Of a DNA stretch of 64,000 bases, positions 1 through 64,000 are shown one piece after another. Numbering within the stretch: position 1 is the stretch's first letter; the number at the start of each line of letters is the position of its first letter. The DNA lies in the NCBI GenBank assembly GCA_964057225.1, contig OZ059894.1:11098001-11162000 (forward strand), read 5' to 3'. The notes below the pieces were generated by a model. That model saw only the letters and a list, made by a program, of their open reading frames with translations, was not told the origin of the DNA and did no database searches. This DNA comes from Auanema rhodensis. Taxonomy: Eukaryota; Animalia; Nematoda. The translations under genes were made by a program, and so were the position numbers.

Positions 1-1
1 T

Positions 2-3000
2 AGTAAATGCTGTTAAATGTCGATCTTCTTTACGCAGAGGTATTTGGAAGAATCCTGATACCAAATCAAAGTTAGTGAAGATGCATGCTCCTGCTGCTAG
101 ATCGAGAATATCTTGTATGTTTGAAATGACGTATATCTGCTTTAGTGTTATGGCATTTAATGCTCGAAAATCCGTAACAAAACGGTATGTTTTGTCCTTC
201 TTTTTGACGAGTATAACGGGACTTGTGGTAATAGAAATTGATGGTTCTATTATACCTTGTTCGAGCATTTCCTCCACCTGTTTTTCGACTTCTTCTTGTT
301 GAGTTAGAGGGATCCTGTATGTGATTTGAAATGATGGAAATTTTCCTGGTATGATAGGTATATTATGTTCCACTGGTCCTTTAAAAAGTCCGATATTGCG
401 ATCCTCGTTCAAGAAAGCTTCCTTATTTCTAAGTACTATTTTCTTTAATTCTTGTCTTTCCAATTGGGTGAAGATGGTGTTTGTTACGTCGAGATCCTTT
501 ATGAAGTCGTCTGGGAAGTATGGTAGTTGTTCTTCCCATCTTGCTTCCGGTGGGACGTATTGTCCTTTTTGTTCTTTGATATCTTTTGGGATAGCGTAAG
601 CAGTTCCGATTCCTTGATTTGTTTTAATTTTGATTGTTTCGGGTGAGATATTTGTAGCGAATATCTGAACCCCGTATCCTGTTGGCGTGAAAGTTGTAGG
701 GGCGAAAGTCATTTTTCCTATTCGTTGTGAACTTCTTATAAAAGCTTGTGCGTATGATGCTGGATCGTCTACTTCCAACGTGAGCGATCTGGTTTCTCCT
801 GGGTAAAACTGTTTAGTTTCCAGGCTTACTACATGAGCTATCGTGTGGTTCTCGGTCCACGGTGAGTAGTCTTGTGCTAGAGGTACTATTGTATCTCCGA
901 CTAGCAATGAATTCTGAAGTGGTCGCAATGATGTATTTATTCCTATTTTGCTGAGGGCTTCTATAAAGTCTATTCCTAATAAGATAGGTGCTGGGCAGTG
1001 GTTGTTGGCAGAAATCAGTATTTTGTGCTCAATCTCTGTTTTTCCAATAACAATTGGAAGTCTTGTGTAGCCCAGGAAGGAAAACCGTGATTTGTTTGCT
1101 ACGATAGCTGTTGTCTTTTCACCAACCATCGTTGCTGCCGGTAGTTGTTGAAATGTGCTTTCCTTCATATATGATATAGAAGCTCCTGTGTCCCATAAAG
1201 CAGTAAAGATCTGATTGTGGATGGAGAGAGGTACGAAAGGTAGTCGTGATCCTCCGATGTAGTTAATCCTTGATTCTTTCATGGCGTATCGTGGTAGATA
1301 GGCTAGAAAGTCGTTGTCTGATAGTGGAGCGTCGGGATCGTATCGGGAGATTCTTGAATAGAATTTGTTTTGTTGAGATTTATTCAGTGGTTGTAATTGC
1401 TGAAGTTCGATTTCTTTATTTTCTCGCCTTGGTTCTTCTTCTTCTTCTTTGAATGTTATTTGATTGATTGGTATCCTTGTGGTACATGCATATATTTTTA
1501 ATGCCCAGATGGTAGCAGTTATAAGTCCTATTGCGACGAGAATTCCTCCAATAATGGCTAGTGTCCTTAGTATCCATGCTGTAATTGATTCTCCTACATA
1601 TTCGAAGAAATTTGTGATTTGTTTTTCTGCGTTGTTTGATATGTTATCTGCTAACATTAATGTCGTTCCAACTGTTCCTCCTATAATGCCTATTGGATTT
1701 AGATCAGAGAATCCAGACTGTTTGAAGACTGGTTTCAGCTTTCCTGGCAGAGTGGCTTGTAAGGATGCTAAGCTCGATCCGTAGGAGATAGCCAGTGCCA
1801 TTGGAAATGTTGACTCCGTGAGGTTTGAAAATATGTTGGAATTGTTGAACTTAATGTGATCAATTTTTACAGATGTGAGTTCATCCGAAAATGAGAAGTG
1901 AGTTACATTCAATGTTGAATTATCTTTCATCCATTGATTGTTTATTTTGTAGGGATCTGATGTAGCCATATCGCATGCTATGATGTGAGCATATGGTGTC
2001 AAATCTCTTGATCCTGGTGTAATGAATAGTTTGCCGTGATGTTCCGTGTCTACAGGCGTCTCCAGGTAACATTTATCGTCTCGTTTGTGATCCGAATATA
2101 CATGTGTTATTTGTACAGGGGTGCATGGCATGACGTAGATGAGATGTTCTCCGACGAATTTGGCTGAAATGTCCTGTCGAAGAAGCATAGTGCGAATTCC
2201 TATGGTCGGATTAATTTGCAGGATTGCCCACCAGGTAAGTAGCTGTTTATTTTGCATTCTGCAAACGCTTTTCTTTGTTATTTGGAAAGCTTGTAAGATT
2301 TCCTCCTCGAGTTTTGACGTAGAGTATTGGAGGTGAGACCTTGTATCTTGTTGTCGTAGTTGATCATCGTATTTTTGAATAATATCTGCTCGTGTTCGTA
2401 GGAAATTGAGGTGTGCTTGTGATCCTGTGTGAGATTTAATTTCCTCTACCGGTTGAGTTGTTGTTGCTCGTTTTGTGGTAATCCGAGTTGTGGGAATTGT
2501 CCTAGGAGGTTCTCTGCGAGGTGTGGTAGTGAGAAGACGTGGTGGTGGAGTTACTGGAGTTGTTGTACTCTGGTAATAATGATATCTCCTTGGTGTGGTT
2601 GTGAATTGAGGTAAAGGTGTCCGATAAGTAGTAGTTGTCGGATCAACTGTGGTTGCAGGGGTTCTAGTGGTTGTTGTAGTTGTAGTAGTTGTGGTAGTGG
2701 TTGTCGTAGGACTAGCACCCGGTGACTCAATGAGCTGAAGATATGTTTGTTGAAATAATAAGCTGTCTTCTTCCGTGATGGGTCTGGCTGTAGGTAGTGT
2801 TTTCGGGAATCCGTAGTTTTGTGCGTGTCCGTTGAAGATGAGAGTATAGTTGGGAAAGGTAATCGTTGAAGAATTTGACTGTCTTGTGAGATCAGCCCAT
2901 TTCTTGTTTTCTGCTTCTCTTTCCTCTTTTGATATCCGGCTTAGACGATTGTTTTGAGCTAGGTATTCGAGAAATTTTTGTATTTCGTCTATCTGGGTGT

Positions 3001-6000
3001 AGACCTGTGTGTCTGTACGTGATCTAGGCAGTTTTGTCATTCTGGGTGGGTAAAGTTGGTATAAGTATTCCTCCAACGATGGAATAGTTTCTCCTGTAGC
3101 CAGAGTTGTAGGTGTCTGTGCTATTTCGAGTGCTATTTGTCTTGCTCGTTCGAGATAGTCGCCTTTGTGGTTTAGTAATCGTGTGGCAAAGTCGCTGATA
3201 GTGATTTGCTTGCTGAGTTTTGCCGTAATTTCTGATGGTAATAGATGTTCAATGGCGATTTCTGTGGAAAGTCGAATCTCGGCTTCTGCGAGTGTGTGTA
3301 GGATAACCATGTTGATATCGGTGTAGTTGTGCCATAAGAGTCGATATTTTAGTTTTGATGCTTCCAGTTGTAGGAATTTGATGAGCCCTATGTGTACGCT
3401 AGATGTTTTGAGGTAGTCTATAAGGTTATAGGTACTATCCAGTCTTTTACGATTTCGATATGTTTGGTACATTGGTAGTAATCCTGTAGAACTGTCTGTG
3501 AGGCGAAGTGATTGATAGATAGTGATGTTGAAGAATCTCGTAGGGTACTCCTGTGGTGCTTTTCTCTTTTGACGTCGGGGTTTTAACTCGTTGATGGAAA
3601 TGTACGTACCGCTGTCAGTTGAATAGATGTTCTTATTCATACATCTTGTAGCAATAGGGTCTGGCGTGTCGTCGTTGAGGATGAATGCTCCTTGTATTTC
3701 CGAGATTATAACAGTATCATTATTGATTAGTGCTTCGAATTTTCCTAAAGTTGTGTAATCACAATTTCGATGGTTATTGGGTGGGATCCATGTGATAACT
3801 GCGTTTGTGGTGTTGCATACACCTTGTTGTTTAGTGCATCCCTCAGTGTTGATAAACAAGTCGGAGATTATAGTGTCATCGTGTAGGCTAGTCATCATTC
3901 CTCTTTCTAATGTGAATCTTGATTTTGTTGTGCAAGAGGATGACCAGAACGATTTTGATTGAGCATTGGTAGGCATAGGAGTTTTGAATAGTCCTGGAGC
4001 TTCCCGATTGAGGTTGTTATCCGTGTGTCGTCTCTCTTGAATGGCTGTTTTGCATTCTTGTGGAGTGGCTGGTTCTATTCGGAGTAATGTGAGGTTGTTT
4101 TCCCTGATGAAGAATAAGTCGTAGGCGCAAGCTTTATAGATTTCCTTGGAGCATTTCCATGCTTCCCATTCTTTGTAATTCATATTTTCTGCAAATAGTT
4201 CCACTGTTTTTATCTTGACTCCGTCTTTGTGTGCATAGTCTGAGCAGGTTGTTGGTCGAGGTGGTTCGAGGAAAATACCTCCTCGTTTGCCGATGCAGAG
4301 TTGATAGGTGTTGTCTGCCTGACAGGGTATCAAAGATAAAGCGATGACGGATAAGAATAGCGGTATGAACGGAAGTGTCTTCCTTGTTTTTCCTGTTTCT
4401 TTCTCCACTTTGTTAACGTGAAAACGAACGCTAGGGCTTCTGGTACGATCTCTGTACCTGTTATGTTGTCCATGCGAAGTGTTGTGATTTCTTTGTTGGA
4501 ATCCGCGATCGTGATAGTTTCCGCGGTTGTATCGGTCGTTTCCTCTGTGCTCATGTCGATCGTTTCCTCTGTTATCATATCGGTCGTTTCTTCTGTTATC
4601 GTATCGATCGTTGTATCTATCGTACCGTTGAGGACTACGATAACTGTTGTATCCTCGTTGGTATCCATTGTTTCTGTTATCTTGTCTGAAGTTGGGACGG
4701 TTATTTTGTCGGTCGTCCTGGTATCTTGGTGGGCGGTATCCTCCTCTTCTTTGATTCCATCGTTCCTGTGGGCGTTGTGGTCTTGATTGATTTCCATAAA
4801 ACGTTCTTGGTTGGTGTGTTTGTGATTCGTCATGGGTTTTGTCCTGTTGTGAGGTTCTCATGTGGTTTATGAGACCGTTATTGATCTCTAATTGTTCCAC
4901 GTTTTTGATCAAGTTGTTGATATGTAGCGACGGATCTTCGTCGGCTTCTACTGTTTCGGCGATAGTTACAGCTGCATCGAAGGTTATAGGGCTGCGGTTA
5001 TTGACGTGTGTTCTTAAAGTCTTTCTTAGTCCTCCTAAGAACGAAACACGTAGTATTCTTTCGTCAGCTGTTGAGTCCATGTTGCATGATTCGTAAGCGA
5101 GATTTCTGCAACGTTGCGCGAAATTTTGTACCGTTTCGTTTTCTCCTTGTTTCAAATGGGTGAGTTTCGTAAATGCAGCATCCCTCTTTTCTGGAGGTTG
5201 TAATTTCTCCGATAGTAGACGTTTGACGTGGTTCCATCCTTGGCGTAAGTCTTCTGCTGGTATAGTTCGCAGAGCTTCGGCGGCTCTGTCCGTTCCAAGA
5301 AGTAGATAAAGATGGGAAAGTCTCTCGGCAATAGGGACTTGAAGTGCATCAAAATATCCTTCTAGTCTTTGCATGTAGAGATTGAATGGTACGGATCCAT
5401 CATAAAGCGTAGGTTTATGATGGCGAATAGAAACATTGTTGGCTCTCGCGATAGGAGGATTATCTTGCTCCATCTGATTTGCCATTTGAGGGCGACTTCT
5501 CTGCTCTGTAACATTCGAAGTCAAATTTATGTTATTGTCTGACGAAGAAGAGACAGGAGACAGAGAGTGCCCATGCAAAGATTGATCAGTGGAAGAGGGG
5601 GAATTTCTAGGAATAGGAGAAGTGAGGATTTCCGTGTTTTCGGTTTGAATAGGACGTTGAGGAGAAGTGTGATTTGGAAGATAAGTGTTAGTGCCGGTGT
5701 CAATGACTGTTTTTGGAGAGTGAGAAGAGCGTTTGGGCGTGGATTTACTAGATGTTGCTTTATTTTTATTCAAACTTATCGCATGCCTAGTAGTTTTGAT
5801 AGCAGTTGTATAAAGTTTCTTAGCGGTTAGCGGTGTGCCCGGAATGGGGGGTAATTTCTTTGATTTAGCGTTAGTTTTCGGATGTTTCGCATCTGGTCGA
5901 AATGCATCCGGTGGTCCTCTTTTTCTTTGGTTTCTATGCAGTGCTGCTTCCACTGTCTGGGTATTCTCTTCGCTATTTGTAGTGTTTTGGGTATTATTTC

Positions 6001-6034
6001 CCGGCGGAGGGTTTTGATTCGCTGTGTCAGCCAT
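2..6034 (-). CDS. Gag-Env-PR-RT polyprotein, >2011 aa, 3' partial (absent from the ORF track because there is no stop in the window)
   Basis: Manual translation. ATG at 6034 (aaaaATG, in-frame TAA 9 codons upstream). Gag motif LKQGENETVQNFAQRC...FLGGLRK (~5160-5020); signal peptide LPFIPLFLSVIALSLIPCQA; TM at ~1576-1490; protease ALWDTGAS (DTG 1192-1184); RT SPVILVKKKDKTYRFVTDFRALN...FDLVSGFFQIPL. All checked codons are in one frame and the ORF track lists no stop-terminated ORF in that frame. Confidence 0.9.
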   Translation of the reverse strand, partial: MADTANQNPPPGNNTQNTTNSEENTQTVEAALHRNQRKRGPPDAFRPDAKHPKTNAKSKKLPPIPGTPLTAKKLYTTAIKTTRHAISLNKNKATSSKSTPKRSSHSPKTVIDTGTNTYLPNHTSPQRPIQTENTEILTSPIPRNSPSSTDQSLHGHSLSPVSSSSDNNINLTSNVTEQRSRPQMANQMEQDNPPIARANNVSIRHHKPTLYDGSVPFNLYMQRLEGYFDALQVPIAERLSHLYLLLGTDRAAEALRTIPAEDLRQGWNHVKRLLSEKLQPPEKRDAAFTKLTHLKQGENETVQNFAQRCRNLAYESCNMDSTADERILRVSFLGGLRKTLRTHVNNRSPITFDAAVTIAETVEADEDPSLHINNLIKNVEQLEINNGLINHMRTSQQDKTHDESQTHQPRTFYGNQSRPQRPQERWNQRRGGYRPPRYQDDRQNNRPNFRQDNRNNGYQRGYNSYRSPQRYDRYNDRYDNRRNDRYDNRGNDRHEHRGNDRYNRGNYHDRGFQQRNHNTSHGQHNRYRDRTRSPSVRFHVNKVEKETGKTRKTLPFIPLFLSVIALSLIPCQADNTYQLCIGKRGGIFLEPPRPTTCSDYAHKDGVKIKTVELFAENMNYKEWEAWKCSKEIYKACAYDLFFIRENNLTLLRIEPATPQECKTAIQERRHTDNNLNREAPGLFKTPMPTNAQSKSFWSSSCTTKSRFTLERGMMTSLHDDTIISDLFINTEGCTKQQGVCNTTNAVITWIPPNNHRNCDYTTLGKFEALINNDTVIISEIQGAFILNDDTPDPIATRCMNKNIYSTDSGTYISINELKPRRQKRKAPQEYPTRFFNITIYQSLRLTDSSTGLLPMYQTYRNRKRLDSTYNLIDYLKTSSVHIGLIKFLQLEASKLKYRLLWHNYTDINMVILHTLAEAEIRLSTEIAIEHLLPSEITAKLSKQITISDFATRLLNHKGDYLERARQIALEIAQTPTTLATGETIPSLEEYLYQLYPPRMTKLPRSRTDTQVYTQIDEIQKFLEYLAQNNRLSRISKEEREAENKKWADLTRQSNSSTITFPNYTLIFNGHAQNYGFPKTLPTARPITEEDSLLFQQTYLQLIESPGASPTTTTTTTTTTTTTTRTPATTVDPTTTTYRTPLPQFTTTPRRYHYYQSTTTPVTPPPRLLTTTPRREPPRTIPTTRITTKRATTTQPVEEIKSHTGSQAHLNFLRTRADIIQKYDDQLRQQDTRSHLQYSTSKLEEEILQAFQITKKSVCRMQNKQLLTWWAILQINPTIGIRTMLLRQDISAKFVGEHLIYVMPCTPVQITHVYSDHKRDDKCYLETPVDTEHHGKLFITPGSRDLTPYAHIIACDMATSDPYKINNQWMKDNSTLNVTHFSFSDELTSVKIDHIKFNNSNIFSNLTESTFPMALAISYGSSLASLQATLPGKLKPVFKQSGFSDLNPIGIIGGTVGTTLMLADNISNNAEKQITNFFEYVGESITAWILRTLAIIGGILVAIGLITATIWALKIYACTTRIPINQITFKEEEEEPRRENKEIELQQLQPLNKSQQNKFYSRISRYDPDAPLSDNDFLAYLPRYAMKESRINYIGGSRLPFVPLSIHNQIFTALWDTGASISYMKESTFQQLPAATMVGEKTTAIVANKSRFSFLGYTRLPIVIGKTEIEHKILISANNHCPAPILLGIDFIEALSKIGINTSLRPLQNSLLVGDTIVPLAQDYSPWTENHTIAHVVSLETKQFYPGETRSLTLEVDDPASYAQAFIRSSQRIGKMTFAPTTFTPTGYGVQIFATNISPETIKIKTNQGIGTAYAIPKDIKEQKGQYVPPEARWEEQLPYFPDDFIKDLDVTNTIFTQLERQELKKIVLRNKEAFLNEDRNIGLFKGPVEHNIPIIPGKFPSFQITYRIPLTQQEEVEKQVEEMLEQGIIEPSISITTSPVILVKKKDKTYRFVTDFRALNAITLKQIYVISNIQDILDLAAGACIFTNFDLVSGFFQIPLRKEDRHLTAFT
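1487..4375 (-). other. Envelope glycoprotein domain (class III, herpesvirus gB-like) inside the polyprotein
   Basis: Signal peptide, Cys-rich ectodomain with N-glycosylation sequons, furin-like RRQKR (3577-3563) and RNRKR (3457-3443), gB-like CRMQNKQLLTWWAILQINPTIGIRTMLLRQDISAKFVGEHLIYVMPCTPV...CYLETPV, Gly-rich membrane-proximal segment and TM helix. Confidence 0.8.
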
Positions 6035-7599
6035 TTTTGTTGGTTTCCTGGAAGGAAATTATTAACCAACGAAGACTGAGCTTATATATACAAACGTAAG
6101 AAACAATATGGGGTTGGTATGCGCGACTCCTATTTCTGTCAGGGGGCCAGCCTGCAGCGGGTCTCTAGTCGGAGAATAGCCTGGTCAGGTTCATACACGA
6201 GTCCGCAACTACGTGTGACCTTAGCAAAGGACCGGGTTCTTATCTCACGAAGAGGCATGAGATGCGAGACAGTGGTCTGTGTATTGTGCCTTTTCAGTCA
6301 TGGACAAGATCAGGTACACAGGCTTCTCGAACTCATTTTTCCAGACTTCTCGTGCCTAAGCGAACCCGCAGAAGACGTTCCCTTTTAACGTTGCTTCTGC
6401 TCCCCTGGGCTCTGCTAGGTGGGACCACTTAACTTCAAAAAAATATTACGTTTTGTAATTCTCATATAGGACCGAAAAAGGGTTAATTTCAAATGAATGC
6501 GCGTCTTATATCAAAAGTGTACGCCTCCGCACGATGTCCCGAGAAAGTCTGGTATTGTTTCTCACGGGCTTGAATAAATAGAATAGTTTATGGTTTATGA
6601 ATAGGAAGTTTTACGAAGAGAAAAAAAATAGATGATTCAAGAATATGTTTTGGTAGTTTTTTTTTTTTTTTGAAAATGTCTTATAAATGATAATGAATAA
6701 ATGTTTTTAAAGTATTTTATAAATAGATTATGACAATAAATGTTTTGATTTGTTTGTTTCAAAAGAGTTTTCATGCATTATATGCTTTTAATATATATGA
6801 AATAAAATAAGAAAGAATGAAGTAAAGATAAAATTCGGGTAACATTTAGGAGATAAAATTGACAATTTTAGAAATAGAAGTTTGAATATTATATAAAGTT
6901 TTGATATGAAGGATAAAAGATTTTGAATACAAAAAGGATTTCGAAAAGTAGCGGAAATGGTCCATAGAGATCCGTCCGTTATAGACGGATCTCGGTGGAA
7001 CCTCCACGTTCCATTTGATTGCCCTAGGGTTCCGACTAGGGTTTTCAGATGGATTTTGTGCAAGGGTTTCATTGTTCAACAAGTAGTTAAATTAGCAACC
7101 GTTTTATTATATAGAGAAAACTACAATAGGAAATGTTATAAACTACAAACAAGTAAAGTTAAAGTCTAAAACTACATGATAGAAGATCTCCCTTAGTGTG
7201 TTTTCTACGGGTTTATATAGCAAACTATAGAATGTAAAAAGTGAATGAATTTGTATAAAAAGAATTACGTTCCACCTTATTCCGTGGAATCTTTTCTAAA
7301 AAGCTTTCGAATTCTAGTTTCTTATTTTATTTGATTAAACTAAAGTCGGTTGACATGCAAAGACATGAATAAACATAAATGTAAATACAGAATTACCAGG
7401 TAGTACATAAGTATGACAAAAAATTATAAGAAAGCCATGAAAATAGAAGGTTTGTGAACAAATGAGAGGTACATCTTTGATCGTATAGTCATTTCTAAAC
7501 CGTTCGTATGCTGCAGCATCGTCATAAGCGTCACTCAAGTTGAATTTCCATGTGTACTACACGATTTTCATTCTTATTGTTACATTCTTTCCCTGAGGG

Positions 7600-7785
7600 A
7601 ATGGGCCGTTCCCGCCAGCAGTGCAAGAGCGGGTCGACCCGTGAGGTGGAGCTAGCAAGCCAGCATCTACCTCAAGTCTCAAAAATCGGTTAACCTTATT
7701 GTGAACCAATGGAACACATATCGAAGGTTAATTCGATAAGAACGATTACTACACTTTGATCTTAGCCAAAAGGCCGAGAAGCGAT
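7600..7785 (-). ncRNA. U2: U2 snRNA
   Basis: ATCGCTTCTCGGCCTTTTGGCTAAGATCAAAGTGTAGTA 5' end, stem IIa/IIb, Sm site ATTTTTG, loop IV TTGCAC; 3' end approximate. Confidence 0.95.
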
Positions 7786-8227
7786 ACAGCATAGCCATGA
7801 GTATCAAAGACATCAAGCAAATGTATCGTACTTGTTACGAGTGCACTCTCTCATTTGAATATAAAAGTGTGGTTTGACAATCTTGACTGTACAGGTCATA
7901 AATGGCTCATATAAACTGTGGATTTACTCAACTTTTGGACTTATTTTTTTCTTATTCGAAGCGCTGCACTTTTTTCTATTCTTTTTATTCAAATACTTGT
8001 ATATAGTTTTATATGTACGGTTGCAAAGTTTCCGAATATTTTATATATTTTTATACAATAATTAGGAGAAGGTTAATACAATGAAATCTCCCAACTTTAC
8101 AGTGTTTGTATTGCTTACAGTATCTAGAACAACCACTCTTGTAATATTAGAGCACATATCAATCAACAACTTTTTCTAGTTATCAAAGCTTTTTTATTTT
8201 TTCAAGATATTTCAAATAAAATATAAA

Positions 8228-8346
8228 AGCTTACGACACCCGGGATTCCCAAGCCGTCTCCGATCCAAGTACTAACCGGGCCCAACGTTGCTTGACTTGC
8301 CAGATCGGACGGGATGGCGTACTTTCAACGTGGTATGGTCGTAAGC
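8228..8346 (-). rRNA. 5S: 5S rRNA
   Basis: 119 nt GCTTACGACCATACCACGTTGAAAGTACGCCATCCCGTCCGATCTGGCAAG...GTCGTAAGCT followed by a T-run terminator; nematode-type. Confidence 0.97.
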
Positions 8347-8488
8347 AATGTTATATTCTTCATTATCAGTTATATCACTCTAAATCTTGTTGTTAATAGA
8401 TACGACCACAAAGAAAACAACAGGAACAGTAACAATAACAAAAAAAATTTTTTTTTCACCTATGTGTCTAAAGGTTAGCCATGTATCC

Positions 8489-8491
<3 letters not shown>

Positions 8492-8524
<33 letters not shown>
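8492..8524. repeat. (TA)n microsatellite, present in each complete unit with variable length (longest 47322-47392)
   Basis: Direct reading. Confidence 0.95.
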
Positions 8525-8526
<2 letters not shown>

Positions 8527-9340
8527 ACAGTAAAAAGTCCAATCAAGAGAGAAATTTTTTCAACACATAGTTGTTTTTTTTTTAAATATCATTGTTTTTC
8601 CTCATAACTCGGTTTAAACTCGTTCTAACCCGTTGAAATACGTCTAGAAAGTCTTTATAACATGCATATGTATGATAGAACTTCATATTTATTGTAATAG
8701 AAAATTTTATTTTCAGACGTCTTGGTTAACAATGATATGTTTTACCCCCTTATAATTTTTATCATAATGTTCCTTATACGGAACGCTCAATGAAACTTGC
8801 TTCCAGAAAAATTTCTTTCTATTTTTTCTTCATATGTACGTAGATACTATAGAGAACTATGATAGAAAACTTTAACATTCACGAAATCATCATTTCTCAT
8901 TACGCTACGGAGGTTTAAAAAGCTGTGTTTTACCTTATAATAGACCGGAAAACCCTTGTGTTAAAACTGGACCGTTTTTACACATATGAAAATGTCCCGT
9001 ATTCGGGACCCTAATGTAACTTTTGATTCCCTATATTTTTTTTCATGAAATTTACAATCTACTGTAGAAAGAAGAATTATTTTTATAAAAACTGTAAATT
9101 TTTGAAAAATGAAAACAAAACGAAAACAAAAACAACTTTTTTTTGAACATTTTCTCACACAAGGGTCCCCCCTTACCTACTTTTTTTCTCATTACTCGTT
9201 TCAACCTCATCCGATCACTCTGCAAACATGTTTAATCGTTCTAACTTGTTGAAATACGTCTTAAAAGTCTAAACAACATGCATATGCATAATAGAAACCA
9301 CCCGAATAGGCCCCCACGCACTAAACGAGATATATACATT

Positions 9341-9435
9341 ACCAGTATAGTAATAGAACACATATTGAAGATTAATTCGATAAGAACAATTTATTGACGT
9401 AGAGAATGTTTGTTCCGAAAAACTACAATATTAAA
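9341..9435 (-). pseudogene. Decayed head-to-tail junction of the U2-targeting 783-bp element, including a degenerate U2 nt 40-79; present in each unit's spacer
   Basis: accagtatag (10/10 to element 5' end) + 35/40 match to U2 nt 79-40 + 37/45 match to element 3' end. Confidence 0.85.
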
Positions 9436-9706
9436 CTATAAAAGTAACAAAAGCGTAGAGGCAGCAAAGACATGAATAAACATAAATGTAAATACAGAAT
9501 TACCAGGTAGTACATAAGTATGACAAAAAATTATAAGAAAGCCATGAAAATAGAAGGTTTGTGAACAAATGAGAGGTACATCTTTGATCGTATAGTCATT
9601 TCTAAACCGTTCGTATGCTGCAGCATCGTCATAAGCGTCACTCAAGTTGAATTTCCATGTGTACTACACGATTTTCATTCTTATTGTTACATTCTTTCCC
9701 TGAGGG

Positions 9707-9892
9707 AATGGGCCGTTCCCGCCAGCAGTGCAAGAGCGGGTCGACCCGTGAGGTGGAGCTAGCAAGCCAGCATCTACCTCAAGTCTCAAAAATCGGTTAA
9801 CCTTATTGTGAACCAATGGAACACATATCGAAGGTTAATTCGATAAGAACGATTACTACACTTTGATCTTAGCCAAAAGGCCGAGAAGCGAT
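9707..9892 (-). ncRNA. U2: U2 snRNA
   Basis: Same sequence as 7600-7785. Confidence 0.95.
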
Positions 9893-10334
9893 ACAGCATA
9901 GCCATGAGTATCAAAGACATCAAGCAAATGTATCGTACTTGTTACGAGTGCACTCTCTCATTTGAATATAAAAGTGTGGTTTGACAATCTTGACTGTACA
10001 GGTCATAAATGGCTCATATAAACTGTGGATTTACTCAACTTTTGGACTTATTTTTTTCTTATTCGAAGCGCTGCACTTTTTTCTATTCTTTTTATTCAAA
10101 TACTTGTATATAGTTTTATATGTACGGTTGCAAAGTTTCCGAATATTTTATATATTTTTATACAATAATTAGGAGAAGGTTAATACAATGAAATCTCCCA
10201 ACTTTACAGTGTTTGTATTGCTTACAGTATCTAGAACAACCACTCTTGTAATATTAGAGCACATATCAATCAACAACTTTTTCTAGTTATCAAAGCTTTT
10301 TTATTTTTTCAAGATATTTCAAATAAAATATAAA

Positions 10335-10453
10335 AGCTTACGACACCCGGGATTCCCAAGCCGTCTCCGATCCAAGTACTAACCGGGCCCAACGTTGCTT
10401 GACTTGCCAGATCGGACGGGATGGCGTACTTTCAACGTGGTATGGTCGTAAGC
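10335..10453 (-). rRNA. 5S: 5S rRNA
   Basis: Same sequence as 8228-8346. Confidence 0.97.
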
Positions 10454-10694
10454 AATGTTATATTCTTCATTATCAGTTATATCACTCTAAATCTTGTTGT
10501 TAATAGTTAGGACCACAAAGAAAACAACAGGAACAGTAACAAATGAAATGCCCAAACTTTACAGTGTTCGAGTTATTTACAGTATCTAAGACTACCTCTG
10601 TCGTGTTATTAGAGCAAACATTCGATTAACAACAACTTTTTTTTAGTTATCAAAGCTTTTTTATTTCTTCAAAAAATTTCAAATAAAATATAAA

Positions 10695-10813
10695 AGCTTA
10701 CGACACCCGGGATTCCCAAGCCGTCTCCGATCCAAGTACTAACCGGGCCCAACGTTGCTTGACTTGCCAGATCGGACGGGATGGCGTACTTTCAACGTGG
10801 TATGGTCGTAAGC
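10695..10813 (-). rRNA. 5S: 5S rRNA
   Basis: Same sequence, 360 bp from its partner. Confidence 0.97.
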
Positions 10814-10955
10814 AATGTCATATTCTTCATTATCAGTTATATCACTCTAAATCTTGTTGTTAATAGATACGACCACAAAGAAAACAACAGGAACAGTAAC
10901 AATAACAAAAAAAATTTTTTTTTCACCTATGTGTCTAAAGGTTAGCCATGTATCC

Positions 10956-10999
<44 letters not shown>

Positions 11000-12179
11000 A
11001 CAGTAAAAAGTCCAATCAAGAGAGAAATTTTTTCAACACATAGTTGTTTTTTTTTTAAATATCATTGTTTTTCCTCATAACTCGGTTTAAACTCGTTCTA
11101 ACCCGTTGAAATACGTCTAGAAAGTCTTTATAACATGCATATGTATGATAGAACTTCATATTTATTGTAATAGAAAATTTTATTTTCAGACGTCTTGGTT
11201 AACAATGATATGTTTTACCCCCTTATAATTTTTATCATAATGTTCCTTATACGGAACGCTCAATGAAACTTGCTTCCAGAAAAATTTCTTTCTATTTTTT
11301 CTTCATATGTACGTAGATACTATAGAGAACTATGATAGAAAACTTTAACATTCACGAAATCATCATTTCTCATTACGCTACGGAGGTTTAAAAAGCTGTG
11401 TTTTACCTTATAATAGACCGGAAAACCCTTGTGTTAAAACTGGACCGTTTTTACACATATAAAAATGTCCCGTATTCGGGACCCTAATGTAACTTTTGAT
11501 TCCCTATATTTTTTTTCATGAAATTTACAATCTACTGTAGAAAGAAGAATTATTTTTATAAAAACTGTAAATTTTTGAAAAATGAAAACAAAACGAAAAC
11601 AAAAACAACTTTTTTTTGAACATTTTCTCACACAAGGGTCCCCCCTTACCTACTTTTTTTCTCATTACTCGTTTCAACCTCATCCGATCACTCTGCAAAC
11701 ATGTTTAATCGTTCTAACTTGTTGAAATACGTCTTAAAAGTCTAAACAACATGCATATGCATAATAGAAACCACCCGAATAGGCCCCCACGCACTAAACG
11801 AGATATATACATTACCAGTATAGTAATAGAACACATATTGAAGATTAATTCGATAAGAACAATTTATTGACGTAGAGAATGTTTGTTCTGAAAAACTACA
11901 ATATTAAACTATAAAAGTAACAAAAGCGTAGAGGCAGCAAAGACATGAATAAACATAAATGTAAATACAGAATTACCAGGTAGTACATAAGTATGACAAA
12001 AAATTATAAGAAAGCCATGAAAATAGAAGGTTTGTGAACAAATGAGAGGTACATCTTTGATCGTATAGTCATTTCTAAACCGTTCGTATGCTGCAGCATC
12101 GTCATAAGCGTCACTCAAGTTGAATTTCCATGTGTACTACACGATTTTCATTCTTATTGTTACATTCTTTCCCTGAGGG

Positions 12180-12326
12180 AATGGGCCGTTCCCGCCAGCA
12201 GTGCAAGAGCGGGTCGACCCGTGAGGTGGAGCTAGCAAGCCAGCATCTACCTCAAGTCTCAAAAATCGGTTAACCTTATTGTGAACCAATGGAACACATA
12301 TCGAAGGTTAATTCGATAAGAACGAT
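12180..12326 (-). pseudogene. U2: U2 3' part (nt 40-186), interrupted by non-LTR copy 1
   Basis: U2 identity ends at gaacgat|ggtttattg. Confidence 0.93.
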
Positions 12327-15300
12327 GGTTTATTGAATAAATAATGTTATGATACAATAAATAACCAATAAAAAAGAGCCCAGAATCGGGGAGACGGTAT
12401 TACCAGTACAACTTAAAACAGCAAGTGATTAAAAAGTACAAAATAAAACACATTACCAACAGAGGCTAAAACGACTCAAGAGTCGGGGGAGTGGGTTAAA
12501 AAAAGTAATGAATAACAAAAAAATGAATAATAAAGCAGAACAGTGAAAAGTAAATATCAAGTGCCGCTATGATCAAACAATTTGAGTGCCTACGGCAATG
12601 GTGTTAAAAATAAACAACAAAATACATGTACCAATGAAGGTCAGAAGGAAAGAGAAAAAAAAAAAAAAAAAAAAAAAGACCAAAATAAGTAATACAAAAA
12701 GTAAACACATTACAATCGAATCACAAACAAGTCAATGGATAATTTCTTCTTCATACTGCCTTACACCAGAAACATGTTCCACGTAGATATTCCTGGCCCA
12801 CTTGATGGTATCGGCGACGATGAGCTTCTCCATTAGCCGGTTGTAGTGGCTGCTGATCTTGAGTGATCGGAGGGCTTGTCCGTTGAGCGGGTCCATAGTT
12901 CCAAGCGTTCCTACGACATACGCTTCTACACTAGTCTTATAACCAAGACATTGGTATTGGCTGGCTATGTCAGCATATTTCCTCTCCTTTATCATACGCG
13001 CGGCTATCATGGCTTGTCGGCGGTTTTCATAGCTCACTGTAACATCAACGATACTACAGTGTTTTGCGTCATGATCGACCACTACTATGTCAGGTCGGAG
13101 TGTACTATTAATGCCAGGAAGTGGCTGGTTAGTGTAAACTTCTCCGTTTTTAGGCTCTGGCAGGGCTTTGATAAGACGGTCCACGATGTTGTTGTGGCGG
13201 AGTTGGATTGCTCTCGTGTGAAAGTGGCAGTGTCCAAGAACATGTGCAGCAGTTTCGTTGGGGTAACTACACCTGCGGCACTGTTTGTTTCCTTCTCCGT
13301 GTCTTCTACAGCCATTGAGCTGGAGAGTATTAAGTCGAGCCTTGTGGATGAATCGCCAATCAGCAAACCGTATGAAATCTCCCTTCGCCATAAAGTGATT
13401 GGACGCTTTGTTGAGCATTGTGACATCAAAGACTTTCCCTTGATCCGGTTTTTGAAGAAGGATCCGAAGGTCTTTCAGCCATAATGCACGTCGCAGGCTT
13501 CTGTGGCATAGTGAAGGTGTTAACAGTTGGTTGTTTAGATTGAGTTCTAAACCACTTTCGAGGCATGTCCAGTTAGCGTTGATGAGTTTCTTGAGTTGAC
13601 GCATCGCTACTCTTACTCTAGTCCAGATGGAGGAAACATCAGATGTTTCGGTGTCGAAAATGCCATCAACGGAACCGTTGTAATATGCAGCTGTCTCATC
13701 GTTACTGGCTTGACGTTTAATCCTTTTTGATGCTACTTTTTTTGAGTCTTGATGCGCAATATCAGCTACTACAAGATCAGATGACTTCAAAAGTTGGTAG
13801 GCATGAGTGACTTCACAGACGTCTGACAGGTGTTGGAGTCGAGAGAGACCAAGTCCGCCGTAGTTAGTTGGCAGGTAGATTGGTTCAGCACTGGCGTTTG
13901 GAGGATAGTGCATCCATCTACGGGCACAGCGTTTGAGTTCTTTGTCAAAGGCGACCAGTTTACTCTTTGGGACGTGGCCATTCGTCATATGAAAATTAAG
14001 GCAGGGCATCAGGAAGGTGCGTACTGCGTCAGCTTTCTGCCATTCAGCAAGTAAGGATTTGTCAATTTTTTCCAAGTGTTGACTCATAATATTCACTGTT
14101 GGAACCGCAGACTTATGTAAATGCATTCCAGTAGGGATTCCCAGGTGGGAGTAGCTGTCGAATTTGCTGAGAGCGGGTAGAGAGGAGCTCTGTAGCATGT
14201 ATGAGGCTGTTGATATTTTCCCTTTGTCGATCGTCAAGGTGGCGCATTTCGCTGGTTTGAAGGTCAAGCCTGTGAAATTAGCCGCATTTGATGCTGCGTC
14301 CAACATTTTCTGTAGATCTTCTGATGATGAGGAGATCAGGGCAAGGTCATCGGCGTACGCTAGCACAGCGATGTTGTGGTTGTGTAGCTTATAGCCAGTA
14401 GAGGATTCCAAGATGGTTTTAATTAGAGGTTCAATGGCAAGGTTGAACAGGATCGGAGATAGTGGGGATCCTTGTAACACACCTGCATGAACTGGAATGG
14501 TCGATGTGAGTCCGGAGCCTGTCTGGATTCTTGTAGAGGCATCTGTGTATAGAGCTCGTACTCGGGATATTGAGGCTTCAGCCACTCCTGACCATCTTAG
14601 AACGTCTAGCAGAGTTTCGTGTGGCAGCGATCCAAAAGCGTTTGCGAGATCAAGCCAAGCAATTGCAATTTTCTCACGTTTACGTTTAGCGTCCGCAATG
14701 GTACTTTGCAACATAAAGTTGTGTTCCATGCATCCAGCTTTGGCCACAAAGCCCTTTTGGGAGGGAGAAAGTCTTTTTTCTGCTCTTGCCCATGTTAGCA
14801 GTCGATGCGTAAGACAAGCTGAGTACGTCTTACCAATTGTGCACGAAAGTGCTATTGGTCGCCAGTTGTTAATGTCAGCTTTATCACCTTTCTTATGGAT
14901 GAGGACGGTGGTCGACTCTTTCCAGGAAAAAGGGATGTGTCCTAGCTTGTGTACGGTGTTAAATATCGCTGCTAATATGTGACCTCCTTGGTCAAATTTC
15001 TTCCAGTGCGAGTATCGAAGTCCATCAGCTCCTGGAGCCGTATCGCTGCAACGTCGTATGCGTTCCCAGACTTCCAAAGGGGTGAAAACACCTTCTAATG
15101 GGTCGGTACTAGCTGGCAAATCCGGTCTGGTGACTGTGATGGGGAGGGCTGGGCCTTGACTGCTGTGAACAGAAAGGAAATGTTTTTCAACCTCTGCAGA
15201 TGGTATGGTGCAGGTTTCACTTTGTTCTCCGAGCAGTTGTCGAAAGGCTTTCTTCTTGTTGGCCCTCCAGAGCTTCTGGAGCTTCATCGCCTGGGTTTTT

Positions 15301-16062
15301 TGGTCTTCCTCAGGTTGTGTGTGTGGTCGGCGCCTTTGTCGGAAGTTGGGAACTTTGATCATAATGTCAAGAGACTTTCTGATTGCGTCTACCAACTCTT
15401 CCAGGACCTGCTCGAGCTCACTTTTGCACACAACCTTTTTAATTCTATCCACCCAAGTATTTTCAGAGTTTCTATTCGGATCAGGGTCGGCAAAAGATGG
15501 TTCTGTACTCGGAACCCTGATCTCGTTGAATATTTCACTCTCTCGCGGAAGGGGGGAAACTTCGGCCTCTGGGGACAAGTCCAGAATTGGGGCCTCAAAC
15601 AAGCGTACCGTTGATGGAGATCCTTGTTCCTGTCCACTGGATGATGTTTCCTCCATTGTACGCTCCTCCACGGGCGGGGTGGTCGTCCTTGTGCCTGGTG
15701 GGCGGGTGTTCCTGATCCTCCGCAATATAGGGCGGGAACTGGGCTCTCTCGGAGATAGAGGTGAGATCACCACAGTTTCCTCTATGATGCGGAGGCATCC
15801 TTCAGCTTTTTTCTGATGGCTTTTAACGGCCTTCAGATTGCTGGTGAGGCCACAGGCACGGCACTCAAATTCTACTCCGACCTCATGTTCTCTCCGAAGA
15901 TGGCGGACGAGACCATTGTGGTCTGAGTAGGATCGCGGAATAGGAGCGCAGATTGAACAAGAAAAAGGCCTCTGAAGAGGCACCTTTAGCTTGTAAAGCC
16001 CTTGCTCCATCTCTAGCAGATCTAAAGACTTACGTAGTACAGTTGCAATATCGATTTAGCCA
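12327..16062 (-). mobile_element. U2-specific RLE non-LTR retrotransposon (Utopia/NeSL-like), copy 1, full length
   Basis: Inserted next to the U2 branch-point recognition sequence GTAGTA; single ORF with ZnF, RT and RLE; 3' UTR ends TTCAATAAACC(AT), no poly(A). Confidence 0.92.
12732..16010 (-). CDS. Non-LTR retrotransposon protein: 2 N-terminal Zn fingers, RT (YADD), CCHC knuckle, restriction-like endonuclease
   Basis: CSIC..H..H and CRAC; APGADG, NWRPIAL, WLDLANAFGSL, GVLQGSPLSPILF, YADD; CRRC-ETAAHVLGHC; RHN..PD..D..K..KY. Confidence 0.96.
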   Translation of the reverse strand: MEQGLYKLKVPLQRPFSCSICAPIPRSYSDHNGLVRHLRREHEVGVEFECRACGLTSNLKAVKSHQKKAEGCLRIIEETVVISPLSPREPSSRPILRRIRNTRPPGTRTTTPPVEERTMEETSSSGQEQGSPSTVRLFEAPILDLSPEAEVSPLPRESEIFNEIRVPSTEPSFADPDPNRNSENTWVDRIKKVVCKSELEQVLEELVDAIRKSLDIMIKVPNFRQRRRPHTQPEEDQKTQAMKLQKLWRANKKKAFRQLLGEQSETCTIPSAEVEKHFLSVHSSQGPALPITVTRPDLPASTDPLEGVFTPLEVWERIRRCSDTAPGADGLRYSHWKKFDQGGHILAAIFNTVHKLGHIPFSWKESTTVLIHKKGDKADINNWRPIALSCTIGKTYSACLTHRLLTWARAEKRLSPSQKGFVAKAGCMEHNFMLQSTIADAKRKREKIAIAWLDLANAFGSLPHETLLDVLRWSGVAEASISRVRALYTDASTRIQTGSGLTSTIPVHAGVLQGSPLSPILFNLAIEPLIKTILESSTGYKLHNHNIAVLAYADDLALISSSSEDLQKMLDAASNAANFTGLTFKPAKCATLTIDKGKISTASYMLQSSSLPALSKFDSYSHLGIPTGMHLHKSAVPTVNIMSQHLEKIDKSLLAEWQKADAVRTFLMPCLNFHMTNGHVPKSKLVAFDKELKRCARRWMHYPPNASAEPIYLPTNYGGLGLSRLQHLSDVCEVTHAYQLLKSSDLVVADIAHQDSKKVASKRIKRQASNDETAAYYNGSVDGIFDTETSDVSSIWTRVRVAMRQLKKLINANWTCLESGLELNLNNQLLTPSLCHRSLRRALWLKDLRILLQKPDQGKVFDVTMLNKASNHFMAKGDFIRFADWRFIHKARLNTLQLNGCRRHGEGNKQCRRCSYPNETAAHVLGHCHFHTRAIQLRHNNIVDRLIKALPEPKNGEVYTNQPLPGINSTLRPDIVVVDHDAKHCSIVDVTVSYENRRQAMIAARMIKERKYADIASQYQCLGYKTSVEAYVVGTLGTMDPLNGQALRSLKISSHYNRLMEKLIVADTIKWARNIYVEHVSGVRQYEEEIIH

Positions 16063-16156
16063 TTAACCTTATTGTGAACCAATGGAACACATATCGAAGG
16101 TTAATTCGATAAGAACGATTACTACACTTTGATCTTAGCCAAAAGGCCGAGAAGCG
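16063..16156 (-). pseudogene. U2: U2 nt 3-96 leader at the 5' end of non-LTR copy 1
   Basis: Exact U2 match; nt 1-2 and 32 bp of upstream DNA are deleted. Confidence 0.93.
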
Positions 16157-16566
16157 CAAATGTATCGTCCTTGTTACGAGTGCACTCTCTCATTTGAATA
16201 TAAAAGTGTGGTTTGACAATCTTGACTGTACAGGTCATAAATGGCTCATATAAACTGTGGATTTACTCAACTTTTGGACTTATTTTTTTCTTATTCGAAG
16301 CGCTGCACTTTTTTCTATTCTTTTTATTCAAATACTTGTATATAGTTTTATATGTACGGTTGCAAAGTTTCCGAATATTTTATATATTTTTATACAATAA
16401 TTAGGAGAAGGTTAATACAATGAAATCTCCCAACTTTACAGTGTTTGTATTGCTTACAGTATCTAGAACAACCACTCTTGTAATATTAGAGCACATATCA
16501 ATCAACAACTTTTTCTAGTTATCAAAGCTTTTTTATTTCTTCAAGATATTTCAAATAAAATATAAA

Positions 16567-16685
16567 AGCTTACGACACCCGGGATTCCCAAGCCGTCTCC
16601 GATCCAAGTACTAACCGGGCCCAACGTTGCTTGACTTGCCAGATCGGACGGGATGGCGTACTTTCAACGTGGTATGGTCGTAAGC
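16567..16685 (-). rRNA. 5S: 5S rRNA
   Basis: Same sequence. Confidence 0.97.
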
Positions 16686-16926
16686 AATGTTATATTCTTC
16701 ATTATCAGTTATATCACTCTAAATCTTGTTGTTAATAGTTAGGACCACAAAGAAAACAACAGGAACAGTAACAAATGAAATGCCCAAACTTTACAGTGTT
16801 CGAGTTATTTACAGTATCTAAGACTACCTCTGTCGTGTTATTAGAGCAAACATTCGATTAACAACAACTTTTTTTTAGTTATCAAAGCTTTTTTATTTCT
16901 TCAAAAAATTTCAAATAAAATATAAA

Positions 16927-17045
16927 AGCTTACGACACCCGGGATTCCCAAGCCGTCTCCGATCCAAGTACTAACCGGGCCCAACGTTGCTTGACTTGCC
17001 AGATCGGACGGGATGGCGTACTTTCAACGTGGTATGGTCGTAAGC
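16927..17045 (-). rRNA. 5S: 5S rRNA
   Basis: Same sequence. Confidence 0.97.
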
Positions 17046-17187
17046 AATGTCATATTCTTCATTATCAGTTATATCACTCTAAATCTTGTTGTTAATAGAT
17101 ACGACCACAAAGAAAACAACAGGAACAGTAACAATAACAAAAAAAATTTTTTTTTCACCTATGTGTCTAAAGGTTAGCCATGTATCC

Positions 17188-17231
<44 letters not shown>

Positions 17232-18411
17232 ACAGTAAAAAGTCCAATCAAGAGAGAAATTTTTTCAACACATAGTTGTTTTTTTTTTAAATATCATTGT
17301 TTTTCCTCATAACTCGGTTTAAACTCGTTCTAACCCGTTGAAATACGTCTAGAAAGTCTTTATAACATGCATATGTATGATAGAACTTCATATTTATTGT
17401 AATAGAAAATTTTATTTTCAGACGTCTTGGTTAACAATGATATGTTTTACCCCCTTATAATTTTTATCATAATGTTCCTTATACGGAACGCTCAATGAAA
17501 CTTGCTTCCAGAAAAATTTCTTTCTATTTTTTCTTCATATGTACGTAGATACTATAGAGAACTATGATAGAAAACTTTAACATTCACGAAATCATCATTT
17601 CTCATTACGCTACGGAGGTTTAAAAAGCTGTGTTTTACCTTATAATAGACCGGAAAACCCTTGTGTTAAAACTGGACCGTTTTTACACATATAAAAATGT
17701 CCCGTATTCGGGACCCTAATGTAACTTTTGATTCCCTATATTTTTTTTCATGAAATTTACAATCTACTGTAGAAAGAAGAATTATTTTTATAAAAACTGT
17801 AAATTTTTGAAAAATGAAAACAAAACGAAAACAAAAACAACTTTTTTTTGAACATTTTCTCACACAAGGGTCCCCCCTTACCTACTTTTTTTCTCATTAC
17901 TCGTTTCAACCTCATCCGATCACTCTGCAAACATGTTTAATCGTTCTAACTTGTTGAAATACGTCTTAAAAGTCTAAACAACATGCATATGCATAATAGA
18001 AACCACCCGAATAGGCCCCCACGCACTAAACGAGATATATACATTACCAGTATAGTAATAGAACACATATTGAAGATTAATTCCATAAGAACAATTTATT
18101 GACGTAGAGAATGTTTGTTCCGAAAAACTACAATATTAAACTATAAAAGTAACAAAAGCGTAGAGGCAGCAAAGACATGAATAAACATAAATGTAAATAC
18201 AGAATTACCAGGTAGTACATAAGTATGACAAAAAATTATAAGAAAGCCATGAAAATAGAAGGTTTGTGAACAAATGAGAGGTACATCTTTGATCGTATAG
18301 TCATTTCTAAACCGTTCGTATGCTGCAGCATCGTCATAAGCGTCACTCAAGTTGAATTTCCATGTGTACTACACGATTTTCATTCTTATTGTTACATTCT
18401 TTCCCTGAGGG

Positions 18412-18597
18412 AATGGGCCGTTCCCGCCAGCAGTGCAAGAGCGGGTCGACCCGTGAGGTGGAGCTAGCAAGCCAGCATCTACCTCAAGTCTCAAAAATCG
18501 GTTAACCTTATTGTGAACCAATGGAACACATATCGAAGGTTAATTCGATAAGAACGATTACTACACTTTGATCTTAGCCAAAAGGCCGAGAAGCGAT
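18412..18597 (-). ncRNA. U2: U2 snRNA
   Basis: Same sequence as 7600-7785. Confidence 0.95.
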
Positions 18598-19039
18598 ACA
18601 GCATAGCCATGAGTATCAAAGACATCAAGCAAATGTATCGTACTTGTTACGAGTGCACTCTCTCATTTGAATATAAAAGTGTGGTTTGACAATCTTGACT
18701 GTACAGGTCATAAATGGCTCATATAAACTGTGGATTTACTCAACTTTTGGACTTATTTTTTTCTTATTCGAAGCGCTGCACTTTTTTCTATTCTTTTTAT
18801 TCAAATACTTGTATATAGTTTTATATGTACGGTTGCAAAGTTTCCGAATATTTTATATATTTTTATACAATAATTAGGAGAAGGTTAATACAATGAAATC
18901 TCCCAACTTTACAGTGTTTGTATTGCTTACAGTATCTAGAACAACCACTCTTGTAATATTAGAGCACATATCAATCAACAACTTTTTCTAGTTATCAAAG
19001 CTTTTTTATTTCTTCAAGATATTTCAAATAAAATATAAA

Positions 19040-19158
19040 AGCTTACGACACCCGGGATTCCCAAGCCGTCTCCGATCCAAGTACTAACCGGGCCCAACGT
19101 TGCTTGACTTGCCAGATCGGACGGGATGGCGTACTTTCAACGTGGTATGGTCGTAAGC
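19040..19158 (-). rRNA. 5S: 5S rRNA
   Basis: Same sequence. Confidence 0.97.
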
Positions 19159-19399
19159 AATGTTATATTCTTCATTATCAGTTATATCACTCTAAATCTT
19201 GTTGTTAATAGTTAGGACCACAAAGAAAACAACAGGAACAGTAACAAATGAAATGCCCAAACTTTACAGTGTTCGAGTTATTTACAGTATCTAAGACTAC
19301 CTCTGTCGTGTTATTAGAGCAAACATTCGATTAACAACAACTTTTTTTTAGTTATCAAAGCTTTTTTATTTCTTCAAAAAATTTCAAATAAAATATAAA

Positions 19400-19518
19400 A
19401 GCTTACGACACCCGGGATTCCCAAGCCGTCTCCGATCCAAGTACTAACCGGGCCCAACGTTGCTTGACTTGCCAGATCGGACGGGATGGCGTACTTTCAA
19501 CGTGGTATGGTCGTAAGC
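19400..19518 (-). rRNA. 5S: 5S rRNA
   Basis: Same sequence. Confidence 0.97.
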
Positions 19519-20870
19519 AATGTCATATTCTTCATTATCAGTTATATCACTCTAAATCTTGTTGTTAATAGATACGACCACAAAGAAAACAACAGGAACA
19601 GTAACAATAACAAAAAAAATTTTTTTTTCACCTATGTGTCTAAAGGTTAGCCATGTATCCGTTTATATATATATATATATATATATATCAACAGTAAAAA
19701 GTCCAATCAAGAGAGAAATTTTTTCAACACATAGTTGTTTTTTTTTTAAATATCATTGTTTTTCCTCATAACTCGGTTTAAACTCGTTCTAACCCGTTGA
19801 AATACGTCTAGAAAGTCTTTATAACATGCATATGTATGATAGAACTTCATATTTATTGTAATAGAAAATTTTATTTTCAGACGTCTTGGTTAACAATGAT
19901 ATGTTTTACCCCCTTATAATTTTTATCATAATGTTCCTTATACGGAACGCTCAATGAAACTTGCTTCCAGAAAAATTTCTTTCTATTTTTTCTTCATATG
20001 TACGTAGATACTATAGAGAACTATGATAGAAAACTTTAACATTCACGAAATCATCATTTCTCATTACGCTACGGAGGTTTAAAAAGCTGTGTTTTACCTT
20101 ATAATAGACCGGAAAACCCTTGTGTTAAAACTGGACCGTTTTTACACATATAAAAATGTCCCGTATTCGGGACCCTAATGTAACTTTTGATTCCCTATAT
20201 TTTTTTTCATGAAATTTACAATCTACTGTAGAAAGAAGAATTATTTTTATAAAAACTGTAAATTTTTGAAAAATGAAAACAAAACGAAAACAAAAACAAC
20301 TTTTTTTCGAACATTTTCTCACACAAGGGTCCCCCCTTACCTACTTTTTTTCTCATTACTCGTTTCAACCTCATCCGATCACTCTGCAAACATGTTTAAT
20401 CGTTCTAACTTGTTGAAATACGTCTTAAAAGTCTAAACAACATGCATATGCATAATAGAAACCACCCGAATAGGCCCCCACGCACTAAACGAGATATATA
20501 CATTACCAGTATAGTAATAGAACACATATTGAAGATTAATTCGATAAGAACAATTTATTGACGTAGAGAATGTTTGTTCCGAAAAACTACAATATTAAAC
20601 TATAAAAGTAACAAAAGCGTAGAGGCAGCAAAGACATGAATAAACATAAATGTAAATACAGAATTACCAGGTAGTACATAAGTATGACAAAAAATTATAA
20701 GAAAGCCATGAAAATAGAAGGTTTGTGAACAAATGAGAGGTACATCTTTGATCGTATAGTCATTTCTAAACCGTTCGTATGCTGCAGCATCGTCATAAGC
20801 GTCACTCAAGTTGAATTTCCATGTGTACTACACGATTTTCATTCTTATTGTTACATTCTTTCCCTGAGGG

Positions 20871-21056
20871 AATGGGCCGTTCCCGCCAGCAGTGCAAGAG
20901 CGGGTCGACCCGTGAGGTGGAACTAGCAAGCCAGCATCTACCTCAAGTCTCAAAAATCGGTTAACCTTATTGTGAACCAATGGAACACATATCGAAGGTT
21001 AATTCGATAAGAACGATTACTACACTTTGATCTTAGCCAAAAGGCCGAGAAGCGAT
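20871..21056 (-). ncRNA. U2: U2 snRNA (one substitution in stem III)
   Basis: Full copy; + strand ggaactagc instead of ggagctagc. Confidence 0.95.
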
Positions 21057-21498
21057 ACAGCATAGCCATGAGTATCAAAGACATCAAGCAAATGTATCGT
21101 ACTTGTTACGAGTGCACTCTCTCATTTGAATATAAAAGTGTGGTTTGACAATCTTGACTGTACAGGTCATAAATGGCTCATATAAACTGTGGATTTACTC
21201 AACTTTTGGACTTATTTTTTTCTTATTCGAAGCGCTGCACTTTTTTCTATTCTTTTTATTCAAATACTTGTATATAGTTTTATATGTACGGTTGCAAAGT
21301 TTCCGAATATTTTATATATTTTTATACAATAATTAGGAGAAGGTTAATACAATGAAATCTCCCAACTTTACAGTGTTTGTATTGCTTACAGTATCTAGAA
21401 CAACCACTCTTGTAATATTAGAGCACATATCAATCAACAACTTTTTCTAGTTATCAAAGCTTTTTTATTTCTTCAAGATATTTCAAATAAAATATAAA

Positions 21499-21617
21499 AG
21501 CTTACGACACCCGGGATTCCCAAGCCGTCTCCGATCCAAGTACTAACCGGGCCCAACGTTGCTTGACTTGCCAGATCGGACGGGATGGCGTACTTTCAAC
21601 GTGGTATGGTCGTAAGC
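21499..21617 (-). rRNA. 5S: 5S rRNA
   Basis: Same sequence. Confidence 0.97.
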
Positions 21618-21858
21618 AATGTTATATTCTTCATTATCAGTTATATCACTCTAAATCTTGTTGTTAATAGTTAGGACCACAAAGAAAACAACAGGAACAG
21701 TAACAAATGAAATGCCCAAACTTTACAGTGTTCGAGTTATTTACAGTATCTAAGACTACCTCTGTCGTGTTATTAGAGCAAACATTCGATTAACAACAAC
21801 TTTTTTTTAGTTATCAAAGCTTTTTTATTTCTTCAAAAAATTTCAAATAAAATATAAA

Positions 21859-21977
21859 AGCTTACGACACCCGGGATTCCCAAGCCGTCTCCGATCCAAG
21901 TACTAACCGGGCCCAACGTTGCTTGACTTGCCAGATCGGACGGGATGGCGTACTTTCAACGTGGTATGGTCGTAAGC
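21859..21977 (-). rRNA. 5S: 5S rRNA
   Basis: Same sequence. Confidence 0.97.
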
Positions 21978-22119
21978 AATGTCATATTCTTCATTATCAG
22001 TTATATCACTCTAAATCTTGTTGTTAATAGATACGACCACAAAGAAAACAACAGGAACAGTAACAATAACAAAAAAAATTTTTTTTTCACCTATGTGTCT
22101 AAAGGTTAGCCATGTATCC

Positions 22120-22161
<42 letters not shown>

Positions 22162-23341
22162 ACAGTAAAAAGTCCAATCAAGAGAGAAATTTTTTCAACA
22201 CATAGTTGTTTTTTTTTTAAATATCATTGTTTTTCCTCATAACTCGGTTTAAACTCGTTCTAACCCGTTGAAATACGTCTAGAAAGTCTTTATAACATGC
22301 ATATGTATGATAGAACTTCATATTTATTGTAATAGAAAATTTTATTTTCAGACGTCTTGGTTAACAATGATATGTTTTACCCCCTTATAATTTTTATCAT
22401 AATGTTCCTTATACGGAACGCTCAATGAAACTTGCTTCCAGAAAAATTTCTTTCTATTTTTTCTTCATATGTACGTAGATACTATAGAGAACTATGATAG
22501 AAAACTTTAACATTCACGAAATCATCATTTCTCATTACGCTACGGAGGTTTAAAAAGCTGTGTTTTACCTTATAATAGACCGGAAAACCCTTGTGTTAAA
22601 ACTGGACCGTTTTTACACATATAAAAATGTCCCGTATTCGGGACCCTAATGTAACTTTTGATTCCCTATATTTTTTTTCATGAAATTTACAATCTACTGT
22701 AGAAAGAAGAATTATTTTTATAAAAACTGTAAATTTTTGAAAAATGAAAACAAAACGAAAACAAAAACAACTTTTTTTTGAACATTTTCTCACACAAGGG
22801 TCCCCCCTTACCTACTTTTTTTCTCATTACTCGTTTCAACCTCATCCGATCACTCTGCAAACATGTTTAATCGTTCTAACTTGTTGAAATACGTCTTAAA
22901 AGTCTAAACAACATGCATATGCATAATAGAAACCACCCGAATAGGCCCCCACGCACTAAACGAGATATATACATTACCAGTATAGTAATAGAACACATAT
23001 TGAAGATTAATTCGATAAGAACAATTTATTGACGTAGAGAATGTTTGTTCCGAAAAACTACAATATTAAACTATAAAAGTAACAAAAGCGTAGAGGCAGC
23101 AAAGACATGAATAAACATAAATGTAAATACAGAATTACCAGGTAGTACATAAGTATGACAAAAAATTATAAGAAAGCCATGAAAATAGAAGGTTTGTGAA
23201 CAAATGAGAGGTACATCTTTGATCGTATAGTCATTTCTAAACCGTTCGTATGCTGCAGCATCGTCATAAGCGTCACTCAAGTTGAATTTCCATGTGTACT
23301 ACACGATTTTCATTCTTATTGTTACATTCTTTCCCTGAGGG

Positions 23342-23490
23342 AATGGGCCGTTCCCGCCAGCAGTGCAACAGCGGGTCGACCCGTGAGGTGGAGCTAGCAA
23401 GCCAGCATCTACCTCAAGTCTCAAAAATCGGTTAACCTTATTGTGAACCAATGGAACACATATCGAAGGTTAATTCGATAAGAACGATTA
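23342..23490 (-). pseudogene. U2: U2 3' part (nt 38-186), interrupted by non-LTR copies 2 and 3
   Basis: Junction gaacgatta|atggtttattg. Confidence 0.93.
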
Positions 23491-26400
23491 ATGGTTTATT
23501 GAATAACTAATGTTATGATACAATAAATAACCAATAAAAAAGAGCCCAGAATCGGGGAGACGGTATTACCAGTACAACTTAAAACAGCAAGTAATTAAAA
23601 AGTACATAATAAGACACATTGCCAACAGAGGCTAAAACGACTCAAGAGTCGGGGGAGTGGGTTAAAAAAAAATGAACAAAAAAAATGAATATTAAAGCAG
23701 AACAATGAGAAATCAAGTGCCGCTATGATCAAACAATTTGAGTGCCTACGGCAATGATGTTAAAAATAAACAACAAAATACATGTACCAATGAAGGTCAG
23801 AAAGAAAGAAACAAAAGACAAAATAAGTAATACAAAAAGTAAATACATTACAATCAAATCACAAACAAGTCAATTGATAATTTCTTCTTCATATTGCCTT
23901 ACACCAGAAACATGTTCCACGTAGATATTCCTGGCCCACTTGATGGTATCGGCGACGACGAGCTTCTCCATTAGCCGGTTGTAGTGGCTGCTGATCTTGA
24001 GTGATCGGAGGGCTTGTCCGTTGAGCGGGTCCATAGTTCCAAGCATTCCTACGACATACGCTTCTACACTAGTCTTATAACCAAGACATTGGTATTGGCT
24101 GGCTATGTCAGCATATTTCCTCTCCTTTATCATACGCGCGGCTATCATGGCTTGACGGCGGTTTTCATAGCTCACTGTAACATCAACGATACTACAGTGT
24201 TTTGCGTCATGATCGACCACTACTATGTCAGGTCGGAGTGTACTATTAATGCCAGGAAGAGGCTGGTTAGTGTAAACTTCTCCGTTTTTAGGCTCTGGCA
24301 GGGCTTTGATAAGACGGTCCACGATGTTGTTGTGGCGGAGTTGGATTGCTCTCGTGTGAGAGTGGCAGTGTCCAAGAACATGTGCAGCAGTTTCGTTGGA
24401 GTAACTACACCTGCGGCACTGTTTGTTTCCTTCTCCGTGTCTTCTACAGCCATTGAGCTGGAGAGTATTGAGTCGAGCCTTGTGGATGAATCGCCAATCA
24501 GCAAACCGTATGAAATCTCCCTTCGCCATAAAGTGATTGGACGCTTTGTTGAGCATTGTGACATCAAAGACTTTCCCTTGATCCGGTTTTTGAAGAAGGA
24601 TCCGAAGGTCTTTCAGCCATAATGCACGTCGCAGGCTTCTGTGGCATAGTGAAGGTGTTAACAGTTGGTTGTTTAGATTGAGTTCTAAACCACTTTCGAG
24701 GCATGTCCAGTTAGCGTTGATGAGTTTCTTGAGTTGACGCATCGCTACTCTTACTCTAGTCCAGATGGAGGAAACATCAGATGTTTCGGTGTCGAAAATG
24801 CCATCAACGGAACCGTTGTAATATGCAGCTGTCTCATCGTTACTGGCTTGACGTTTAATCCTTTTTGATGCTACTTTTTTTGAGTCTTGATGCGCAATAT
24901 CAGCTACTACAAGATCAGATGACTTCAAAAGTTGGTAGGCATGAGTGACTTCACAGACGTCTGACAGGTGTTGGAGTCGAGAGAGACCAAGTCCGCCGTA
25001 GTTAGTTGGCAGGTAGATTGGTTCAGCACTGGCGTTTGGAGGATAGTGCATCCATCTACGGGCACAGCGTTTGAGTTCTTTGTCAAAGGCGACTAGTTTA
25101 CTCTTTGGGACGTGGCCATTCGTCATATGAAAATTAAGGCAGGGCATCAGGAAGGTGCGTACTGCGTCAGCTTTCTGCCATTCAGCAAGTAAGGATTTGT
25201 CAATTTTTTCCAAGTGTTGACTCATAATATTCACTGTTGGAACCGCAGACTTATGTAAATGCATTCCAGTAGGGATTCCCAGGTGGGAGTAGCTGTCAAA
25301 TTTGCTAAGAGCGGGTAGAGAGGAGCTCTGTAGCATGTATGAGGCTGTTGATATTTTCCCTTTGTCGATCGTCAAGGTGGCGCATTTCGCTGGTTTGAAG
25401 GTCAAGCCTGTGAAATTAGCCGCATTTGATGCTGCGTCCAACATTTTCTGTAGATCTTCTGATGATGAGGAGACCAGGGCAAGGTCATCGGCGTACGCTA
25501 GCACAGCGATGTTGTGGTTGTGTAGCTTATAGCCTGTAGAGGTTTCCAAGATGGTTTTAATTAGAGGTTCAATGGCAAGGTTGAACAGGATCGGAGATAG
25601 TGGGGATCCTTGTAACACACCTGCGTGAACTGGAATGGTCGAAGTGAGTCCGGAGCCTGTCTGGATTCTTGTAGAGGCATCTGTGTATAGAGCTCGTACT
25701 CGGGATATTGAGGCTTCAGCCATTCCTGACCATCTTAGAACGTCTAGCAGAGTTTCGTGTGGCAGCGATCCAAAAGCGTTTGCGAGATCAAGCCAAGCAA
25801 TTGCAATTTTCTCACGTTTACGTTTAGCGTCCGCAATGGTACTTTGCAACATAAAGTTGTGTTCCATGCATCCAGCTTTGGCCACAAAGCCCTTTTGGGA
25901 GGGAGAAAGTCTTTTTTCTGCTCTTGCCCATGTTAGCAGTCGATGCGTAAGACAAGCTGAGTACGTCTTACCAATTGTGCACGAAAGTGCTATTGGTCGC
26001 CAGTTGTTAATGTCAGCTTTATCACCTTTCTTATGGATGAGGACGGTGGTCGACTCTTTCCAGGAAAAAGGGATGTGTCCTAGCTTGTGTACGGTGTTAA
26101 ATATCGCTGCTAATATGTGACCTCCTTGGTCAAATTTCTTCCAGTGCGAGTATCGAAGTCCATCAGCTCCTGGAGCCGTATCGCTGCAACGTCGTATGCG
26201 TTCCCAGACTTCCAAAGGGGTGAAAACACCTTCTAGTGGGTCGGTACTAGCTGGCAAATCCGGTCTGGTGACTGTGATGGGGAGGGCTGGGCCTTGACTG
26301 CTGTGAACAGAAAGGAAGTGTTTTTCAACCTCTGCAGATGGTATGGTGCAGGTTTCACTTTGTTCTCCGAGCAGTTGTCGAAAGGCTTTCTTCTTGTTGG

Positions 26401-27200
26401 CCCTCCAAAGCTTCTGGAGCTTCATCGCCTGGGTTTTTTGGTCTTCCTCAGGTTGTGTGTGTGGTCGGCGCCTTTGTCGGAAGTTGGGAACTTTGATCAT
26501 AATGTCAAGAGACTTTCTGATTGTGTCTACCAACTCTTCCAGGACCTGCTCGAGCTCACTTTTGCACACTACCTTTTTAATTCTATCCACCCAAATATTT
26601 TCAGAGTTTCTATTCGGATCAGGGTCGGCAAAAGATGGTTCTGTACTCGGAACCCTGATCTCGTTGAATATTTCACTCTCTCGCGGAAGGGGGGAAACTT
26701 CGGCCTCTGGGGACAAGTCCAGAATTGGGGCCTCAAACAAGCGTACCGTTGATGGAGATCCTTGTTCCTGTCCACTGGATGATGTTTCCTCCATTGTACG
26801 CTCCTCCACGGGCGGGGTGGTCGTCCTTGTGCCTGGTGGGCGGGTGTTCCTGATCCTCCGCAATATAGGGCGGGAACTGGGCTCTCTCGGAGATAGAGGT
26901 GAGATCACCACAGTTTCCTCTATGATGCGGAGACATCCTTCAGCTTTTTTCTGATGGCTTTTAACGGCCTTCAGATTGCTGGTGAGGCCACAGGCACGGC
27001 ACTCAAATTCTACTCTGACCTCATGTTCTCTCCGAAGATGGCGGACGAGACCATTGTGGTCTGAGTAGGATCGCGGAATAGGAGCGCAGATTGAACACGA
27101 AAAAGGGCTCTGAAGAGGCACCTTTAGCTTGTAAAGCCCTTGCTCCATCTCTAGCAGATCTAAAGACTTACGTAGTACAGTTGCAATATCGATTTAGCCA
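23491..27200 (-). mobile_element. U2-specific non-LTR retrotransposon, copy 2
   Basis: Near-identical to copy 1, same target. Confidence 0.92.
23870..27148 (-). CDS. Non-LTR RT/RLE protein, 1092 aa
   Basis: Intact ORF, same motifs as copy 1. Confidence 0.96.
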   Translation of the reverse strand: MEQGLYKLKVPLQSPFSCSICAPIPRSYSDHNGLVRHLRREHEVRVEFECRACGLTSNLKAVKSHQKKAEGCLRIIEETVVISPLSPREPSSRPILRRIRNTRPPGTRTTTPPVEERTMEETSSSGQEQGSPSTVRLFEAPILDLSPEAEVSPLPRESEIFNEIRVPSTEPSFADPDPNRNSENIWVDRIKKVVCKSELEQVLEELVDTIRKSLDIMIKVPNFRQRRRPHTQPEEDQKTQAMKLQKLWRANKKKAFRQLLGEQSETCTIPSAEVEKHFLSVHSSQGPALPITVTRPDLPASTDPLEGVFTPLEVWERIRRCSDTAPGADGLRYSHWKKFDQGGHILAAIFNTVHKLGHIPFSWKESTTVLIHKKGDKADINNWRPIALSCTIGKTYSACLTHRLLTWARAEKRLSPSQKGFVAKAGCMEHNFMLQSTIADAKRKREKIAIAWLDLANAFGSLPHETLLDVLRWSGMAEASISRVRALYTDASTRIQTGSGLTSTIPVHAGVLQGSPLSPILFNLAIEPLIKTILETSTGYKLHNHNIAVLAYADDLALVSSSSEDLQKMLDAASNAANFTGLTFKPAKCATLTIDKGKISTASYMLQSSSLPALSKFDSYSHLGIPTGMHLHKSAVPTVNIMSQHLEKIDKSLLAEWQKADAVRTFLMPCLNFHMTNGHVPKSKLVAFDKELKRCARRWMHYPPNASAEPIYLPTNYGGLGLSRLQHLSDVCEVTHAYQLLKSSDLVVADIAHQDSKKVASKRIKRQASNDETAAYYNGSVDGIFDTETSDVSSIWTRVRVAMRQLKKLINANWTCLESGLELNLNNQLLTPSLCHRSLRRALWLKDLRILLQKPDQGKVFDVTMLNKASNHFMAKGDFIRFADWRFIHKARLNTLQLNGCRRHGEGNKQCRRCSYSNETAAHVLGHCHSHTRAIQLRHNNIVDRLIKALPEPKNGEVYTNQPLPGINSTLRPDIVVVDHDAKHCSIVDVTVSYENRRQAMIAARMIKERKYADIASQYQCLGYKTSVEAYVVGMLGTMDPLNGQALRSLKISSHYNRLMEKLVVADTIKWARNIYVEHVSGVRQYEEEIIN

Positions 27201-27259
27201 TTAACCTTATTGTGAACCAATGGAACACATATCGAAGGTTAATTCGATAAGAACGATTA
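27201..27259 (-). pseudogene. U2: U2 nt 38-96 fragment between tandem non-LTR copies 2 and 3
   Basis: Exact 59-bp U2 match. Confidence 0.93.
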
Positions 27260-30200
27260 ATGGTTTATTGAATAACTAATGTTATGAAACAATAAATAAC
27301 CAATAAAAAAGAGCCCAGAATCGGGGAGACGGTATTACCAGTACAACTTAAAACAGCAAGTGATTAAAAAGTACAAAATAAAACACATTACCAACAGAGG
27401 CTAAAACGACTCAAGAGTCGGGGGAGTGGGTTAAAAAAAGTAATGAATAACAAAAAAAATGAATAATAAAGCAGAACAGTGAAAAGTAAATATCAAGTGC
27501 CGCTATGATCAAACAATTTGAGTGCCTACGGCAATGGTGTTAAAAATAAACAACAAAATACATGTACCAATGAAGGTCAGAAAGAGAGAAAGAAAAAAGA
27601 CAAAAATAAGTAATACAAAAAGTAAAAAATATATTACAATCAAATCACAAACAAGTCAATGGATAATTTCTTCTTCATACTGCCTTACACCAGAAACATG
27701 TTCCACGTAGATATTCCTGGCCCACTTGATGGTATCGGCGACGACGAGCTTCTCCATTAGCCGGTTGTAGTGGCTGCTGATCTTGAGTGATCGGAGGGCT
27801 TGTACGTTGAGCGGGTCCATAGTTCCAAGCATTCCTACGACATACGCTTCTACACTAGTCTTATAACCAAGACATTGGTATTGGCTGGCTATGTCAGCAT
27901 ATTTCCTCTCCTTTATCATACGCGCGGCTATCATGGCTTGTCGGCGGTTTTCATAGCTCACTGTAACATCAACGATACTACAGTGTTTTGCGTCATGATC
28001 GACCACTACTATGTCAGGTCGGAGTGTACTATTAATGCCAGGAAGAGGCTGGTTAGTGTAAACTTCTCCGTTTTTAGGCTCTGGCAGGGCTTTGATAAGA
28101 CGGTCCACGATGTTGTTGTGGCGGAGTTGGATTGCTCTCGTGTGAAAGTGGCAGTGTCCAAGAACATGTGCAGCAGTTTCGTTGGGGTAACTACACCTGC
28201 GGCACTGTTTGTTTCCTTCTCCGTGTCTTCTACAGCCATTGAGCTGGAGAGTATTAAGTCGAGCCTTGTGGATGAATCGCCAATCAGCAAACCGTATGAA
28301 ATCTCCCTTCGCCATAAAGTGATTGGACGCTTTGTTGAGCATTGTGACATCAAAGACTTTCCCTTGATCCGGTTTTTGAAGAAGGATCCGAAGGTCTTTC
28401 AGCCATAATGCACGTCGCAGGCTTCTGTGGCATAGTGAAGGTGTTAACAGTTGGTTGTTTAGATTGAGTTCTAAACCACTTTCGAGGCATGTCCAGTTAG
28501 CGTTGATGAGTTTCTTGAGTTGACGCATCGCTACTCTTACTCTAGTCCAGATGGAGGAAACATCAGATGTTTCGGTGTCGAAAATGCCATCAACGGAACC
28601 GTTGTAATATGCAGCTGTCTCATCGTTACTGGCTTGACGTTTAATCCTTTTTGATGCTACTTTTATTGAGTCTTGATGCGCAATATCAGCTACTACAAGA
28701 TCAGATGACTTCAAAAGTTGGTAGGCATGAGTGACTTCACAGACGTCTGACAGGTGTTGGAGTCGAGAGAGACCAAGTCCGCCGTAGTTGGTTGGCAGGT
28801 AGATTGGTTCAGCACTGGCGTTTGGAGGATAGTGCATCCATCTACGGGCACAGCGTTTGAGTTCTTTGTCAAAGGCGACTAGTTTACTCTTTGGGACGTG
28901 GCCATTCGTCATATGAAAATTAAGGCAGGGCATCAGGAAGGTGCGTACTGCGTCAGCTTTCTGCCATTCAGCCAGTAAGGATTTGTCAATTTTTTCCAAG
29001 TGTTGACTCATGATATTCACTGTTGGAACCGCAGACTTATGTAAATGCATTCCAGTAGGGATTCCCAGGTGGGAGTAGCTGTCAAATTTGCTGAGAGCGG
29101 GTAGAAAGCAGCTCTGAAGCATGTATGAGGCTGTTGATATTTTCCCTTTGTCGATCGTCAAAGTGGCGCATTTCGCTGGTTTGAAGGTCAAGCCTGTGAA
29201 ATTAGCCGCATTTGATGCTGCGTCCAACATTTTCTGTAGATCTTCTGATGATGAGGAGACCAGGGCAAGGTCATCGGCGTACGCTAGCACAGCGATGTTG
29301 TGATTGTGTAGCTTATAGCCTGTAGAGGTTTCCAAGATGGTTTTAATTAGAGGTTCAATGGCAAGGTTGAACAGGATCGGAGATAGTGGGGATCCTTGTA
29401 ACACACCTGCGTGAACTGGAATGGTCGAAGTGAGTCCGGAGCCTGTCTGGATTCTTGTAGAGGCATCTGTGTATAGAGCTCGTACTCGGGATATTGAGGC
29501 TTCAGCCATTCCTGACCATCTTAGAACGTCTAGCAGAGTTTCGTGTGGCAGCGATCCAAAAGCGTTTGCGAGATCAAGCCAAGCAATTGCAATTTTCTCA
29601 CGTTTACGTTTAGCGTCTGCAATGGTACTTTGCAACAAAAAGTTGTGTTCCATGCATCCAGCTTTGGCCACAAAGCCCTTTTGGGAGGGAGAAAGTCTTT
29701 TTTCTGCTCTTGCCCATGTTAGCAGTCGATGCGTAAGACAAGCTGAGTACGTCTTACCAATTGTGCACGAAAGTGCTATTGGTCGCCAGTTGTTAATGTC
29801 AGCTTTATCACCTTTCTTATGGATGAGGACGGTGGTCGACTCTTTCCAGGAAAAAGGGATGTGTCCTAGCTTGTGTACGGTGTTAAATATCGCTGCTAAT
29901 ATGTGACCTCCTTGGTCAAATTTCTTCCAGTGCGAGTATCGAAGTCCATCAGCTCCTGGAGCCGTATCGCTGCAACGTCGTATGCGTTCCCAGACTTCCA
30001 AAGGGGTGAAAACACCTTCTAATGGGTCGGTACTAGTTGGCAAATCCGGTCTGGTGACTGTGATGGGGAGGGCTGGGCCTTGACTGCTGTGAACAGAAAG
30101 GAAGTGTTTTTCAACATCTGCAGATGGTATGGTGCAGGTTTCACTTTGTTCTCCGAGCAGTTGTCGAAAGGCTTTCTTCTTGTTGGCCCTCCAAAGCTTC

Positions 30201-30986
30201 TGGATCTTCATCGCCTGGGTTTTTTGGTCTTCCTCAGGTTGTGTGTGTGGTCGGCGCCTTTGTCGGAAGTTGGGAACTTTGATCATAATGTCAAGAGACT
30301 TTCTGATTGTGTCTACCAACTCTTCCAGGACCTGCTCGAGCTCACTTTTGCACACTACCTTTTTAATTCTATCCACCCAAATATTTTCAGAGTTTCTATT
30401 CGGATCAGGGTCGGCAAAAGATGGTTCTGTACTCGGAACCCTGATCTCGTTGAATATTTCACTCTCTCGCGGAAGGGGGGAAACTTCGGCCTCTGGGGAC
30501 AAGTCCAGAATTGGGGCCTCAAACAAGCGTACCGTTGATGGAGATCCTTGTTCCTGTCCACTGGATGATGTTTCCTCCATTGTACGCTCCTCCACGGGCG
30601 GGGTGGTCGTCCTTGTGCCTGGTGGGCGGGTGTTCCTGATCCTCCGCAATATAGGGCGGGAACTGGGCTCTCTCGGAGATAGAGGTGAGATCACCACAGT
30701 TTCCTCTATGATGCGGAGACATCCTTCAGCTTTTTTCTGATGGCTTTTAACGGCCTTCAGATTGCTGGTGAGGCCACAGGCACGGCACTCAAATTCTACT
30801 CTGACCTCATGTTCTCTCCGAAGATGGCGGACGAGACCATTGTGGTCTGAGTAGGATCGCGGAATAGGAGCGCAGATTGAACACGAAAAAGGGCTCTGAA
30901 GAGGCACCTTTAGCTTGTAAAGCCCTTGCTCCATCTCTAGCAGATCTAAAGACTTACGTAGTACAGTTGCAATATCGATTTAGCCA
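27260..30986 (-). mobile_element. U2-specific non-LTR retrotransposon, copy 3 (tandem with copy 2)
   Basis: Near-identical; separated from copy 2 by U2 nt 38-96. Confidence 0.92.
27656..30934 (-). CDS. Non-LTR RT/RLE protein, 1092 aa
   Basis: Intact ORF. Confidence 0.96.
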   Translation of the reverse strand: MEQGLYKLKVPLQSPFSCSICAPIPRSYSDHNGLVRHLRREHEVRVEFECRACGLTSNLKAVKSHQKKAEGCLRIIEETVVISPLSPREPSSRPILRRIRNTRPPGTRTTTPPVEERTMEETSSSGQEQGSPSTVRLFEAPILDLSPEAEVSPLPRESEIFNEIRVPSTEPSFADPDPNRNSENIWVDRIKKVVCKSELEQVLEELVDTIRKSLDIMIKVPNFRQRRRPHTQPEEDQKTQAMKIQKLWRANKKKAFRQLLGEQSETCTIPSADVEKHFLSVHSSQGPALPITVTRPDLPTSTDPLEGVFTPLEVWERIRRCSDTAPGADGLRYSHWKKFDQGGHILAAIFNTVHKLGHIPFSWKESTTVLIHKKGDKADINNWRPIALSCTIGKTYSACLTHRLLTWARAEKRLSPSQKGFVAKAGCMEHNFLLQSTIADAKRKREKIAIAWLDLANAFGSLPHETLLDVLRWSGMAEASISRVRALYTDASTRIQTGSGLTSTIPVHAGVLQGSPLSPILFNLAIEPLIKTILETSTGYKLHNHNIAVLAYADDLALVSSSSEDLQKMLDAASNAANFTGLTFKPAKCATLTIDKGKISTASYMLQSCFLPALSKFDSYSHLGIPTGMHLHKSAVPTVNIMSQHLEKIDKSLLAEWQKADAVRTFLMPCLNFHMTNGHVPKSKLVAFDKELKRCARRWMHYPPNASAEPIYLPTNYGGLGLSRLQHLSDVCEVTHAYQLLKSSDLVVADIAHQDSIKVASKRIKRQASNDETAAYYNGSVDGIFDTETSDVSSIWTRVRVAMRQLKKLINANWTCLESGLELNLNNQLLTPSLCHRSLRRALWLKDLRILLQKPDQGKVFDVTMLNKASNHFMAKGDFIRFADWRFIHKARLNTLQLNGCRRHGEGNKQCRRCSYPNETAAHVLGHCHFHTRAIQLRHNNIVDRLIKALPEPKNGEVYTNQPLPGINSTLRPDIVVVDHDAKHCSIVDVTVSYENRRQAMIAARMIKERKYADIASQYQCLGYKTSVEAYVVGMLGTMDPLNVQALRSLKISSHYNRLMEKLVVADTIKWARNIYVEHVSGVRQYEEEIIH

Positions 30987-31082
30987 TTAACCTTATTGTG
31001 AACCAATGGAACACATATCGAAGGTTAATTCGATAAGAACGATTACTACACTTTGATCTTAGCCAAAAGGCCGAGAAGCGAT
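30987..31082 (-). pseudogene. U2: U2 nt 1-96 leader with intact upstream region, fused to non-LTR copy 3
   Basis: Exact U2 match continuing into the normal upstream spacer. Confidence 0.93.
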
Positions 31083-31524
31083 ACAGCATAGCCATGAGTA
31101 TCAAAGACATCAAGCAAATGTATCGTACTTGTTACGAGTGCACTCTCTCATTTGAATATAAAAGTGTGGTTTGACAATCTTGACTGTACAGGTCATAAAT
31201 GGCTCATATAAACTGTGGATTTACTCAACTTTTGGACTTATTTTTTTCTTATTCGAAGCGCTGCACTTTTTTCTATTCTTTTTATTCAAATACTTGTATA
31301 TAGTTTTATATGTACGGTTGCAAAGTTTCCGAATATTTTATATATTTTTATACAATAATTAGGAGAAGGTTAATACAATGAAATCTCCCAACTTTACAGT
31401 GTTTGTATTGCTTACAGTATCTAGAACAACCACTCTTGTAATATTAGAGCACATATCAATCAACAACTTTTTCTAGTTATCAAAGCTTTTTTATTTCTTC
31501 AAGATATTTCAAATAAAATATAAA

Positions 31525-31643
31525 AGCTTACGACACCCGGGATTCCCAAGCCGTCTCCGATCCAAGTACTAACCGGGCCCAACGTTGCTTGACTTGCCAG
31601 ATCGGACGGGATGGCGTACTTTCAACGTGGTATGGTCGTAAGC
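31525..31643 (-). rRNA. 5S: 5S rRNA
   Basis: Same sequence. Confidence 0.97.
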
Positions 31644-31884
31644 AATGTTATATTCTTCATTATCAGTTATATCACTCTAAATCTTGTTGTTAATAGTTAG
31701 GACCACAAAGAAAACAACAGGAACAGTAACAAATGAAATGCCCAAACTTTACAGTGTTCGAGTTATTTACAGTATCTAAGACTACCTCTGTCGTGTTATT
31801 AGAGCAAACATTCGATTAACAACAACTTTTTTTTAGTTATCAAAGCTTTTTTATTTCTTCAAAAAATTTCAAATAAAATATAAA

Positions 31885-31940
31885 AGCTTACGACACCCGG
31901 GATTCCCAAGCCGTCTCCGATCCAAGTACTAACCGGGCCC
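31885..31940 (-). pseudogene. 5S: 5S rRNA 3' part (nt 64-119), split by BEL element 1
   Basis: Ends at ccgggccc|tgtcacgg. Confidence 0.95.
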
Positions 31941-32270
31941 TGTCACGGTCAACGTGAAAATACGAACTTTATTGTGTTAACGTTTTGTTTGTATTTTTTG
32001 TATTAACTCCACCCCCTTTAACCATCTGGTGCCTCCCTATAAAAGGGAGAACCAAATGGTTAAAATTTTTATGTCTCACCAATTTTGTATTGATTTTAGA
32101 ATTTTCTTGGAAATTCTAAAATCAATCCACTTGTTAACTTTACTGTTGTTGCATTTGTTGAATAAACCTTTCTTCATTTAACTTGTCTTAACGCATAATA
32201 CCGCACTCATACGAACCGACTCCATACTTGGACTGATACTTGGAGGTAAAAGTTCAGTTGTCAAGCGACA
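31941..32270 (+). repeat. 5' LTR
   Basis: tgtcacgg...gcgaca; TATAAAA at 32038, AATAAA at 32161. Confidence 0.97.
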
Positions 32271-32272
32271 TT

Positions 32273-32290
32273 TGGCGACCACGGCAGGAT
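32273..32290 (+). other. Primer-binding site, tRNA-Arg(ACG)-like
   Basis: TGGCGACCACGGCAGGAT is complementary to ...ATCCTGCCGTGGTCG-CCA, which I recall as the nematode tRNA-Arg 3' end. Confidence 0.85.
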
Positions 32291-32325
32291 ATTTCAGTTG
32301 CTTACTGATAAGGAAAGTTTAAAAC

Positions 32326-32418
32326 AAAGGTTATATAGAACCGCCGGAGAAATAAATTCCGAAGAACATTGTGTTAAAGGTTATATAGAACCGCCGGAGA
32401 AATAAAATTCCGAAGAAC
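32326..32418 (+). repeat. Two-copy ~42-bp direct repeat in the BEL leader
   Basis: aaaggttatatagaaccgccggagaaataaa(a)ttccgaagaac twice. Confidence 0.9.
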
Positions 32419-32518
32419 TCGTAGAAAATCCGAGTTGACAAGAAATCACTTGTCAAGAAACAATAAGACGATAAAAATATCGCTGAATCTGAAATATCCA
32501 TTGAGGAAGGCTAAAATA

Positions 32519-35500
32519 ATGTCCTCCGCTCAAAGATATATTTTCCAAATGGGGAGAGAATTAGAATTTTTGAATAAACTGAATTCTAAAGTTGAAAACT
32601 ATAAGAAAATGACCGATTACTCAGAATTGTCTGAGCCGGTAAATCAAATTATTGCGCAAGAGAATGAATGTGCAAGAGTTAAAAATTACTTGAATATTTT
32701 GGAGAATAAACTCCAATCAATTGAAACCATTGAAATTAATTTTCAAAGAGTTTGTGAGCTTTTAGAAGAAGAGCACCAAAAAGAATTAAACAAAAAATTT
32801 ACAAAATTCGAAGAAGGTGAAAAAGGAGACATCCGTGGCAATGCCACGTTAATAATTCTGGAATTGAATGACAAATTGATATTCTTAAAAAATCTTATTG
32901 ATAAAAATAAAGAAAAAATCAAAGATATGGAAATACAACTTGAATTACAACAACTTCGGGAAAGAGTTGAATATACAGAAGAAAAAGAATATGAAAATTG
33001 TACAAACGAGGTACAAGAAAAACAAAACAGTTTACCCGATCAGGTAGTGCATGATCAGCATGTTAATGAAGTAAGACTGATTAACCAAATACTGCAAAGA
33101 CCCGTATTAAAAACTCCAACCTTTGACGGTACTCCGGAAAAATTCCCTTTATTCTGGGATAGATTCATGAGAATGATTGATAACAATGAATCTTTCTCTA
33201 TAAGTGAAAAAGTGAACTTCCTATGTGAGTCCTTATCAGGTGAAGCCGAATATCTTCTTAGGGGAATTCCCGGTACCGAAGAAAACTATGAGTTTATGAA
33301 AAATTGTTTGAAGGAAGAATATTCCTCATACGCTGTTGATACAGCAACGCTGATCAACAAGTTGAATAAGGTGCCAAAAGCTTCAAGACGAGCCGATAGT
33401 TGTGCTCAAACGCTAAGAGAGATAAAAGCTCTGCTGCGACAGATTCAAGCGGCGGGAGGATCATTAACCAAAGAGCTTTATGTTGCTACCGTACTCAATA
33501 AATTCCCATTTGAAATAATCAAAGATATTCACATCAAACAAAATTTTGAATGGTCCCACGAGAAAATCATTGAACATATTTCGGCGGAAGTAAAACTACT
33601 ACAGATGACTGAAAACACTGAAACACTGTATCTCAGTAACAATGAAAAAAGAAAAAATCCAGATGGTGATCAAACTAAAAAACAATTTCGATTGAATGAA
33701 GTTAAAGATTTGAAACAAAGAAGGAATTGCGTTTTTTGCGCGAACAATTCACACAATAGCCATATGTGTCCTGTTGAAACAACGGAAAAAAGGAAAATTT
33801 TAAGAGAAAAAAGGCTATGTTATGTATGCTTTGCAGACAATCATCAAAGCAAAAACTGCACATGGCCAAAGTTTAAATGCAACAGCTGTCATGATGATCA
33901 CAACATTTCAGTTTGTTACCAAAATAAAAGAAATCAGAATAGAAATGGAGTCATCACCAACATTTCTTTACAAAGGGATAATGATGAAGAAAAGACCAGA
34001 AATAATCAAACAATTATTCCAAAGAAAGCACATGAAGAACCCACAAGTTTAACCACAATTGTTGGTAATCATGACGTAGAAAAAGGCCAAATAATTTTAC
34101 GAACAGCAAAAGCAAATTTGTTCAATTACAATAGCGATAGTTATGAGAAAGTTAACATTATTTTTGATGATTGTTCTCAACGATCTTTTATCAGAGAAGA
34201 TCTAGCAAAAAGGATGAAACTACCAGTTAAATCCAAACATAAAAAAACATTTCATGGTATTGGAGGAATGAAACATTCTCATGTTTCAAGTATAGTTAAC
34301 ACAATATTCTATACTAAAGAGAAAAATTTAATTGTAACTGAAATGCTCACTAAACCAAAAATCAGTTCCCACATATATAGTCCTTATCTTTCAAGAAAGG
34401 ATTTGAGTTTCATTAAAGAAAACAATATTATATTAGCCAACACCGATACAAATGGGGAAGTTTTTGAACCGGATGTTTTAATTGGACAAGATAGATTAAA
34501 ATTGTTTGTAAAAGACAATGAAGAATTCAGACTTCCCTCTGATCTTTTATGTAAAGGATCTGTATTTGGAACTCTTATAAATGGAGAAACTAAACTTGAA
34601 AAAATTGTAACTCTGTGTAGCATTGAAGAGGAACAAAGTCATGAACCACCTCCAGAAACAAAACTGAAAGAACTTTTCCTTATCGATACTATTGGAATAA
34701 GCACCATAGTAGATAACAATGCAGAAGCAGAGAATTATCTTAAAGAATATAGTAAAGAACTATCCATTAAAGCCGGGAGAATTGAAGCTCCGTTTCCATT
34801 TAAAAATTATTTGAATAAATTGAAAAATAATAAATGGCCAGCTTTTCATAGATTCATGACATTATGGAAAAATCTACACTCTAATAAAGAACAACTAGAA
34901 TGGTATAAAAAATTAATAAATGAATACATTCAAAAGGGAATTATCGAGCCAATTGTTGATGAATCAGCCGAAGATGGATTTTTCTTACCACATCATGGAG
35001 TGTGGAGAAAAGAAAAAGCTCGACCTTTAAGAATCGTGTTTGATGCTTCAGCAAAACAAAAAAATAGTCCATCGTTGAACCAAGTTATGCATTCAGGCCA
35101 AACATTTATTCACAAAATTCATGATATATTAATAAAATGTAGAAAAAGTCCAATAATAATAACCTGCGACATTGAGTCAGCATTTTTACAAATAAGTATT
35201 AAAGAAGAGCACAGAAAATATTGTAAATTTTTCTGGATTAGAAACGAAAATGAATCGGTAAATAAATATAACGTCATGACATACCAATTCAAACGGCTAC
35301 CATTTGGTATAACAGCGTCCCCGGGTATATTAAGCATGAGCTTAGCTTGGTACCTCAATAATCATACCGACCCTTACGCTAGTCACTTGCTCGATTCTTT
35401 ATACGTTGACAATATAATTTTATATGCAAACAGTGTTGAAGAAGCTAAGATAAAATGCGAAAAAGCCAAGAAAATCTTACAAGGCATTTCTATGAATTTA

Positions 35501-38500
35501 AGAGAATTTATGAGCAACAATCCAAAAGTTACTGAAGATATGAACAATGAAGACAAATACCCACATAATACTACCAAAATTTTGGGTTTAAATTATGATA
35601 CAAAATTAGATTTATTCGTTCTTATACTTAAATTAAAGAAATTTGAAATCAATACGCACAGGAACATGTTAAGTCAAATACATTCAATATTTGATCCATT
35701 AGGTATGGCAAGCCCATTGATTTTACCATTAAAATTATTATTAAGAGAATCAAGTGATCAATTCAAGGGTTGGGATGTTGAATTACCCCAAGAAATAACA
35801 CATAAATGGAATTTAGTCATAAATGAATTATTAAATGAAAAGGAATTGAGACTTGAAAGAAAGTTAAACCTGAATGACTCTATATTATGGGTATTTACTG
35901 ATGCTAGTAAACTAGCCATTGCTGCCTGCACATACATTGAAACCAATGGTAAAATAAGCCAACTTGTAAGCGGAAAGTCGAAAATTGCAAAAAAGGGAAA
36001 TCTAACTATCCCAAGACTAGAACTCATTGCCATACTATTAGGTATTATATTAGCTGATAATATCACATCTACAACCAATCACCTTAAAACTGTACACGTA
36101 GCCAGTGACAGTAAGGTAGCCTTACATTGGATAGCTAACCATCAGAAAACTTTACCACCATATGTAGGCTGTCGCGTCGACAATGTAAGGAAGTATATAG
36201 ATAAATTGAAGGAAAATAACATTAAAATCAAACTTTTTCATGTGAATGGTGATTATAACCCAGCCGATATTGGTTCTCGAGGAGCTTGTCTCCAAGAACT
36301 AAGTGATTCTATGTGGATTAAAGGACCACAATGGTTAACCCAAACAAAGTCACACATTGAAGAAATTGAATATGAGCCTATTTGGAATATAACAACCTTG
36401 ATCGATACCGTTGAACAACAACAAATAACACAAATACCAGTTGAAGATATATTCAAATTACGTAGCAACAACTATACCTTACTGAAAACTATAGTTAAAT
36501 TAAGTAAATTCTTGAGACATTGGATCATAAAAGTACATCCCACAGCTATAACAAGGTTAAATAAGGTAATGCAATTAGATGAAAACTGGCAAACTACAGC
36601 TAATGATATTGAGATTATAACCAAACTACTAATAAGTAAAGCACAACAGCATGTAACAATAGATCTCCTCACGAAAAAACATGAAGGTTTTGTATTTTTT
36701 CTCGATGAAGAAATAATCAGAGTTCGTAGTAGATTGAACAACTCGGAATTACCGTTTGAAACTCAAAATCCCATATATCTTCCAAGGGATTCTCCGTACA
36801 CAGAACACATAATTATGCATTTACACAGAGAATGCATGCACCAAGGAAGAGATTTTGTTCTAACACTCTTGCGTCAAAAATACTTTTTAAGTAAACCATC
36901 AAGCATAGTCAGATCAGTTCTCAAAACATGCACAATCTGCAATAGATACAACGCTTTGCCGTTTGGAACGTCCTTAATGCCAGCATTGCCTAAGGATAGA
37001 GTAATTCTAACAAAACCATTCATGAGTACAGGTTGTGACTTATTAGGTCCAATAACCATAAAGGATGGTAAAAAGATATTTATATGTCTGTTTACTTGTT
37101 TAGCTATAAGAGCTATACACTTAGAAATAGTTTTTGACCAATCAACAAAGGCATTCTTAAACGCTTTCGAAAGGTTCATTGGAAGAAGAGGTATTCCAGA
37201 AATAATACGAAGCGATAATGGAGGAAATTTCTTATTAAGTGCTAAAGTAATAGAATTTTACACAGAAAACCATGAATCTAAAAATGAAAAAACATTAACC
37301 AATTATCTTGCCGAAAAGAATATTAAATGGTACTTCAACACACCACAGGCTCCATGGAAAGGTGGAACATGGGAAAGACTAGTAGGACTAACAAAGTTAG
37401 CACTATACAAAACAATTGGAAATAGATTAATGTCAATTGATGATATACATACAGTAATTGTAAAAATCGAAACAATTTTGAATACTCGCCCGCTTACACA
37501 TCCGAACCCATCCAACCTGAACATTTTGCCTATCAGACCTTGTGATTTTTTAAACCGTTCCATCAGGTTTACACTTTCTTCAAACGTATCGAATACCCGA
37601 ATTTATGATAAAACTATCAATAGCAGGACAATACAAACTATAGAGCAAGCCATTGAAGCAATAGAGTTATCTAACGATGTAACTCAATTATTCTGGAAAA
37701 AATTCTATTCAGAGTATTTACTGTATCTTAGAGATATTTACAAACACAACAGAAAACAACCTGCAACGAACGCTAAGAAACCACAAGAAGGCGAAGTTAT
37801 TATAATACAAAATGAGGATTCAAGTAGAGGTAAATGGAAATTAGGACGCATAATAGAACTAATAAAAAGTGCAGATGGGGAAGTTAGATCTGCAAAACTA
37901 ATAACTGGCACTGGTCTCATAACAACTCGTTCATTAAATCACATATATCCACTAGAAGTGAGAAACGCAGAAGCAGCACCGTTTGCGTCAGAACCTCACT
38001 CAATGAGATACAATAAAAAATACCAAGTGAATCCATTTTTAATCACCGGGACGGTAACACAAAAAGGAAATCGGGTTGAAAATATTGAAATTATTGAAAA
38101 TACTCAAGAAAGTGAACAAAGTAACAATGTAATACCACTCGAAATCTATACACCCAACATGAATATCATCAACGACGCAGGAGACGAAAATGATGCTAAT
38201 AATACGAACTTAGAACAAGAGGAAGATCAAACAAATGAGATAACTCTTCAAACCGAAAATGAATCCAAACCTTCAAATCTAAATAGATGGTTCAGAACAA
38301 AAACACAGGGTAGTCAAGCAGCGGTAAGAAGTTATTTTAAGAAAAATAAAATAAAAACAAATGTTCCAAAAGTAGCTCTTCTTGGAATAATTCCAACGAT
38401 TGAGGCTACATGCCAATCCTCTGAATTGCTTACAGCGGAAGCATTATATTTCCCACAATGTAATCCATTAACGACTTTAATAACATTTTTCATACCAATT

Positions 38501-40351
38501 ATACTATTATTTACTATATTAGCAATTTGTAAAAGAGTATTGAAAGCTCATGAAAATGACCAATATTGGTATAAATTTTTAAATGATAATTGGCAAACGA
38601 TACAAACCGAAGTTAGAAGTGGAAAACCTAATTCAAAAATATTAACAAGTTCAGACGATGTAGCCGTACAAAAGGAAACCATAGTAGCCACGAAAATTGA
38701 CAATGTAACTCCAAAATGGAAAAATGATATTCCAGAAACTATTAAAATTCCAAATTACATGAGAACATCATCATTCACTTCATTACAATTATCGATAGCA
38801 CTCATGGTATTATTAATAACAGTGGAATCTTGTTCAAACTCACATATTAAGCATTCAATAAATATAATTTGCATTAATCGGACAAATTGCTATCAAGAAT
38901 ACGATAATGAAATCAATTTCAATAAAGGCATAAGAGACGCTTGCTTAGAATTCATTTACCAAAATAAATCTATCGGTAAAATAGAAATAACGAAAAAACC
39001 AACAGAATACATTTGCCAGAAAAGTACGCTATATTATACTCGAGAAAGCACAATTCAATACAAAACTCAATATTCCTGTTATGGAACAGGATCTTGTAAT
39101 CACACTTGTGAAGCTATAAATCCTATTGGACAATTACAAGAATTTGATAAAGAAGAAGGACCAACACAAGTTGGTTGTGCTAGGCGATGTGGCTCTCTTT
39201 TCTGCGGATGTTGGTCTTTAGAAGACGGTTGCTCATTCTATCAAACTGAATTTAAACCAATCAATGAAATAGTTTATGAAATAGTAGAATGTGATTCTTG
39301 GGAAATAAATATACCATTAGAGGTAAAGTATGATCTATTTAAACACAAAGCCAATATTAATATTCTTTTAAAACCATACGACACTGTTAATTTTCCAAAC
39401 TTTAATATAAGCTCAATCTCCCATATTGTACCACCAACCCGATATTTAAACACCAAATATGCATTATCAACCATAAAAAGTTATTACATGGAACCTCATA
39501 CTATGAGTGAAGTAGCATGCAAAACCAAAGATCAAACTACAAATGAATTTAACTCTTGTAAAATACTGAAGTTATGTAACTGTAAAATATCAAAAAGGGA
39601 AGAGCTAACATGTACCTGTCCATCTGATAATATTTTCAATCAGGCAAACTTATTACCCATGAACACCAAGAACACCCTAATTACCATGAAAGAAAACAAA
39701 TTAACACTTATTCCTCAAACTGATGAATCAACTGTTGTTCTTCAACTACAAGGGAATGTGTCATCTCGTACCTTCCTGTACGACTTTCCTTGTCGACCAG
39801 AATTTAAAAAACTTTCCGGGTGTCACAGCTGTAGAAGAACGGCTGTTGCCGAGTTTATGTGTATATCACAAAAGGATTCTTGGATCACAATGCAATGTAG
39901 TGAGAACATATACATGATTGAATGCGCCCCACACATGCCACTTACTGCTGTGGAATATTACTCAGAGCATTCTGAAATCTATGAAGAATGCTTCGTAACA
40001 TGTGCTAATGAAAAACACCACGTGATCATACAAGGAACATTACAATGGGATAGTGAAATCCCAGATGTTGAAAAAACAATCATCAACATTGTGACAAATG
40101 CTAACACCTGGAGAAATATTTTGGATGTAATTAAAACAAATTTGGCATTATCATTATGCTTCCTCCTGATAACTGTTTTTATACCAGTATTATCTTATAT
40201 AATAGGAGTACAAGCAATAATTGTAATCATCATAATCATACAAAAATTAATCGTTCAGATGATAAAAATTGTAATGATCATTACATCATTACTGAGAAAA
40301 ATGCTCAGGAATCCTAGACACAGAGCTGAGTCTAGCACAAATAAAAATTAA
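32519..40351 (+). CDS. BEL/Pao Gag-PR-RT-RNaseH-IN-Env polyprotein (phlebovirus Gc-like class II env); first ATG at 32519
   Basis: PTFDG Gag; three Cys-His knuckles; FDDCSQRSF protease; LRIVFDAS, RLPFG, YVDN RT; FTDAS and TIPRLEL RNase H; H-H-CTIC, SDNG and WERLVG integrase; Cys-rich Gc-like region with C-terminal TM. Confidence 0.95.
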   Translation: MSSAQRYIFQMGRELEFLNKLNSKVENYKKMTDYSELSEPVNQIIAQENECARVKNYLNILENKLQSIETIEINFQRVCELLEEEHQKELNKKFTKFEEGEKGDIRGNATLIILELNDKLIFLKNLIDKNKEKIKDMEIQLELQQLRERVEYTEEKEYENCTNEVQEKQNSLPDQVVHDQHVNEVRLINQILQRPVLKTPTFDGTPEKFPLFWDRFMRMIDNNESFSISEKVNFLCESLSGEAEYLLRGIPGTEENYEFMKNCLKEEYSSYAVDTATLINKLNKVPKASRRADSCAQTLREIKALLRQIQAAGGSLTKELYVATVLNKFPFEIIKDIHIKQNFEWSHEKIIEHISAEVKLLQMTENTETLYLSNNEKRKNPDGDQTKKQFRLNEVKDLKQRRNCVFCANNSHNSHMCPVETTEKRKILREKRLCYVCFADNHQSKNCTWPKFKCNSCHDDHNISVCYQNKRNQNRNGVITNISLQRDNDEEKTRNNQTIIPKKAHEEPTSLTTIVGNHDVEKGQIILRTAKANLFNYNSDSYEKVNIIFDDCSQRSFIREDLAKRMKLPVKSKHKKTFHGIGGMKHSHVSSIVNTIFYTKEKNLIVTEMLTKPKISSHIYSPYLSRKDLSFIKENNIILANTDTNGEVFEPDVLIGQDRLKLFVKDNEEFRLPSDLLCKGSVFGTLINGETKLEKIVTLCSIEEEQSHEPPPETKLKELFLIDTIGISTIVDNNAEAENYLKEYSKELSIKAGRIEAPFPFKNYLNKLKNNKWPAFHRFMTLWKNLHSNKEQLEWYKKLINEYIQKGIIEPIVDESAEDGFFLPHHGVWRKEKARPLRIVFDASAKQKNSPSLNQVMHSGQTFIHKIHDILIKCRKSPIIITCDIESAFLQISIKEEHRKYCKFFWIRNENESVNKYNVMTYQFKRLPFGITASPGILSMSLAWYLNNHTDPYASHLLDSLYVDNIILYANSVEEAKIKCEKAKKILQGISMNLREFMSNNPKVTEDMNNEDKYPHNTTKILGLNYDTKLDLFVLILKLKKFEINTHRNMLSQIHSIFDPLGMASPLILPLKLLLRESSDQFKGWDVELPQEITHKWNLVINELLNEKELRLERKLNLNDSILWVFTDASKLAIAACTYIETNGKISQLVSGKSKIAKKGNLTIPRLELIAILLGIILADNITSTTNHLKTVHVASDSKVALHWIANHQKTLPPYVGCRVDNVRKYIDKLKENNIKIKLFHVNGDYNPADIGSRGACLQELSDSMWIKGPQWLTQTKSHIEEIEYEPIWNITTLIDTVEQQQITQIPVEDIFKLRSNNYTLLKTIVKLSKFLRHWIIKVHPTAITRLNKVMQLDENWQTTANDIEIITKLLISKAQQHVTIDLLTKKHEGFVFFLDEEIIRVRSRLNNSELPFETQNPIYLPRDSPYTEHIIMHLHRECMHQGRDFVLTLLRQKYFLSKPSSIVRSVLKTCTICNRYNALPFGTSLMPALPKDRVILTKPFMSTGCDLLGPITIKDGKKIFICLFTCLAIRAIHLEIVFDQSTKAFLNAFERFIGRRGIPEIIRSDNGGNFLLSAKVIEFYTENHESKNEKTLTNYLAEKNIKWYFNTPQAPWKGGTWERLVGLTKLALYKTIGNRLMSIDDIHTVIVKIETILNTRPLTHPNPSNLNILPIRPCDFLNRSIRFTLSSNVSNTRIYDKTINSRTIQTIEQAIEAIELSNDVTQLFWKKFYSEYLLYLRDIYKHNRKQPATNAKKPQEGEVIIIQNEDSSRGKWKLGRIIELIKSADGEVRSAKLITGTGLITTRSLNHIYPLEVRNAEAAPFASEPHSMRYNKKYQVNPFLITGTVTQKGNRVENIEIIENTQESEQSNNVIPLEIYTPNMNIINDAGDENDANNTNLEQEEDQTNEITLQTENESKPSNLNRWFRTKTQGSQAAVRSYFKKNKIKTNVPKVALLGIIPTIEATCQSSELLTAEALYFPQCNPLTTLITFFIPIILLFTILAICKRVLKAHENDQYWYKFLNDNWQTIQTEVRSGKPNSKILTSSDDVAVQKETIVATKIDNVTPKWKNDIPETIKIPNYMRTSSFTSLQLSIALMVLLITVESCSNSHIKHSINIICINRTNCYQEYDNEINFNKGIRDACLEFIYQNKSIGKIEITKKPTEYICQKSTLYYTRESTIQYKTQYSCYGTGSCNHTCEAINPIGQLQEFDKEEGPTQVGCARRCGSLFCGCWSLEDGCSFYQTEFKPINEIVYEIVECDSWEINIPLEVKYDLFKHKANINILLKPYDTVNFPNFNISSISHIVPPTRYLNTKYALSTIKSYYMEPHTMSEVACKTKDQTTNEFNSCKILKLCNCKISKREELTCTCPSDNIFNQANLLPMNTKNTLITMKENKLTLIPQTDESTVVLQLQGNVSSRTFLYDFPCRPEFKKLSGCHSCRRTAVAEFMCISQKDSWITMQCSENIYMIECAPHMPLTAVEYYSEHSEIYEECFVTCANEKHHVIIQGTLQWDSEIPDVEKTIINIVTNANTWRNILDVIKTNLALSLCFLLITVFIPVLSYIIGVQAIIVIIIIIQKLIVQMIKIVMIITSLLRKMLRNPRHRAESSTNKN

Positions 40352-40456
40352 AACACTAATCTTACTGTAGTAATAAAAAAAAAAAAAAAACTTTATTAAT
40401 TAGCTATAAGAACAGTTTAAAAAAAAAAAAAAAAAAAAAAAAACAAAACAAAAACA

Positions 40457-40888
40457 CTATATACTTGAAATATCTGGATACCCCTCACCATCATCGTCTG
40501 ACATCTACAACAATACTTACATTAACAGTTAAAATATATAAGCTTACCTCCTCACGTTCGTGGTGGCGGGGGTTCTTTGCCCTGCAGAATCTGCAGTTGG
40601 GAGGCAACGGCATCCTCTGGAACATGTAGATGAGCTGCTCCCGAGTTGGCTCGACTCCATCCTCCGGGTAAAGCTCATCGTCTGTCATCTGCAACAATAC
40701 TGAGATAAAATAAAAAAAAAAAAAATAAATAAATAAATAAATAAATAAAATAAAATAAAAAATAATAAGCTTACCGGGCCCTCCCGTATGCGATGAGTAT
40801 CCTGCGCCTTGCATCGTTCGCATAGTTCATATGGACCGAGCTCTTCTTCTCCAATCTCCTCTTCAACCTGATACTGTAATTGTGACAT
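40457..40888 (-). CDS. Predicted antisense three-exon gene (40888-40775, 40688-40548, 40504-40457), 100 aa, acidic, two CxxC modules
   Basis: GC-richer exons bounded by GTAAGCTTAT donors and ATTGTTG(C/T)AG acceptors, phase-0 introns of 86 and 43 nt. Confidence 0.6.
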
Positions 40889-41359
40889 CTGCAACAATTA
40901 CAACTATAAAAATAAAAAATAAAAATAAAAAATTTTTCTGAATATAAAAAAAAAAAAAAAAAAACAATAGAAAATGTCAAGAGGGAAGTACAAAAACTTC
41001 ACGAATACAATAAAAAATTAAATTACTAATCACACGTAGTACAATAGTAAAAAATATAAACAAAGCAAAAATAGGTTATAAAATAATATAAACAAAAGAA
41101 AATCACTACATATAGAAACAAATGCAACAGTTATAAACAAACAAATCTTTTTATCAAGATCTTCAATCTTTGATAACATCAAGTTTATTTATCCGAATAA
41201 TATACATAAAAAGTAATCCTTTGTACAGGCTTTTTATACATTGTATCCGTAAACACATACTATTCTACAATAAACTAAGGGACGTTTATCATAGGTCAAC
41301 CCACAGATGCGAACAAATATATAAAGAGGGAAACCATTGTTTTTCTCAATTCAGTGCTA

Positions 41360-41821
41360 ATGGATGAAATAACGTCCAATTTAAGTGAGAACACTTCCTT
41401 TGAGGAAGATCTCAAAAATTATTCTCATCTACCCAACACCACTGCCAACCTAAGGCAGCTAATGGTTCTAGAGAAAAGGTTTTATGATAACCTCGCCAGC
41501 GCTGTCAACCACATTTCCGCGCGCCTGGACAACATCAACAACACACTGAATCTAAAGCTCGATAATTTAGCTGTTCAGACGGCTCCTAAAGCCTCCTGCA
41601 TATTCTGCAACAAGCCTACAGCTGATGGCCATCGTACAGCTGCTTGTCCGATTTACCCCTCGTCCCCAGAGCGTACCATACGCTTACACGAATTGGGACT
41701 ATGCATAAAATGTTTGAACCCAAAACATTCAGCAATGTGCGAAGTATCCTGCTATAAGTGCAAGGCCGATACTCACCATGGGGTGGTCTGTGGTGACGTC
41801 AAACGCAAAAGATATACATAA
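41360..41821 (+). CDS. Accessory ORF, 153 aa: coiled-coil-like N-terminus plus BEL-Gag-like triple Cys/His cluster
   Basis: CIFC..H...C, CIKC..H...C, CYKC..HH..C; ATG 5 nt after an acceptor-like ttttctcaattcag; ends just before the 3' LTR. Confidence 0.8.
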   Translation: MDEITSNLSENTSFEEDLKNYSHLPNTTANLRQLMVLEKRFYDNLASAVNHISARLDNINNTLNLKLDNLAVQTAPKASCIFCNKPTADGHRTAACPIYPSSPERTIRLHELGLCIKCLNPKHSAMCEVSCYKCKADTHHGVVCGDVKRKRYT

Positions 41822-41830
41822 TGCCGGGAA

Positions 41831-42160
41831 TGTCACGGTCAACGTGAAAATACGAACTTTATTGTGTTAACGTTTTGTTTGTATTTTTTGTATTAACTCC
41901 ACCCCCTTTAACCATCTGGTGCCTCCCTATAAAAGGGAGAACCAAATGGTTAAAATTTTTATGTCTCACCAATTTTGTATTGATTTTAGAATTTTCTTGG
42001 AAATTCTAAAATCAATCCACTTGTTAACTTTACTGTTGTTGCATTTGTTGAATAAACCTTTCTTCATTTAACTTGTCTTAACGCATAATACCGCACTCAT
42101 ACGAACCGACTCCATACTTGGACTGATACTTGGAGGTAAAAGTTCAGTTGTCAAGCGACA
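41831..42160 (+). repeat. 3' LTR
   Basis: Identical by eye to 31941-32270. Confidence 0.97.
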
Positions 42161-42228
42161 GGCCCAACGTTGCTTGACTTGCCAGATCGGACGGGATGGC
42201 GTACTTTCAACGTGGTATGGTCGTAAGC
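42161..42228 (-). pseudogene. 5S: 5S rRNA 5' part (nt 1-68), split by BEL element 1
   Basis: Starts gcgaca|ggcccaacg. Confidence 0.95.
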
Positions 42229-42370
42229 AATGTCATATTCTTCATTATCAGTTATATCACTCTAAATCTTGTTGTTAATAGATACGACCACAAAGAAAAC
42301 AACAGGAACAGTAACAATAACAAAAAAAATTTTTTTTTCACCTATGTGTCTAAAGGTTAGCCATGTATCC

Positions 42371-42418
<48 letters not shown>

Positions 42419-43598
42419 ACAGTAAAAAGTCCAATCAAGAGAGAAATTTTTTCAACACATAGTTGTTTTTTTTTTAAATATCATTGTTTTTCCTCATAAC
42501 TCGGTTTAAACTCGTTCTAACCCGTTGAAATACGTCTAGAAAGTCTTTATAACATGCATATGTATGATAGAACTTCATATTTATTGTAATAGAAAATTTT
42601 ATTTTCAGACGTCTTGGTTAACAATGATATGTTTTACCCCCTTATAATTTTTATCATAATGTTCCTTATACGGAACGCTCAATGAAACTTGCTTCCAGAA
42701 AAATTTCTTTCTATTTTTTCTTCATATGTACGTAGATACTATAGAGAACTATGATAGAAAACTTTAACATTCACGAAATCATCATTTCTCATTACGCTAC
42801 GGAGGTTTAAAAAGCTGTGTTTTACCTTATAATAGACCGGAAAACCCTTGTGTTAAAACTGGACCGTTTTTACACATATAAAAATGTCCCGTATTCGGGA
42901 CCCTAATGTAACTTTTGATTCCCTATATTTTTTTTCATGAAATTTACAATCTACTGTAGAAAGAAGAATTATTTTTATAAAAACTGTAAATTTTTGAAAA
43001 ATGAAAACAAAACGAAAACAAAAACAACTTTTTTTTGAACATTTTCTCACACAAGGGTCCCCCCTTACCTACTTTTTTTCTCATTACTCGTTTCAACCTC
43101 ATCCGATCACTCTGCAAACATGTTTAATCGTTCTAACTTGTTGAAATACGTCTTAAAAGTCTAAACAACATGCATATGCATAATAGAAACCACCCGAATA
43201 GGCCCCCACGCACTAAACGAGATATATACATTACCAGTATAGTAATAGAACACATATTGAAGATTAATTCGATAAGAACAATTTATTGACGTAGAGAATG
43301 TTTGTTCCGAAAAACTACAATATTAAACTATAAAAGTAACAAAAGCGTAGAGGCAGCAAAGACATGAATAAACATAAATGTAAATACAGAATTACCAGGT
43401 AGTACATAAGTATGACAAAAAATTATAAGAAAGCCATGAAAATAGAAGGTTTGTGAACAAATGAGAGGTACATCTTTGATCGTATAGTCATTTCTAAACC
43501 GTTCGTATGCTGCAGCATCGTCATAAGCGTCACTCAAGTTGAATTTCCATGTGTACTACACGATTTTCATTCTTATTGTTACATTCTTTCCCTGAGGG

Positions 43599-43784
43599 AA
43601 TGGGCCGTTCCCGCCAGCAGTGCAAGAGCGGGTCGACCCGTGAGGTGGAGCTAGCAAGCCAGCATCTACCTCAAGTCTCAAAAATCGGTTAACCTTATTG
43701 TGAACCAATGGAACACATATCGAAGGTTAATTCGATAAGAACGATTACTACACTTTGATCTTAGCCAAAAGGCCGAGAAGCGAT
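43599..43784 (-). ncRNA. U2: U2 snRNA
   Basis: Same sequence as 7600-7785. Confidence 0.95.
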
Positions 43785-44226
43785 ACAGCATAGCCATGAG
43801 TATCAAAGACATCAAGCAAATGTATCGTACTTGTTACGAGTGCACTCTCTCATTTGAATATAAAAGTGTGGTTTGACAATCTTGACTGTACAGGTCATAA
43901 ATGGCTCATATAAACTGTGGATTTACTCAACTTTTGGACTTATTTTTTTCTTATTCGAAGCGCTGCACTTTTTTCTATTCTTTTTATTCAAATACTTGTA
44001 TATAGTTTTATATGTACGGTTGCAAAGTTTCCGAATATTTTATATATTTTTATACAATAATTAGGAGAAGGTTAATACAATGAAATCTCCCAACTTTACA
44101 GTGTTTGTATTGCTTACAGTATCTAGAACAACCACTCTTGTAATATTAGAGCACATATCAATCAACAACTTTTTCTAGTTATCAAAGCTTTTTTATTTCT
44201 TCAAGATATTTCAAATAAAATATAAA

Positions 44227-44345
44227 AGCTTACGACACCCGGGATTCCCAAGCCGTCTCCGATCCAAGTACTAACCGGGCCCAACGTTGCTTGACTTGCC
44301 AGATCGGACGGGATGGCGTACTTTCAACGTGGTATGGTCGTAAGC
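44227..44345 (-). rRNA. 5S: 5S rRNA
   Basis: Same sequence. Confidence 0.97.
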
Positions 44346-44586
44346 AATGTTATATTCTTCATTATCAGTTATATCACTCTAAATCTTGTTGTTAATAGTT
44401 AGGACCACAAAGAAAACAACAGGAACAGTAACAAATGAAATGCCCAAACTTTACAGTGTTCGAGTTATTTACAGTATCTAAGACTACCTCTGTCGTGTTA
44501 TTAGAGCAAACATTCGATTAACAACAACTTTTTTTTAGTTATCAAAGCTTTTTTATTTCTTCAAAAAATTTCAAATAAAATATAAA

Positions 44587-44705
44587 AGCTTACGACACCC
44601 GGGATTCCCAAGCCGTCTCCGATCCAAGTACTAACCGGGCCCAACGTTGCTTGACTTGCCAGATCGGACGGGATGGCGTACTTTCAACGTGGTATGGTCG
44701 TAAGC
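44587..44705 (-). rRNA. 5S: 5S rRNA
   Basis: Same sequence. Confidence 0.97.
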
Positions 44706-44847
44706 AATGTCATATTCTTCATTATCAGTTATATCACTCTAAATCTTGTTGTTAATAGATACGACCACAAAGAAAACAACAGGAACAGTAACAATAACAA
44801 AAAAAATTTTTTTTTCACCTATGTGTCTAAAGGTTAGCCATGTATCC

Positions 44848-44889
<42 letters not shown>

Positions 44890-46069
44890 ACAGTAAAAAG
44901 TCCAATCAAGAGAGAAATTTTTTCAACACATAGTTGTTTTTTTTTTAAATATCATTGTTTTTCCTCATAACTCGGTTTAAACTCGTTCTAACCCGTTGAA
45001 ATACGTCTAGAAAGTCTTTATAACATGCATATGTATGATAGAACTTCATATTTATTGTAATAGAAAATTTTATTTTCAGACGTCTTGGTTAACAATGATA
45101 TGTTTTACCCCCTTATAATTTTTATCATAATGTTCCTTATACGGAACGCTCAATGAAACTTGCTTCCAGAAAAATTTCTTTCTATTTTTTCTTCATATGT
45201 ACGTAGATACTATAGAGAACTATGATAGAAAACTTTAACATTCACGAAATCATCATTTCTCATTACGCTACGGAGGTTTAAAAAGCTGTGTTTTACCTTA
45301 TAATAGACCGGAAAACCCTTGTGTTAAAACTGGACCGTTTTTACACATATAAAAATGTCCCGTATTCGGGACCCTAATGTAACTTTTGATTCCCTATATT
45401 TTTTTTCATGAAATTTACAATCTACTGTAGAAAGAAGAATTATTTTTATAAAAACTGTAAATTTTTGAAAAATGAAAACAAAACGAAAACAAAAACAACT
45501 TTTTTTTGAACATTTTCTCACACAAGGGTCCCCCCTTACCTACTTTTTTTCTCATTACTCGTTTCAACCTCATCCGATCACTCTGCAAACATGTTTAATC
45601 GTTCTAACTTGTTGAAATACGTCTTAAAAGTCTAAACAACATGCATATGCATAATAGAAACCACCCGAATAGGCCCCCACGCACTAAACGAGATATATAC
45701 ATTACCAGTATAGTAATAGAACACATATTGAAGATTAATTCGATAAGAACAATTTATTGACGTAGAGAATGTTTGTTCCGAAAAACTACAATATTAAACT
45801 ATAAAAGTAACAAAAGCGTAGAGGCAGCAAAGACATGAATAAACATAAATGTAAATACAGAATTACCAGGTAGTACATAAGTATGACAAAAAATTATAAG
45901 AAAGCCATGAAAATAGAAGGTTTGTGAACAAATGAGAGGTACATCTTTGATCGTATAGTCATTTCTAAACCGTTCGTATGCTGCAGCATCGTCATAAGCG
46001 TCACTCAAGTTGAATTTCCATGTGTACTACACGATTTTCATTCTTATTGTTACATTCTTTCCCTGAGGG

Positions 46070-46255
46070 AATGGGCCGTTCCCGCCAGCAGTGCAAGAGC
46101 GGGTCGACCCGTGAGGTGGAGCTAGCAAGCCAGCATCTACCTCAAGTCTCAAAAATCGGTTAACCTTATTGTGAACCAATGGAACACATATCGAAGGTTA
46201 ATTCGATAAGAACGATTACTACACTTTGATCTTAGCCAAAAGGCCGAGAAGCGAT
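46070..46255 (-). ncRNA. U2: U2 snRNA
   Basis: Same sequence as 7600-7785. Confidence 0.95.
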
Positions 46256-46697
46256 ACAGCATAGCCATGAGTATCAAAGACATCAAGCAAATGTATCGTA
46301 CTTGTTACGAGTGCACTCTCTCATTTGAATATAAAAGTGTGGTTTGACAATCTTGACTGTACAGGTCATAAATGGCTCATATAAACTGTGGATTTACTCA
46401 ACTTTTGGACTTATTTTTTTCTTATTCGAAGCGCTGCACTTTTTTCTATTCTTTTTATTCAAATACTTGTATATAGTTTTATATGTACGGTTGCAAAGTT
46501 TCCGAATATTTTATATATTTTTATACAATAATTAGGAGAAGGTTAATACAATGAAATCTCCCAACTTTACAGTGTTTGTATTGCTTACAGTATCTAGAAC
46601 AACCACTCTTGTAATATTAGAGCACATATCAATCAACAACTTTTTCTAGTTATCAAAGCTTTTTTATTTCTTCAAGATATTTCAAATAAAATATAAA

Positions 46698-46816
46698 AGC
46701 TTACGACACCCGGGATTCCCAAGCCGTCTCCGATCCAAGTACTAACCGGGCCCAACGTTGCTTGACTTGCCAGATCGGACGGGATGGCGTACTTTCAACG
46801 TGGTATGGTCGTAAGC
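46698..46816 (-). rRNA. 5S: 5S rRNA
   Basis: Same sequence. Confidence 0.97.
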
Positions 46817-47057
46817 AATGTTATATTCTTCATTATCAGTTATATCACTCTAAATCTTGTTGTTAATAGTTAGGACCACAAAGAAAACAACAGGAACAGT
46901 AACAAATGAAATGCCCAAACTTTACAGTGTTCGAGTTATTTACAGTATCTAAGACTACCTCTGTCGTGTTATTAGAGCAAACATTCGATTAACAACAACT
47001 TTTTTTTAGTTATCAAAGCTTTTTTATTTCTTCAAAAAATTTCAAATAAAATATAAA

Positions 47058-47176
47058 AGCTTACGACACCCGGGATTCCCAAGCCGTCTCCGATCCAAGT
47101 ACTAACCGGGCCCAACGTTGCTTGACTTGCCAGATCGGACGGGATGGCGTACTTTCAACGTGGTATGGTCGTAAGC
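47058..47176 (-). rRNA. 5S: 5S rRNA
   Basis: Same sequence. Confidence 0.97.
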
Positions 47177-47318
47177 AATGTCATATTCTTCATTATCAGT
47201 TATATCACTCTAAATCTTGTTGTTAATAGATACGACCACAAAGAAAACAACAGGAACAGTAACAATAACAAAAAAAATTTTTTTTTCACCTATGTGTCTA
47301 AAGGTTAGCCATGTATCC

Positions 47319-47394
<76 letters not shown>

Positions 47395-48574
47395 ACAGTA
47401 AAAAGTCCAATCAAGAGAGAAATTTTTTCAACACATAGTTGTTTTTTTTTTAAATATCATTGTTTTTCCTCATAACTCGGTTTAAACTCGTTCTAACCCG
47501 TTGAAATACGTCTAGAAAGTCTTTATAACATGCATATGTATGATAGAACTTCATATTTATTGTAATAGAAAATTTTATTTTCAGACGTCTTGGTTAACAA
47601 TGATATGTTTTACCCCCTTATAATTTTTATCATAATGTTCCTTATACGGAACGCTCAATGAAACTTGCTTCCAGAAAAATTTCTTTCTATTTTTTCTTCA
47701 TATGTACGTAGATACTATAGAGAACTATGATAGAAAACTTTAACATTCACGAAATCATCATTTCTCATTACGCTACGGAGGTTTAAAAAGCTGTGTTTTA
47801 CCTTATAATAGACCGGAAAACCCTTGTGTTAAAACTGGACCGTTTTTACACATATAAAAATGTCCCGTATTCGGGACCCTAATGTAACTTTTGATTCCCT
47901 ATATTTTTTTTCATGAAATTTACAATCTACTGTAGAAAGAAGAATTATTTTTATAAAAACTGTAAATTTTTGAAAAATGAAAACAAAACGAAAACAAAAA
48001 CAACTTTTTTTTGAACATTTTCTCACACAAGGGTCCCCCCTTACCTACTTTTTTTCTCATTACTCGTTTCAACCTCATCCGATCACTCTGCAAACATGTT
48101 TAATCGTTCTAACTTGTTGAAATACGTCTTAAAAGTCTAAACAACATGCATATGCATAATAGAAACCACCCGAATAGGCCCCCACGCACTAAACGAGATA
48201 TATACATTACCAGTATAGTAATAGAACACATATTGAAGATTAATTCGATAAGAACAATTTATTGACGTAGAGAATGTTTGTTCCGAAAAACTACAATATT
48301 AAACTATAAAAGTAACAAAAGCGTAGAGGCAGCAAAGACATGAATAAACATAAATGTAAATACAGAATTACCAGGTAGTACATAAGTATGACAAAAAATT
48401 ATAAGAAAGCCATGAAAATAGAAGGTTTGTGAACAAATGAGAGGTACATCTTTGATCGTATAGTCATTTCTAAACCGTTCGTATGCTGCAGCATCGTCAT
48501 AAGCGTCACTCAAGTTGAATTTCCATGTGTACTACACGATTTTCATTCTTATTGTTACATTCTTTCCCTGAGGG

Positions 48575-48723
48575 AATGGGCCGTTCCCGCCAGCAGTGCA
48601 AGAGCGGGTCGACCCGTGAGGTGGAGCTAGCAAGCCAGCATCTACCTCAAGTCTCAAAAATCGGTTAACCTTATTGTGAACCAATGGAACACATATCGAA
48701 GGTTAATTCGATAAGAACGATTA
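48575..48723 (-). pseudogene. U2: U2 3' part (nt 38-186), interrupted by non-LTR copy 4
   Basis: Same junction as copy 2. Confidence 0.93.
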
Positions 48724-51700
48724 ATGGTTTATTGAATAACTAATGTTATGATACAATAAATAACCAATAAAAAAGAGCCCAGAATCGGGGAGACGGTATT
48801 ACCAGTACAACTTAAAACAGCAAGTAATTAAAAAGTACATAATAAGACACATTGCCAACAGAGGCTAAAACGACTCAAGAGTCGGGGGAGTGGGTTAAAA
48901 AAAAATGAACAAAAAAAATGAATATTAAAGCAGAACAATGAGAAATCAAGTGCCGCTATGATCAAACAATTTGAGTGCCTACGGCAATGATGTTAAAAAT
49001 AAACAACAAAATACATGTACCAATGAAGGTCAGAAAGAAAGAAACAAAAGACAAAATAAGTAATACAAAAAGTAAATACATTACAATCAAATCACAAACA
49101 AGTCAATTGATAATTTCTTCTTCATATTGCCTTACACCAGAAACATGTTCCACGTAGATATTCCTGGCCCACTTGATGGTATCGGCGACGACGAGCTTCT
49201 CCATTAGCCGGTTGTAGTGGCTGCTGATCTTGAGTGATCGGAGGGCTTGTCCGTTGAGCGGGTCCATAGTTCCAAGCATTCCTACGACATACGCTTCTAC
49301 ACTAGTCTTATAACCAAGACATTGGTATTGGCTGGCTATGTCAGCATATTTCCTCTCCTTTATCATACGCGCGGCTATCATGGCTTGACGGCGGTTTTCA
49401 TAGCTCACTGTAACATCAACGATACTACAGTGTTTTGCGTCATGATCGACCACTACTATGTCAGGTCGGAGTGTACTATTAATGCCAGGAAGAGGCTGGT
49501 TAGTGTAAACTTCTCCGTTTTTAGGCTCTGGCAGGGCTTTGATAAGACGGTCCACGATGTTGTTGTGGCGGAGTTGGATTGCTCTCGTGTGAGAGTGGCA
49601 GTGTCCAAGAACATGTGCAGCAGTTTCGTTGGAGTAACTACACCTGCGGCACTGTTTGTTTCCTTCTCCGTGTCTTCTACAGCCATTGAGCTGGAGAGTA
49701 TTGAGTCGAGCCTTGTGGATGAATCGCCAATCAGCAAACCGTATGAAATCTCCCTTCGCCATAAAGTGATTGGACGCTTTGTTGAGCATTGTGACATCAA
49801 AGACTTTCCCTTGATCCGGTTTTTGAAGAAGGATCCGAAGGTCTTTCAGCCATAATGCACGTCGCAGGCTTCTGTGGCATAGTGAAGGTGTTAACAGTTG
49901 GTTGTTTAGATTGAGTTCTAAACCACTTTCGAGGCATGTCCAGTTAGCGTTGATGAGTTTCTTGAGTTGACGCATCGCTACTCTTACTCTAGTCCAGATG
50001 GAGGAAACATCAGATGTTTCGGTGTCGAAAATGCCATCAACGGAACCGTTGTAATATGCAGCTGTCTCATCGTTACTGGCTTGACGTTTAATCCTTTTTG
50101 ATGCTACTTTTTTTGAGTCTTGATGCGCAATATCAGCTACTACAAGATCAGATGACTTCAAAAGTTGGTAGGCATGAGTGACTTCACAGACGTCTGACAG
50201 GTGTTGGAGTCGAGAGAGACCAAGTCCGCCGTAGTTAGTTGGCAGGTAGATTGGTTCAGCACTGGCGTTTGGAGGATAGTGCATCCATCTACGGGCACAG
50301 CGTTTGAGTTCTTTGTCAAAGGCGACTAGTTTACTCTTTGGGACGTGGCCATTCGTCATATGAAAATTAAGGCAGGGCATCAGGAAGGTGCGTACTGCGT
50401 CAGCTTTCTGCCATTCAGCAAGTAAGGATTTGTCAATTTTTTCCAAGTGTTGACTCATAATATTCACTGTTGGAACCGCAGACTTATGTAAATGCATTCC
50501 AGTAGGGATTCCCAGGTGGGAGTAGCTGTCGAATTTGCTGAGAGCGGGTAGAGAGGAGCTCTGTAGCATGTATGAGGCTGTTGATATTTTCCCTTTGTCG
50601 ATCGTCAAGGTGGCGCATTTCGCTGGTTTGAAGGTCAAGCCTGTGAAATTAGCCGCATTTGATGCTGCGTCCAACATTTTCTGTAGATCTTCTGATGATG
50701 AGGAGACCAGGGCAAGGTCATCGGCGTACGCTAGCACAGCGATGTTGTGGTTGTGTAGCTTATAGCCAGTAGAGGATTCCAAGATGGTTTTAATTAGAGG
50801 TTCAATGGCAAGGTTGAACAGGATCGGAGATAGTGGGGATCCTTGTAACACACCTGCATGAACTGGAATGGTCGATGTGAGTCCGGAGCCTGTCTGGATT
50901 CTTGTAGAGGCATCTGTGTATAGAGCTCGTACTCGGGATATTGAGGCTTCAGCCACTCCTGACCATCTTAGAACGTCTAGCAGAGTTTCGTGTGGCAGCG
51001 ATCCAAAAGCGTTTGCGAGATCAAGCCAAGCAATTGCAATTTTCTCACGTTTACGTTTAGCGTCCGCAATGGTACTTTGCAACATAAAGTTGTGTTCCAT
51101 GCATCCAGCTTTGGCCACAAAGCCCTTTTGGGAGGGAGAAAGTCTTTTTTCTGCTCTTGCCCATGTTAGCAGTCGATGCGTAAGACAAGCTGAGTACGTC
51201 TTACCAATTGTGCACGAAAGTGCTATTGGTCGCCAGTTGTTAATGTCAGCTTTATCACCTTTCTTATGGATGAGGACGGTGGTCGACTCTTTCCAGGAAA
51301 AAGGGATGTGTCCTAGCTTGTGTACGGTGTTAAATATCGCTGCTAATATGTGACCTCCTTGGTCAAATTTCTTCCAGTGCGAGTATCGAAGTCCATCAGC
51401 TCCTGGAGCCGTATCGCTGCAACGTCGTATGCGTTCCCAGACTTCCAAAGGGGTGAAAACACCTTCTAATGGGTCGGTACTAGCTGGCAAATCCGGTCTG
51501 GTGACTGTGATGGGGAGGGCTGGGCCTTGACTGCTGTGAACAGAAAGGAAATGTTTTTCAACCTCTGCAGATGGTATGGTGCAGGTTTCACTTTGTTCTC
51601 CGAGCAGTTGTCGAAAGGCTTTCTTCTTGTTGGCCCTCCAGAGCTTCTGGAGCTTCATCGCCTGGGTTTTTTGGTCTTCCTCAGGTTGTGTGTGTGGTCG

Positions 51701-52433
51701 GCGCCTTTGTCGGAAGTTGGGAACTTTGATCATAATGTCAAGAGACTTTCTGATTGCGTCTACCAACTCTTCCAGGACCTGCTCGAGCTCACTTTTGCAC
51801 ACAACCTTTTTAATTCTATCCACCCAAGTATTTTCAGAGTTTCTATTCGGATCAGGGTCGGCAAAAAATGGTTCTGTACTCGAAACCCTGATCTCGTTGA
51901 ATATTTCACTCTCTCGCGGAAGGGGGGAAACTTCGGCCTCTGGGGACAAGTCCAGAATTGGGGCCTCAAACAAGCGTACCGTTGATGGAGATCCTTGTTC
52001 CTGTCCACTGGATGATGTTTCCTCCATTGTACGCTCCTCCACGGGCGGGGTGGTCGTCCTTGTGCCTGGTGGGCGGGTGTTCCTGATCCTCCGCAATATA
52101 GGGCGGGAACTGGGCTCTCTCGGAGATAGAGGTGAGATCACCACAGTTTCCTCTATGATGCGGAGGCATCCTTCAGCTTTTTTCTGATGGCTTTTAACGG
52201 CCTTCAGATTGCTGGTGAGGCCACAGGCACGGCACTCAAATTCTACTCCGACCTCATGTTCTCTCCGAAGATGGCGGACGAGACCATTGTGGTCTGAGTA
52301 GGATCGCGGAATAGGAGCGCAGATTGAACAAGAAAAAGGGCTCTGAAGAGGCACCTTTAGCTTGTAAAGCCCTTGCTCCATCTCTAGCAGATCTAAAGAC
52401 TTACGTAGTACAGTTGCAATATCGATTTAGCCA
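48724..52433 (-). mobile_element. U2-specific non-LTR retrotransposon, copy 4
   Basis: Near-identical, same target. Confidence 0.92.
49103..52381 (-). CDS. Non-LTR RT/RLE protein, 1092 aa
   Basis: Intact ORF. Confidence 0.96.
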   Translation of the reverse strand: MEQGLYKLKVPLQSPFSCSICAPIPRSYSDHNGLVRHLRREHEVGVEFECRACGLTSNLKAVKSHQKKAEGCLRIIEETVVISPLSPREPSSRPILRRIRNTRPPGTRTTTPPVEERTMEETSSSGQEQGSPSTVRLFEAPILDLSPEAEVSPLPRESEIFNEIRVSSTEPFFADPDPNRNSENTWVDRIKKVVCKSELEQVLEELVDAIRKSLDIMIKVPNFRQRRRPHTQPEEDQKTQAMKLQKLWRANKKKAFRQLLGEQSETCTIPSAEVEKHFLSVHSSQGPALPITVTRPDLPASTDPLEGVFTPLEVWERIRRCSDTAPGADGLRYSHWKKFDQGGHILAAIFNTVHKLGHIPFSWKESTTVLIHKKGDKADINNWRPIALSCTIGKTYSACLTHRLLTWARAEKRLSPSQKGFVAKAGCMEHNFMLQSTIADAKRKREKIAIAWLDLANAFGSLPHETLLDVLRWSGVAEASISRVRALYTDASTRIQTGSGLTSTIPVHAGVLQGSPLSPILFNLAIEPLIKTILESSTGYKLHNHNIAVLAYADDLALVSSSSEDLQKMLDAASNAANFTGLTFKPAKCATLTIDKGKISTASYMLQSSSLPALSKFDSYSHLGIPTGMHLHKSAVPTVNIMSQHLEKIDKSLLAEWQKADAVRTFLMPCLNFHMTNGHVPKSKLVAFDKELKRCARRWMHYPPNASAEPIYLPTNYGGLGLSRLQHLSDVCEVTHAYQLLKSSDLVVADIAHQDSKKVASKRIKRQASNDETAAYYNGSVDGIFDTETSDVSSIWTRVRVAMRQLKKLINANWTCLESGLELNLNNQLLTPSLCHRSLRRALWLKDLRILLQKPDQGKVFDVTMLNKASNHFMAKGDFIRFADWRFIHKARLNTLQLNGCRRHGEGNKQCRRCSYSNETAAHVLGHCHSHTRAIQLRHNNIVDRLIKALPEPKNGEVYTNQPLPGINSTLRPDIVVVDHDAKHCSIVDVTVSYENRRQAMIAARMIKERKYADIASQYQCLGYKTSVEAYVVGMLGTMDPLNGQALRSLKISSHYNRLMEKLVVADTIKWARNIYVEHVSGVRQYEEEIIN

Positions 52434-52527
52434 TTAACCTTATTGTGAACCAATGGAACACATATCGAAGGTTAATTCGATAAGAACGATTACTACACTT
52501 TGATCTTAGCCAAAAGGCCGAGAAGCG
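52434..52527 (-). pseudogene. U2: U2 nt 3-96 leader of non-LTR copy 4
   Basis: Exact U2 match, then joined to spacer ~1.26 kb further upstream. Confidence 0.93.
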
Positions 52528-53555
52528 AACTTCATATTTATTGTAATAGAAAATTTTATTTTCAGACGTCTTGGTTAACAATGATATGTTTTACCCCCTT
52601 ATAATTTTTATCATAATGTTCCTTATACGGAACGCTCAATGAAACTTGCTTCCAGAAAAATTTCTTTCTATTTTTTCTTCATATGTACGTAGATACTATA
52701 GAGAACTATGATAGAAAACTTTAACATTCACGAAATCATCATTTCTCATTACGCTACGGAGGTTTAAAAAGCTGTGTTTTACCTTATAATAGACCGGAAA
52801 ACCCTTGTGTTAAAACTGGACCGTTTTTACACATATAAAAATGTCCCGTATTCGGGACCCTAATGTAACTTTTGATTCCCTATATTTTTTTTCATGAAAT
52901 TTACAATCTACTGTAGAAAGAAGAATTATTTTTATAAAAACTGTAAATTTTTGAAAAATGAAAACAAAACGAAAACAAAAACAACTTTTTTTTGAACATT
53001 TTCTCACACAAGGGTCCCCCCTTACCTACTTTTTTTCTCATTACTCGTTTCAACCTCATCCGATCACTCTGCAAACATGTTTAATCGTTCTAACTTGTTG
53101 AAATACGTCTTAAAAGTCTAAACAACATGCATATGCATAATAGAAACCACCCGAATAGGCCCCCACGCACTAAACGAGATATATACATTACCAGTATAGT
53201 AATAGAACACATATTGAAGATTAATTCGATAAGAACAATTTATTGACGTAGAGAATGTTTGTTCCGAAAAACTACAATATTAAACTATAAAAGTAACAAA
53301 AGCGTAGAGGCAGCAAAGACATGAATAAACATAAATGTAAATACAGAATTACCAGGTAGTACATAAGTATGACAAAAAATTATAAGAAAGCCATGAAAAT
53401 AGAAGGTTTGTGAACAAATGAGAGGTACATCTTTGATCGTATAGTCATTTCTAAACCGTTCGTATGCTGCAGCATCGTCATAAGCGTCACTCAAGTTGAA
53501 TTTCCATGTGTACTACACGATTTTCATTCTTATTGTTACATTCTTTCCCTGAGGG

Positions 53556-53703
53556 AATGGGCCGTTCCCGCCAGCAGTGCAAGAGCGGGTCGACCCGTGA
53601 GGTGGAGCTAGCAAGCCAGCATCTACCTCAAGTCTCAAAAATCGGTTAACCTTATTGTGAACCAATGGAACACATATCGAAGGTTAATTCGATAAGAACG
53701 ATT
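53556..53703 (-). pseudogene. U2: U2 3' part (nt 39-186), interrupted by the 783-bp element
   Basis: Junction gaacgatt|tattgaag. Confidence 0.93.
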
Positions 53704-54486
53704 TATTGAAGTAGTCAATGTTTGTCCCGGAGGACTACAATTTTAAAATAATTACTGAAGCCGTTAGGCAGCGAGAAAATAGTAAGGATACTATCCGCAC
53801 TGAGTGCGTCGTATCATGAAAAAAAAAAGAGAATGTAAAGAAGGTAGAGCATAGACTTAGATAATGACATCACTAGTTGTAGATTTGTGGCATCTGCAGC
53901 TGCGGGTATGAGGATCAGCATGAACAGATTAAATTCACATGAACAAAGTGGGAACATTTTGAGGAACTTAGGGAACGGAGTAATGCGATCATTTTCAAAA
54001 ATAGAATTACCTATCTGTAGCTACGGATAAAGAGGAATAGCTTTGAATAGATGGAAATTTACATGAAAATATGTGACATTATGAAGCAGCACAATAGATA
54101 ATGAGACTACGGAAAAAATAGTATCCTTTTGCGTTCTTGATGGATCTGCGGCTCCCGTCATTGGCTGCGGTTTCGGTGCTCAGCTGGCTAGTCGTCGGCG
54201 TTGGACATCGTGGATCGTAATGAGGTTTTCCATAGATTCCGGCTCGGCTGGTTCTGTGTGCGTTCTTCTCCGTTGTCGTGGTGGTGTTCTTCTCTGCTTT
54301 TTCCTACTCCAAAATTTAACTATACTGAAGGTAGAGCTTTGTTTCACAATTGCTACCAAGAGTGAAGAACATTAGCTACTACCAACAGCATAGGACCGCC
54401 TCAAGGCCTGGTAGATCAATCAGTGTTGCTTCAATCACCAAGTATTGCGGCCTAGGCCCTTGGATCAATTCACAACACCAGTATAG
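53704..54486 (-). mobile_element. 783-bp non-autonomous (SINE-like) U2-targeting element
   Basis: Same U2 site as the autonomous element, flanked by duplicated U2 nt 39-79, ends TTCAATA(A), no ORF >=60 aa. Confidence 0.85.
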
Positions 54487-54565
54487 CAATGGAACACATA
54501 TCGAAGGTTAATTCGATAAGAACGATTACTACACTTTGATCTTAGCCAAAAGGCCGAGAAGCGAT
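54487..54565 (-). pseudogene. U2: U2 nt 1-79 leader of the 783-bp element, upstream region intact
   Basis: Exact U2 match. Confidence 0.93.
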
Positions 54566-55007
54566 ACAGCATAGCCATGAGTATCAAAGACATCAAGCAA
54601 ATGTATCGTACTTGTTACGAGTGCACTCTCTCATTTGAATATAAAAGTGTGGTTTGACAATCTTGACTGTACAGGTCATAAATGGCTCATATAAACTGTG
54701 GATTTACTCAACTTTTGGACTTATTTTTTTCTTATTCGAAGCGCTGCACTTTTTTCTATTCTTTTTATTCAAATACTTGTATATAGTTTTATATGTACGG
54801 TTGCAAAGTTTCCGAATATTTTATATATTTTTATACAATAATTAGGAGAAGGTTAATACAATGAAATCTCCCAACTTTACAGTGTTTGTATTGCTTACAG
54901 TATCTAGAACAACCACTCTTGTAATATTAGAGCACATATCAATCAACAACTTTTTCTAGTTATCAAAGCTTTTTTATTTCTTCAAGATATTTCAAATAAA
55001 ATATAAA

Positions 55008-55126
55008 AGCTTACGACACCCGGGATTCCCAAGCCGTCTCCGATCCAAGTACTAACCGGGCCCAACGTTGCTTGACTTGCCAGATCGGACGGGATGGCGT
55101 ACTTTCAACGTGGTATGGTCGTAAGC
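55008..55126 (-). rRNA. 5S: 5S rRNA
   Basis: Same sequence. Confidence 0.97.
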
Positions 55127-55367
55127 AATGTTATATTCTTCATTATCAGTTATATCACTCTAAATCTTGTTGTTAATAGTTAGGACCACAAAGAAAACAA
55201 CAGGAACAGTAACAAATGAAATGCCCAAACTTTACAGTGTTCGAGTTATTTACAGTATCTAAGACTACCTCTGTCGTGTTATTAGAGCAAACATTCGATT
55301 AACAACAACTTTTTTTTAGTTATCAAAGCTTTTTTATTTCTTCAAAAAATTTCAAATAAAATATAAA

Positions 55368-55486
55368 AGCTTACGACACCCGGGATTCCCAAGCCGTCTC
55401 CGATCCAAGTACTAACCGGGCCCAACGTTGCTTGACTTGCCAGATCGGACGGGATGGCGTACTTTCAACGTGGTATGGTCGTAAGC
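55368..55486 (-). rRNA. 5S: 5S rRNA
   Basis: Same sequence. Confidence 0.97.
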
Positions 55487-55628
55487 AATGTCATATTCTT
55501 CATTATCAGTTATATCACTCTAAATCTTGTTGTTAATAGATACGACCACAAAGAAAACAACAGGAACAGTAACAATAACAAAAAAAATTTTTTTTTCACC
55601 TATGTGTCTAAAGGTTAGCCATGTATCC

Positions 55629-55676
<48 letters not shown>

Positions 55677-56856
55677 ACAGTAAAAAGTCCAATCAAGAGA
55701 GAAATTTTTTCAACACATAGTTGTTTTTTTTTTAAATATCATTGTTTTTCCTCATAACTCGGTTTAAACTCGTTCTAACCCGTTGAAATACGTCTAGAAA
55801 GTCTTTATAACATGCATATGTATGATAGAACTTCATATTTATTGTAATAGAAAATTTTATTTTCAGACGTCTTGGTTAACAATGATATGTTTTACCCCCT
55901 TATAATTTTTATCATAATGTTCCTTATACGGAACGCTCAATGAAACTTGCTTCCAGAAAAATTTCTTTCTATTTTTTCTTCATATGTACGTAGATACTAT
56001 AGAGAACTATGATAGAAAACTTTAACATTCACGAAATCATCATTTCTCATTACGCTACGGAGGTTTAAAAAGCTGTGTTTTACCTTATAATAGACCGGAA
56101 AACCCTTGTGTTAAAACTGGACCGTTTTTACACATATAAAAATGTCCCGTATTCGGGACCCTAATGTAACTTTTGATTCCCTATATTTTTTTTCATGAAA
56201 TTTACAATCTACTGTAGAAAGAAGAATTATTTTTATAAAAACTGTAAATTTTTGAAAAATGAAAACAAAACGAAAACAAAAACAACTTTTTTTTGAACAT
56301 TTTCTCACACAAGGGTCCCCCCTTACCTACTTTTTTTCTCATTACTCGTTTCAACCTCATCCGATCACTCTGCAAACATGTTTAATCGTTCTAACTTGTT
56401 GAAATACGTCTTAAAAGTCTAAACAACATGCATATGCATAATAGAAACCACCCGAATAGGCCCCCACGCACTAAACGAGATATATACATTACCAGTATAG
56501 TAATAGAACACATATTGAAGATTAATTCGATAAGAACAATTTATTGACGTAGAGAATGTTTGTTCCGAAAAACTACAATATTAAACTATAAAAGTAACAA
56601 AAGCGTAGAGGCAGCAAAGACATGAATAAACATAAATGTAAATACAGAATTACCAGGTAGTACATAAGTATGACAAAAAATTATAAGAAAGCCATGAAAA
56701 TAGAAGGTTTGTGAACAAATGAGAGGTACATCTTTGATCGTATAGTCATTTCTAAACCGTTCGTATGCTGCAGCATCGTCATAAGCGTCACTCAAGTTGA
56801 ATTTCCATGTGTACTACACGATTTTCATTCTTATTGTTACATTCTTTCCCTGAGGG

Positions 56857-57005
56857 AATGGGCCGTTCCCGCCAGCAGTGCAAGAGCGGGTCGACCCGTG
56901 AGGTGGAGCTAGCAAGCCAGCATCTACCTCAAGTCTCAAAAATCGGTTAACCTTATTGTGAACCAATGGAACACATATCGAAGGTTAATTCGATAAGAAC
57001 GATTA
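56857..57005 (-). pseudogene. U2: U2 3' part (nt 38-186), interrupted by truncated non-LTR copy 5
   Basis: Same junction as copy 2. Confidence 0.93.
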
Positions 57006-59008
57006 ATGGTTTATTGGATAACTAATGTTATGAAACAATAAATAACCAATAAAAAAGAGCCCAGAATCGGGGAGACGGTATTACCAGTACAACTTAAAAC
57101 AACAAGTGATTAAAAAGTACAAAATAAAACACATTACCAACAGAGGCTAAAACGACTCAAGAGTCGGGGGAGTGGGTTAAAAAAAGTAATGAATAACAAA
57201 AAAAATGAATAATAAAGCAGAACAGTGAAAAGTAAATATCAAGTGCCGCTATGATCAAACAATTTGAGTGCCTACGGCAATGGTGTTAAAAATAAACAAC
57301 AAAATACATGTACCAATGAAGGTCAGAAAGAGAGAAAGAAAAAAGACAAAAATAAGTAATACAAAAAGTAAAAAATATATTACAATCAAATCACAAACAA
57401 GTCAATGGATAATTTCTTCTTCATACTGCCTTACACCAGAAACATGTTCCACGTAGATATTCCTGGCCCACTTGATGGTATCGGCGACGACGAGCTTCTC
57501 CATTAGCCGGTTGTAGTGGCTGCTGATCTTGAGTGATCGGAGGGCTTGTACGTTGAGCGGGTCCATAGTTCCAAGCATTCCTACAACATACGCTTCTACA
57601 CTAGTCTTATAACCAAGACATTGGTATTGGCTGGCTATGTCAGCATATTTCCTCTCCTTTATCATACGCGCGGCTATCATGGCTTGTCGGCGGTTTTCAT
57701 AGCTCACTGTAACATCAACGATACTACAGTGTTTTGCGTCATGATCGACCACTACTATGTCAGGTCGGAGTGTACTATTAATGCCAGGAAGAGGCTGGTT
57801 AGTGTAAACTTCTCCGTTTTTAGGCTCTGGCAGGGCTTTGATAAGACGGTCCACGATGTTGTTGTGGCGGAGTTGGATTGCTCTCGTGTGAAAGTGGCAG
57901 TGTCCAAGAACATGTGCAGCAGTTTCGTTGGGGTAACTACACCTGCGGCACTGTTTGTTTCCTTCTCCGTGTCTTCTACAGCCATTGAGCTGGAGAGTAT
58001 TAAGTCGAGCCTTGTGGATGAATCGCCAATCAGCAAACCGTATGAAATCTCCCTTCGCCATAAAGTGATTGGACGCTTTGTTGAGCATTGTGACATCAAA
58101 GACTTTCCCTTGATCCGGTTTTTGAAGAAGGATCCGAAGGTCTTTCAGCCATAATGCACGTCGCAGGCTTCTGTGGCATAGTGAAGGTGTTAACAGTTGG
58201 TTGTTTAGATTGAGTTCTAAACCACTTTCGAGGCATGTCCAGTTAGCGTTGATGAGTTTCTTGAGTTGACGCATCGCTACTCTTACTCTAGTCCAGATGG
58301 AGGAAACATCAGATGTTTCGGTGTCGAAAATGCCATCAACGGAACCGTTGTAATATGCAGCTGTCTCATCGTTACTGGCTTGACGTTTAATCCTTTTTGA
58401 TGCTACTTTTATTGAGTCTTGATGCGCAATATCAGCTACTACAAGATCAGATGACTTCAAAAGTTGGTAGGCATGAGTGACTTCACAGACGTCTGACAGG
58501 TGTTGGAGTCGAGAGAGACCAAGTCCGCCGTAGTTAGTTGGCAGGTAGATTGGTTCAGCACTGGCGTTTGGAGGATAGTGCATCCATCTACGGGCACAGC
58601 GTTTGAGTTCTTTGTCAAAGGCGACTAGTTTACTCTTTGGGACGTGGCCATTCGTCATATGAAAATTAAGGCAGGGCATCAGGAAGGTGCGTACTGCGTC
58701 AGCTTTCTGCCATTCAGCAAGTAAGGATTTGTCAATTTTTTCCAAGTGTTGACTCATGATATTCACTGTTGGAACCGCAGACTTATGTAAATGCATTCCA
58801 GTAGGGATTCCCAGGTGGGAGTAGCTGTCAAATTTGCTGAGAGCGGGTAGAAAGCAGCTCTGAAGCATGTATGAGGCTGTTGATATTTTCCCTTTGTCGA
58901 TCGTCAAAGTGGCGCATTTCGCTGGTTTGAAGGTCAAGCCTGTGAAATTAGCCGCATTTGATGCTGCGTCCAACATTTTCTGTAGATCTTCTGATGATGA
59001 GGAGACCA
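57006..59008 (-). mobile_element. U2-specific non-LTR retrotransposon, copy 5, 5'-truncated
   Basis: 3' 2.0 kb only, same type as copy 3; joined at gagacca|ttgtgttaaaac to array spacer. Confidence 0.92.
57402..59008 (-). pseudogene. C-terminal half of the RT/RLE ORF, truncated just after YADD
   Basis: Begins at VSSSSEDLQ; the apparent ATG is created by the junction. Confidence 0.9.
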
Positions 59009-59759
59009 TTGTGTTAAAACTGGACCGTTTTTACACATATAAAAATGTCCCGTATTCGGGACCCTAATGTAACTTTTGATTCCCTATATTTTTTTTCATG
59101 AAATTTACAATCTACTGTAGAAAGAAGAATTATTTTTATAAAAACTGTAAATTTTTGAAAAATGAAAACAAAACGAAAACAAAAACAACTTTTTTTTGAA
59201 CATTTTCTCACACAAGGGTCCCCCCTTACCTACTTTTTTTCTCATTACTCGTTTCAACCTCATCCGATCACTCTGCAAACATGTTTAATCGTTCTAACTT
59301 GTTGAAATACGTCTTAAAAGTCTAAACAACATGCATATGCATAATAGAAACCACCCGAATAGGCCCCCACGCACTAAACGAGATATATACATTACCAGTA
59401 TAGTAATAGAACACATATTGAAGATTAATTCGATAAGAACAATTTATTGACGTAGAGAATGTTTGTTCCGAAAAACTACAATATTAAACTATAAAAGTAA
59501 CAAAAGCGTAGAGGCAGCAAAGACATGAATAAACATAAATGTAAATACAGAATTACCAGGTAGTACATAAGTATGACAAAAAATTATAAGAAAGCCATGA
59601 AAATAGAAGGTTTGTGAACAAATGAGAGGTACATCTTTGATCGTATAGTCATTTCTAAACCGTTCGTATGCTGCAGCATCGTCATAAGCGTCACTCAAGT
59701 TGAATTTCCATGTGTACTACACGATTTTCATTCTTATTGTTACATTCTTTCCCTGAGGG

Positions 59760-59945
59760 AATGGGCCGTTCCCGCCAGCAGTGCAAGAGCGGGTCGACCC
59801 GTGAGGTGGAGCTAGCAAGCCAGCATCTACCTCAAGTCTCAAAAATCGGTTAACCTTATTGTGAACCAATGGAACACATATCGAAGGTTAATTCGATAAG
59901 AACGATTACTACACTTTGATCTTAGCCAAAAGGCCGAGAAGCGAT
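59760..59945 (-). ncRNA. U2: U2 snRNA
   Basis: Same sequence as 7600-7785. Confidence 0.95.
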
Positions 59946-60387
59946 ACAGCATAGCCATGAGTATCAAAGACATCAAGCAAATGTATCGTACTTGTTACGA
60001 GTGCACTCTCTCATTTGAATATAAAAGTGTGGTTTGACAATCTTGACTGTACAGGTCATAAATGGCTCATATAAACTGTGGATTTACTCAACTTTTGGAC
60101 TTATTTTTTTCTTATTCGAAGCGCTGCACTTTTTTCTATTCTTTTTATTCAAATACTTGTATATAGTTTTATATGTACGGTTGCAAAGTTTCCGAATATT
60201 TTATATATTTTTATACAATAATTAGGAGAAGGTTAATACAATGAAATCTCCCAACTTTACAGTGTTTGTATTGCTTACAGTATCTAGAACAACCACTCTT
60301 GTAATATTAGAGCACATATCAATCAACAACTTTTTCTAGTTATCAAAGCTTTTTTATTTCTTCAAGATATTTCAAATAAAATATAAA

Positions 60388-60506
60388 AGCTTACGACACC
60401 CGGGATTCCCAAGCCGTCTCCGATCCAAGTACTAACCGGGCCCAACGTTGCTTGACTTGCCAGATCGGACGGGATGGCGTACTTTCAACGTGGTATGGTC
60501 GTAAGT
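60388..60506 (-). rRNA. 5S: 5S rRNA (G1A variant)
   Basis: + strand gtaagt instead of gtaagc at nt 1. Confidence 0.95.
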
Positions 60507-60747
60507 AATGTTATATTCTTCATTATCAGTTATATCACTCTAAATCTTGTTGTTAATAGTTAGGACCACAAAGAAAACAACAGGAACAGTAACAAATGAA
60601 ATGCCCAAACTTTACAGTGTTCGAGTTATTTACAGTATCTAAGACTACCTCTGTCGTGTTATTAGAGCAAACATTCGATTAACAACAACTTTTTTTTAGT
60701 TATCAAAGCTTTTTTATTTCTTCAAAAAATTTCAAATAAAATATAAA

Positions 60748-60855
60748 AGCTTACGACACCCGGGATTCCCAAGCCGTCTCCGATCCAAGTACTAACCGGG
60801 CCCAACGTTGCTTGACTTGCCAGATCGGACGGGATGGCGTACTTTCAACGTGGTA
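60748..60855 (-). pseudogene. 5S: 5S rRNA nt 12-119, split by BEL element 2
   Basis: Junction cgtggta|tgtttggac. Confidence 0.93.
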
Positions 60856-61298
60856 TGTTTGGACTATGAATCCAAGAGTTATTCCAGGGGAATAGCTGTA
60901 GTATTACTCGTTCGACGTGATACAGGAGTTAATACCGTTTAGGAGTATTAACGAAGGTTGATACTCGAAGAGAATATTATCAGGGTTGAACTTCGCAGAT
61001 TTGGGTTTAAAAGGTTTATTAAATAAAGATGGTACAGTGGTAGAAAAGTTAGATATTAAAGTGAAGGTTTCTTGGGTTTATATATGATTTAGCTTAAGGG
61101 TGATATTTGATATTTGAATAGAAAGGTCACGTTAATGTAAACTATAGAGGTGATAAAAGTTCAACATCCTTTGAGAATGTTGCGCAATAGGTTAATGATA
61201 CAATTATTCGGTTAATAGATAATGGTTCAGTATTTCAGAAGAGTTATGTTTATATTGTAAATCATGATATTTTGTTAATAGTCAGGCATTTGCCGACA
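60856..61298 (-). repeat. Probable 3' LTR (~443 bp)
   Basis: Minus strand TGTCGGCA...CCAAACA, preceded by cccggcaa (compare gccgggaa in element 1), TATATAAA ~61084, AATAAA ~61020; partner LTR is outside the window. Confidence 0.65.
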
Positions 61299-63999
61299 TT
61301 GCCGGGCGAGGGTTGCGATTTGATTTTTTCAAACAGCAATAAGAGAGGATAGCTGGCAGAAGAAAAGGAGCGAGAAAGGAGAGGGCTGTGTATAAGATAT
61401 ATGAACATGCTGTGACTGCAGCTACGACGGGTACGATCCATTTCCAATTATTCTGGATCACTTCTATTAGAGGTTCCAAGTTGGGGAGATTCCAAGAGAG
61501 TCCAGATGTTCCATTATGTAGTTTGATCAGTTCTTCTGAAATTGTAGTGTCACTTATGTAGTGTAATCTGGTACTTAGCTGGATAAATTGCTTTGTTGCT
61601 CTTCCGCATGTTAGAGTACAATTTTCTTGTACTTTGGGTTCATTGAAGTATAGTTTTATCGTTGTGGCGGGATTTTTGTCGGAGCATCGAATTATAGTAG
61701 AAAAGGAATCGCAGTTCAGTATTGCATTTAACTCGTCCTTTGTTTCACATGTCATGTTTAGCGTTGTTCCTTCTCTGCATTTATAACATCCTGTTATCAT
61801 TTGAAAATCTGAAAAACAAGGATGTCTATTAGTGTATAGACTTTCGATGCTAAATTGCGGGTTTTGCATTGTGAGCGTTGATTCTTCCATTTTTGATAGA
61901 ACTGTTATAGTTCCTGCTTCTTTTGTTATCCTATAATTCGTATTAATTTTTGGAAGTTCATATTTTTTCAGTTCTCTTTGCGTCGCTGAATCGCAATTGC
62001 AAGAGAGCTGTGCTGCGGCCCCCAAACATGGGCAAGGCTTTCTTATGTGGCATGCATTAAACTTATCTGCCGCCATTCTTGCATTGCTGCATATAACAGC
62101 TGGTTTTATTTGCTCCGTTATCATGTAGTTGTTTGTCTCAGATGTTAAAAAAATTTTGTTGTACAGTTCCGTTGTTGCTTTTGCTGTGACTGACGAAATC
62201 TGTAATGATATTCCGTGAAACTCGTATTTTCGGTAGGGCTGTAGCAAAATGTCGTATTTTTGAGTGTTGTTGAGGTATATGATCGTTAATTTTGCTTGCA
62301 CTTCTTGCTTCCATTGTATGCATTTGATCTCTTCGTATACTTCTTTGTTCTCTGGTTGATAAGTTGGTCTAAATAAAATGCATCCTTCTATAGGAAGTCC
62401 ACAGCTGTTGAATAGTCCTCCTCCGGCTCTGGTGCAGTAGGTTCTTCCAGGATTTTCGTATGCAGAATATAGTTCGGATACAAATGTATCCTGTCGAATA
62501 TCATCGCATCCGGTGCCCCAGGGGCAATGAGTTGTACCGGCGCATCTATGAGAGGAGTGAATGGTTAGGTTAGTTATTCTAGTGAATCCTTGCGAAACTT
62601 TTTGGCATGAAAATTTATGTTGAATTAATTGAATTTCTAGTTTTCCTATAGTGGAGTTTTGATATTTGATGTAGGAGCAGAGAGAGTTTTGTAAGGGATT
62701 GAATGAAATTTCTTCGTTGGTTATTTTGGTGCAGTTTTGTATATCGTCGCAAAAGATTTCTATGTTTTTATGAGCGTTGGGGGATCCACAAGCTTGCGCC
62801 TGGCATATGAGAAAAAAGAGTGTGAATAGGAGGGAAGGGATGTACGAAATGGTGGGCTCGTTCTGTCGGCGGTATGTTCTTAGTCTTCTGTAGATTAGAC
62901 CACAGCTAATGAATAAAAGAGCGCAGCCAATTAATGGCGTAAGTACTATAAGAATAGCTAAGATTGGATTACAGTGAGGATTGCCTATGATATGTAGGAT
63001 GAATGGCGGTGGGAAGTCACATGGGTGAGGAAGTTTGCATGTTTGATTCTGAGTTGACTCCAAGTTGAAGCGTGAAACGGATGCTGTTTTTGGTAAAACT
63101 GAAATAGGTAGTGGGATTATTTCGGATTGGTGTGCAGAGAGATTATGGCAGCTGGAGTCGATGCATATTGTTGAGTGGTTTGGTTGTGCTGGAAATACCA
63201 CTTGTGATGTTGAACACCTGATTATCGGTTGGGTCATAGCAACTGAAAATATTTGTATTAGCATCAGAAAACGAAAAATGTTCCTTAGCCGGTTCGGATT
63301 GGTTGGTGTGTGTGAAAGATGATTGACAGTTATTTCCTGTGATTCTCTTCCTTTGTCGAAATTGTCCTTGAGCTCGAGTGGGTAGAGTTTTTCAACTGGT
63401 TTCGTGAGTTCTTTGCCGTTTCCTAATTTAATTCTTGCGGATCTGAATATGTTATCCGAAGACGGTAGTAGGGCAGTAATGCGCGCCATTTGCCAGTTGC
63501 ATCTGTTCAGGTTATCTTCTTCCACAAGGACCACCTCATTTAGCGTTGGGTGGTTAGAACTTCTGTGCGTTTGTTTTGTGGATGCGTGGGCATTACGGAG
63601 ACACAGAAGATATTCCTTGGACCACCGATCCCAGAATGATTCCGCTATAATTTCCACTTTCTGCAGATTTTCAAATGCTTCTTTATTCGTTTGTATTGGG
63701 TTTGGTTCATCCAAGGCTTGTCCCAATTGTTCTACGTTACCTCCTGGTACGAGAACGGGGCTGCCGTTATTCAAGAAATCTGCTGGTGTCAGGGGTCGGT
63801 CGTCTACATTATCTGAATTTGTATAGGTGATCGGTCTGGAATTTATTATTCCTTCGATCTTTATAATTGCCGTCGTTAGTTGGTCTTTGTTGACCAATTT
63901 AAGCTGCAATGATTTGTAGAGCGAAGTTTTTACTATCGCAACCAGTCGCTCCCATACTCCTCCAGTCCATGGGGCACTGGGAGTGTTAAAAATCCATGT
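61282..63999 (-). CDS. BEL polyprotein C-terminus: integrase plus phlebovirus-like Gn/Gc envelope, 5' partial
   Basis: Frame stays open to the window edge; signal, Cys-rich Gn, TM, second signal, Gc (HRCAGTTHC, GGGLFNSCGLPIEGC, GCYKCREG), TM. Confidence 0.92.
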   Translation of the reverse strand, partial: TWIFNTPSAPWTGGVWERLVAIVKTSLYKSLQLKLVNKDQLTTAIIKIEGIINSRPITYTNSDNVDDRPLTPADFLNNGSPVLVPGGNVEQLGQALDEPNPIQTNKEAFENLQKVEIIAESFWDRWSKEYLLCLRNAHASTKQTHRSSNHPTLNEVVLVEEDNLNRCNWQMARITALLPSSDNIFRSARIKLGNGKELTKPVEKLYPLELKDNFDKGRESQEITVNHLSHTPTNPNRLRNIFRFLMLIQIFSVAMTQPIIRCSTSQVVFPAQPNHSTICIDSSCHNLSAHQSEIIPLPISVLPKTASVSRFNLESTQNQTCKLPHPCDFPPPFILHIIGNPHCNPILAILIVLTPLIGCALLFISCGLIYRRLRTYRRQNEPTISYIPSLLFTLFFLICQAQACGSPNAHKNIEIFCDDIQNCTKITNEEISFNPLQNSLCSYIKYQNSTIGKLEIQLIQHKFSCQKVSQGFTRITNLTIHSSHRCAGTTHCPWGTGCDDIRQDTFVSELYSAYENPGRTYCTRAGGGLFNSCGLPIEGCILFRPTYQPENKEVYEEIKCIQWKQEVQAKLTIIYLNNTQKYDILLQPYRKYEFHGISLQISSVTAKATTELYNKIFLTSETNNYMITEQIKPAVICSNARMAADKFNACHIRKPCPCLGAAAQLSCNCDSATQRELKKYELPKINTNYRITKEAGTITVLSKMEESTLTMQNPQFSIESLYTNRHPCFSDFQMITGCYKCREGTTLNMTCETKDELNAILNCDSFSTIIRCSDKNPATTIKLYFNEPKVQENCTLTCGRATKQFIQLSTRLHYISDTTISEELIKLHNGTSGLSWNLPNLEPLIEVIQNNWKWIVPVVAAVTACSYILYTALSFLAPFLLPAILSYCCLKKSNRNPRPAMSANA

Positions 64000-64000
64000 A

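What the first reader, a model, noticed from the sequence alone, without database searches (positions are those of the whole stretch)
2..6034. Hidden Gypsy polyprotein in the order Gag - gB-like Env - protease - RT, all in one frame
Seen: one uninterrupted frame in which a ~960-aa type I membrane glycoprotein (signal peptide, furin sites, TM) lies between Gag and the protease. The segment CRMQNKQLLTWWAILQINP...ISAKFVG...MPCTPV...CY resembles the herpesvirus gB motif WC-QN-E---W-E--K-NP...VSA---GD---V--C--V...CY. Known: retroviruses and errantiviruses put env after pol; gB-like env is known from the Ascaris Tas element, which is BEL/Pao. Inference: Gag is released at an internal signal peptide and Pol is made tethered to the Env cytoplasmic tail at 1:1:1 stoichiometry, an alphavirus/flavivirus-like membrane polyprotein strategy in a retroelement. 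I cannot exclude that this order has been reported in surveys of env-bearing Gypsy elements.
Basis: partly seen in the sequence, partly recalled or inferred. Interest (0 to 1): 0.85.

Follow-up and report, generated by a model that had tools for sequence, protein, structure and literature searches.

The report
Nematode retrovirus-like element, envelope inside polyprotein
This is a virus-like jumping gene, most likely from a roundworm, whose single long protein carries a herpesvirus-type membrane-fusion protein between its capsid and its enzymes; that layout is already published for nematodes, and the addition here is a predicted set of cut sites by which the element's own protease would free capsid and enzymes from the membrane.

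Summary
6034->2 (-) is one stop-free frame of 2011 codons: Gag, internal signal peptide, class III (gB-like) fusogen, TM helix, protease, start of RT. The Env model matches herpesvirus gB (Z 13.2). Of 153 relatives, 14 show the full Gag-Env-PR-RT-RH-IN order. A ~90%-identical sister subfamily keeps env in place, so it is no one-off insertion.

The order is not new. Chary and Hayashi (eLife 2026, PMC13524379) state that nematode, bryozoan and flatworm gB-type Ty3/gypsy elements are GAG-ENV-POL, crediting Sacco 2022. This copy has the tRNA-Gln primer site of 8 of their 36 nematode elements. The scan noted the layout before in two other genomes.

Added here: a [VIL][NH]x[VIL] motif, like retrotransposon-protease sites, is five-fold enriched before the signal peptide and in the Env tail, but is in 1 of 14 BEL/Pao controls. 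Gag and Pol are therefore likely membrane-anchored until the element's protease cuts. Env also has a 405-residue furin-led insert with a Thr-rich tract. Processing and stoichiometry are untested. New member of a known kind.

The parts
7007..7356 (-). Probable 5' LTR (~350 nt; ends inferred, no 3' LTR in the window to confirm)
   Evidence: Identity to the U2/5S array spacer stops at 7357 in all 11 array units that match up to that point; the element begins (A)TGTC; the PBS follows at 7006. The LTRs of the 8 tRNA-Gln nematode elements in the eLife table are about 170-425 nt.
6995..7006 (-). Primer-binding site for tRNA-Gln
   Evidence: 12 of 12 complementary to the tRNA-Gln 3' end listed in PMC13524379 supplementary file 1; occurs once in the window on both strands. 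An 18-nt match to 6989 rests on a recalled tRNA sequence.
6035..6988 (-). ~950-nt leader with 9 upstream ATGs; nematode-type 3' splice-acceptor-like hexamer at 6053-6048, ending 13 nt before the start codon
   Evidence: about 0.02 expected by chance in 30 nt; consensus recalled; use untested
4379..6034 (-). Gag (aa 1-552): disordered N-terminus, capsid domain, R/N/D/Y-rich repeat region, no zinc knuckle seen
   Evidence: Pfam Retrotrans_gag aa 248-337, E 8.6e-7; sequence
4406..4417 (-). Predicted viral-protease site (aa 540-543) that would free Gag from its signal anchor
   Evidence: inferred, not shown to be cut
4316..4378 (-). Internal signal peptide (aa 553-573), predicted cleavage after Ala573
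   Evidence: KD19 peak 2.08; a similar stretch scores above 2 in 42 of 47 Gag-Env proteins; no SignalP available
3584..4315 (-). Env N-terminal part (class III domains I/II, aa 574-817)
   Evidence: 10 cysteines kept in 39-58 aligned rows each; beta-rich, pLDDT mostly 80-97
3563..3574 (-). Furin-type site (aa 821-824)
2363..3577 (-). 405-aa lineage-specific insert in Env: predicted helical domain (aa ~832-1102), then a Thr-rich mucin-like tract (aa ~1110-1195, nt 2707-2450)
   Evidence: no Pfam hit, no Atlas hit; direct BLAST similarity to 2 of 31 other long inserts (P0007, P0008)
1835..2362 (-). Env central helix and crown (domains III/IV, aa 1225-1400), the gB-like segment
   Evidence: Pfam PF24664 and PF00606; PDB profile hits to gB, E 4e-18
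1499..1564 (-). Env transmembrane helix (aa 1491-1512)
   Evidence: KD19 2.35; present in 49 of 50 Env-PR proteins
1250..1498 (-). 83-aa cytoplasmic tail linking Env to the protease, with two predicted viral-protease sites (aa 1523-1526, 1590-1593)
950..1249 (-). Aspartyl protease (aa 1596-1695, D-T-G at 1615)
   Evidence: Pfam gag-asp_proteas E 9e-7
2..310 (-). N-terminal part of a Ty3/gypsy reverse transcriptase, cut by the window edge
   Evidence: Pfam RVT_1; 61% identity to P0001; identical contigs run on past base 1 in runs X3, X4, X5

Best explanation
This is the 5' part of a Ty3/gypsy endogenous retrovirus-like element of the published nematode GAG-ENV-POL kind, with Gag, a gB-type fusion protein, protease and RT in one reading frame, and it likely works as a membrane-spanning polyprotein cut by both host and element proteases. 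Shown: the frame, the domain order, the fold, the tRNA-Gln primer site, and conservation of order and both hydrophobic anchors in relatives. Inferred: (1) an internal signal after Gag threads Env into the ER and signal peptidase cuts after Ala573, leaving Gag anchored on the cytosolic face; (2) the TM helix stops transfer, so protease-RT-(RH-IN) hang in the cytosol on the Env tail; (3) capsid, fusogen and enzymes thus gather on one membrane and bud together; (4) the element's protease then cuts at [VIL]-N-x-[VIL] sites next to both anchors, freeing Gag and Pol, much as a flavivirus capsid is cut from its anchor (recalled analogy); (5) furin cuts Env at aa 824, ahead of a variable insert whose Thr-rich tract would shield or extend the spike.
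For: Frame and order. Fold. Relatives: 52 of 153 have Gag before Env, 54 Env before a Pol domain, 29 both, 14 the full order; 8 of the 14 come from 8-12.6 kb JGI/Logan/ENA contigs rather than NCBI/UniRef gene models. The tree places it with two Caenorhabditis elements and P0001 (C. auriculariae) at 100/98. Sister subfamily contigs cross both the gag/env and env/protease borders (records 29 and 10); 30 of the 39 listed in-frame differences are at third codon positions, p 3e-8. Motif, with the six seed proteins left out: 1.25 per 100 residues before the signal and in the tail against 0.25 in the ectodomain; 20 observed against 2.7 in shuffles and 46 against 11.4; 1 of 14 BEL/Pao proteins with the same Env. 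Ty1 protease sites have V/I at P2 and P2' and hydrophilic P1, one being I-N/N-V (PMC6952103 passages). Published order: PMC13524379.
Against: No protein or RNA data: cleavage, topology and budding are predictions. The motif is in only 20 of 40 pre-signal regions and 27 of 43 tails, about 5 of the 20 come from one subclade, and I defined it from six of these proteins. The motif precedent read is Ty1 (copia type), not a gypsy protease. RNase H, integrase and the 3' LTR were not seen. The probable LTR does not end in the usual CA before the PBS. The model's pTM is only 0.39. The host is inferred from relatives and neighbours, not given.
Confidence: 0.75

Rival explanations
1. Same element, but Gag and Pol are mostly made from spliced or deleted messages, or from deleted sister copies, so the full membrane polyprotein is a minor product and the ratio is not 1:1:1.
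For: A 1:1:1 ratio would oversupply Env and Pol relative to a capsid's needs (general knowledge). Sister-subfamily contigs are deeper over gag than over env and protease (X3: about 435-453, 225-256 and 124, against about 30 for the identical copy; X4 shows the same gradient, X5 a weaker one). The leader has a splice-acceptor-like site.
Against: Strict donor-like patterns occur only in the leader (6565, 6248) and acceptor-like ones only at 6053 and 2169, so no consensus pair would skip env. None of the 5 joints listed in 4 DNA runs removes env cleanly. Contig depth is not a copy number.
Confidence: 0.2
2. Env is a one-off nested insertion or gene-model fusion inside an ordinary gag-pol element.
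For: Several database relatives are eukaryotic gene models that could splice across stops.
Against: Raw stop-free frame; the same order in 14 relatives, each representing a separate 50%-identity cluster or found; sister copies keep the block with mostly third-position changes; published for 36 nematode elements.
Confidence: 0.02
3. A host-domesticated fusogen or decayed relic rather than a mobile element.
For: The identical copy appears at one low depth level in each run; its 3' half is unseen.
Against: An intact PBS, a sharp edge against the array spacer, protease and RT in frame, and a diverged sister subfamily in the same runs.
Confidence: 0.03

Closest known systems
Nematode GAG-ENV-POL errantiviruses with HSV/gB-type Env (Chary and Hayashi, eLife 2026, PMC13524379; seen: abstract, passages, Discussion part 1 of 2, all 36 Nematoda rows of supplementary file 1)
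   Same: Ty3/gypsy pol, gB-type Env placed between gag and pol, tRNA-Gln PBS (8 of 36 nematode rows), LTR-sized 5' segment.
   Different: The main text has no occurrence of 'polyprotein', 'single ORF', 'splic', 'frameshift', 'fused' or 'mucin', so processing and the Env insert are not discussed in those words. Figures and supplementary files 2-6 were not seen, so I cannot say whether this family or the insert appears there.
NERVs, Nematoda endogenous retroviruses (Sacco et al. 2022, J Gen Virol, doi 10.1099/jgv.0.001739; seen only as a reference entry and as described in PMC13524379; the rest recalled)
   Same: Env and pol in flipped order in nematode ERVs; the title says an RNA-virus glycoprotein was captured by a metavirus. 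Recalled from the abstract: one continuous gag-env-pro-pol ORF, with Env resembling Nyamiviridae glycoproteins, which agrees with the nyamivirus hits.
   Different: Text not held, so any discussion of processing there is unseen. Recalled extra ORFs of some NERVs lie downstream and cannot be checked in this window.
Tas (Ascaris) and other BEL/Pao elements with gB-like Env; Atlas virus (PMC9094657, passages seen)
   Same: Tas has a gB-like Env; Atlas is a single Gag-Pol-Env polyprotein in a nematode. 14 hits with this Env are BEL/Pao-like.
   Different: Different superfamily, env after pol; the gypsy-type motif is nearly absent before their signal peptide (1 of 14). Atlas Env is class II.
Flavivirus/alphavirus structural polyproteins (recalled)
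   Same: Works like: capsid, then an internal signal, then a glycoprotein, with host signal peptidase and viral protease cutting on opposite sides of the membrane.
   Different: Unrelated reverse-transcribing element with a class III fusogen; an analogy only.

Membership tests
Ty3/gypsy (Metaviridae) | RT closest to gypsy RTs, not BEL/Pao or non-LTR | tested here: met
   131-aa piece: 61% to gypsy P0001 (E 2e-52), 26% to the window's BEL RT (E 2e-6), no match to its non-LTR RT; tree of env-bearing relatives only
Ty3/gypsy (Metaviridae) | Pol order PR-RT-RH-IN | tested here: inconclusive
   PR-RT in the window, RH and IN beyond the edge; the closest relative P0001 has PR-RT-RH-IN
Ty3/gypsy (Metaviridae) | Paired LTRs and a tRNA primer-binding site | tested here: inconclusive
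   PBS met, 12/12 tRNA-Gln; only a probable 5' LTR, no genome held
Nematode GAG-ENV-POL errantiviruses / NERV | env between gag and pol | tested here: met
Nematode GAG-ENV-POL errantiviruses / NERV | HSV/gB-type (class III) Env flanked by signal peptide and TM | tested here: met
Nematode GAG-ENV-POL errantiviruses / NERV | One continuous gag-env-pro-pol ORF (criterion recalled from the Sacco abstract) | tested here: met
   2011 codons without a stop up to the window edge
Nematode GAG-ENV-POL errantiviruses / NERV | Host is a chromadorean nematode; pol groups with nematode elements | tested here: inconclusive
   The closest named relatives are Caenorhabditis, Auanema and Pristionchus proteins, and the neighbours are nematode-type elements; the host is not given and the published reference sets were not in the tree
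BEL/Pao (Tas-like) | Peptidase_A17/DUF1759 domains and env after integrase | tested here: not met
   no such Pfam hits and env precedes the protease; BEL-type hits separate cleanly

The most novel reading that the evidence does not exclude
GAG-ENV-POL gypsy elements use a flavivirus-like two-protease assembly switch not described for retroelements in the papers I could read. Gag and Pol are held on the budding membrane by Env's own signal and TM anchors, replacing matrix targeting and Gag-Env recognition, until the element's protease cuts conserved [VIL]-N-x-[VIL] sites beside both anchors. In one set of lineages the fusogen's furin loop has also become a cargo site for an uncharacterised helical domain plus a mucin-like stalk, a candidate receptor-binding or shielding module for a gB-type protein that works without gH/gL.
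Probability: 0.5. Interest if true: 0.55.

Novelty: new member of a known kind. Interest (0 to 1): 0.25.

Why it matters
The gene order itself is known, so this copy mainly adds one more well-preserved member. What could matter is the processing map. It gives exact, testable cut positions for how a retroelement could build an enveloped particle from one membrane-spanning polyprotein. It also points to a large variable insert as a candidate attachment module for gB-type fusogens that lack herpesvirus partner proteins; the eLife paper says their entry mechanism is unknown.

Tried and rejected
No whole genome held, so RH, IN, the 3' LTR and the target-site duplication could not be read. The Sacco 2022 text is not held. 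Paper searches for further descriptions of the order returned only PMC13524379 as relevant; most subscription papers are outside the library. No RNA holder was listed among sequencing runs; this is no evidence on expression. Read evidence covers 1-6600 only, so LTR and PBS have none. Related-locus scans: two alignments had no usable conserved stretch, and two single-protein scans of metagenome contigs found no relative, so relatives' LTRs were not examined. The insert folded alone gave pLDDT 36.5, so I did not run a fold search on it; it had no Atlas hit and no Pfam hit, which shows neither novelty nor absence. Late-domain motifs (PT/SAP, PPxY, YPxL), suggested by an earlier scan note: none in the Env tail, one PPxY in Gag. 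The joint 3113-4152 in one DNA run rests on 23 letters and was set aside. The idea that sister copies lack RT was dropped, because run X1 has extra depth over 1-440. The BEL/Pao control was translated from the wrong strand and is void; it was redone. No look-alike of this Env in earlier scan findings by sequence.
Full report
Observation. The minus-strand frame 2..6058 has no stop and runs off the window; from the Met at 6034 it encodes 2011 residues. Pfam places, in order, Retrotrans_gag (aa 248-337), Monjiviricetes_fusion (1233-1376, E 1.9e-19), Glycoprotein_B (1233-1313, E 1.1e-7, below cut-off), an aspartyl protease (1602-1692) and the start of RT (1943-2011). The only two strong hydrophobic stretches are aa 553-571 and 1491-1509, and there is one strict furin site at aa 821-824.

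Env fold. A 68-row alignment keeps 14 ectodomain cysteines in most rows but is thin over aa 824-1223. Its profile finds herpesvirus gB chains (best E 4e-18) and, more weakly, chains named only 'Glycoprotein' (E 2e-5) and a rabies G ectodomain (E 0.11) in the PDB. The AlphaFold2 model (pLDDT 67, pTM 0.39) matches gB by Foldseek (E 2.8e-13) and VIA-align (Z 13.2, 393 residues, rmsd 6.1). In BFVD the best matches are rhabdo-like and nyamivirus glycoproteins (E 1.1e-18). It is a class III fusogen, at least as close to negative-strand RNA virus glycoproteins as to herpes gB. Between the conserved halves lies a 405-aa insert: a furin site, a predicted helical domain, then a Thr-rich tract. It is the second longest among 78 proteins measured (range 8-500), and it aligns directly with 2 of 31 other long inserts.

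Element. The match to the U2/5S array spacer stops at 7357. At 7006-6995 lies a 12/12 complement of the tRNA-Gln 3' end listed in the eLife supplement. The ~350 nt between are the probable 5' LTR; it does not end in CA and has no partner in the window. The RT piece is 61% identical to a Caenorhabditis auriculariae gypsy polyprotein and 26% to the BEL/Pao RT in the same window. On a protease-plus-RT tree of 24 env-bearing rows it groups with P0001, P0010 and P0021, all Caenorhabditis proteins, at 100/98; rows without both domains were left out, and 11 of 21 inner branches are open. The host is therefore most likely a rhabditid nematode (inference).

Not a one-off. Five full-length-range relatives were found among 7461 candidates, and 253 among the 50%-identity representatives, of which 150 were listed. 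Among the 153 distinct proteins held, local profiles give Gag before Env in 52, Env before a Pol domain in 54, both in 29 and the full Gag-Env-PR-RT-RH-IN order in 14. Eight of the 14 come from short JGI, Logan or ENA contigs. Fourteen other hits resemble BEL/Pao elements, the longer ones with env after pol. In four DNA runs, contigs of a ~90%-identical sister subfamily cross the gag/env border (X5 record 29) and the env/TM/protease border (X3 record 10), and none of 5 listed joints removes env cleanly. Of the 39 in-frame differences shown (577 more were not shown), 30 are at third codon positions (p 3e-8).

Known? Yes. PMC13524379 says that errantiviruses in Nematoda, Bryozoa and Platyhelminthes carry only HSV/gB-type Env and are arranged GAG-ENV-POL, and credits Sacco et al. 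2022 for nematode ERVs with env and pol flipped (passages). Its table lists 36 nematode elements, 8 with tRNA-Gln. That Sacco described one continuous gag-env-pro-pol ORF is recalled; the text is not held. A single-ORF Gag-Pol-Env polyprotein is also known from the nematode Atlas virus, and gB-like Env from Tas (PMC9094657 passages). Two earlier scan notes report the same layout in other genomes, one a flatworm and one probably so; I saw them after finding the paper.

Mechanism. A signal-like stretch follows Gag in 46 of 47 Gag-Env proteins (42 above 2.0), and a TM helix precedes the protease in 49 of 50, with tails of 49-142 aa. Topology then puts Gag and Pol in the cytosol, each tied to the membrane (inference). 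Signal peptidase alone would leave Gag anchored. The window protein has [VIL]-N-x-[VIL] at aa 540, 1523 and 1590, beside both anchors, among 9 such sites in all. With the six seed proteins left out, the motif occurs at 1.25 per 100 residues in the 40 aa before the signal (20 of 40 proteins) and in the tail (27 of 43), 0.88 after the protease (9 of 25), and 0.25 in the ectodomain. Shuffles give 2.7 (maximum 9) against 20 and 11.4 (maximum 21) against 46. Upstream of the signal the sites cluster at 0-40 aa (20) with a gap at 40-80 aa (2). Only 1 of 14 BEL/Pao proteins with the same Env has one, and in that one no signal was found. Ty1 protease sites have V/I at P2 and P2' with hydrophilic P1 (PMC6952103 passages). 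I read these as sites for the element's protease (inferred, about 70%). Against this: half the proteins lack the strict motif, some carriers are close kin, and nothing was shown biochemically. On stoichiometry, strict splice patterns give no env-skipping pair but do give an acceptor-like site just before the start codon. Sister contigs are deeper over gag than over env and protease, a weak hint that extra Gag may come from deleted copies. The 1:1:1 claim stays open.

Verdict. A real, well-preserved, new member of a published group. The main text of PMC13524379 lacks the words polyprotein, single ORF, splic-, frameshift, fused and mucin, and searches found no other paper on the order. The processing map and the insert may thus be unreported, but Sacco 2022, the figures and supplementary files 2-6 were not seen. 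Interest 0.25; the novel reading has probability 0.5 and interest 0.55.

Noticed in passing
window 7357-61000: Tandem array of U2 snRNA and 5S rRNA genes with a unit of about 2.1-2.5 kb: 35 Rfam hits, 16 to U2 (7 full-score) and 19 to 5S. The gypsy element sits about 240 nt downstream of a U2 gene, in the same orientation.
   Followed up: partly
window 12732-16055, 23870-27193, 27656-30979, 49103-52426, 57402-59030 (all -): Four near-identical 1107-codon non-LTR retrotransposon frames and one 5'-truncated copy. U2 matches resume at U2 nt 38-40 next to them, which fits the U2-targeting Utopia family (name recalled).
   Followed up: partly
window 31941-42160 (+): Apparently intact BEL/Pao element: 2657-codon Gag-Pol-Env frame with Phlebovirus_G2 (class II) Env, 330-nt LTRs 100% identical, TG...CA ends and a 5-nt target duplication; Atlas-like. 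A second such element is cut by the right edge (61282-64000, -).
   Followed up: partly
window 1-6600, runs X1, X3, X4, X5: Each run holds both an identical copy at low depth and a sister subfamily about 87-94% identical at higher depth, deeper over gag than over env and protease. This is a weak hint of deleted gag-rich copies that could supply extra capsid; one loose end in X4 fits a deletion from about 2106 to about 600.
   Followed up: partly
proteins P0002, P0004, P0014, P0019, P0030, P0103: Several relatives carry two or three tandem aspartyl-protease-like domains after the Env tail.
   Followed up: no
window 2363-3577 (-) and relatives: The gap between the two conserved halves of this Env runs from 8 to 500 aa among 78 proteins; 25 exceed 150 aa. 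The long inserts fall into mutually unalignable groups, and many end in Thr-rich tracts.
   Followed up: partly

Follow-up and report, generated by a model that had tools for sequence, protein, structure and literature searches.

We identify in this 64-kb stretch of DNA, hereafter the window, a retrotransposon of U2 snRNA genes whose template is probably (we would put it at about 0.8) a chimeric RNA that starts at the U2 start and carries a fixed head of U2 nt 1–96. Behind this head lie a 52-nt 5' UTR, an ORF of 1092 aa and a 3' UTR of ~400 nt. Copies were censused in a contiguous 260 kb, at 30 loci of 3.2 kb and by pattern counts, within an array of 1.3 Mb. The features of the window on which the argument draws are as follows.

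20867–21056 (−): intact reference U2 gene, recognized by an Rfam match over the full U2 model; source of the U2 numbering
16062–12327 (−): copy A, full-length element
16063–16156 (−): copy A, U2 leader, nt 3–96, fused upstream to array spacer
16011–16062 (−): copy A, element-specific 5' UTR of 52 nt, beginning TGGCTAAATCG
12732–16010 (−): copy A, intact ORF of 1092 aa with N-terminal zinc fingers, reverse transcriptase (RT), CCHC finger and PD-(D/E)xK restriction-like endonuclease (RLE)
12327–12731 (−): copy A, 3' UTR, ending ...TTCAATAAACC(AT)
12176–12326 (−): copy A, downstream target remnant, U2 nt 40–190
52434–52528 (−): copy B, U2 leader, nt 2–96, fused to upstream repeat unit position 1215
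48724–52433 (−): copy B, element body, intact ORF at 49103–52381
48571–48723 (−): copy B, downstream U2 nt 38–190
30987–31082 (−): copy C, U2 leader, nt 1–96, with the native U2 promoter upstream
27260–30986 (−): copy C, element body, intact ORF at 27656–30934
27201–27259 (−): U2 nt 38–96 separating tandem copies C and D
23491–27200 (−): copy D, element body, intact ORF at 23870–27148
23338–23490 (−): copy D, downstream U2 nt 38–190
57006–59005 (−): copy E, 5'-truncated, starting ~1.7 kb into the element
53704–54486 (−): F, a 783-bp non-coding element, with U2 nt 1–79 (54565–54487) before it and nt 39–190 (53703–53552) after it

The 5' junction of the four full-length copies in the window (A, B, C and D) reads ...AAGGTTAA|TGGCTAAATCG, with U2 nt 96, the A preceding CCGAUUUUUG, as the last U2 nucleotide and the ATG 52 nt downstream. 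This identity of the junction, first noted in a preliminary description of the window, extends to the whole genome, where U2 nt 83–96 precedes the element start in 47 of 47 occurrences in a pattern count. The head thus defined ends ahead of the Sm site AUUUUUG (nt 100–106); it is structured, and its nt 67–90 form a uORF of 7 codons. The 5' UTR of copy A contains UACUAC, complementary to the GUAGUA of U2, together with GUAAGU and UUUAG; its 3' UTR has an AATAAA 4–6 nt from the end and no poly(A) tail. At the other end, copies B, C, D and E share the junction ...AATAAACCAT|TAATCG at U2 nt 38, the position at which U2 resumes in 15 of 16 copies in the contiguous 260 kb, while the junction of copy A, ...AATAAACCATCGTTC, is ambiguous and falls at nt 40–42. 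With the 5' junction at nt 96, these 3' junctions yield a repeat of 57–59 bp around full-length copies, which agrees with the preliminary description, nt 38 being the usual 3' position and nt 40–42 that of copy A. At least three subfamilies, 1.5–1.8% divergent, are present, all with intact ORFs, and within the 260 kb 7 of 7 ORFs are intact.

Judged by its sequence, the element belongs to the R2-like non-LTR retrotransposons of the Utopia type and is specific for U2 snRNA genes, an assignment that follows from an R2-like protein in which an RT is combined with a CCHC finger and an endonuclease of the restriction-like type. Pfam places RVT_1 at aa 371–593 of the ORF product, and R2 structures align to aa 237–771 (RT) and aa 903–1051 (CCHC and RLE) with an E value of 4e-69; the latter segment contains the motifs CRRC...H...C, RHN and PD...D.TV..E, and the N-terminus has C2H2-like fingers. 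The Pfam search returned only RVT_1 and a weak zf-RVT match, and no Myb domain, the lack of which separates Utopia from R2 (PMC13188248). The single ORF with N-terminal fingers, RT, CCHC finger and PD-(D/E)xK endonuclease and the fixed U2 3' junction, with downstream U2 from nt 38/39, are likewise those of Utopia. Homologues at 38–44% identity include proteins from Centruroides (scorpion), from Logan contigs and from Dendroctonus ponderosae, a listed Utopia host. U2 with a junction at nt 39 flanks the relatives at one scorpion locus and in two Logan contigs, and the scorpion and Logan relatives have duplications of 17–20 bp; at the D. ponderosae locus, only a downstream U2 motif was found. The closest relative, at 55% identity in a soil metagenome contig, has no recognizable U2 in its 5' part, and exact-protein look-ups of three ORF variants in public assemblies gave no match.

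To assign the 57–59-bp repeat either to the element or to its target, we turn to the 5'-truncated copies. The preliminary description had named truncated copies bearing the repeat as one observation that would speak against an element-borne leader; neither the repeat nor upstream U2 1–96 occurs at any of eight truncated junctions, whereas a staggered cut should duplicate the target irrespective of 5' truncation. At the clean truncated junctions U2 breaks off at nt 38/39, suggestive of a near-blunt cut, and the truncated flanks as a whole comprise U2 1–38, 1–38/39, 1–20, 1–2 followed by T15, 1–87, or larger deletions; one flank reaches a pseudo-38 through a 7-nt microhomology. Copy E starts at position 1736 of the reference stretch (window 16070–12340, −), is joined to unit position 941, lacks upstream U2 38–96 and hence the duplication, and is followed by U2 38–190 at 57005–56853. 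The copy with upstream U2 1–87, a 50-bp duplication, counts against an RNA-borne head, since that model requires an extra internal deletion to produce it.

The 5' ends of the leaders themselves point to where the template RNA begins. The leader starts at nt 4 or earlier in 33 copies, of which 23 have the exact native promoter in front of U2 1–96. Ten complete-leader copies are promoter-less; seven of these were read and resolve into five independent events, the other three being left out, as were three copies whose leader lacks nt 4–20 and which lie outside all classes read. The leader begins at nt 3 in copy A (joined to unit position 2428), at nt 2 in copy B (position 1215), L010 (position 1366) and the segmental duplicates L025/L029 (after position 475, with ~9 extra T), and at nt 1 in the segmental duplicates L026/L028 (position 901). 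All five events are same-orientation fusions to an upstream unit with 0–2 nt of microhomology, and they have deleted 31 bp to 2 kb of target, promoter included. In copy A, U2 nt 1–2 are missing together with 31 bp of promoter-proximal DNA, and in copy B ~1.24 kb with both 5S genes and the U2 promoter; neither leader has a U2 promoter upstream. If breakpoints were random, the chance of five out of five falling within the first 4 nt of a 96-nt leader would be ~1e-7. Leader starts at nt 1–3 in at least five independent copies thus appear to be the footprint of cDNA that reached the RNA 5' end at U2 +1, and these DNA junctions, with non-promoter DNA directly upstream, support both the RNA start proposed in the preliminary description and a template whose 5' end carries upstream target sequence. 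In genome-wide pattern counts no copy reads U2 1–38|TGGCT, which argues that no full-length insertion derives from a headless RNA. The 23 precise native junctions are not to be counted as 23 independent events, since many of these copies may have spread by unequal crossing-over within the array.

The F family and the tandems bear on the same question. F has an equally invariant arrangement of its own, with a fixed head of U2 1–79, a 3' site at nt 39 and a 41-bp duplication; if it shares the Utopia enzyme, the head length (nt 79 vs nt 96 at a common 3' site) tracks the element and not one enzyme, and the single duplication length expected per site and enzyme is not observed (59 bp for Utopia, 41 bp for F). 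Five canonical Utopia–Utopia tandems and additional F–Utopia tandems occur. In the window, copy D stands in tandem behind copy C, a member of a different subfamily at 98.6% identity, and for this reason retains only nt 38–96 of its leader; the U2 segment at 27201–27259 is the rest of that leader after C inserted at nt 38. Tandems separated by U2 38–96, with partners from different subfamilies, show that the head is a live, usable target, and together with the exact native promoter in 23 copies they uphold the earlier suggestion that the leader recreates the target.

The repeat could alternatively be a genuine target-site duplication, with the bottom strand cut at nt 37/38, the top strand at nt 96/97, an internal promoter at TGGCT and promoter-less copies that arose by later deletion. 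Kojima & Jurka 2015 (PMC4640811) read Utopia duplications as differences in top-strand cleavage site, and invariant junctions are what site-specific nucleases would leave; the truncated copy with U2 1–87 fits such a cut, and a 59-nt 3' overhang trimmed to the double-strand boundary at nt 38 could mimic the clean truncated junctions. Five independent deletions would, however, all have to end within U2 nt 1–3, U2 1–96 would be expected on truncated copies, and F, which shares the 3' site, would not be expected to have a duplication of 41 bp; on these three grounds we rejected this reading, which we regard as improbable. The extra T runs at U2 nt 2 in L025 and at one truncated 5' end, which resemble non-templated addition to a cDNA end, also weigh against it.

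Still less probable is that a single odd ancestral insertion spread solely by DNA-level amplification, which would leave the invariant junction uninformative about RNA. The elements do lie in a homogenized tandem array, L025/L029 and L026/L028 are segmental duplicates in inverted orientation, and two copies share both flanks and truncation point (position 1102 of the reference stretch). This reading nevertheless fails on the variety of 5' truncation points and of the flanks that go with them, on tandems that join different subfamilies, and on the 7 of 7 ORFs kept intact despite 1.5–1.8% divergence; insertions into one another's heads, F–Utopia included, and the bunching of promoter-less junctions at nt 1–3 are equally at odds with it. 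The least credible alternative, in our judgment, is that the head is added anew at each insertion by a reverse transcriptase that switches from element RNA to mature U2 snRNA. Such switching onto snRNAs has been documented or proposed for L1 and SINEU (PMC4494074) and would also place the U2 5' end at nt 1, yet its point of entry into the acceptor RNA is normally the 3' end or else varies; the fixed junctions at nt 96 (47 of 47) and, in F copies, always at nt 79 led us to discard it, and headless copies are absent as well.

We therefore return to the RNA-borne U2 head and propose the following route of integration. The endonuclease would nick the bottom strand of U2 at nt 37/38, where reverse transcription would begin exactly at the element 3' end, and the top strand would be cut near the same place, without a long stagger. 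The cDNA would end in the complement of U2 1–96, whose nt 1–37 part could anneal to the upstream half of the target and prime the second strand, a step with which the exact copies (23 of 33) are consistent. Promoter and U2 1–96 would thereby be restored in front of the element, and nt 38–96 would constitute a 59-bp pseudo-duplication inherited from RNA. Where annealing fails, the full-length cDNA would be end-joined further upstream, with loss of the promoter and a leader from nt 1–3; the rebuilt U2 1–96 would keep the nt 38 site open to reinsertion and hence to tandems. Of the claims of the preliminary description that underlie this scheme, one held up, namely that the repeat is part of the element rather than the product of a staggered cut (47 of 47 with the same head, none of eight truncated copies with the repeat); a second, that the leader supplies homology for 5' integration, is probably right as well (exact promoter and U2 1–96 in 23 of 33 complete-leader copies).

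From the DNA junctions we infer that the U2 promoter may drive transcription of the element. Translatable RNAs of 3.8 kb are not known from Pol II promoters of the snRNA type, and the structured head with its 7-codon uORF sits uneasily with cap-dependent scanning. Were the RNA SL trans-spliced ahead of the ATG, this would not argue against the leader, because the genomic copies show that the reverse-transcribed template contains it. Omission of the Sm site may serve to avoid Sm assembly, a putative role that is weakened because a read-through transcript would gain the Sm site of the downstream U2 38–190.

The element resembles described Utopia families in its protein architecture, its 3' junction at U2 nt 38/39, its residence in U2 arrays and its occasional tandems (PMC4640811); it differs in the 96-nt head, the 59-bp pseudo-duplication and the evidence for their inheritance. 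Kojima & Jurka 2015 (PMC4640811) report duplications of 0 bp in arthropods and 20 bp in reptiles, and a deletion in oomycetes, and are silent on how Utopia is transcribed and on any U2 head carried by its RNA; for Utopia-1_PPac from Pristionchus pacificus, the 5' boundary seems unsequenced, as its record starts at contig base 1. With R2, the element shares an RLE-type, site-specific mode of insertion, a clearly homologous protein and, probably, both transcription together with the host gene and upstream target sequence at the RNA 5' end. R2 RNA typically keeps ~28 nt of upstream rRNA; once copied into cDNA, this stretch pairs with the target upstream and serves as primer for the second strand (PMC13580325). 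That leader stops at the insertion site, and R2 therefore shows no duplication, whereas the head described here extends 58–59 nt beyond the site. R2 RNA, moreover, is a Pol I product that an HDV-like ribozyme frees from the host transcript; in the present element the 5' end falls at U2 +1, and an Rfam scan of the window at gathering thresholds detected only U2 and 5S and no ribozyme family.

SLACS/CRE elements are likewise RLE-type insertions within a Pol II small-RNA gene (the trypanosomatid spliced-leader RNA), although they differ in clade, host gene and kingdom. SLACS reportedly has a long, 49-bp duplication, according to Aksoy et al. The reported start of its transcription is +1 of the SL RNA gene that it interrupts (PMC3447711). 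In 5' transduction and promoter capture by L1 and SVA, too, a retroelement acquires host sequence from upstream as a 5' part that it passes on, and SINEU elements have U1/U2-derived heads attributed to template switching (PMC4494074); SINEU, however, inserts elsewhere, while the head described here is the element's own target, rebuilt at each insertion. The probable RNA-borne U2 head adds a new variation to a strategy that R2 and SLACS are known to use.

An RNA-borne head would recast, for a site-specific retrotransposon clade that is widespread, the textbook-style equation of duplication with staggered cut. It would also carry over to a Pol II snRNA gene the principle known from R2, by which a template leader homologous to the target primes the second strand. 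The case also suggests that an snRNA promoter may be able to drive a coding RNA of 3.8 kb. A more speculative extension, which we consider rather unlikely, is that all Utopia target-site duplications (~20 bp in reptiles, 17–20 bp in the scorpion and Logan relatives, 41 bp in F and 59 bp here) are inherited U2 heads, and that the head is a functional RNA module, an Sm-less U2 5' domain that pairs with UACUAC in its own 5' UTR. In that case, the pairing might decide whether the RNA acts as template or as (trans-spliced) mRNA, or it might direct the RNP to U2 genes. With its intact ORFs, several subfamilies and a non-coding rider, the array offers a natural test system for 5' integration by RLE-type elements, which bears on R2-like gene-insertion efforts, and its promoter-less, dead-on-arrival copies preserve within the array the frequency with which the proposed homology step fails. 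The window also contains an env-bearing LTR element.

In this 181-Mb genome, the window spans G000:C1:11098001-11162000 and is a minus-strand tandem array. Each 2459-bp repeat unit contains a single U2 gene, at unit positions 1-190, plus two 5S genes, and retroelements interrupt the U2/5S array. Positions in U2 refer to the intact gene at 21056-20867, in which GUAGUA, the branch-site recognition sequence, spans nt 34-39 and AUUUUUG, the Sm site, lies at nt 100-106. BLAST of the element against the window returned four full-length copies (A, B, C and D) and one 5'-truncated copy, E. The 1092-aa ORF contains RVT_1; solved R2 proteins align to its RT region (aa 237-771, E 4e-69) and also to a C-terminal CCHC finger and restriction-like endonuclease (aa 903-1051), the N-terminus carries C2H2-like fingers, and no Myb domain was found in the ORF. 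Judged from its sequence and its nt 38/39 insertion site, the element fits the definition of Utopia given by Kojima & Jurka 2015 (PMC4640811). The Pristionchus Utopia family that those authors list has a record starting at base 1 of its contig, which probably means that the 5' end of this family has not been observed. ORFs are intact in 7/7 full-length copies of a contiguous 260 kb, and these seven fall into at least three subfamilies, 1.5-1.8% apart. A 150-bp stretch at about 10962701-10962849 of G000:C1, the window's contig (positions 42701-42849 of the assembled 260-kb stretch), is only 73% identical to the element ORF and is probably a relic, within the array, of a further Utopia family that diverges from this one.

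The preliminary description had claimed a fixed U2 leader, or head, ending at nt 96, 52 nt before the ATG, and this junction holds well beyond the window. In 4/4 full-length window copies, U2 nt 96 is followed by TGGCTAAATCG and the ATG lies 52 nt later; genome-wide, the first 21 nt of the element occur 47 times, all on the window's contig between 10.94 and 12.22 Mb, with U2 nt 83-96 directly before them in 47/47. At the 3' junction, the element ends ...AATAAACCAT, then continues with U2 from nt 38; in copy A this junction is ambiguous, from nt 40 to 42.

The resulting 59-bp repeat could be read as a staggered-cut target-site duplication, in line with Kojima & Jurka 2015 (PMC4640811), who attribute Utopia duplications to cleavage-site differences, or as part of the element. 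Among the 5'-truncated copies examined, none has U2 1-96 upstream. Upstream they show U2 1-38 followed by 3 extra nt, or U2 1-38/39 (L007); another flank has a spacer GTGTAGT that mimics U2 nt 32-38, others read U2 1-20 plus GG, U2 1-2 plus T15, and U2 1-87, and larger upstream deletions are present in copy E and in a duplicated pair. The clean junctions point to breakage of the top strand near nt 38, the same place as in arthropod Utopia, whose insertions produce no duplication (Kojima & Jurka 2015, PMC4640811). The copy with U2 1-87 needs an internal deletion and is the only observation that fits badly with an inherited head. Genome-wide pattern counts found no headless full-length copy in which U2 1-38 runs directly into TGGCT, so none of the full-length insertions came from a headless RNA.

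To characterize the upstream end of the head, we combined a pattern census of copies with a reading of 7 of the 10 copies that lack the native promoter. The leader is complete from nt 4 or earlier in 33 copies, 23 of which have the exact native promoter upstream. Among the seven copies read, A has its first leader base at nt 3, while B, L010 and L025/L029 have it at nt 2 and L026/L028 at nt 1. Each leader abuts, with no change of orientation, the spacer of the repeat unit upstream; the fusion points are unit positions 2428 (A), 1215 (B), 1366 (L010), 475 (L025/L029) and 901 (L026/L028). These copies represent five independent events, with microhomology of 0-2 nt at the fusion junctions and about nine extra T in L025; target loss ranges from 31 bp to 2 kb, promoter included, while the element-side break always falls at the first bases of U2. 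The chance of five such breaks by random deletion is (4/96)^5, or ~1e-7, and still ~1e-5 if up to four further breakpoints fall inside the head; random deletion would thus not give these junctions. Read from sequence, they are the signature of cDNA that reached the 5' end of an RNA begun at U2 +1 and was then end-joined. The sole break found within the head lies at nt 34, where the head adjoins an inverted element, and counts as one rearrangement:
L024 and L030, G000:C1 about 11299760 and 11234582: inverted element piece, positions 2463-1006 of the reference stretch (window 16070-12340, minus strand), read in reverse
Given head starts that cluster at nt 1-3 and truncated copies without U2 1-96, the 59-bp repeat is best regarded, as first claimed, as part of the element rather than a staggered-cut duplication. 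L024 and L030, which face opposite ways, belong to a large inverted segmental duplication that also includes L025/L029 and L026/L028.

Re-creation of the target by the leader, also claimed at the outset, is borne out by tandem copies. U2 38-96 separates C from D, which belong to different subfamilies, and genome-wide there are five Utopia-Utopia tandems with this exact spacer. Heads of full-length copies also contain insertions, namely F-Utopia tandems, in which F is a second element family in U2 genes, and a 155-nt Utopia fragment. The tandems are most simply read as new insertions into a resident head at its nt 38.

F elements measure 740-790 bp and do not code for protein (no ORF exceeds 59 aa); their ends are conserved and their middle is variable. 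Their 3' junction is at nt 39, the same 3' site as in Utopia, whereas the head always extends to nt 79 (the window copy at 53704-54486 on the minus strand, L012, L013, L019 and one variant that directly follows a full-length Utopia copy within the 260 kb) instead of nt 96, indicating that head length follows the element. The F 3' end, ...TTCAATA, resembles Utopia ...TTCAATAAACCAT, and F probably travels as a rider that uses both the Utopia machinery and the U2 promoter. A related fossil lies in every array-unit spacer:
20505-20599, minus strand (unit positions 458-552): F-type 3' end, then degenerate U2 nt 39-78, then the first ~10 nt of the F 5' end
Its presence in every unit means that an old F-F tandem junction has been homogenised across the array.

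A homology search returned proteins of 38-56% identity from soil metagenomes, Globodera, Diploscapter, many Centruroides loci and Dendroctonus. Relatives residing in U2 genes are:
L052 (Centruroides sculpturatus KZ493963.1), L053 and L054: 38-43% identity, tandem
The scorpion locus has tandem elements separated by U2 39-about 57, one with U2 1-about 56 upstream, and two Logan contigs have U2 heads to about nt 55 and nt 58, the second also with a 3' junction at nt 39. The relatives' 3' junction is at nt 39 where it lies inside the contig (L052, L054), and the same stretch, U2 39-58, lies at both ends of L054, as a tandem array would give. A U2 head extending past the insertion site thus occurs widely in the lineage, and is shorter in relatives.

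We propose that transcription would start at the U2 promoter and read through past nt 96 into the element. After a bottom-strand nick at nt 37/38, reverse transcription would be target-primed from the exact element 3' end; the RNA may extend a few tens of nt into U2 38+ before it ends, giving 3' homology to the primer strand, and the cDNA's terminal complement of U2 1-37 would anneal to the upstream target and prime the second strand. All of these steps, transcription included, are inferred. R2 similarly keeps about 28 nt of upstream rRNA, with cDNA pairing as the favoured second-strand primer (PMC13580325), which resembles the retained target and cDNA annealing proposed here, and SLACS is reported to be transcribed from +1 of its host gene (PMC3447711), as proposed for Utopia in U2. 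The principle is therefore already known from R2 and SLACS; the literature searched yielded no discussion of Utopia transcription or of a U2 head.

In Utopia, as in the scorpion and Logan relatives, AATAAA lies within 4-12 nt of the point where the element meets U2; in F it forms across that junction:
Window 12327-12345, 48724-48745 and 53704-53715: 3' junctions with AATAAA
L052 6850-6870 and L054 5115-5135: 3' junctions with AATAAA
This placement suggests that transcripts are polyadenylated soon after entering the downstream U2 fragment, so that the RNA may end shortly inside U2 38+. Heads end at about nt 55-58 in relatives, 79 in F and 96 in Utopia here, all before nt 100; ends before the Sm site agree weakly with Sm avoidance (by chance roughly P = 0.07), although read-through into the downstream U2 38-190 fragment would give the transcript a Sm site regardless. 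The 5' UTR contains further motifs:
16011-16062, minus strand: 52-nt 5' UTR of copy A, with UACUAC, GUAAGU, and UUUAG 12 nt before the ATG
UACUAC is complementary to U2 GUAGUA, the branch-site recognition sequence and also the insertion site, and in the predicted fold of head plus 5' UTR (z-score only -2.1) it pairs with U2 GUGUAGUA (nt 33-39), while element AUCGAU pairs with U2 nt 47-53 and displaces the native closing helix. With UACUAC 14 nt ahead of it, UUUAG/A resembles a 3' splice site, located 12 nt upstream of the ATG, making a trans-spliced mRNA form possible. This region could serve as a trans-splice acceptor or for self-masking; a trans-spliced mRNA, if formed, would bypass a 7-codon uORF in the head.

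At U2 nt 37-43 (window 21015-21020, minus strand), the gene reads GUAGUAAUCGUU here vs GUAGUAUCUGUU in the Rfam consensus and scorpion U2, a deviation that coincides exactly with the insertion site. The array also contains BEL/Pao elements:
32435-40351, plus strand: BEL/Pao LTR retrotransposon with a 2638-aa ORF
61282-63909, minus strand: second, partial BEL/Pao copy, at the window end
The ORF of the former encodes DUF1759, RT, Peptidase_A17, integrase and DUF5641, to which a phlebovirus-like G2 fusion glycoprotein (env) is attached in frame as a fusion, a combination in keeping with a nematode host. This element breaks the array between about 31940 and 42161, cutting a 5S gene at 42150-42228.

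Follow-up and report, generated by a model that had tools for sequence, protein, structure and literature searches.

To our knowledge, few non-autonomous partners of site-specific RLE retrotransposons exist, the documented cases being the R2 and R1 SIDEs of Drosophila. The R2 SIDEs of the Drosophila 28S rDNA are built from two parts of their own helper, that is, its 5' ribozyme and its 3' UTR (Eickbush and Eickbush 2012, PMC3414825). As far as Utopia is concerned, it has been reported that the U2 sequence downstream of the element starts at nt 39, that the 5' boundaries differ between families, that tandem insertions occur and that the duplications are of at most 20 bp; non-autonomous derivatives are not mentioned in the text of that paper (Kojima and Jurka 2015, PMC4640811), and the literature that we searched yielded no report of a non-autonomous Utopia partner. 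The crocodilian SINEU elements, in turn, are non-coding retroposons with a U1- or U2-derived 5' part and no internal promoter, whose transcription from flanking sequences has been proposed; they are dispersed, prefer the Mariner-N4 target and have been attributed to Tx1-type (APE) elements (Kojima 2015, PMC4494074).

The window analyzed in this work, i.e., the whole stretch of DNA (64,000 nt), carries U2 snRNA and 5S rRNA genes throughout its minus strand, as detected with Rfam. Mapping one unit back onto the window revealed a tandem U2-5S unit of about 2.1 or 2.5 kb, in which the U2 gene is followed by a spacer, by one or two 5S genes and by the U2 upstream region. The array is interrupted by BEL/Pao-type sequences:

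32435-40351, plus strand: ORF of a BEL/Pao-type LTR retroelement (one ORF of 2638 aa)
61282-63909, minus strand: second BEL/Pao copy, partial, at the window end

The long ORF embeds the domains of a Pao peptidase, an RT, an integrase zinc-binding domain and a Phlebovirus G2-like fusion glycoprotein.

One minus-strand U2 gene of the array is split, and consists of U2 nt 1-79, a 783-nt non-coding body and U2 nt 39-190. The parts of this locus are the following:

54566..55215, minus strand: upstream region of the interrupted U2 gene (spacer with the promoter), 650 nt, 99.5% identity to intact units
54487..54565, minus strand: leader, U2 nt 1-79, ending just past the loop of stem-loop IIb (BLASTN versus intact U2, 100%; Rfam U2 alignment)
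53704..54486, minus strand: insert body, 783 nt, non-coding, single copy in the window
54477..54486, minus strand: head decamer CTATACTGGT, body nt 1-10, directly after U2 nt 79; the same decamer occurs in the spacer fossil
54320..54460, minus strand: structured 5' domain with two long hairpins side by side (body nt ~27-95 and 94-167), from folds versus shuffles
53704..53750, minus strand: 3' tail, 47 nt, conserved with the spacer fossils (79-81% identity to 11 fossils)
53702..53707, minus strand: AATAAA across the insert/U2 3' junction, its last bases coming from U2 nt 39-40
53552..53703, minus strand: U2 nt 39-190 downstream of the insert, 100% identity; the start at nt 39 equals the published Utopia 3' flank

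We consider it quite probable that the insert is a non-autonomous, non-coding retroelement lying at the Utopia site in U2 (nt 38/39). The coordinates and the anatomy proposed by an earlier sequence-only reading of this DNA were right, both U2 parts showing 100% identity, and the upstream region is intact as that reading had stated, in that the last 110 nt before the interrupted U2 are the same in all the intact U2 genes of the window, in addition to the 650 nt listed above. The segment U2 39-79 (41 nt) is found on both sides of the insert. The 100% identity of both the U2 flanks and the pair of 41-nt repeats points to a recent insertion event.

The statement that the body contains no substantial ORF was also borne out, the longest one in any frame being of 59 aa. 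Blastx against 100 Utopia-like proteins detected no coding remnant in the body (best E 0.5), and neither an exact look-up of seven small body ORFs nor a homologue search with the 59-aa ORF gave a match. Similarly, Rfam returned over the insert no family beyond the U2 leader, and no ribozyme at E up to 10. We also considered whether the body might be a DNA transposon, and rejected this possibility on account of the lack of terminal inverted repeats.

The label of SINE, under which the insert had previously been placed, was not retained. Classical SINEs have a tRNA, 7SL or 5S RNA head with an internal Pol III promoter, whereas the head of the insert is U2, for which no internal promoter has been reported (PMC4494074), and the body contains runs of T5, T6 and T10, which would stop Pol III. 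The tail of a classical SINE is common to that of its partner LINE; the insert shares an octamer with AATAAA with the Utopia-type element resident in the array, and its partner may be another family. The insert resembles SINEU in that the U1- or U2-derived head of the latter is matched by U2 nt 1-79 placed before the body, if the leader, as we infer, belongs to the transposed unit. Unlike SINEU, however, the insert lies inside a U2 gene at an RLE-type Utopia site, with its head continuous with a real U2 promoter; no Tx1/APE element was seen in the 64-kb window.

The resident autonomous element encodes a protein of 1092 aa with an RVT_1 domain; the window contains four complete copies of its ORF and a fifth that is truncated. 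The relatives of this protein are R2-like/Utopia-like proteins of nematodes, a scorpion and insects (40-56% identity), and each full element sits between U2 nt 96 and U2 nt 38-40. On the basis of the RT homologues and of the published nt-39 flank, the element is therefore to be regarded as Utopia-type. Exact look-up of its protein gave no match, its 5' end matched no ribozyme family in Rfam at E up to 10, and no U2 flank was found in the closest relative with DNA (L001, from a metagenome). The copies whose boundaries are most relevant here are:

16133-16186, minus strand: joint of the full-length Utopia copy 16156, whose leader starts from U2 nt 3, with the joint 31 nt before the normal U2 start
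52505-52558, minus strand: joint of the full-length Utopia copy 52528, whose leader starts from U2 nt 2 and is joined to mid-spacer
58975-59034: 5'-truncated Utopia copy 59004, starting at body position ~1729 of 3727
23491-30986: two full Utopia copies in tandem, with only U2 nt 38-96 (27201-27259) between them

The joint of copy 16156 is accompanied by a 34-nt deletion, and at copy 52528 about 890 nt are gone, including a 5S gene and the U2 upstream region with the promoter; in both cases the leader meets non-homologous upstream DNA with a microhomology of 1-3 nt. The truncated copy 59004 is joined at position 941 of the unit, in the spacer, and the rest of that unit is missing up to U2 nt 37. 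Judging from these joints, the three copies are to be considered independent TPRT events, and TPRT is active in this system. In addition, the 3' junction of Utopia varies, from ...AAACC followed by ATCG (12327-12340) to ...AAACCATT followed by AATCG in the others (e.g., 23491-23500), a variation that indicates separate insertion events. Since the leaders of copies 16156 and 52528 begin at U2 nt 2-3 and abut unrelated DNA, the U2 leader of Utopia travels in the RNA; the joints thus indicate that the template RNA of Utopia has its 5' end at U2 +1 or immediately beside it, and that U2 1-96 is part of the copied unit. The layout of the tandem pair is the same as that of the insert-type fossil junction described below.

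The comparison of the insert with this element revealed an identical site and very different sequences. The 3' junction of the insert is the same as that of the resident Utopia and corresponds to the published Utopia site (PMC4640811), with the downstream U2 starting from nt 39, in agreement with the idea that both occupy one U2 position. Indeed, Utopia resembles the insert in this site, in the family-specific 5' boundaries, in the tandem insertions and in the presence of AATAAA beside the 3' junction; it differs from it in possessing one ORF with zinc fingers, RT and restriction-like endonuclease, the insert having no RT or RLE ORF. The duplications in this window, 41 nt for the insert and 59 nt for the resident Utopia, also differ from the published ones (at most 20 bp), and the leader ends at U2 nt 79 in the former and at nt 96 in the latter. 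When the insert was aligned with the 5' end, the 3' UTR and the whole body of Utopia, shuffle-controlled z values ranged from -0.4 to 2.4, and BLASTN also detected no significant similarity. The sole likeness is TTCAATAA at the 3' end, an octamer containing AATAAA, exactly as had been maintained from inspection of the letters.

This octamer deserves some attention. In the 1014-nt U2-insert-U2 context, the only AATAAA is the one spanning the 3' junction, the body ending in TTCAATA+A, and in the resident Utopia an AATAAA lies 6-9 nt before the 3' junction. The same hexamer was found 2-14 nt before the Utopia/U2 junction in five out of six Utopia relatives in public loci reached through Utopia homologues, four of them in a scorpion array and one in a beetle:

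L002:7087-7161, 13797-13871, 18238-18312 and 22417-22491: scorpion junctions with AATAAA
L003:6006-6080: beetle junction with AATAAA

The sixth, a spider Utopia element (L005:8525-8599), has no AATAAA near its 3' junction. The octamer may best be read as a conserved 3'-end signal of this type of element, and in this respect its sequence ties the insert to the Utopia life style. However, since AATAAA is common to Utopia relatives, the octamer is weaker as evidence for a partnership with the resident family; being largely a poly(A) signal, it could also have been selected independently. In the same way, the different ends of the leaders (nt 79 versus nt 96) would fit another helper equally well.

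A further question concerns the origin of the U2 1-79 leader. In this array Utopia has an RNA-borne leader, which makes the same origin likely for that of the insert; by analogy, it would most simply be explained as RNA-borne too, and the view of the insert as a U2-headed element appears reasonable on this ground. If the leaders are RNA-borne, then their ends at nt 79 and nt 96 would be inherited and not remade by a nuclease. A different possibility, which we regard as unlikely, is that the insert is non-autonomous without being U2-headed. According to this idea, the 41 bp would be a true TSD, left after a different Utopia-type enzyme had made a staggered cut of the top strand at U2 79/80, the RNA would start with CTATAC..., and the helper would be a second autonomous family outside the window. 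The variety of Utopia 5' boundaries among families, with published TSDs of 0 to 20 bp (PMC4640811), is in agreement with this, as are the scorpion Utopia copies with a U2 duplication of about 16-18 nt, which also separates tandem copies. The different boundary (nt 96) and the unrelated tail of the resident Utopia point in the same direction, and the head decamer is kept in the fossil, as a real 5' end might be. On the other hand, the Utopia copies starting at U2 nt 2-3 beside foreign DNA argue for an RNA-borne leader in this very array, no promoter is apparent inside the body, and the 64 kb contain no second autonomous family.

The nearest analogue of the insert is represented by the R2 SIDEs, and we hold with moderate confidence that the insert is probably a previously undescribed non-autonomous variant. 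Both are short, non-coding and non-autonomous, and both occupy the exact site of an RLE retrotransposon in a tandem array of RNA genes; moreover, the R2 SIDEs rely on co-transcription with the host gene and on TPRT by the helper, two features that would be attributed to the insert as well. There are also differences. A derivation of both ends from the resident element, as in the SIDEs, was not found for the insert, which shares only TTCAATAA with the resident Utopia and has no ribozyme detectable in Rfam. Furthermore, the insert keeps the leader of its host gene, whereas the R2 SIDEs cut theirs off, and it resides in a Pol II snRNA gene, whereas the SIDEs reside in a Pol I rRNA gene.

The spacers of the array contain what appear to be older traces of the same architecture. 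In 11 spacers, about 310 nt past the U2 3' end, we found a tail, U2 39-78 and the head decamer, in that order:

53191..53287, minus strand: nearest spacer fossil, with the tail at 53241-53287, U2 39-78 at 53201-53240 and the head decamer at 53191-53200
9352, 11825, 18057, 20516, 22987, 43244, 45715, 48220, 56502 and 59405: U2-like parts of ten further fossils (BLASTN versus U2)

The fossil tail (47 nt, 79-81% identity to the insert tail) can be aligned up to about 75 nt, the U2 39-78 fragment shows 88-90% identity to live U2, and the exact CTATACTGGT follows it (the decamer was read in two units), the chance of a 10-nt match at a fixed position being about 1e-6. All five differences between the fossil U2 39-78 and live U2, as read in two units, are C-to-T or G-to-A, and several differences in the fossil tail are likewise transitions of this kind; decay of the fossils by deamination-type change is suggested. 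No trace of the rest of the 783-nt body was detected in the spacers, even with a scoring scheme tolerant of C-to-T/G-to-A decay.

Each fossil can be read as the junction of two tandem elements built like the insert. Indeed, the leader holds an intact site, so that a further copy can land there, which explains the order tail, U2 39-78, head. As far as can be judged from the letters, the fossils prove that the nt-79 junction, together with the head and the tail, recurred long ago, the junction having been formed or passed on repeatedly over a long period; they do not imply the same 783-nt body. Since they share only the termini with the insert, the fossils may belong to another family. Hence, the proposal that a diverged relative is fossilized in every spacer holds for the junction, present in 11 spacers, and fails for the remainder of the body, to which no homology is detectable; likewise, the BLASTN search in the window for further copies with the nt-79 junction recovered the junction in the 11 fossils but the body only once.

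These data bear on the possibility that the insert is a one-off chimeric retrocopy. In that case, a Utopia RT would have begun copying an unrelated cellular RNA from the U2 nick before switching template to U2 snRNA at nt 79, and there would be no self-propagating family. The single copy in the window and a body unrelated to Utopia might be explained in this way, and the R2 enzyme has been documented to jump onto U12 snRNA and tRNA as templates (PMC3414825). We nevertheless find this very doubtful: the fossils with the same nt-79 junction, the 10-nt head and a tail of about 80% identity speak for an architecture that was inherited or repeated, and the body ends in a Utopia-type arrangement of AATAAA.

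The fossils are also relevant to the idea that the insert is not a retroelement at all, having arisen either by unequal recombination or gene conversion of a U2 gene with a spacer fossil or through misassembly of the tandem array. In favor of this are the highly repetitive nature of the array and the 40 nt of U2-like homology that the fossil would provide. However, apart from the tail (about 47-75 nt) and the 10-nt head, no homology between the body and any spacer is detectable, and the junctions fall exactly at the Utopia site. Furthermore, 13 separate sequencing runs, one of which is a DNA run of a second organism, contain 67-81% of the sampled words of the body, which shows that the sequence of the insert is real. 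Taken together, these observations make an origin of this kind hardly credible. Four runs typed (by guess) as RNA contain 69-77% of the sampled words of the insert; this suggests that the insert is transcribed, although the RNA typing was guessed and the contigs may have come from read-through or DNA carry-over. A metagenome scan with a tail pattern fitting both the insert and the fossil found nothing.

Concerning the structure of a putative insert RNA, the whole body folds no better than shuffled sequences (z 0.1). The folding potential is concentrated at the 5' end, where body nt 87-170 reach -31.9 kcal/mol (z -4.8, an energy that none of 200 shuffles reached), and U2 40-79 plus body 1-177 gives a fold with z -3.2 in which U2 stem-loop IIa is kept; the first 5' hairpin (body nt ~27-95) taken alone is not significant. 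As read by eye, body nt 1-8 (within 54477-54486) are perfectly complementary to body nt 158-165 (54322-54329, minus strand), which form the 3' strand of the stable hairpin; a near-duplicate of the head at body nt 94-101 competes for it. An alternative pairing between the head of the insert and the 3' strand of the hairpin is thus possible on this complementarity.

At the other end, the 3'-terminal stem GTAGTC...GACTAC described by the sequence-only reading has its arms in place (53733-53738 and 53711-53716), but the fold program favors another hairpin, GTCC-TCCG-GGAC (53724-53735), and the tail does not fold significantly better than expected by chance (z -1.0 to -2.0). In the fossil version of the latter hairpin, GTTT-TTCG-GAAC, one C-G pair has become T-A through changes on both sides and one C-G has become T-G; the two-sided change is no more than a hint.

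The comparison can be extended to a scorpion, Centruroides sculpturatus, whose U2 array (KZ493963.1) contains another short element:

L002:6253-7165: short element of about 900 bp

This element resembles the insert in its (degenerate) U2 head, in the 3' junction, which is the same, and in a body DNA unrelated to its neighbors. It differs from the insert in a tail that is 80% identical over about 110 nt to that of the neighboring Utopia and in keeping a remnant of the C-terminus of the Utopia ORF, as seen by eye. It is a candidate SIDE-like derivative of Utopia, resembling an internal deletion, and on the strength of these similarities short Utopia-dependent derivatives may be widespread but undescribed.

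Coming back to the insert as a non-autonomous retroelement, the explanation that, on balance, we favor as a whole is that it was mobilized in trans through TPRT by a Utopia-type RT and restriction-like endonuclease; judging from the one copy examined, it is most likely a parasite of the Utopia copying machinery. The following mechanism can be proposed. The occupied U2 gene would use its own promoter, located upstream, to produce an RNA that has its start at U2 +1 and comprises U2 1-79 and the body, and the AAUAAA at the end of the body would set the 3' end of this RNA slightly inside the downstream U2 sequence. The helper enzyme would then attack a second U2 gene at nt 38/39, nicking its bottom strand, and prime on the insert RNA, the register being given by the tail (hairpin plus UCAAUAA) and by the short U2 3' extension. 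The outcome would be a seamless U2 1-79 leader and an apparent duplication of 41 bp; the intact site within the leader would let another copy land there, giving rise to stacked copies. By analogy with the resident Utopia, we give the full mechanism, with both the U2 promoter and the RNA-borne leader, about an even chance.

More tentatively, and with less than even confidence, it might be speculated that the insert and its relatives represent a distinct class of site-specific non-autonomous retroelements driven by a Pol II snRNA promoter, with a capped chimeric RNA headed by U2(1-79). The U2 head would serve at the same time as a tie to the promoter, as a homology arm for sealing the 5' end and as a means of rebuilding the target site for stacking, and the tail would be independent of the UTR of the helper and would mimic only its terminal signal, with a host, a parasite and a hyperparasite as the levels of the system.

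What the insert means depends on which of these explanations is correct. If it were a one-off or a plain internal deletion, it would be an ordinary by-product of Utopia activity. If, instead, the proposed interpretation is true, the insert would reveal the minimal RNA features needed by the Utopia enzyme, an issue that bears on the use of R2-like enzymes to insert DNA at specific sites. An snRNA promoter would also be seen to drive a mobile element in nature, and a host-gene leader would be shown to act as a homology arm in 5' integration. Finally, a host/parasite/hyperparasite system of three levels would exist inside a family of spliceosomal RNA genes.
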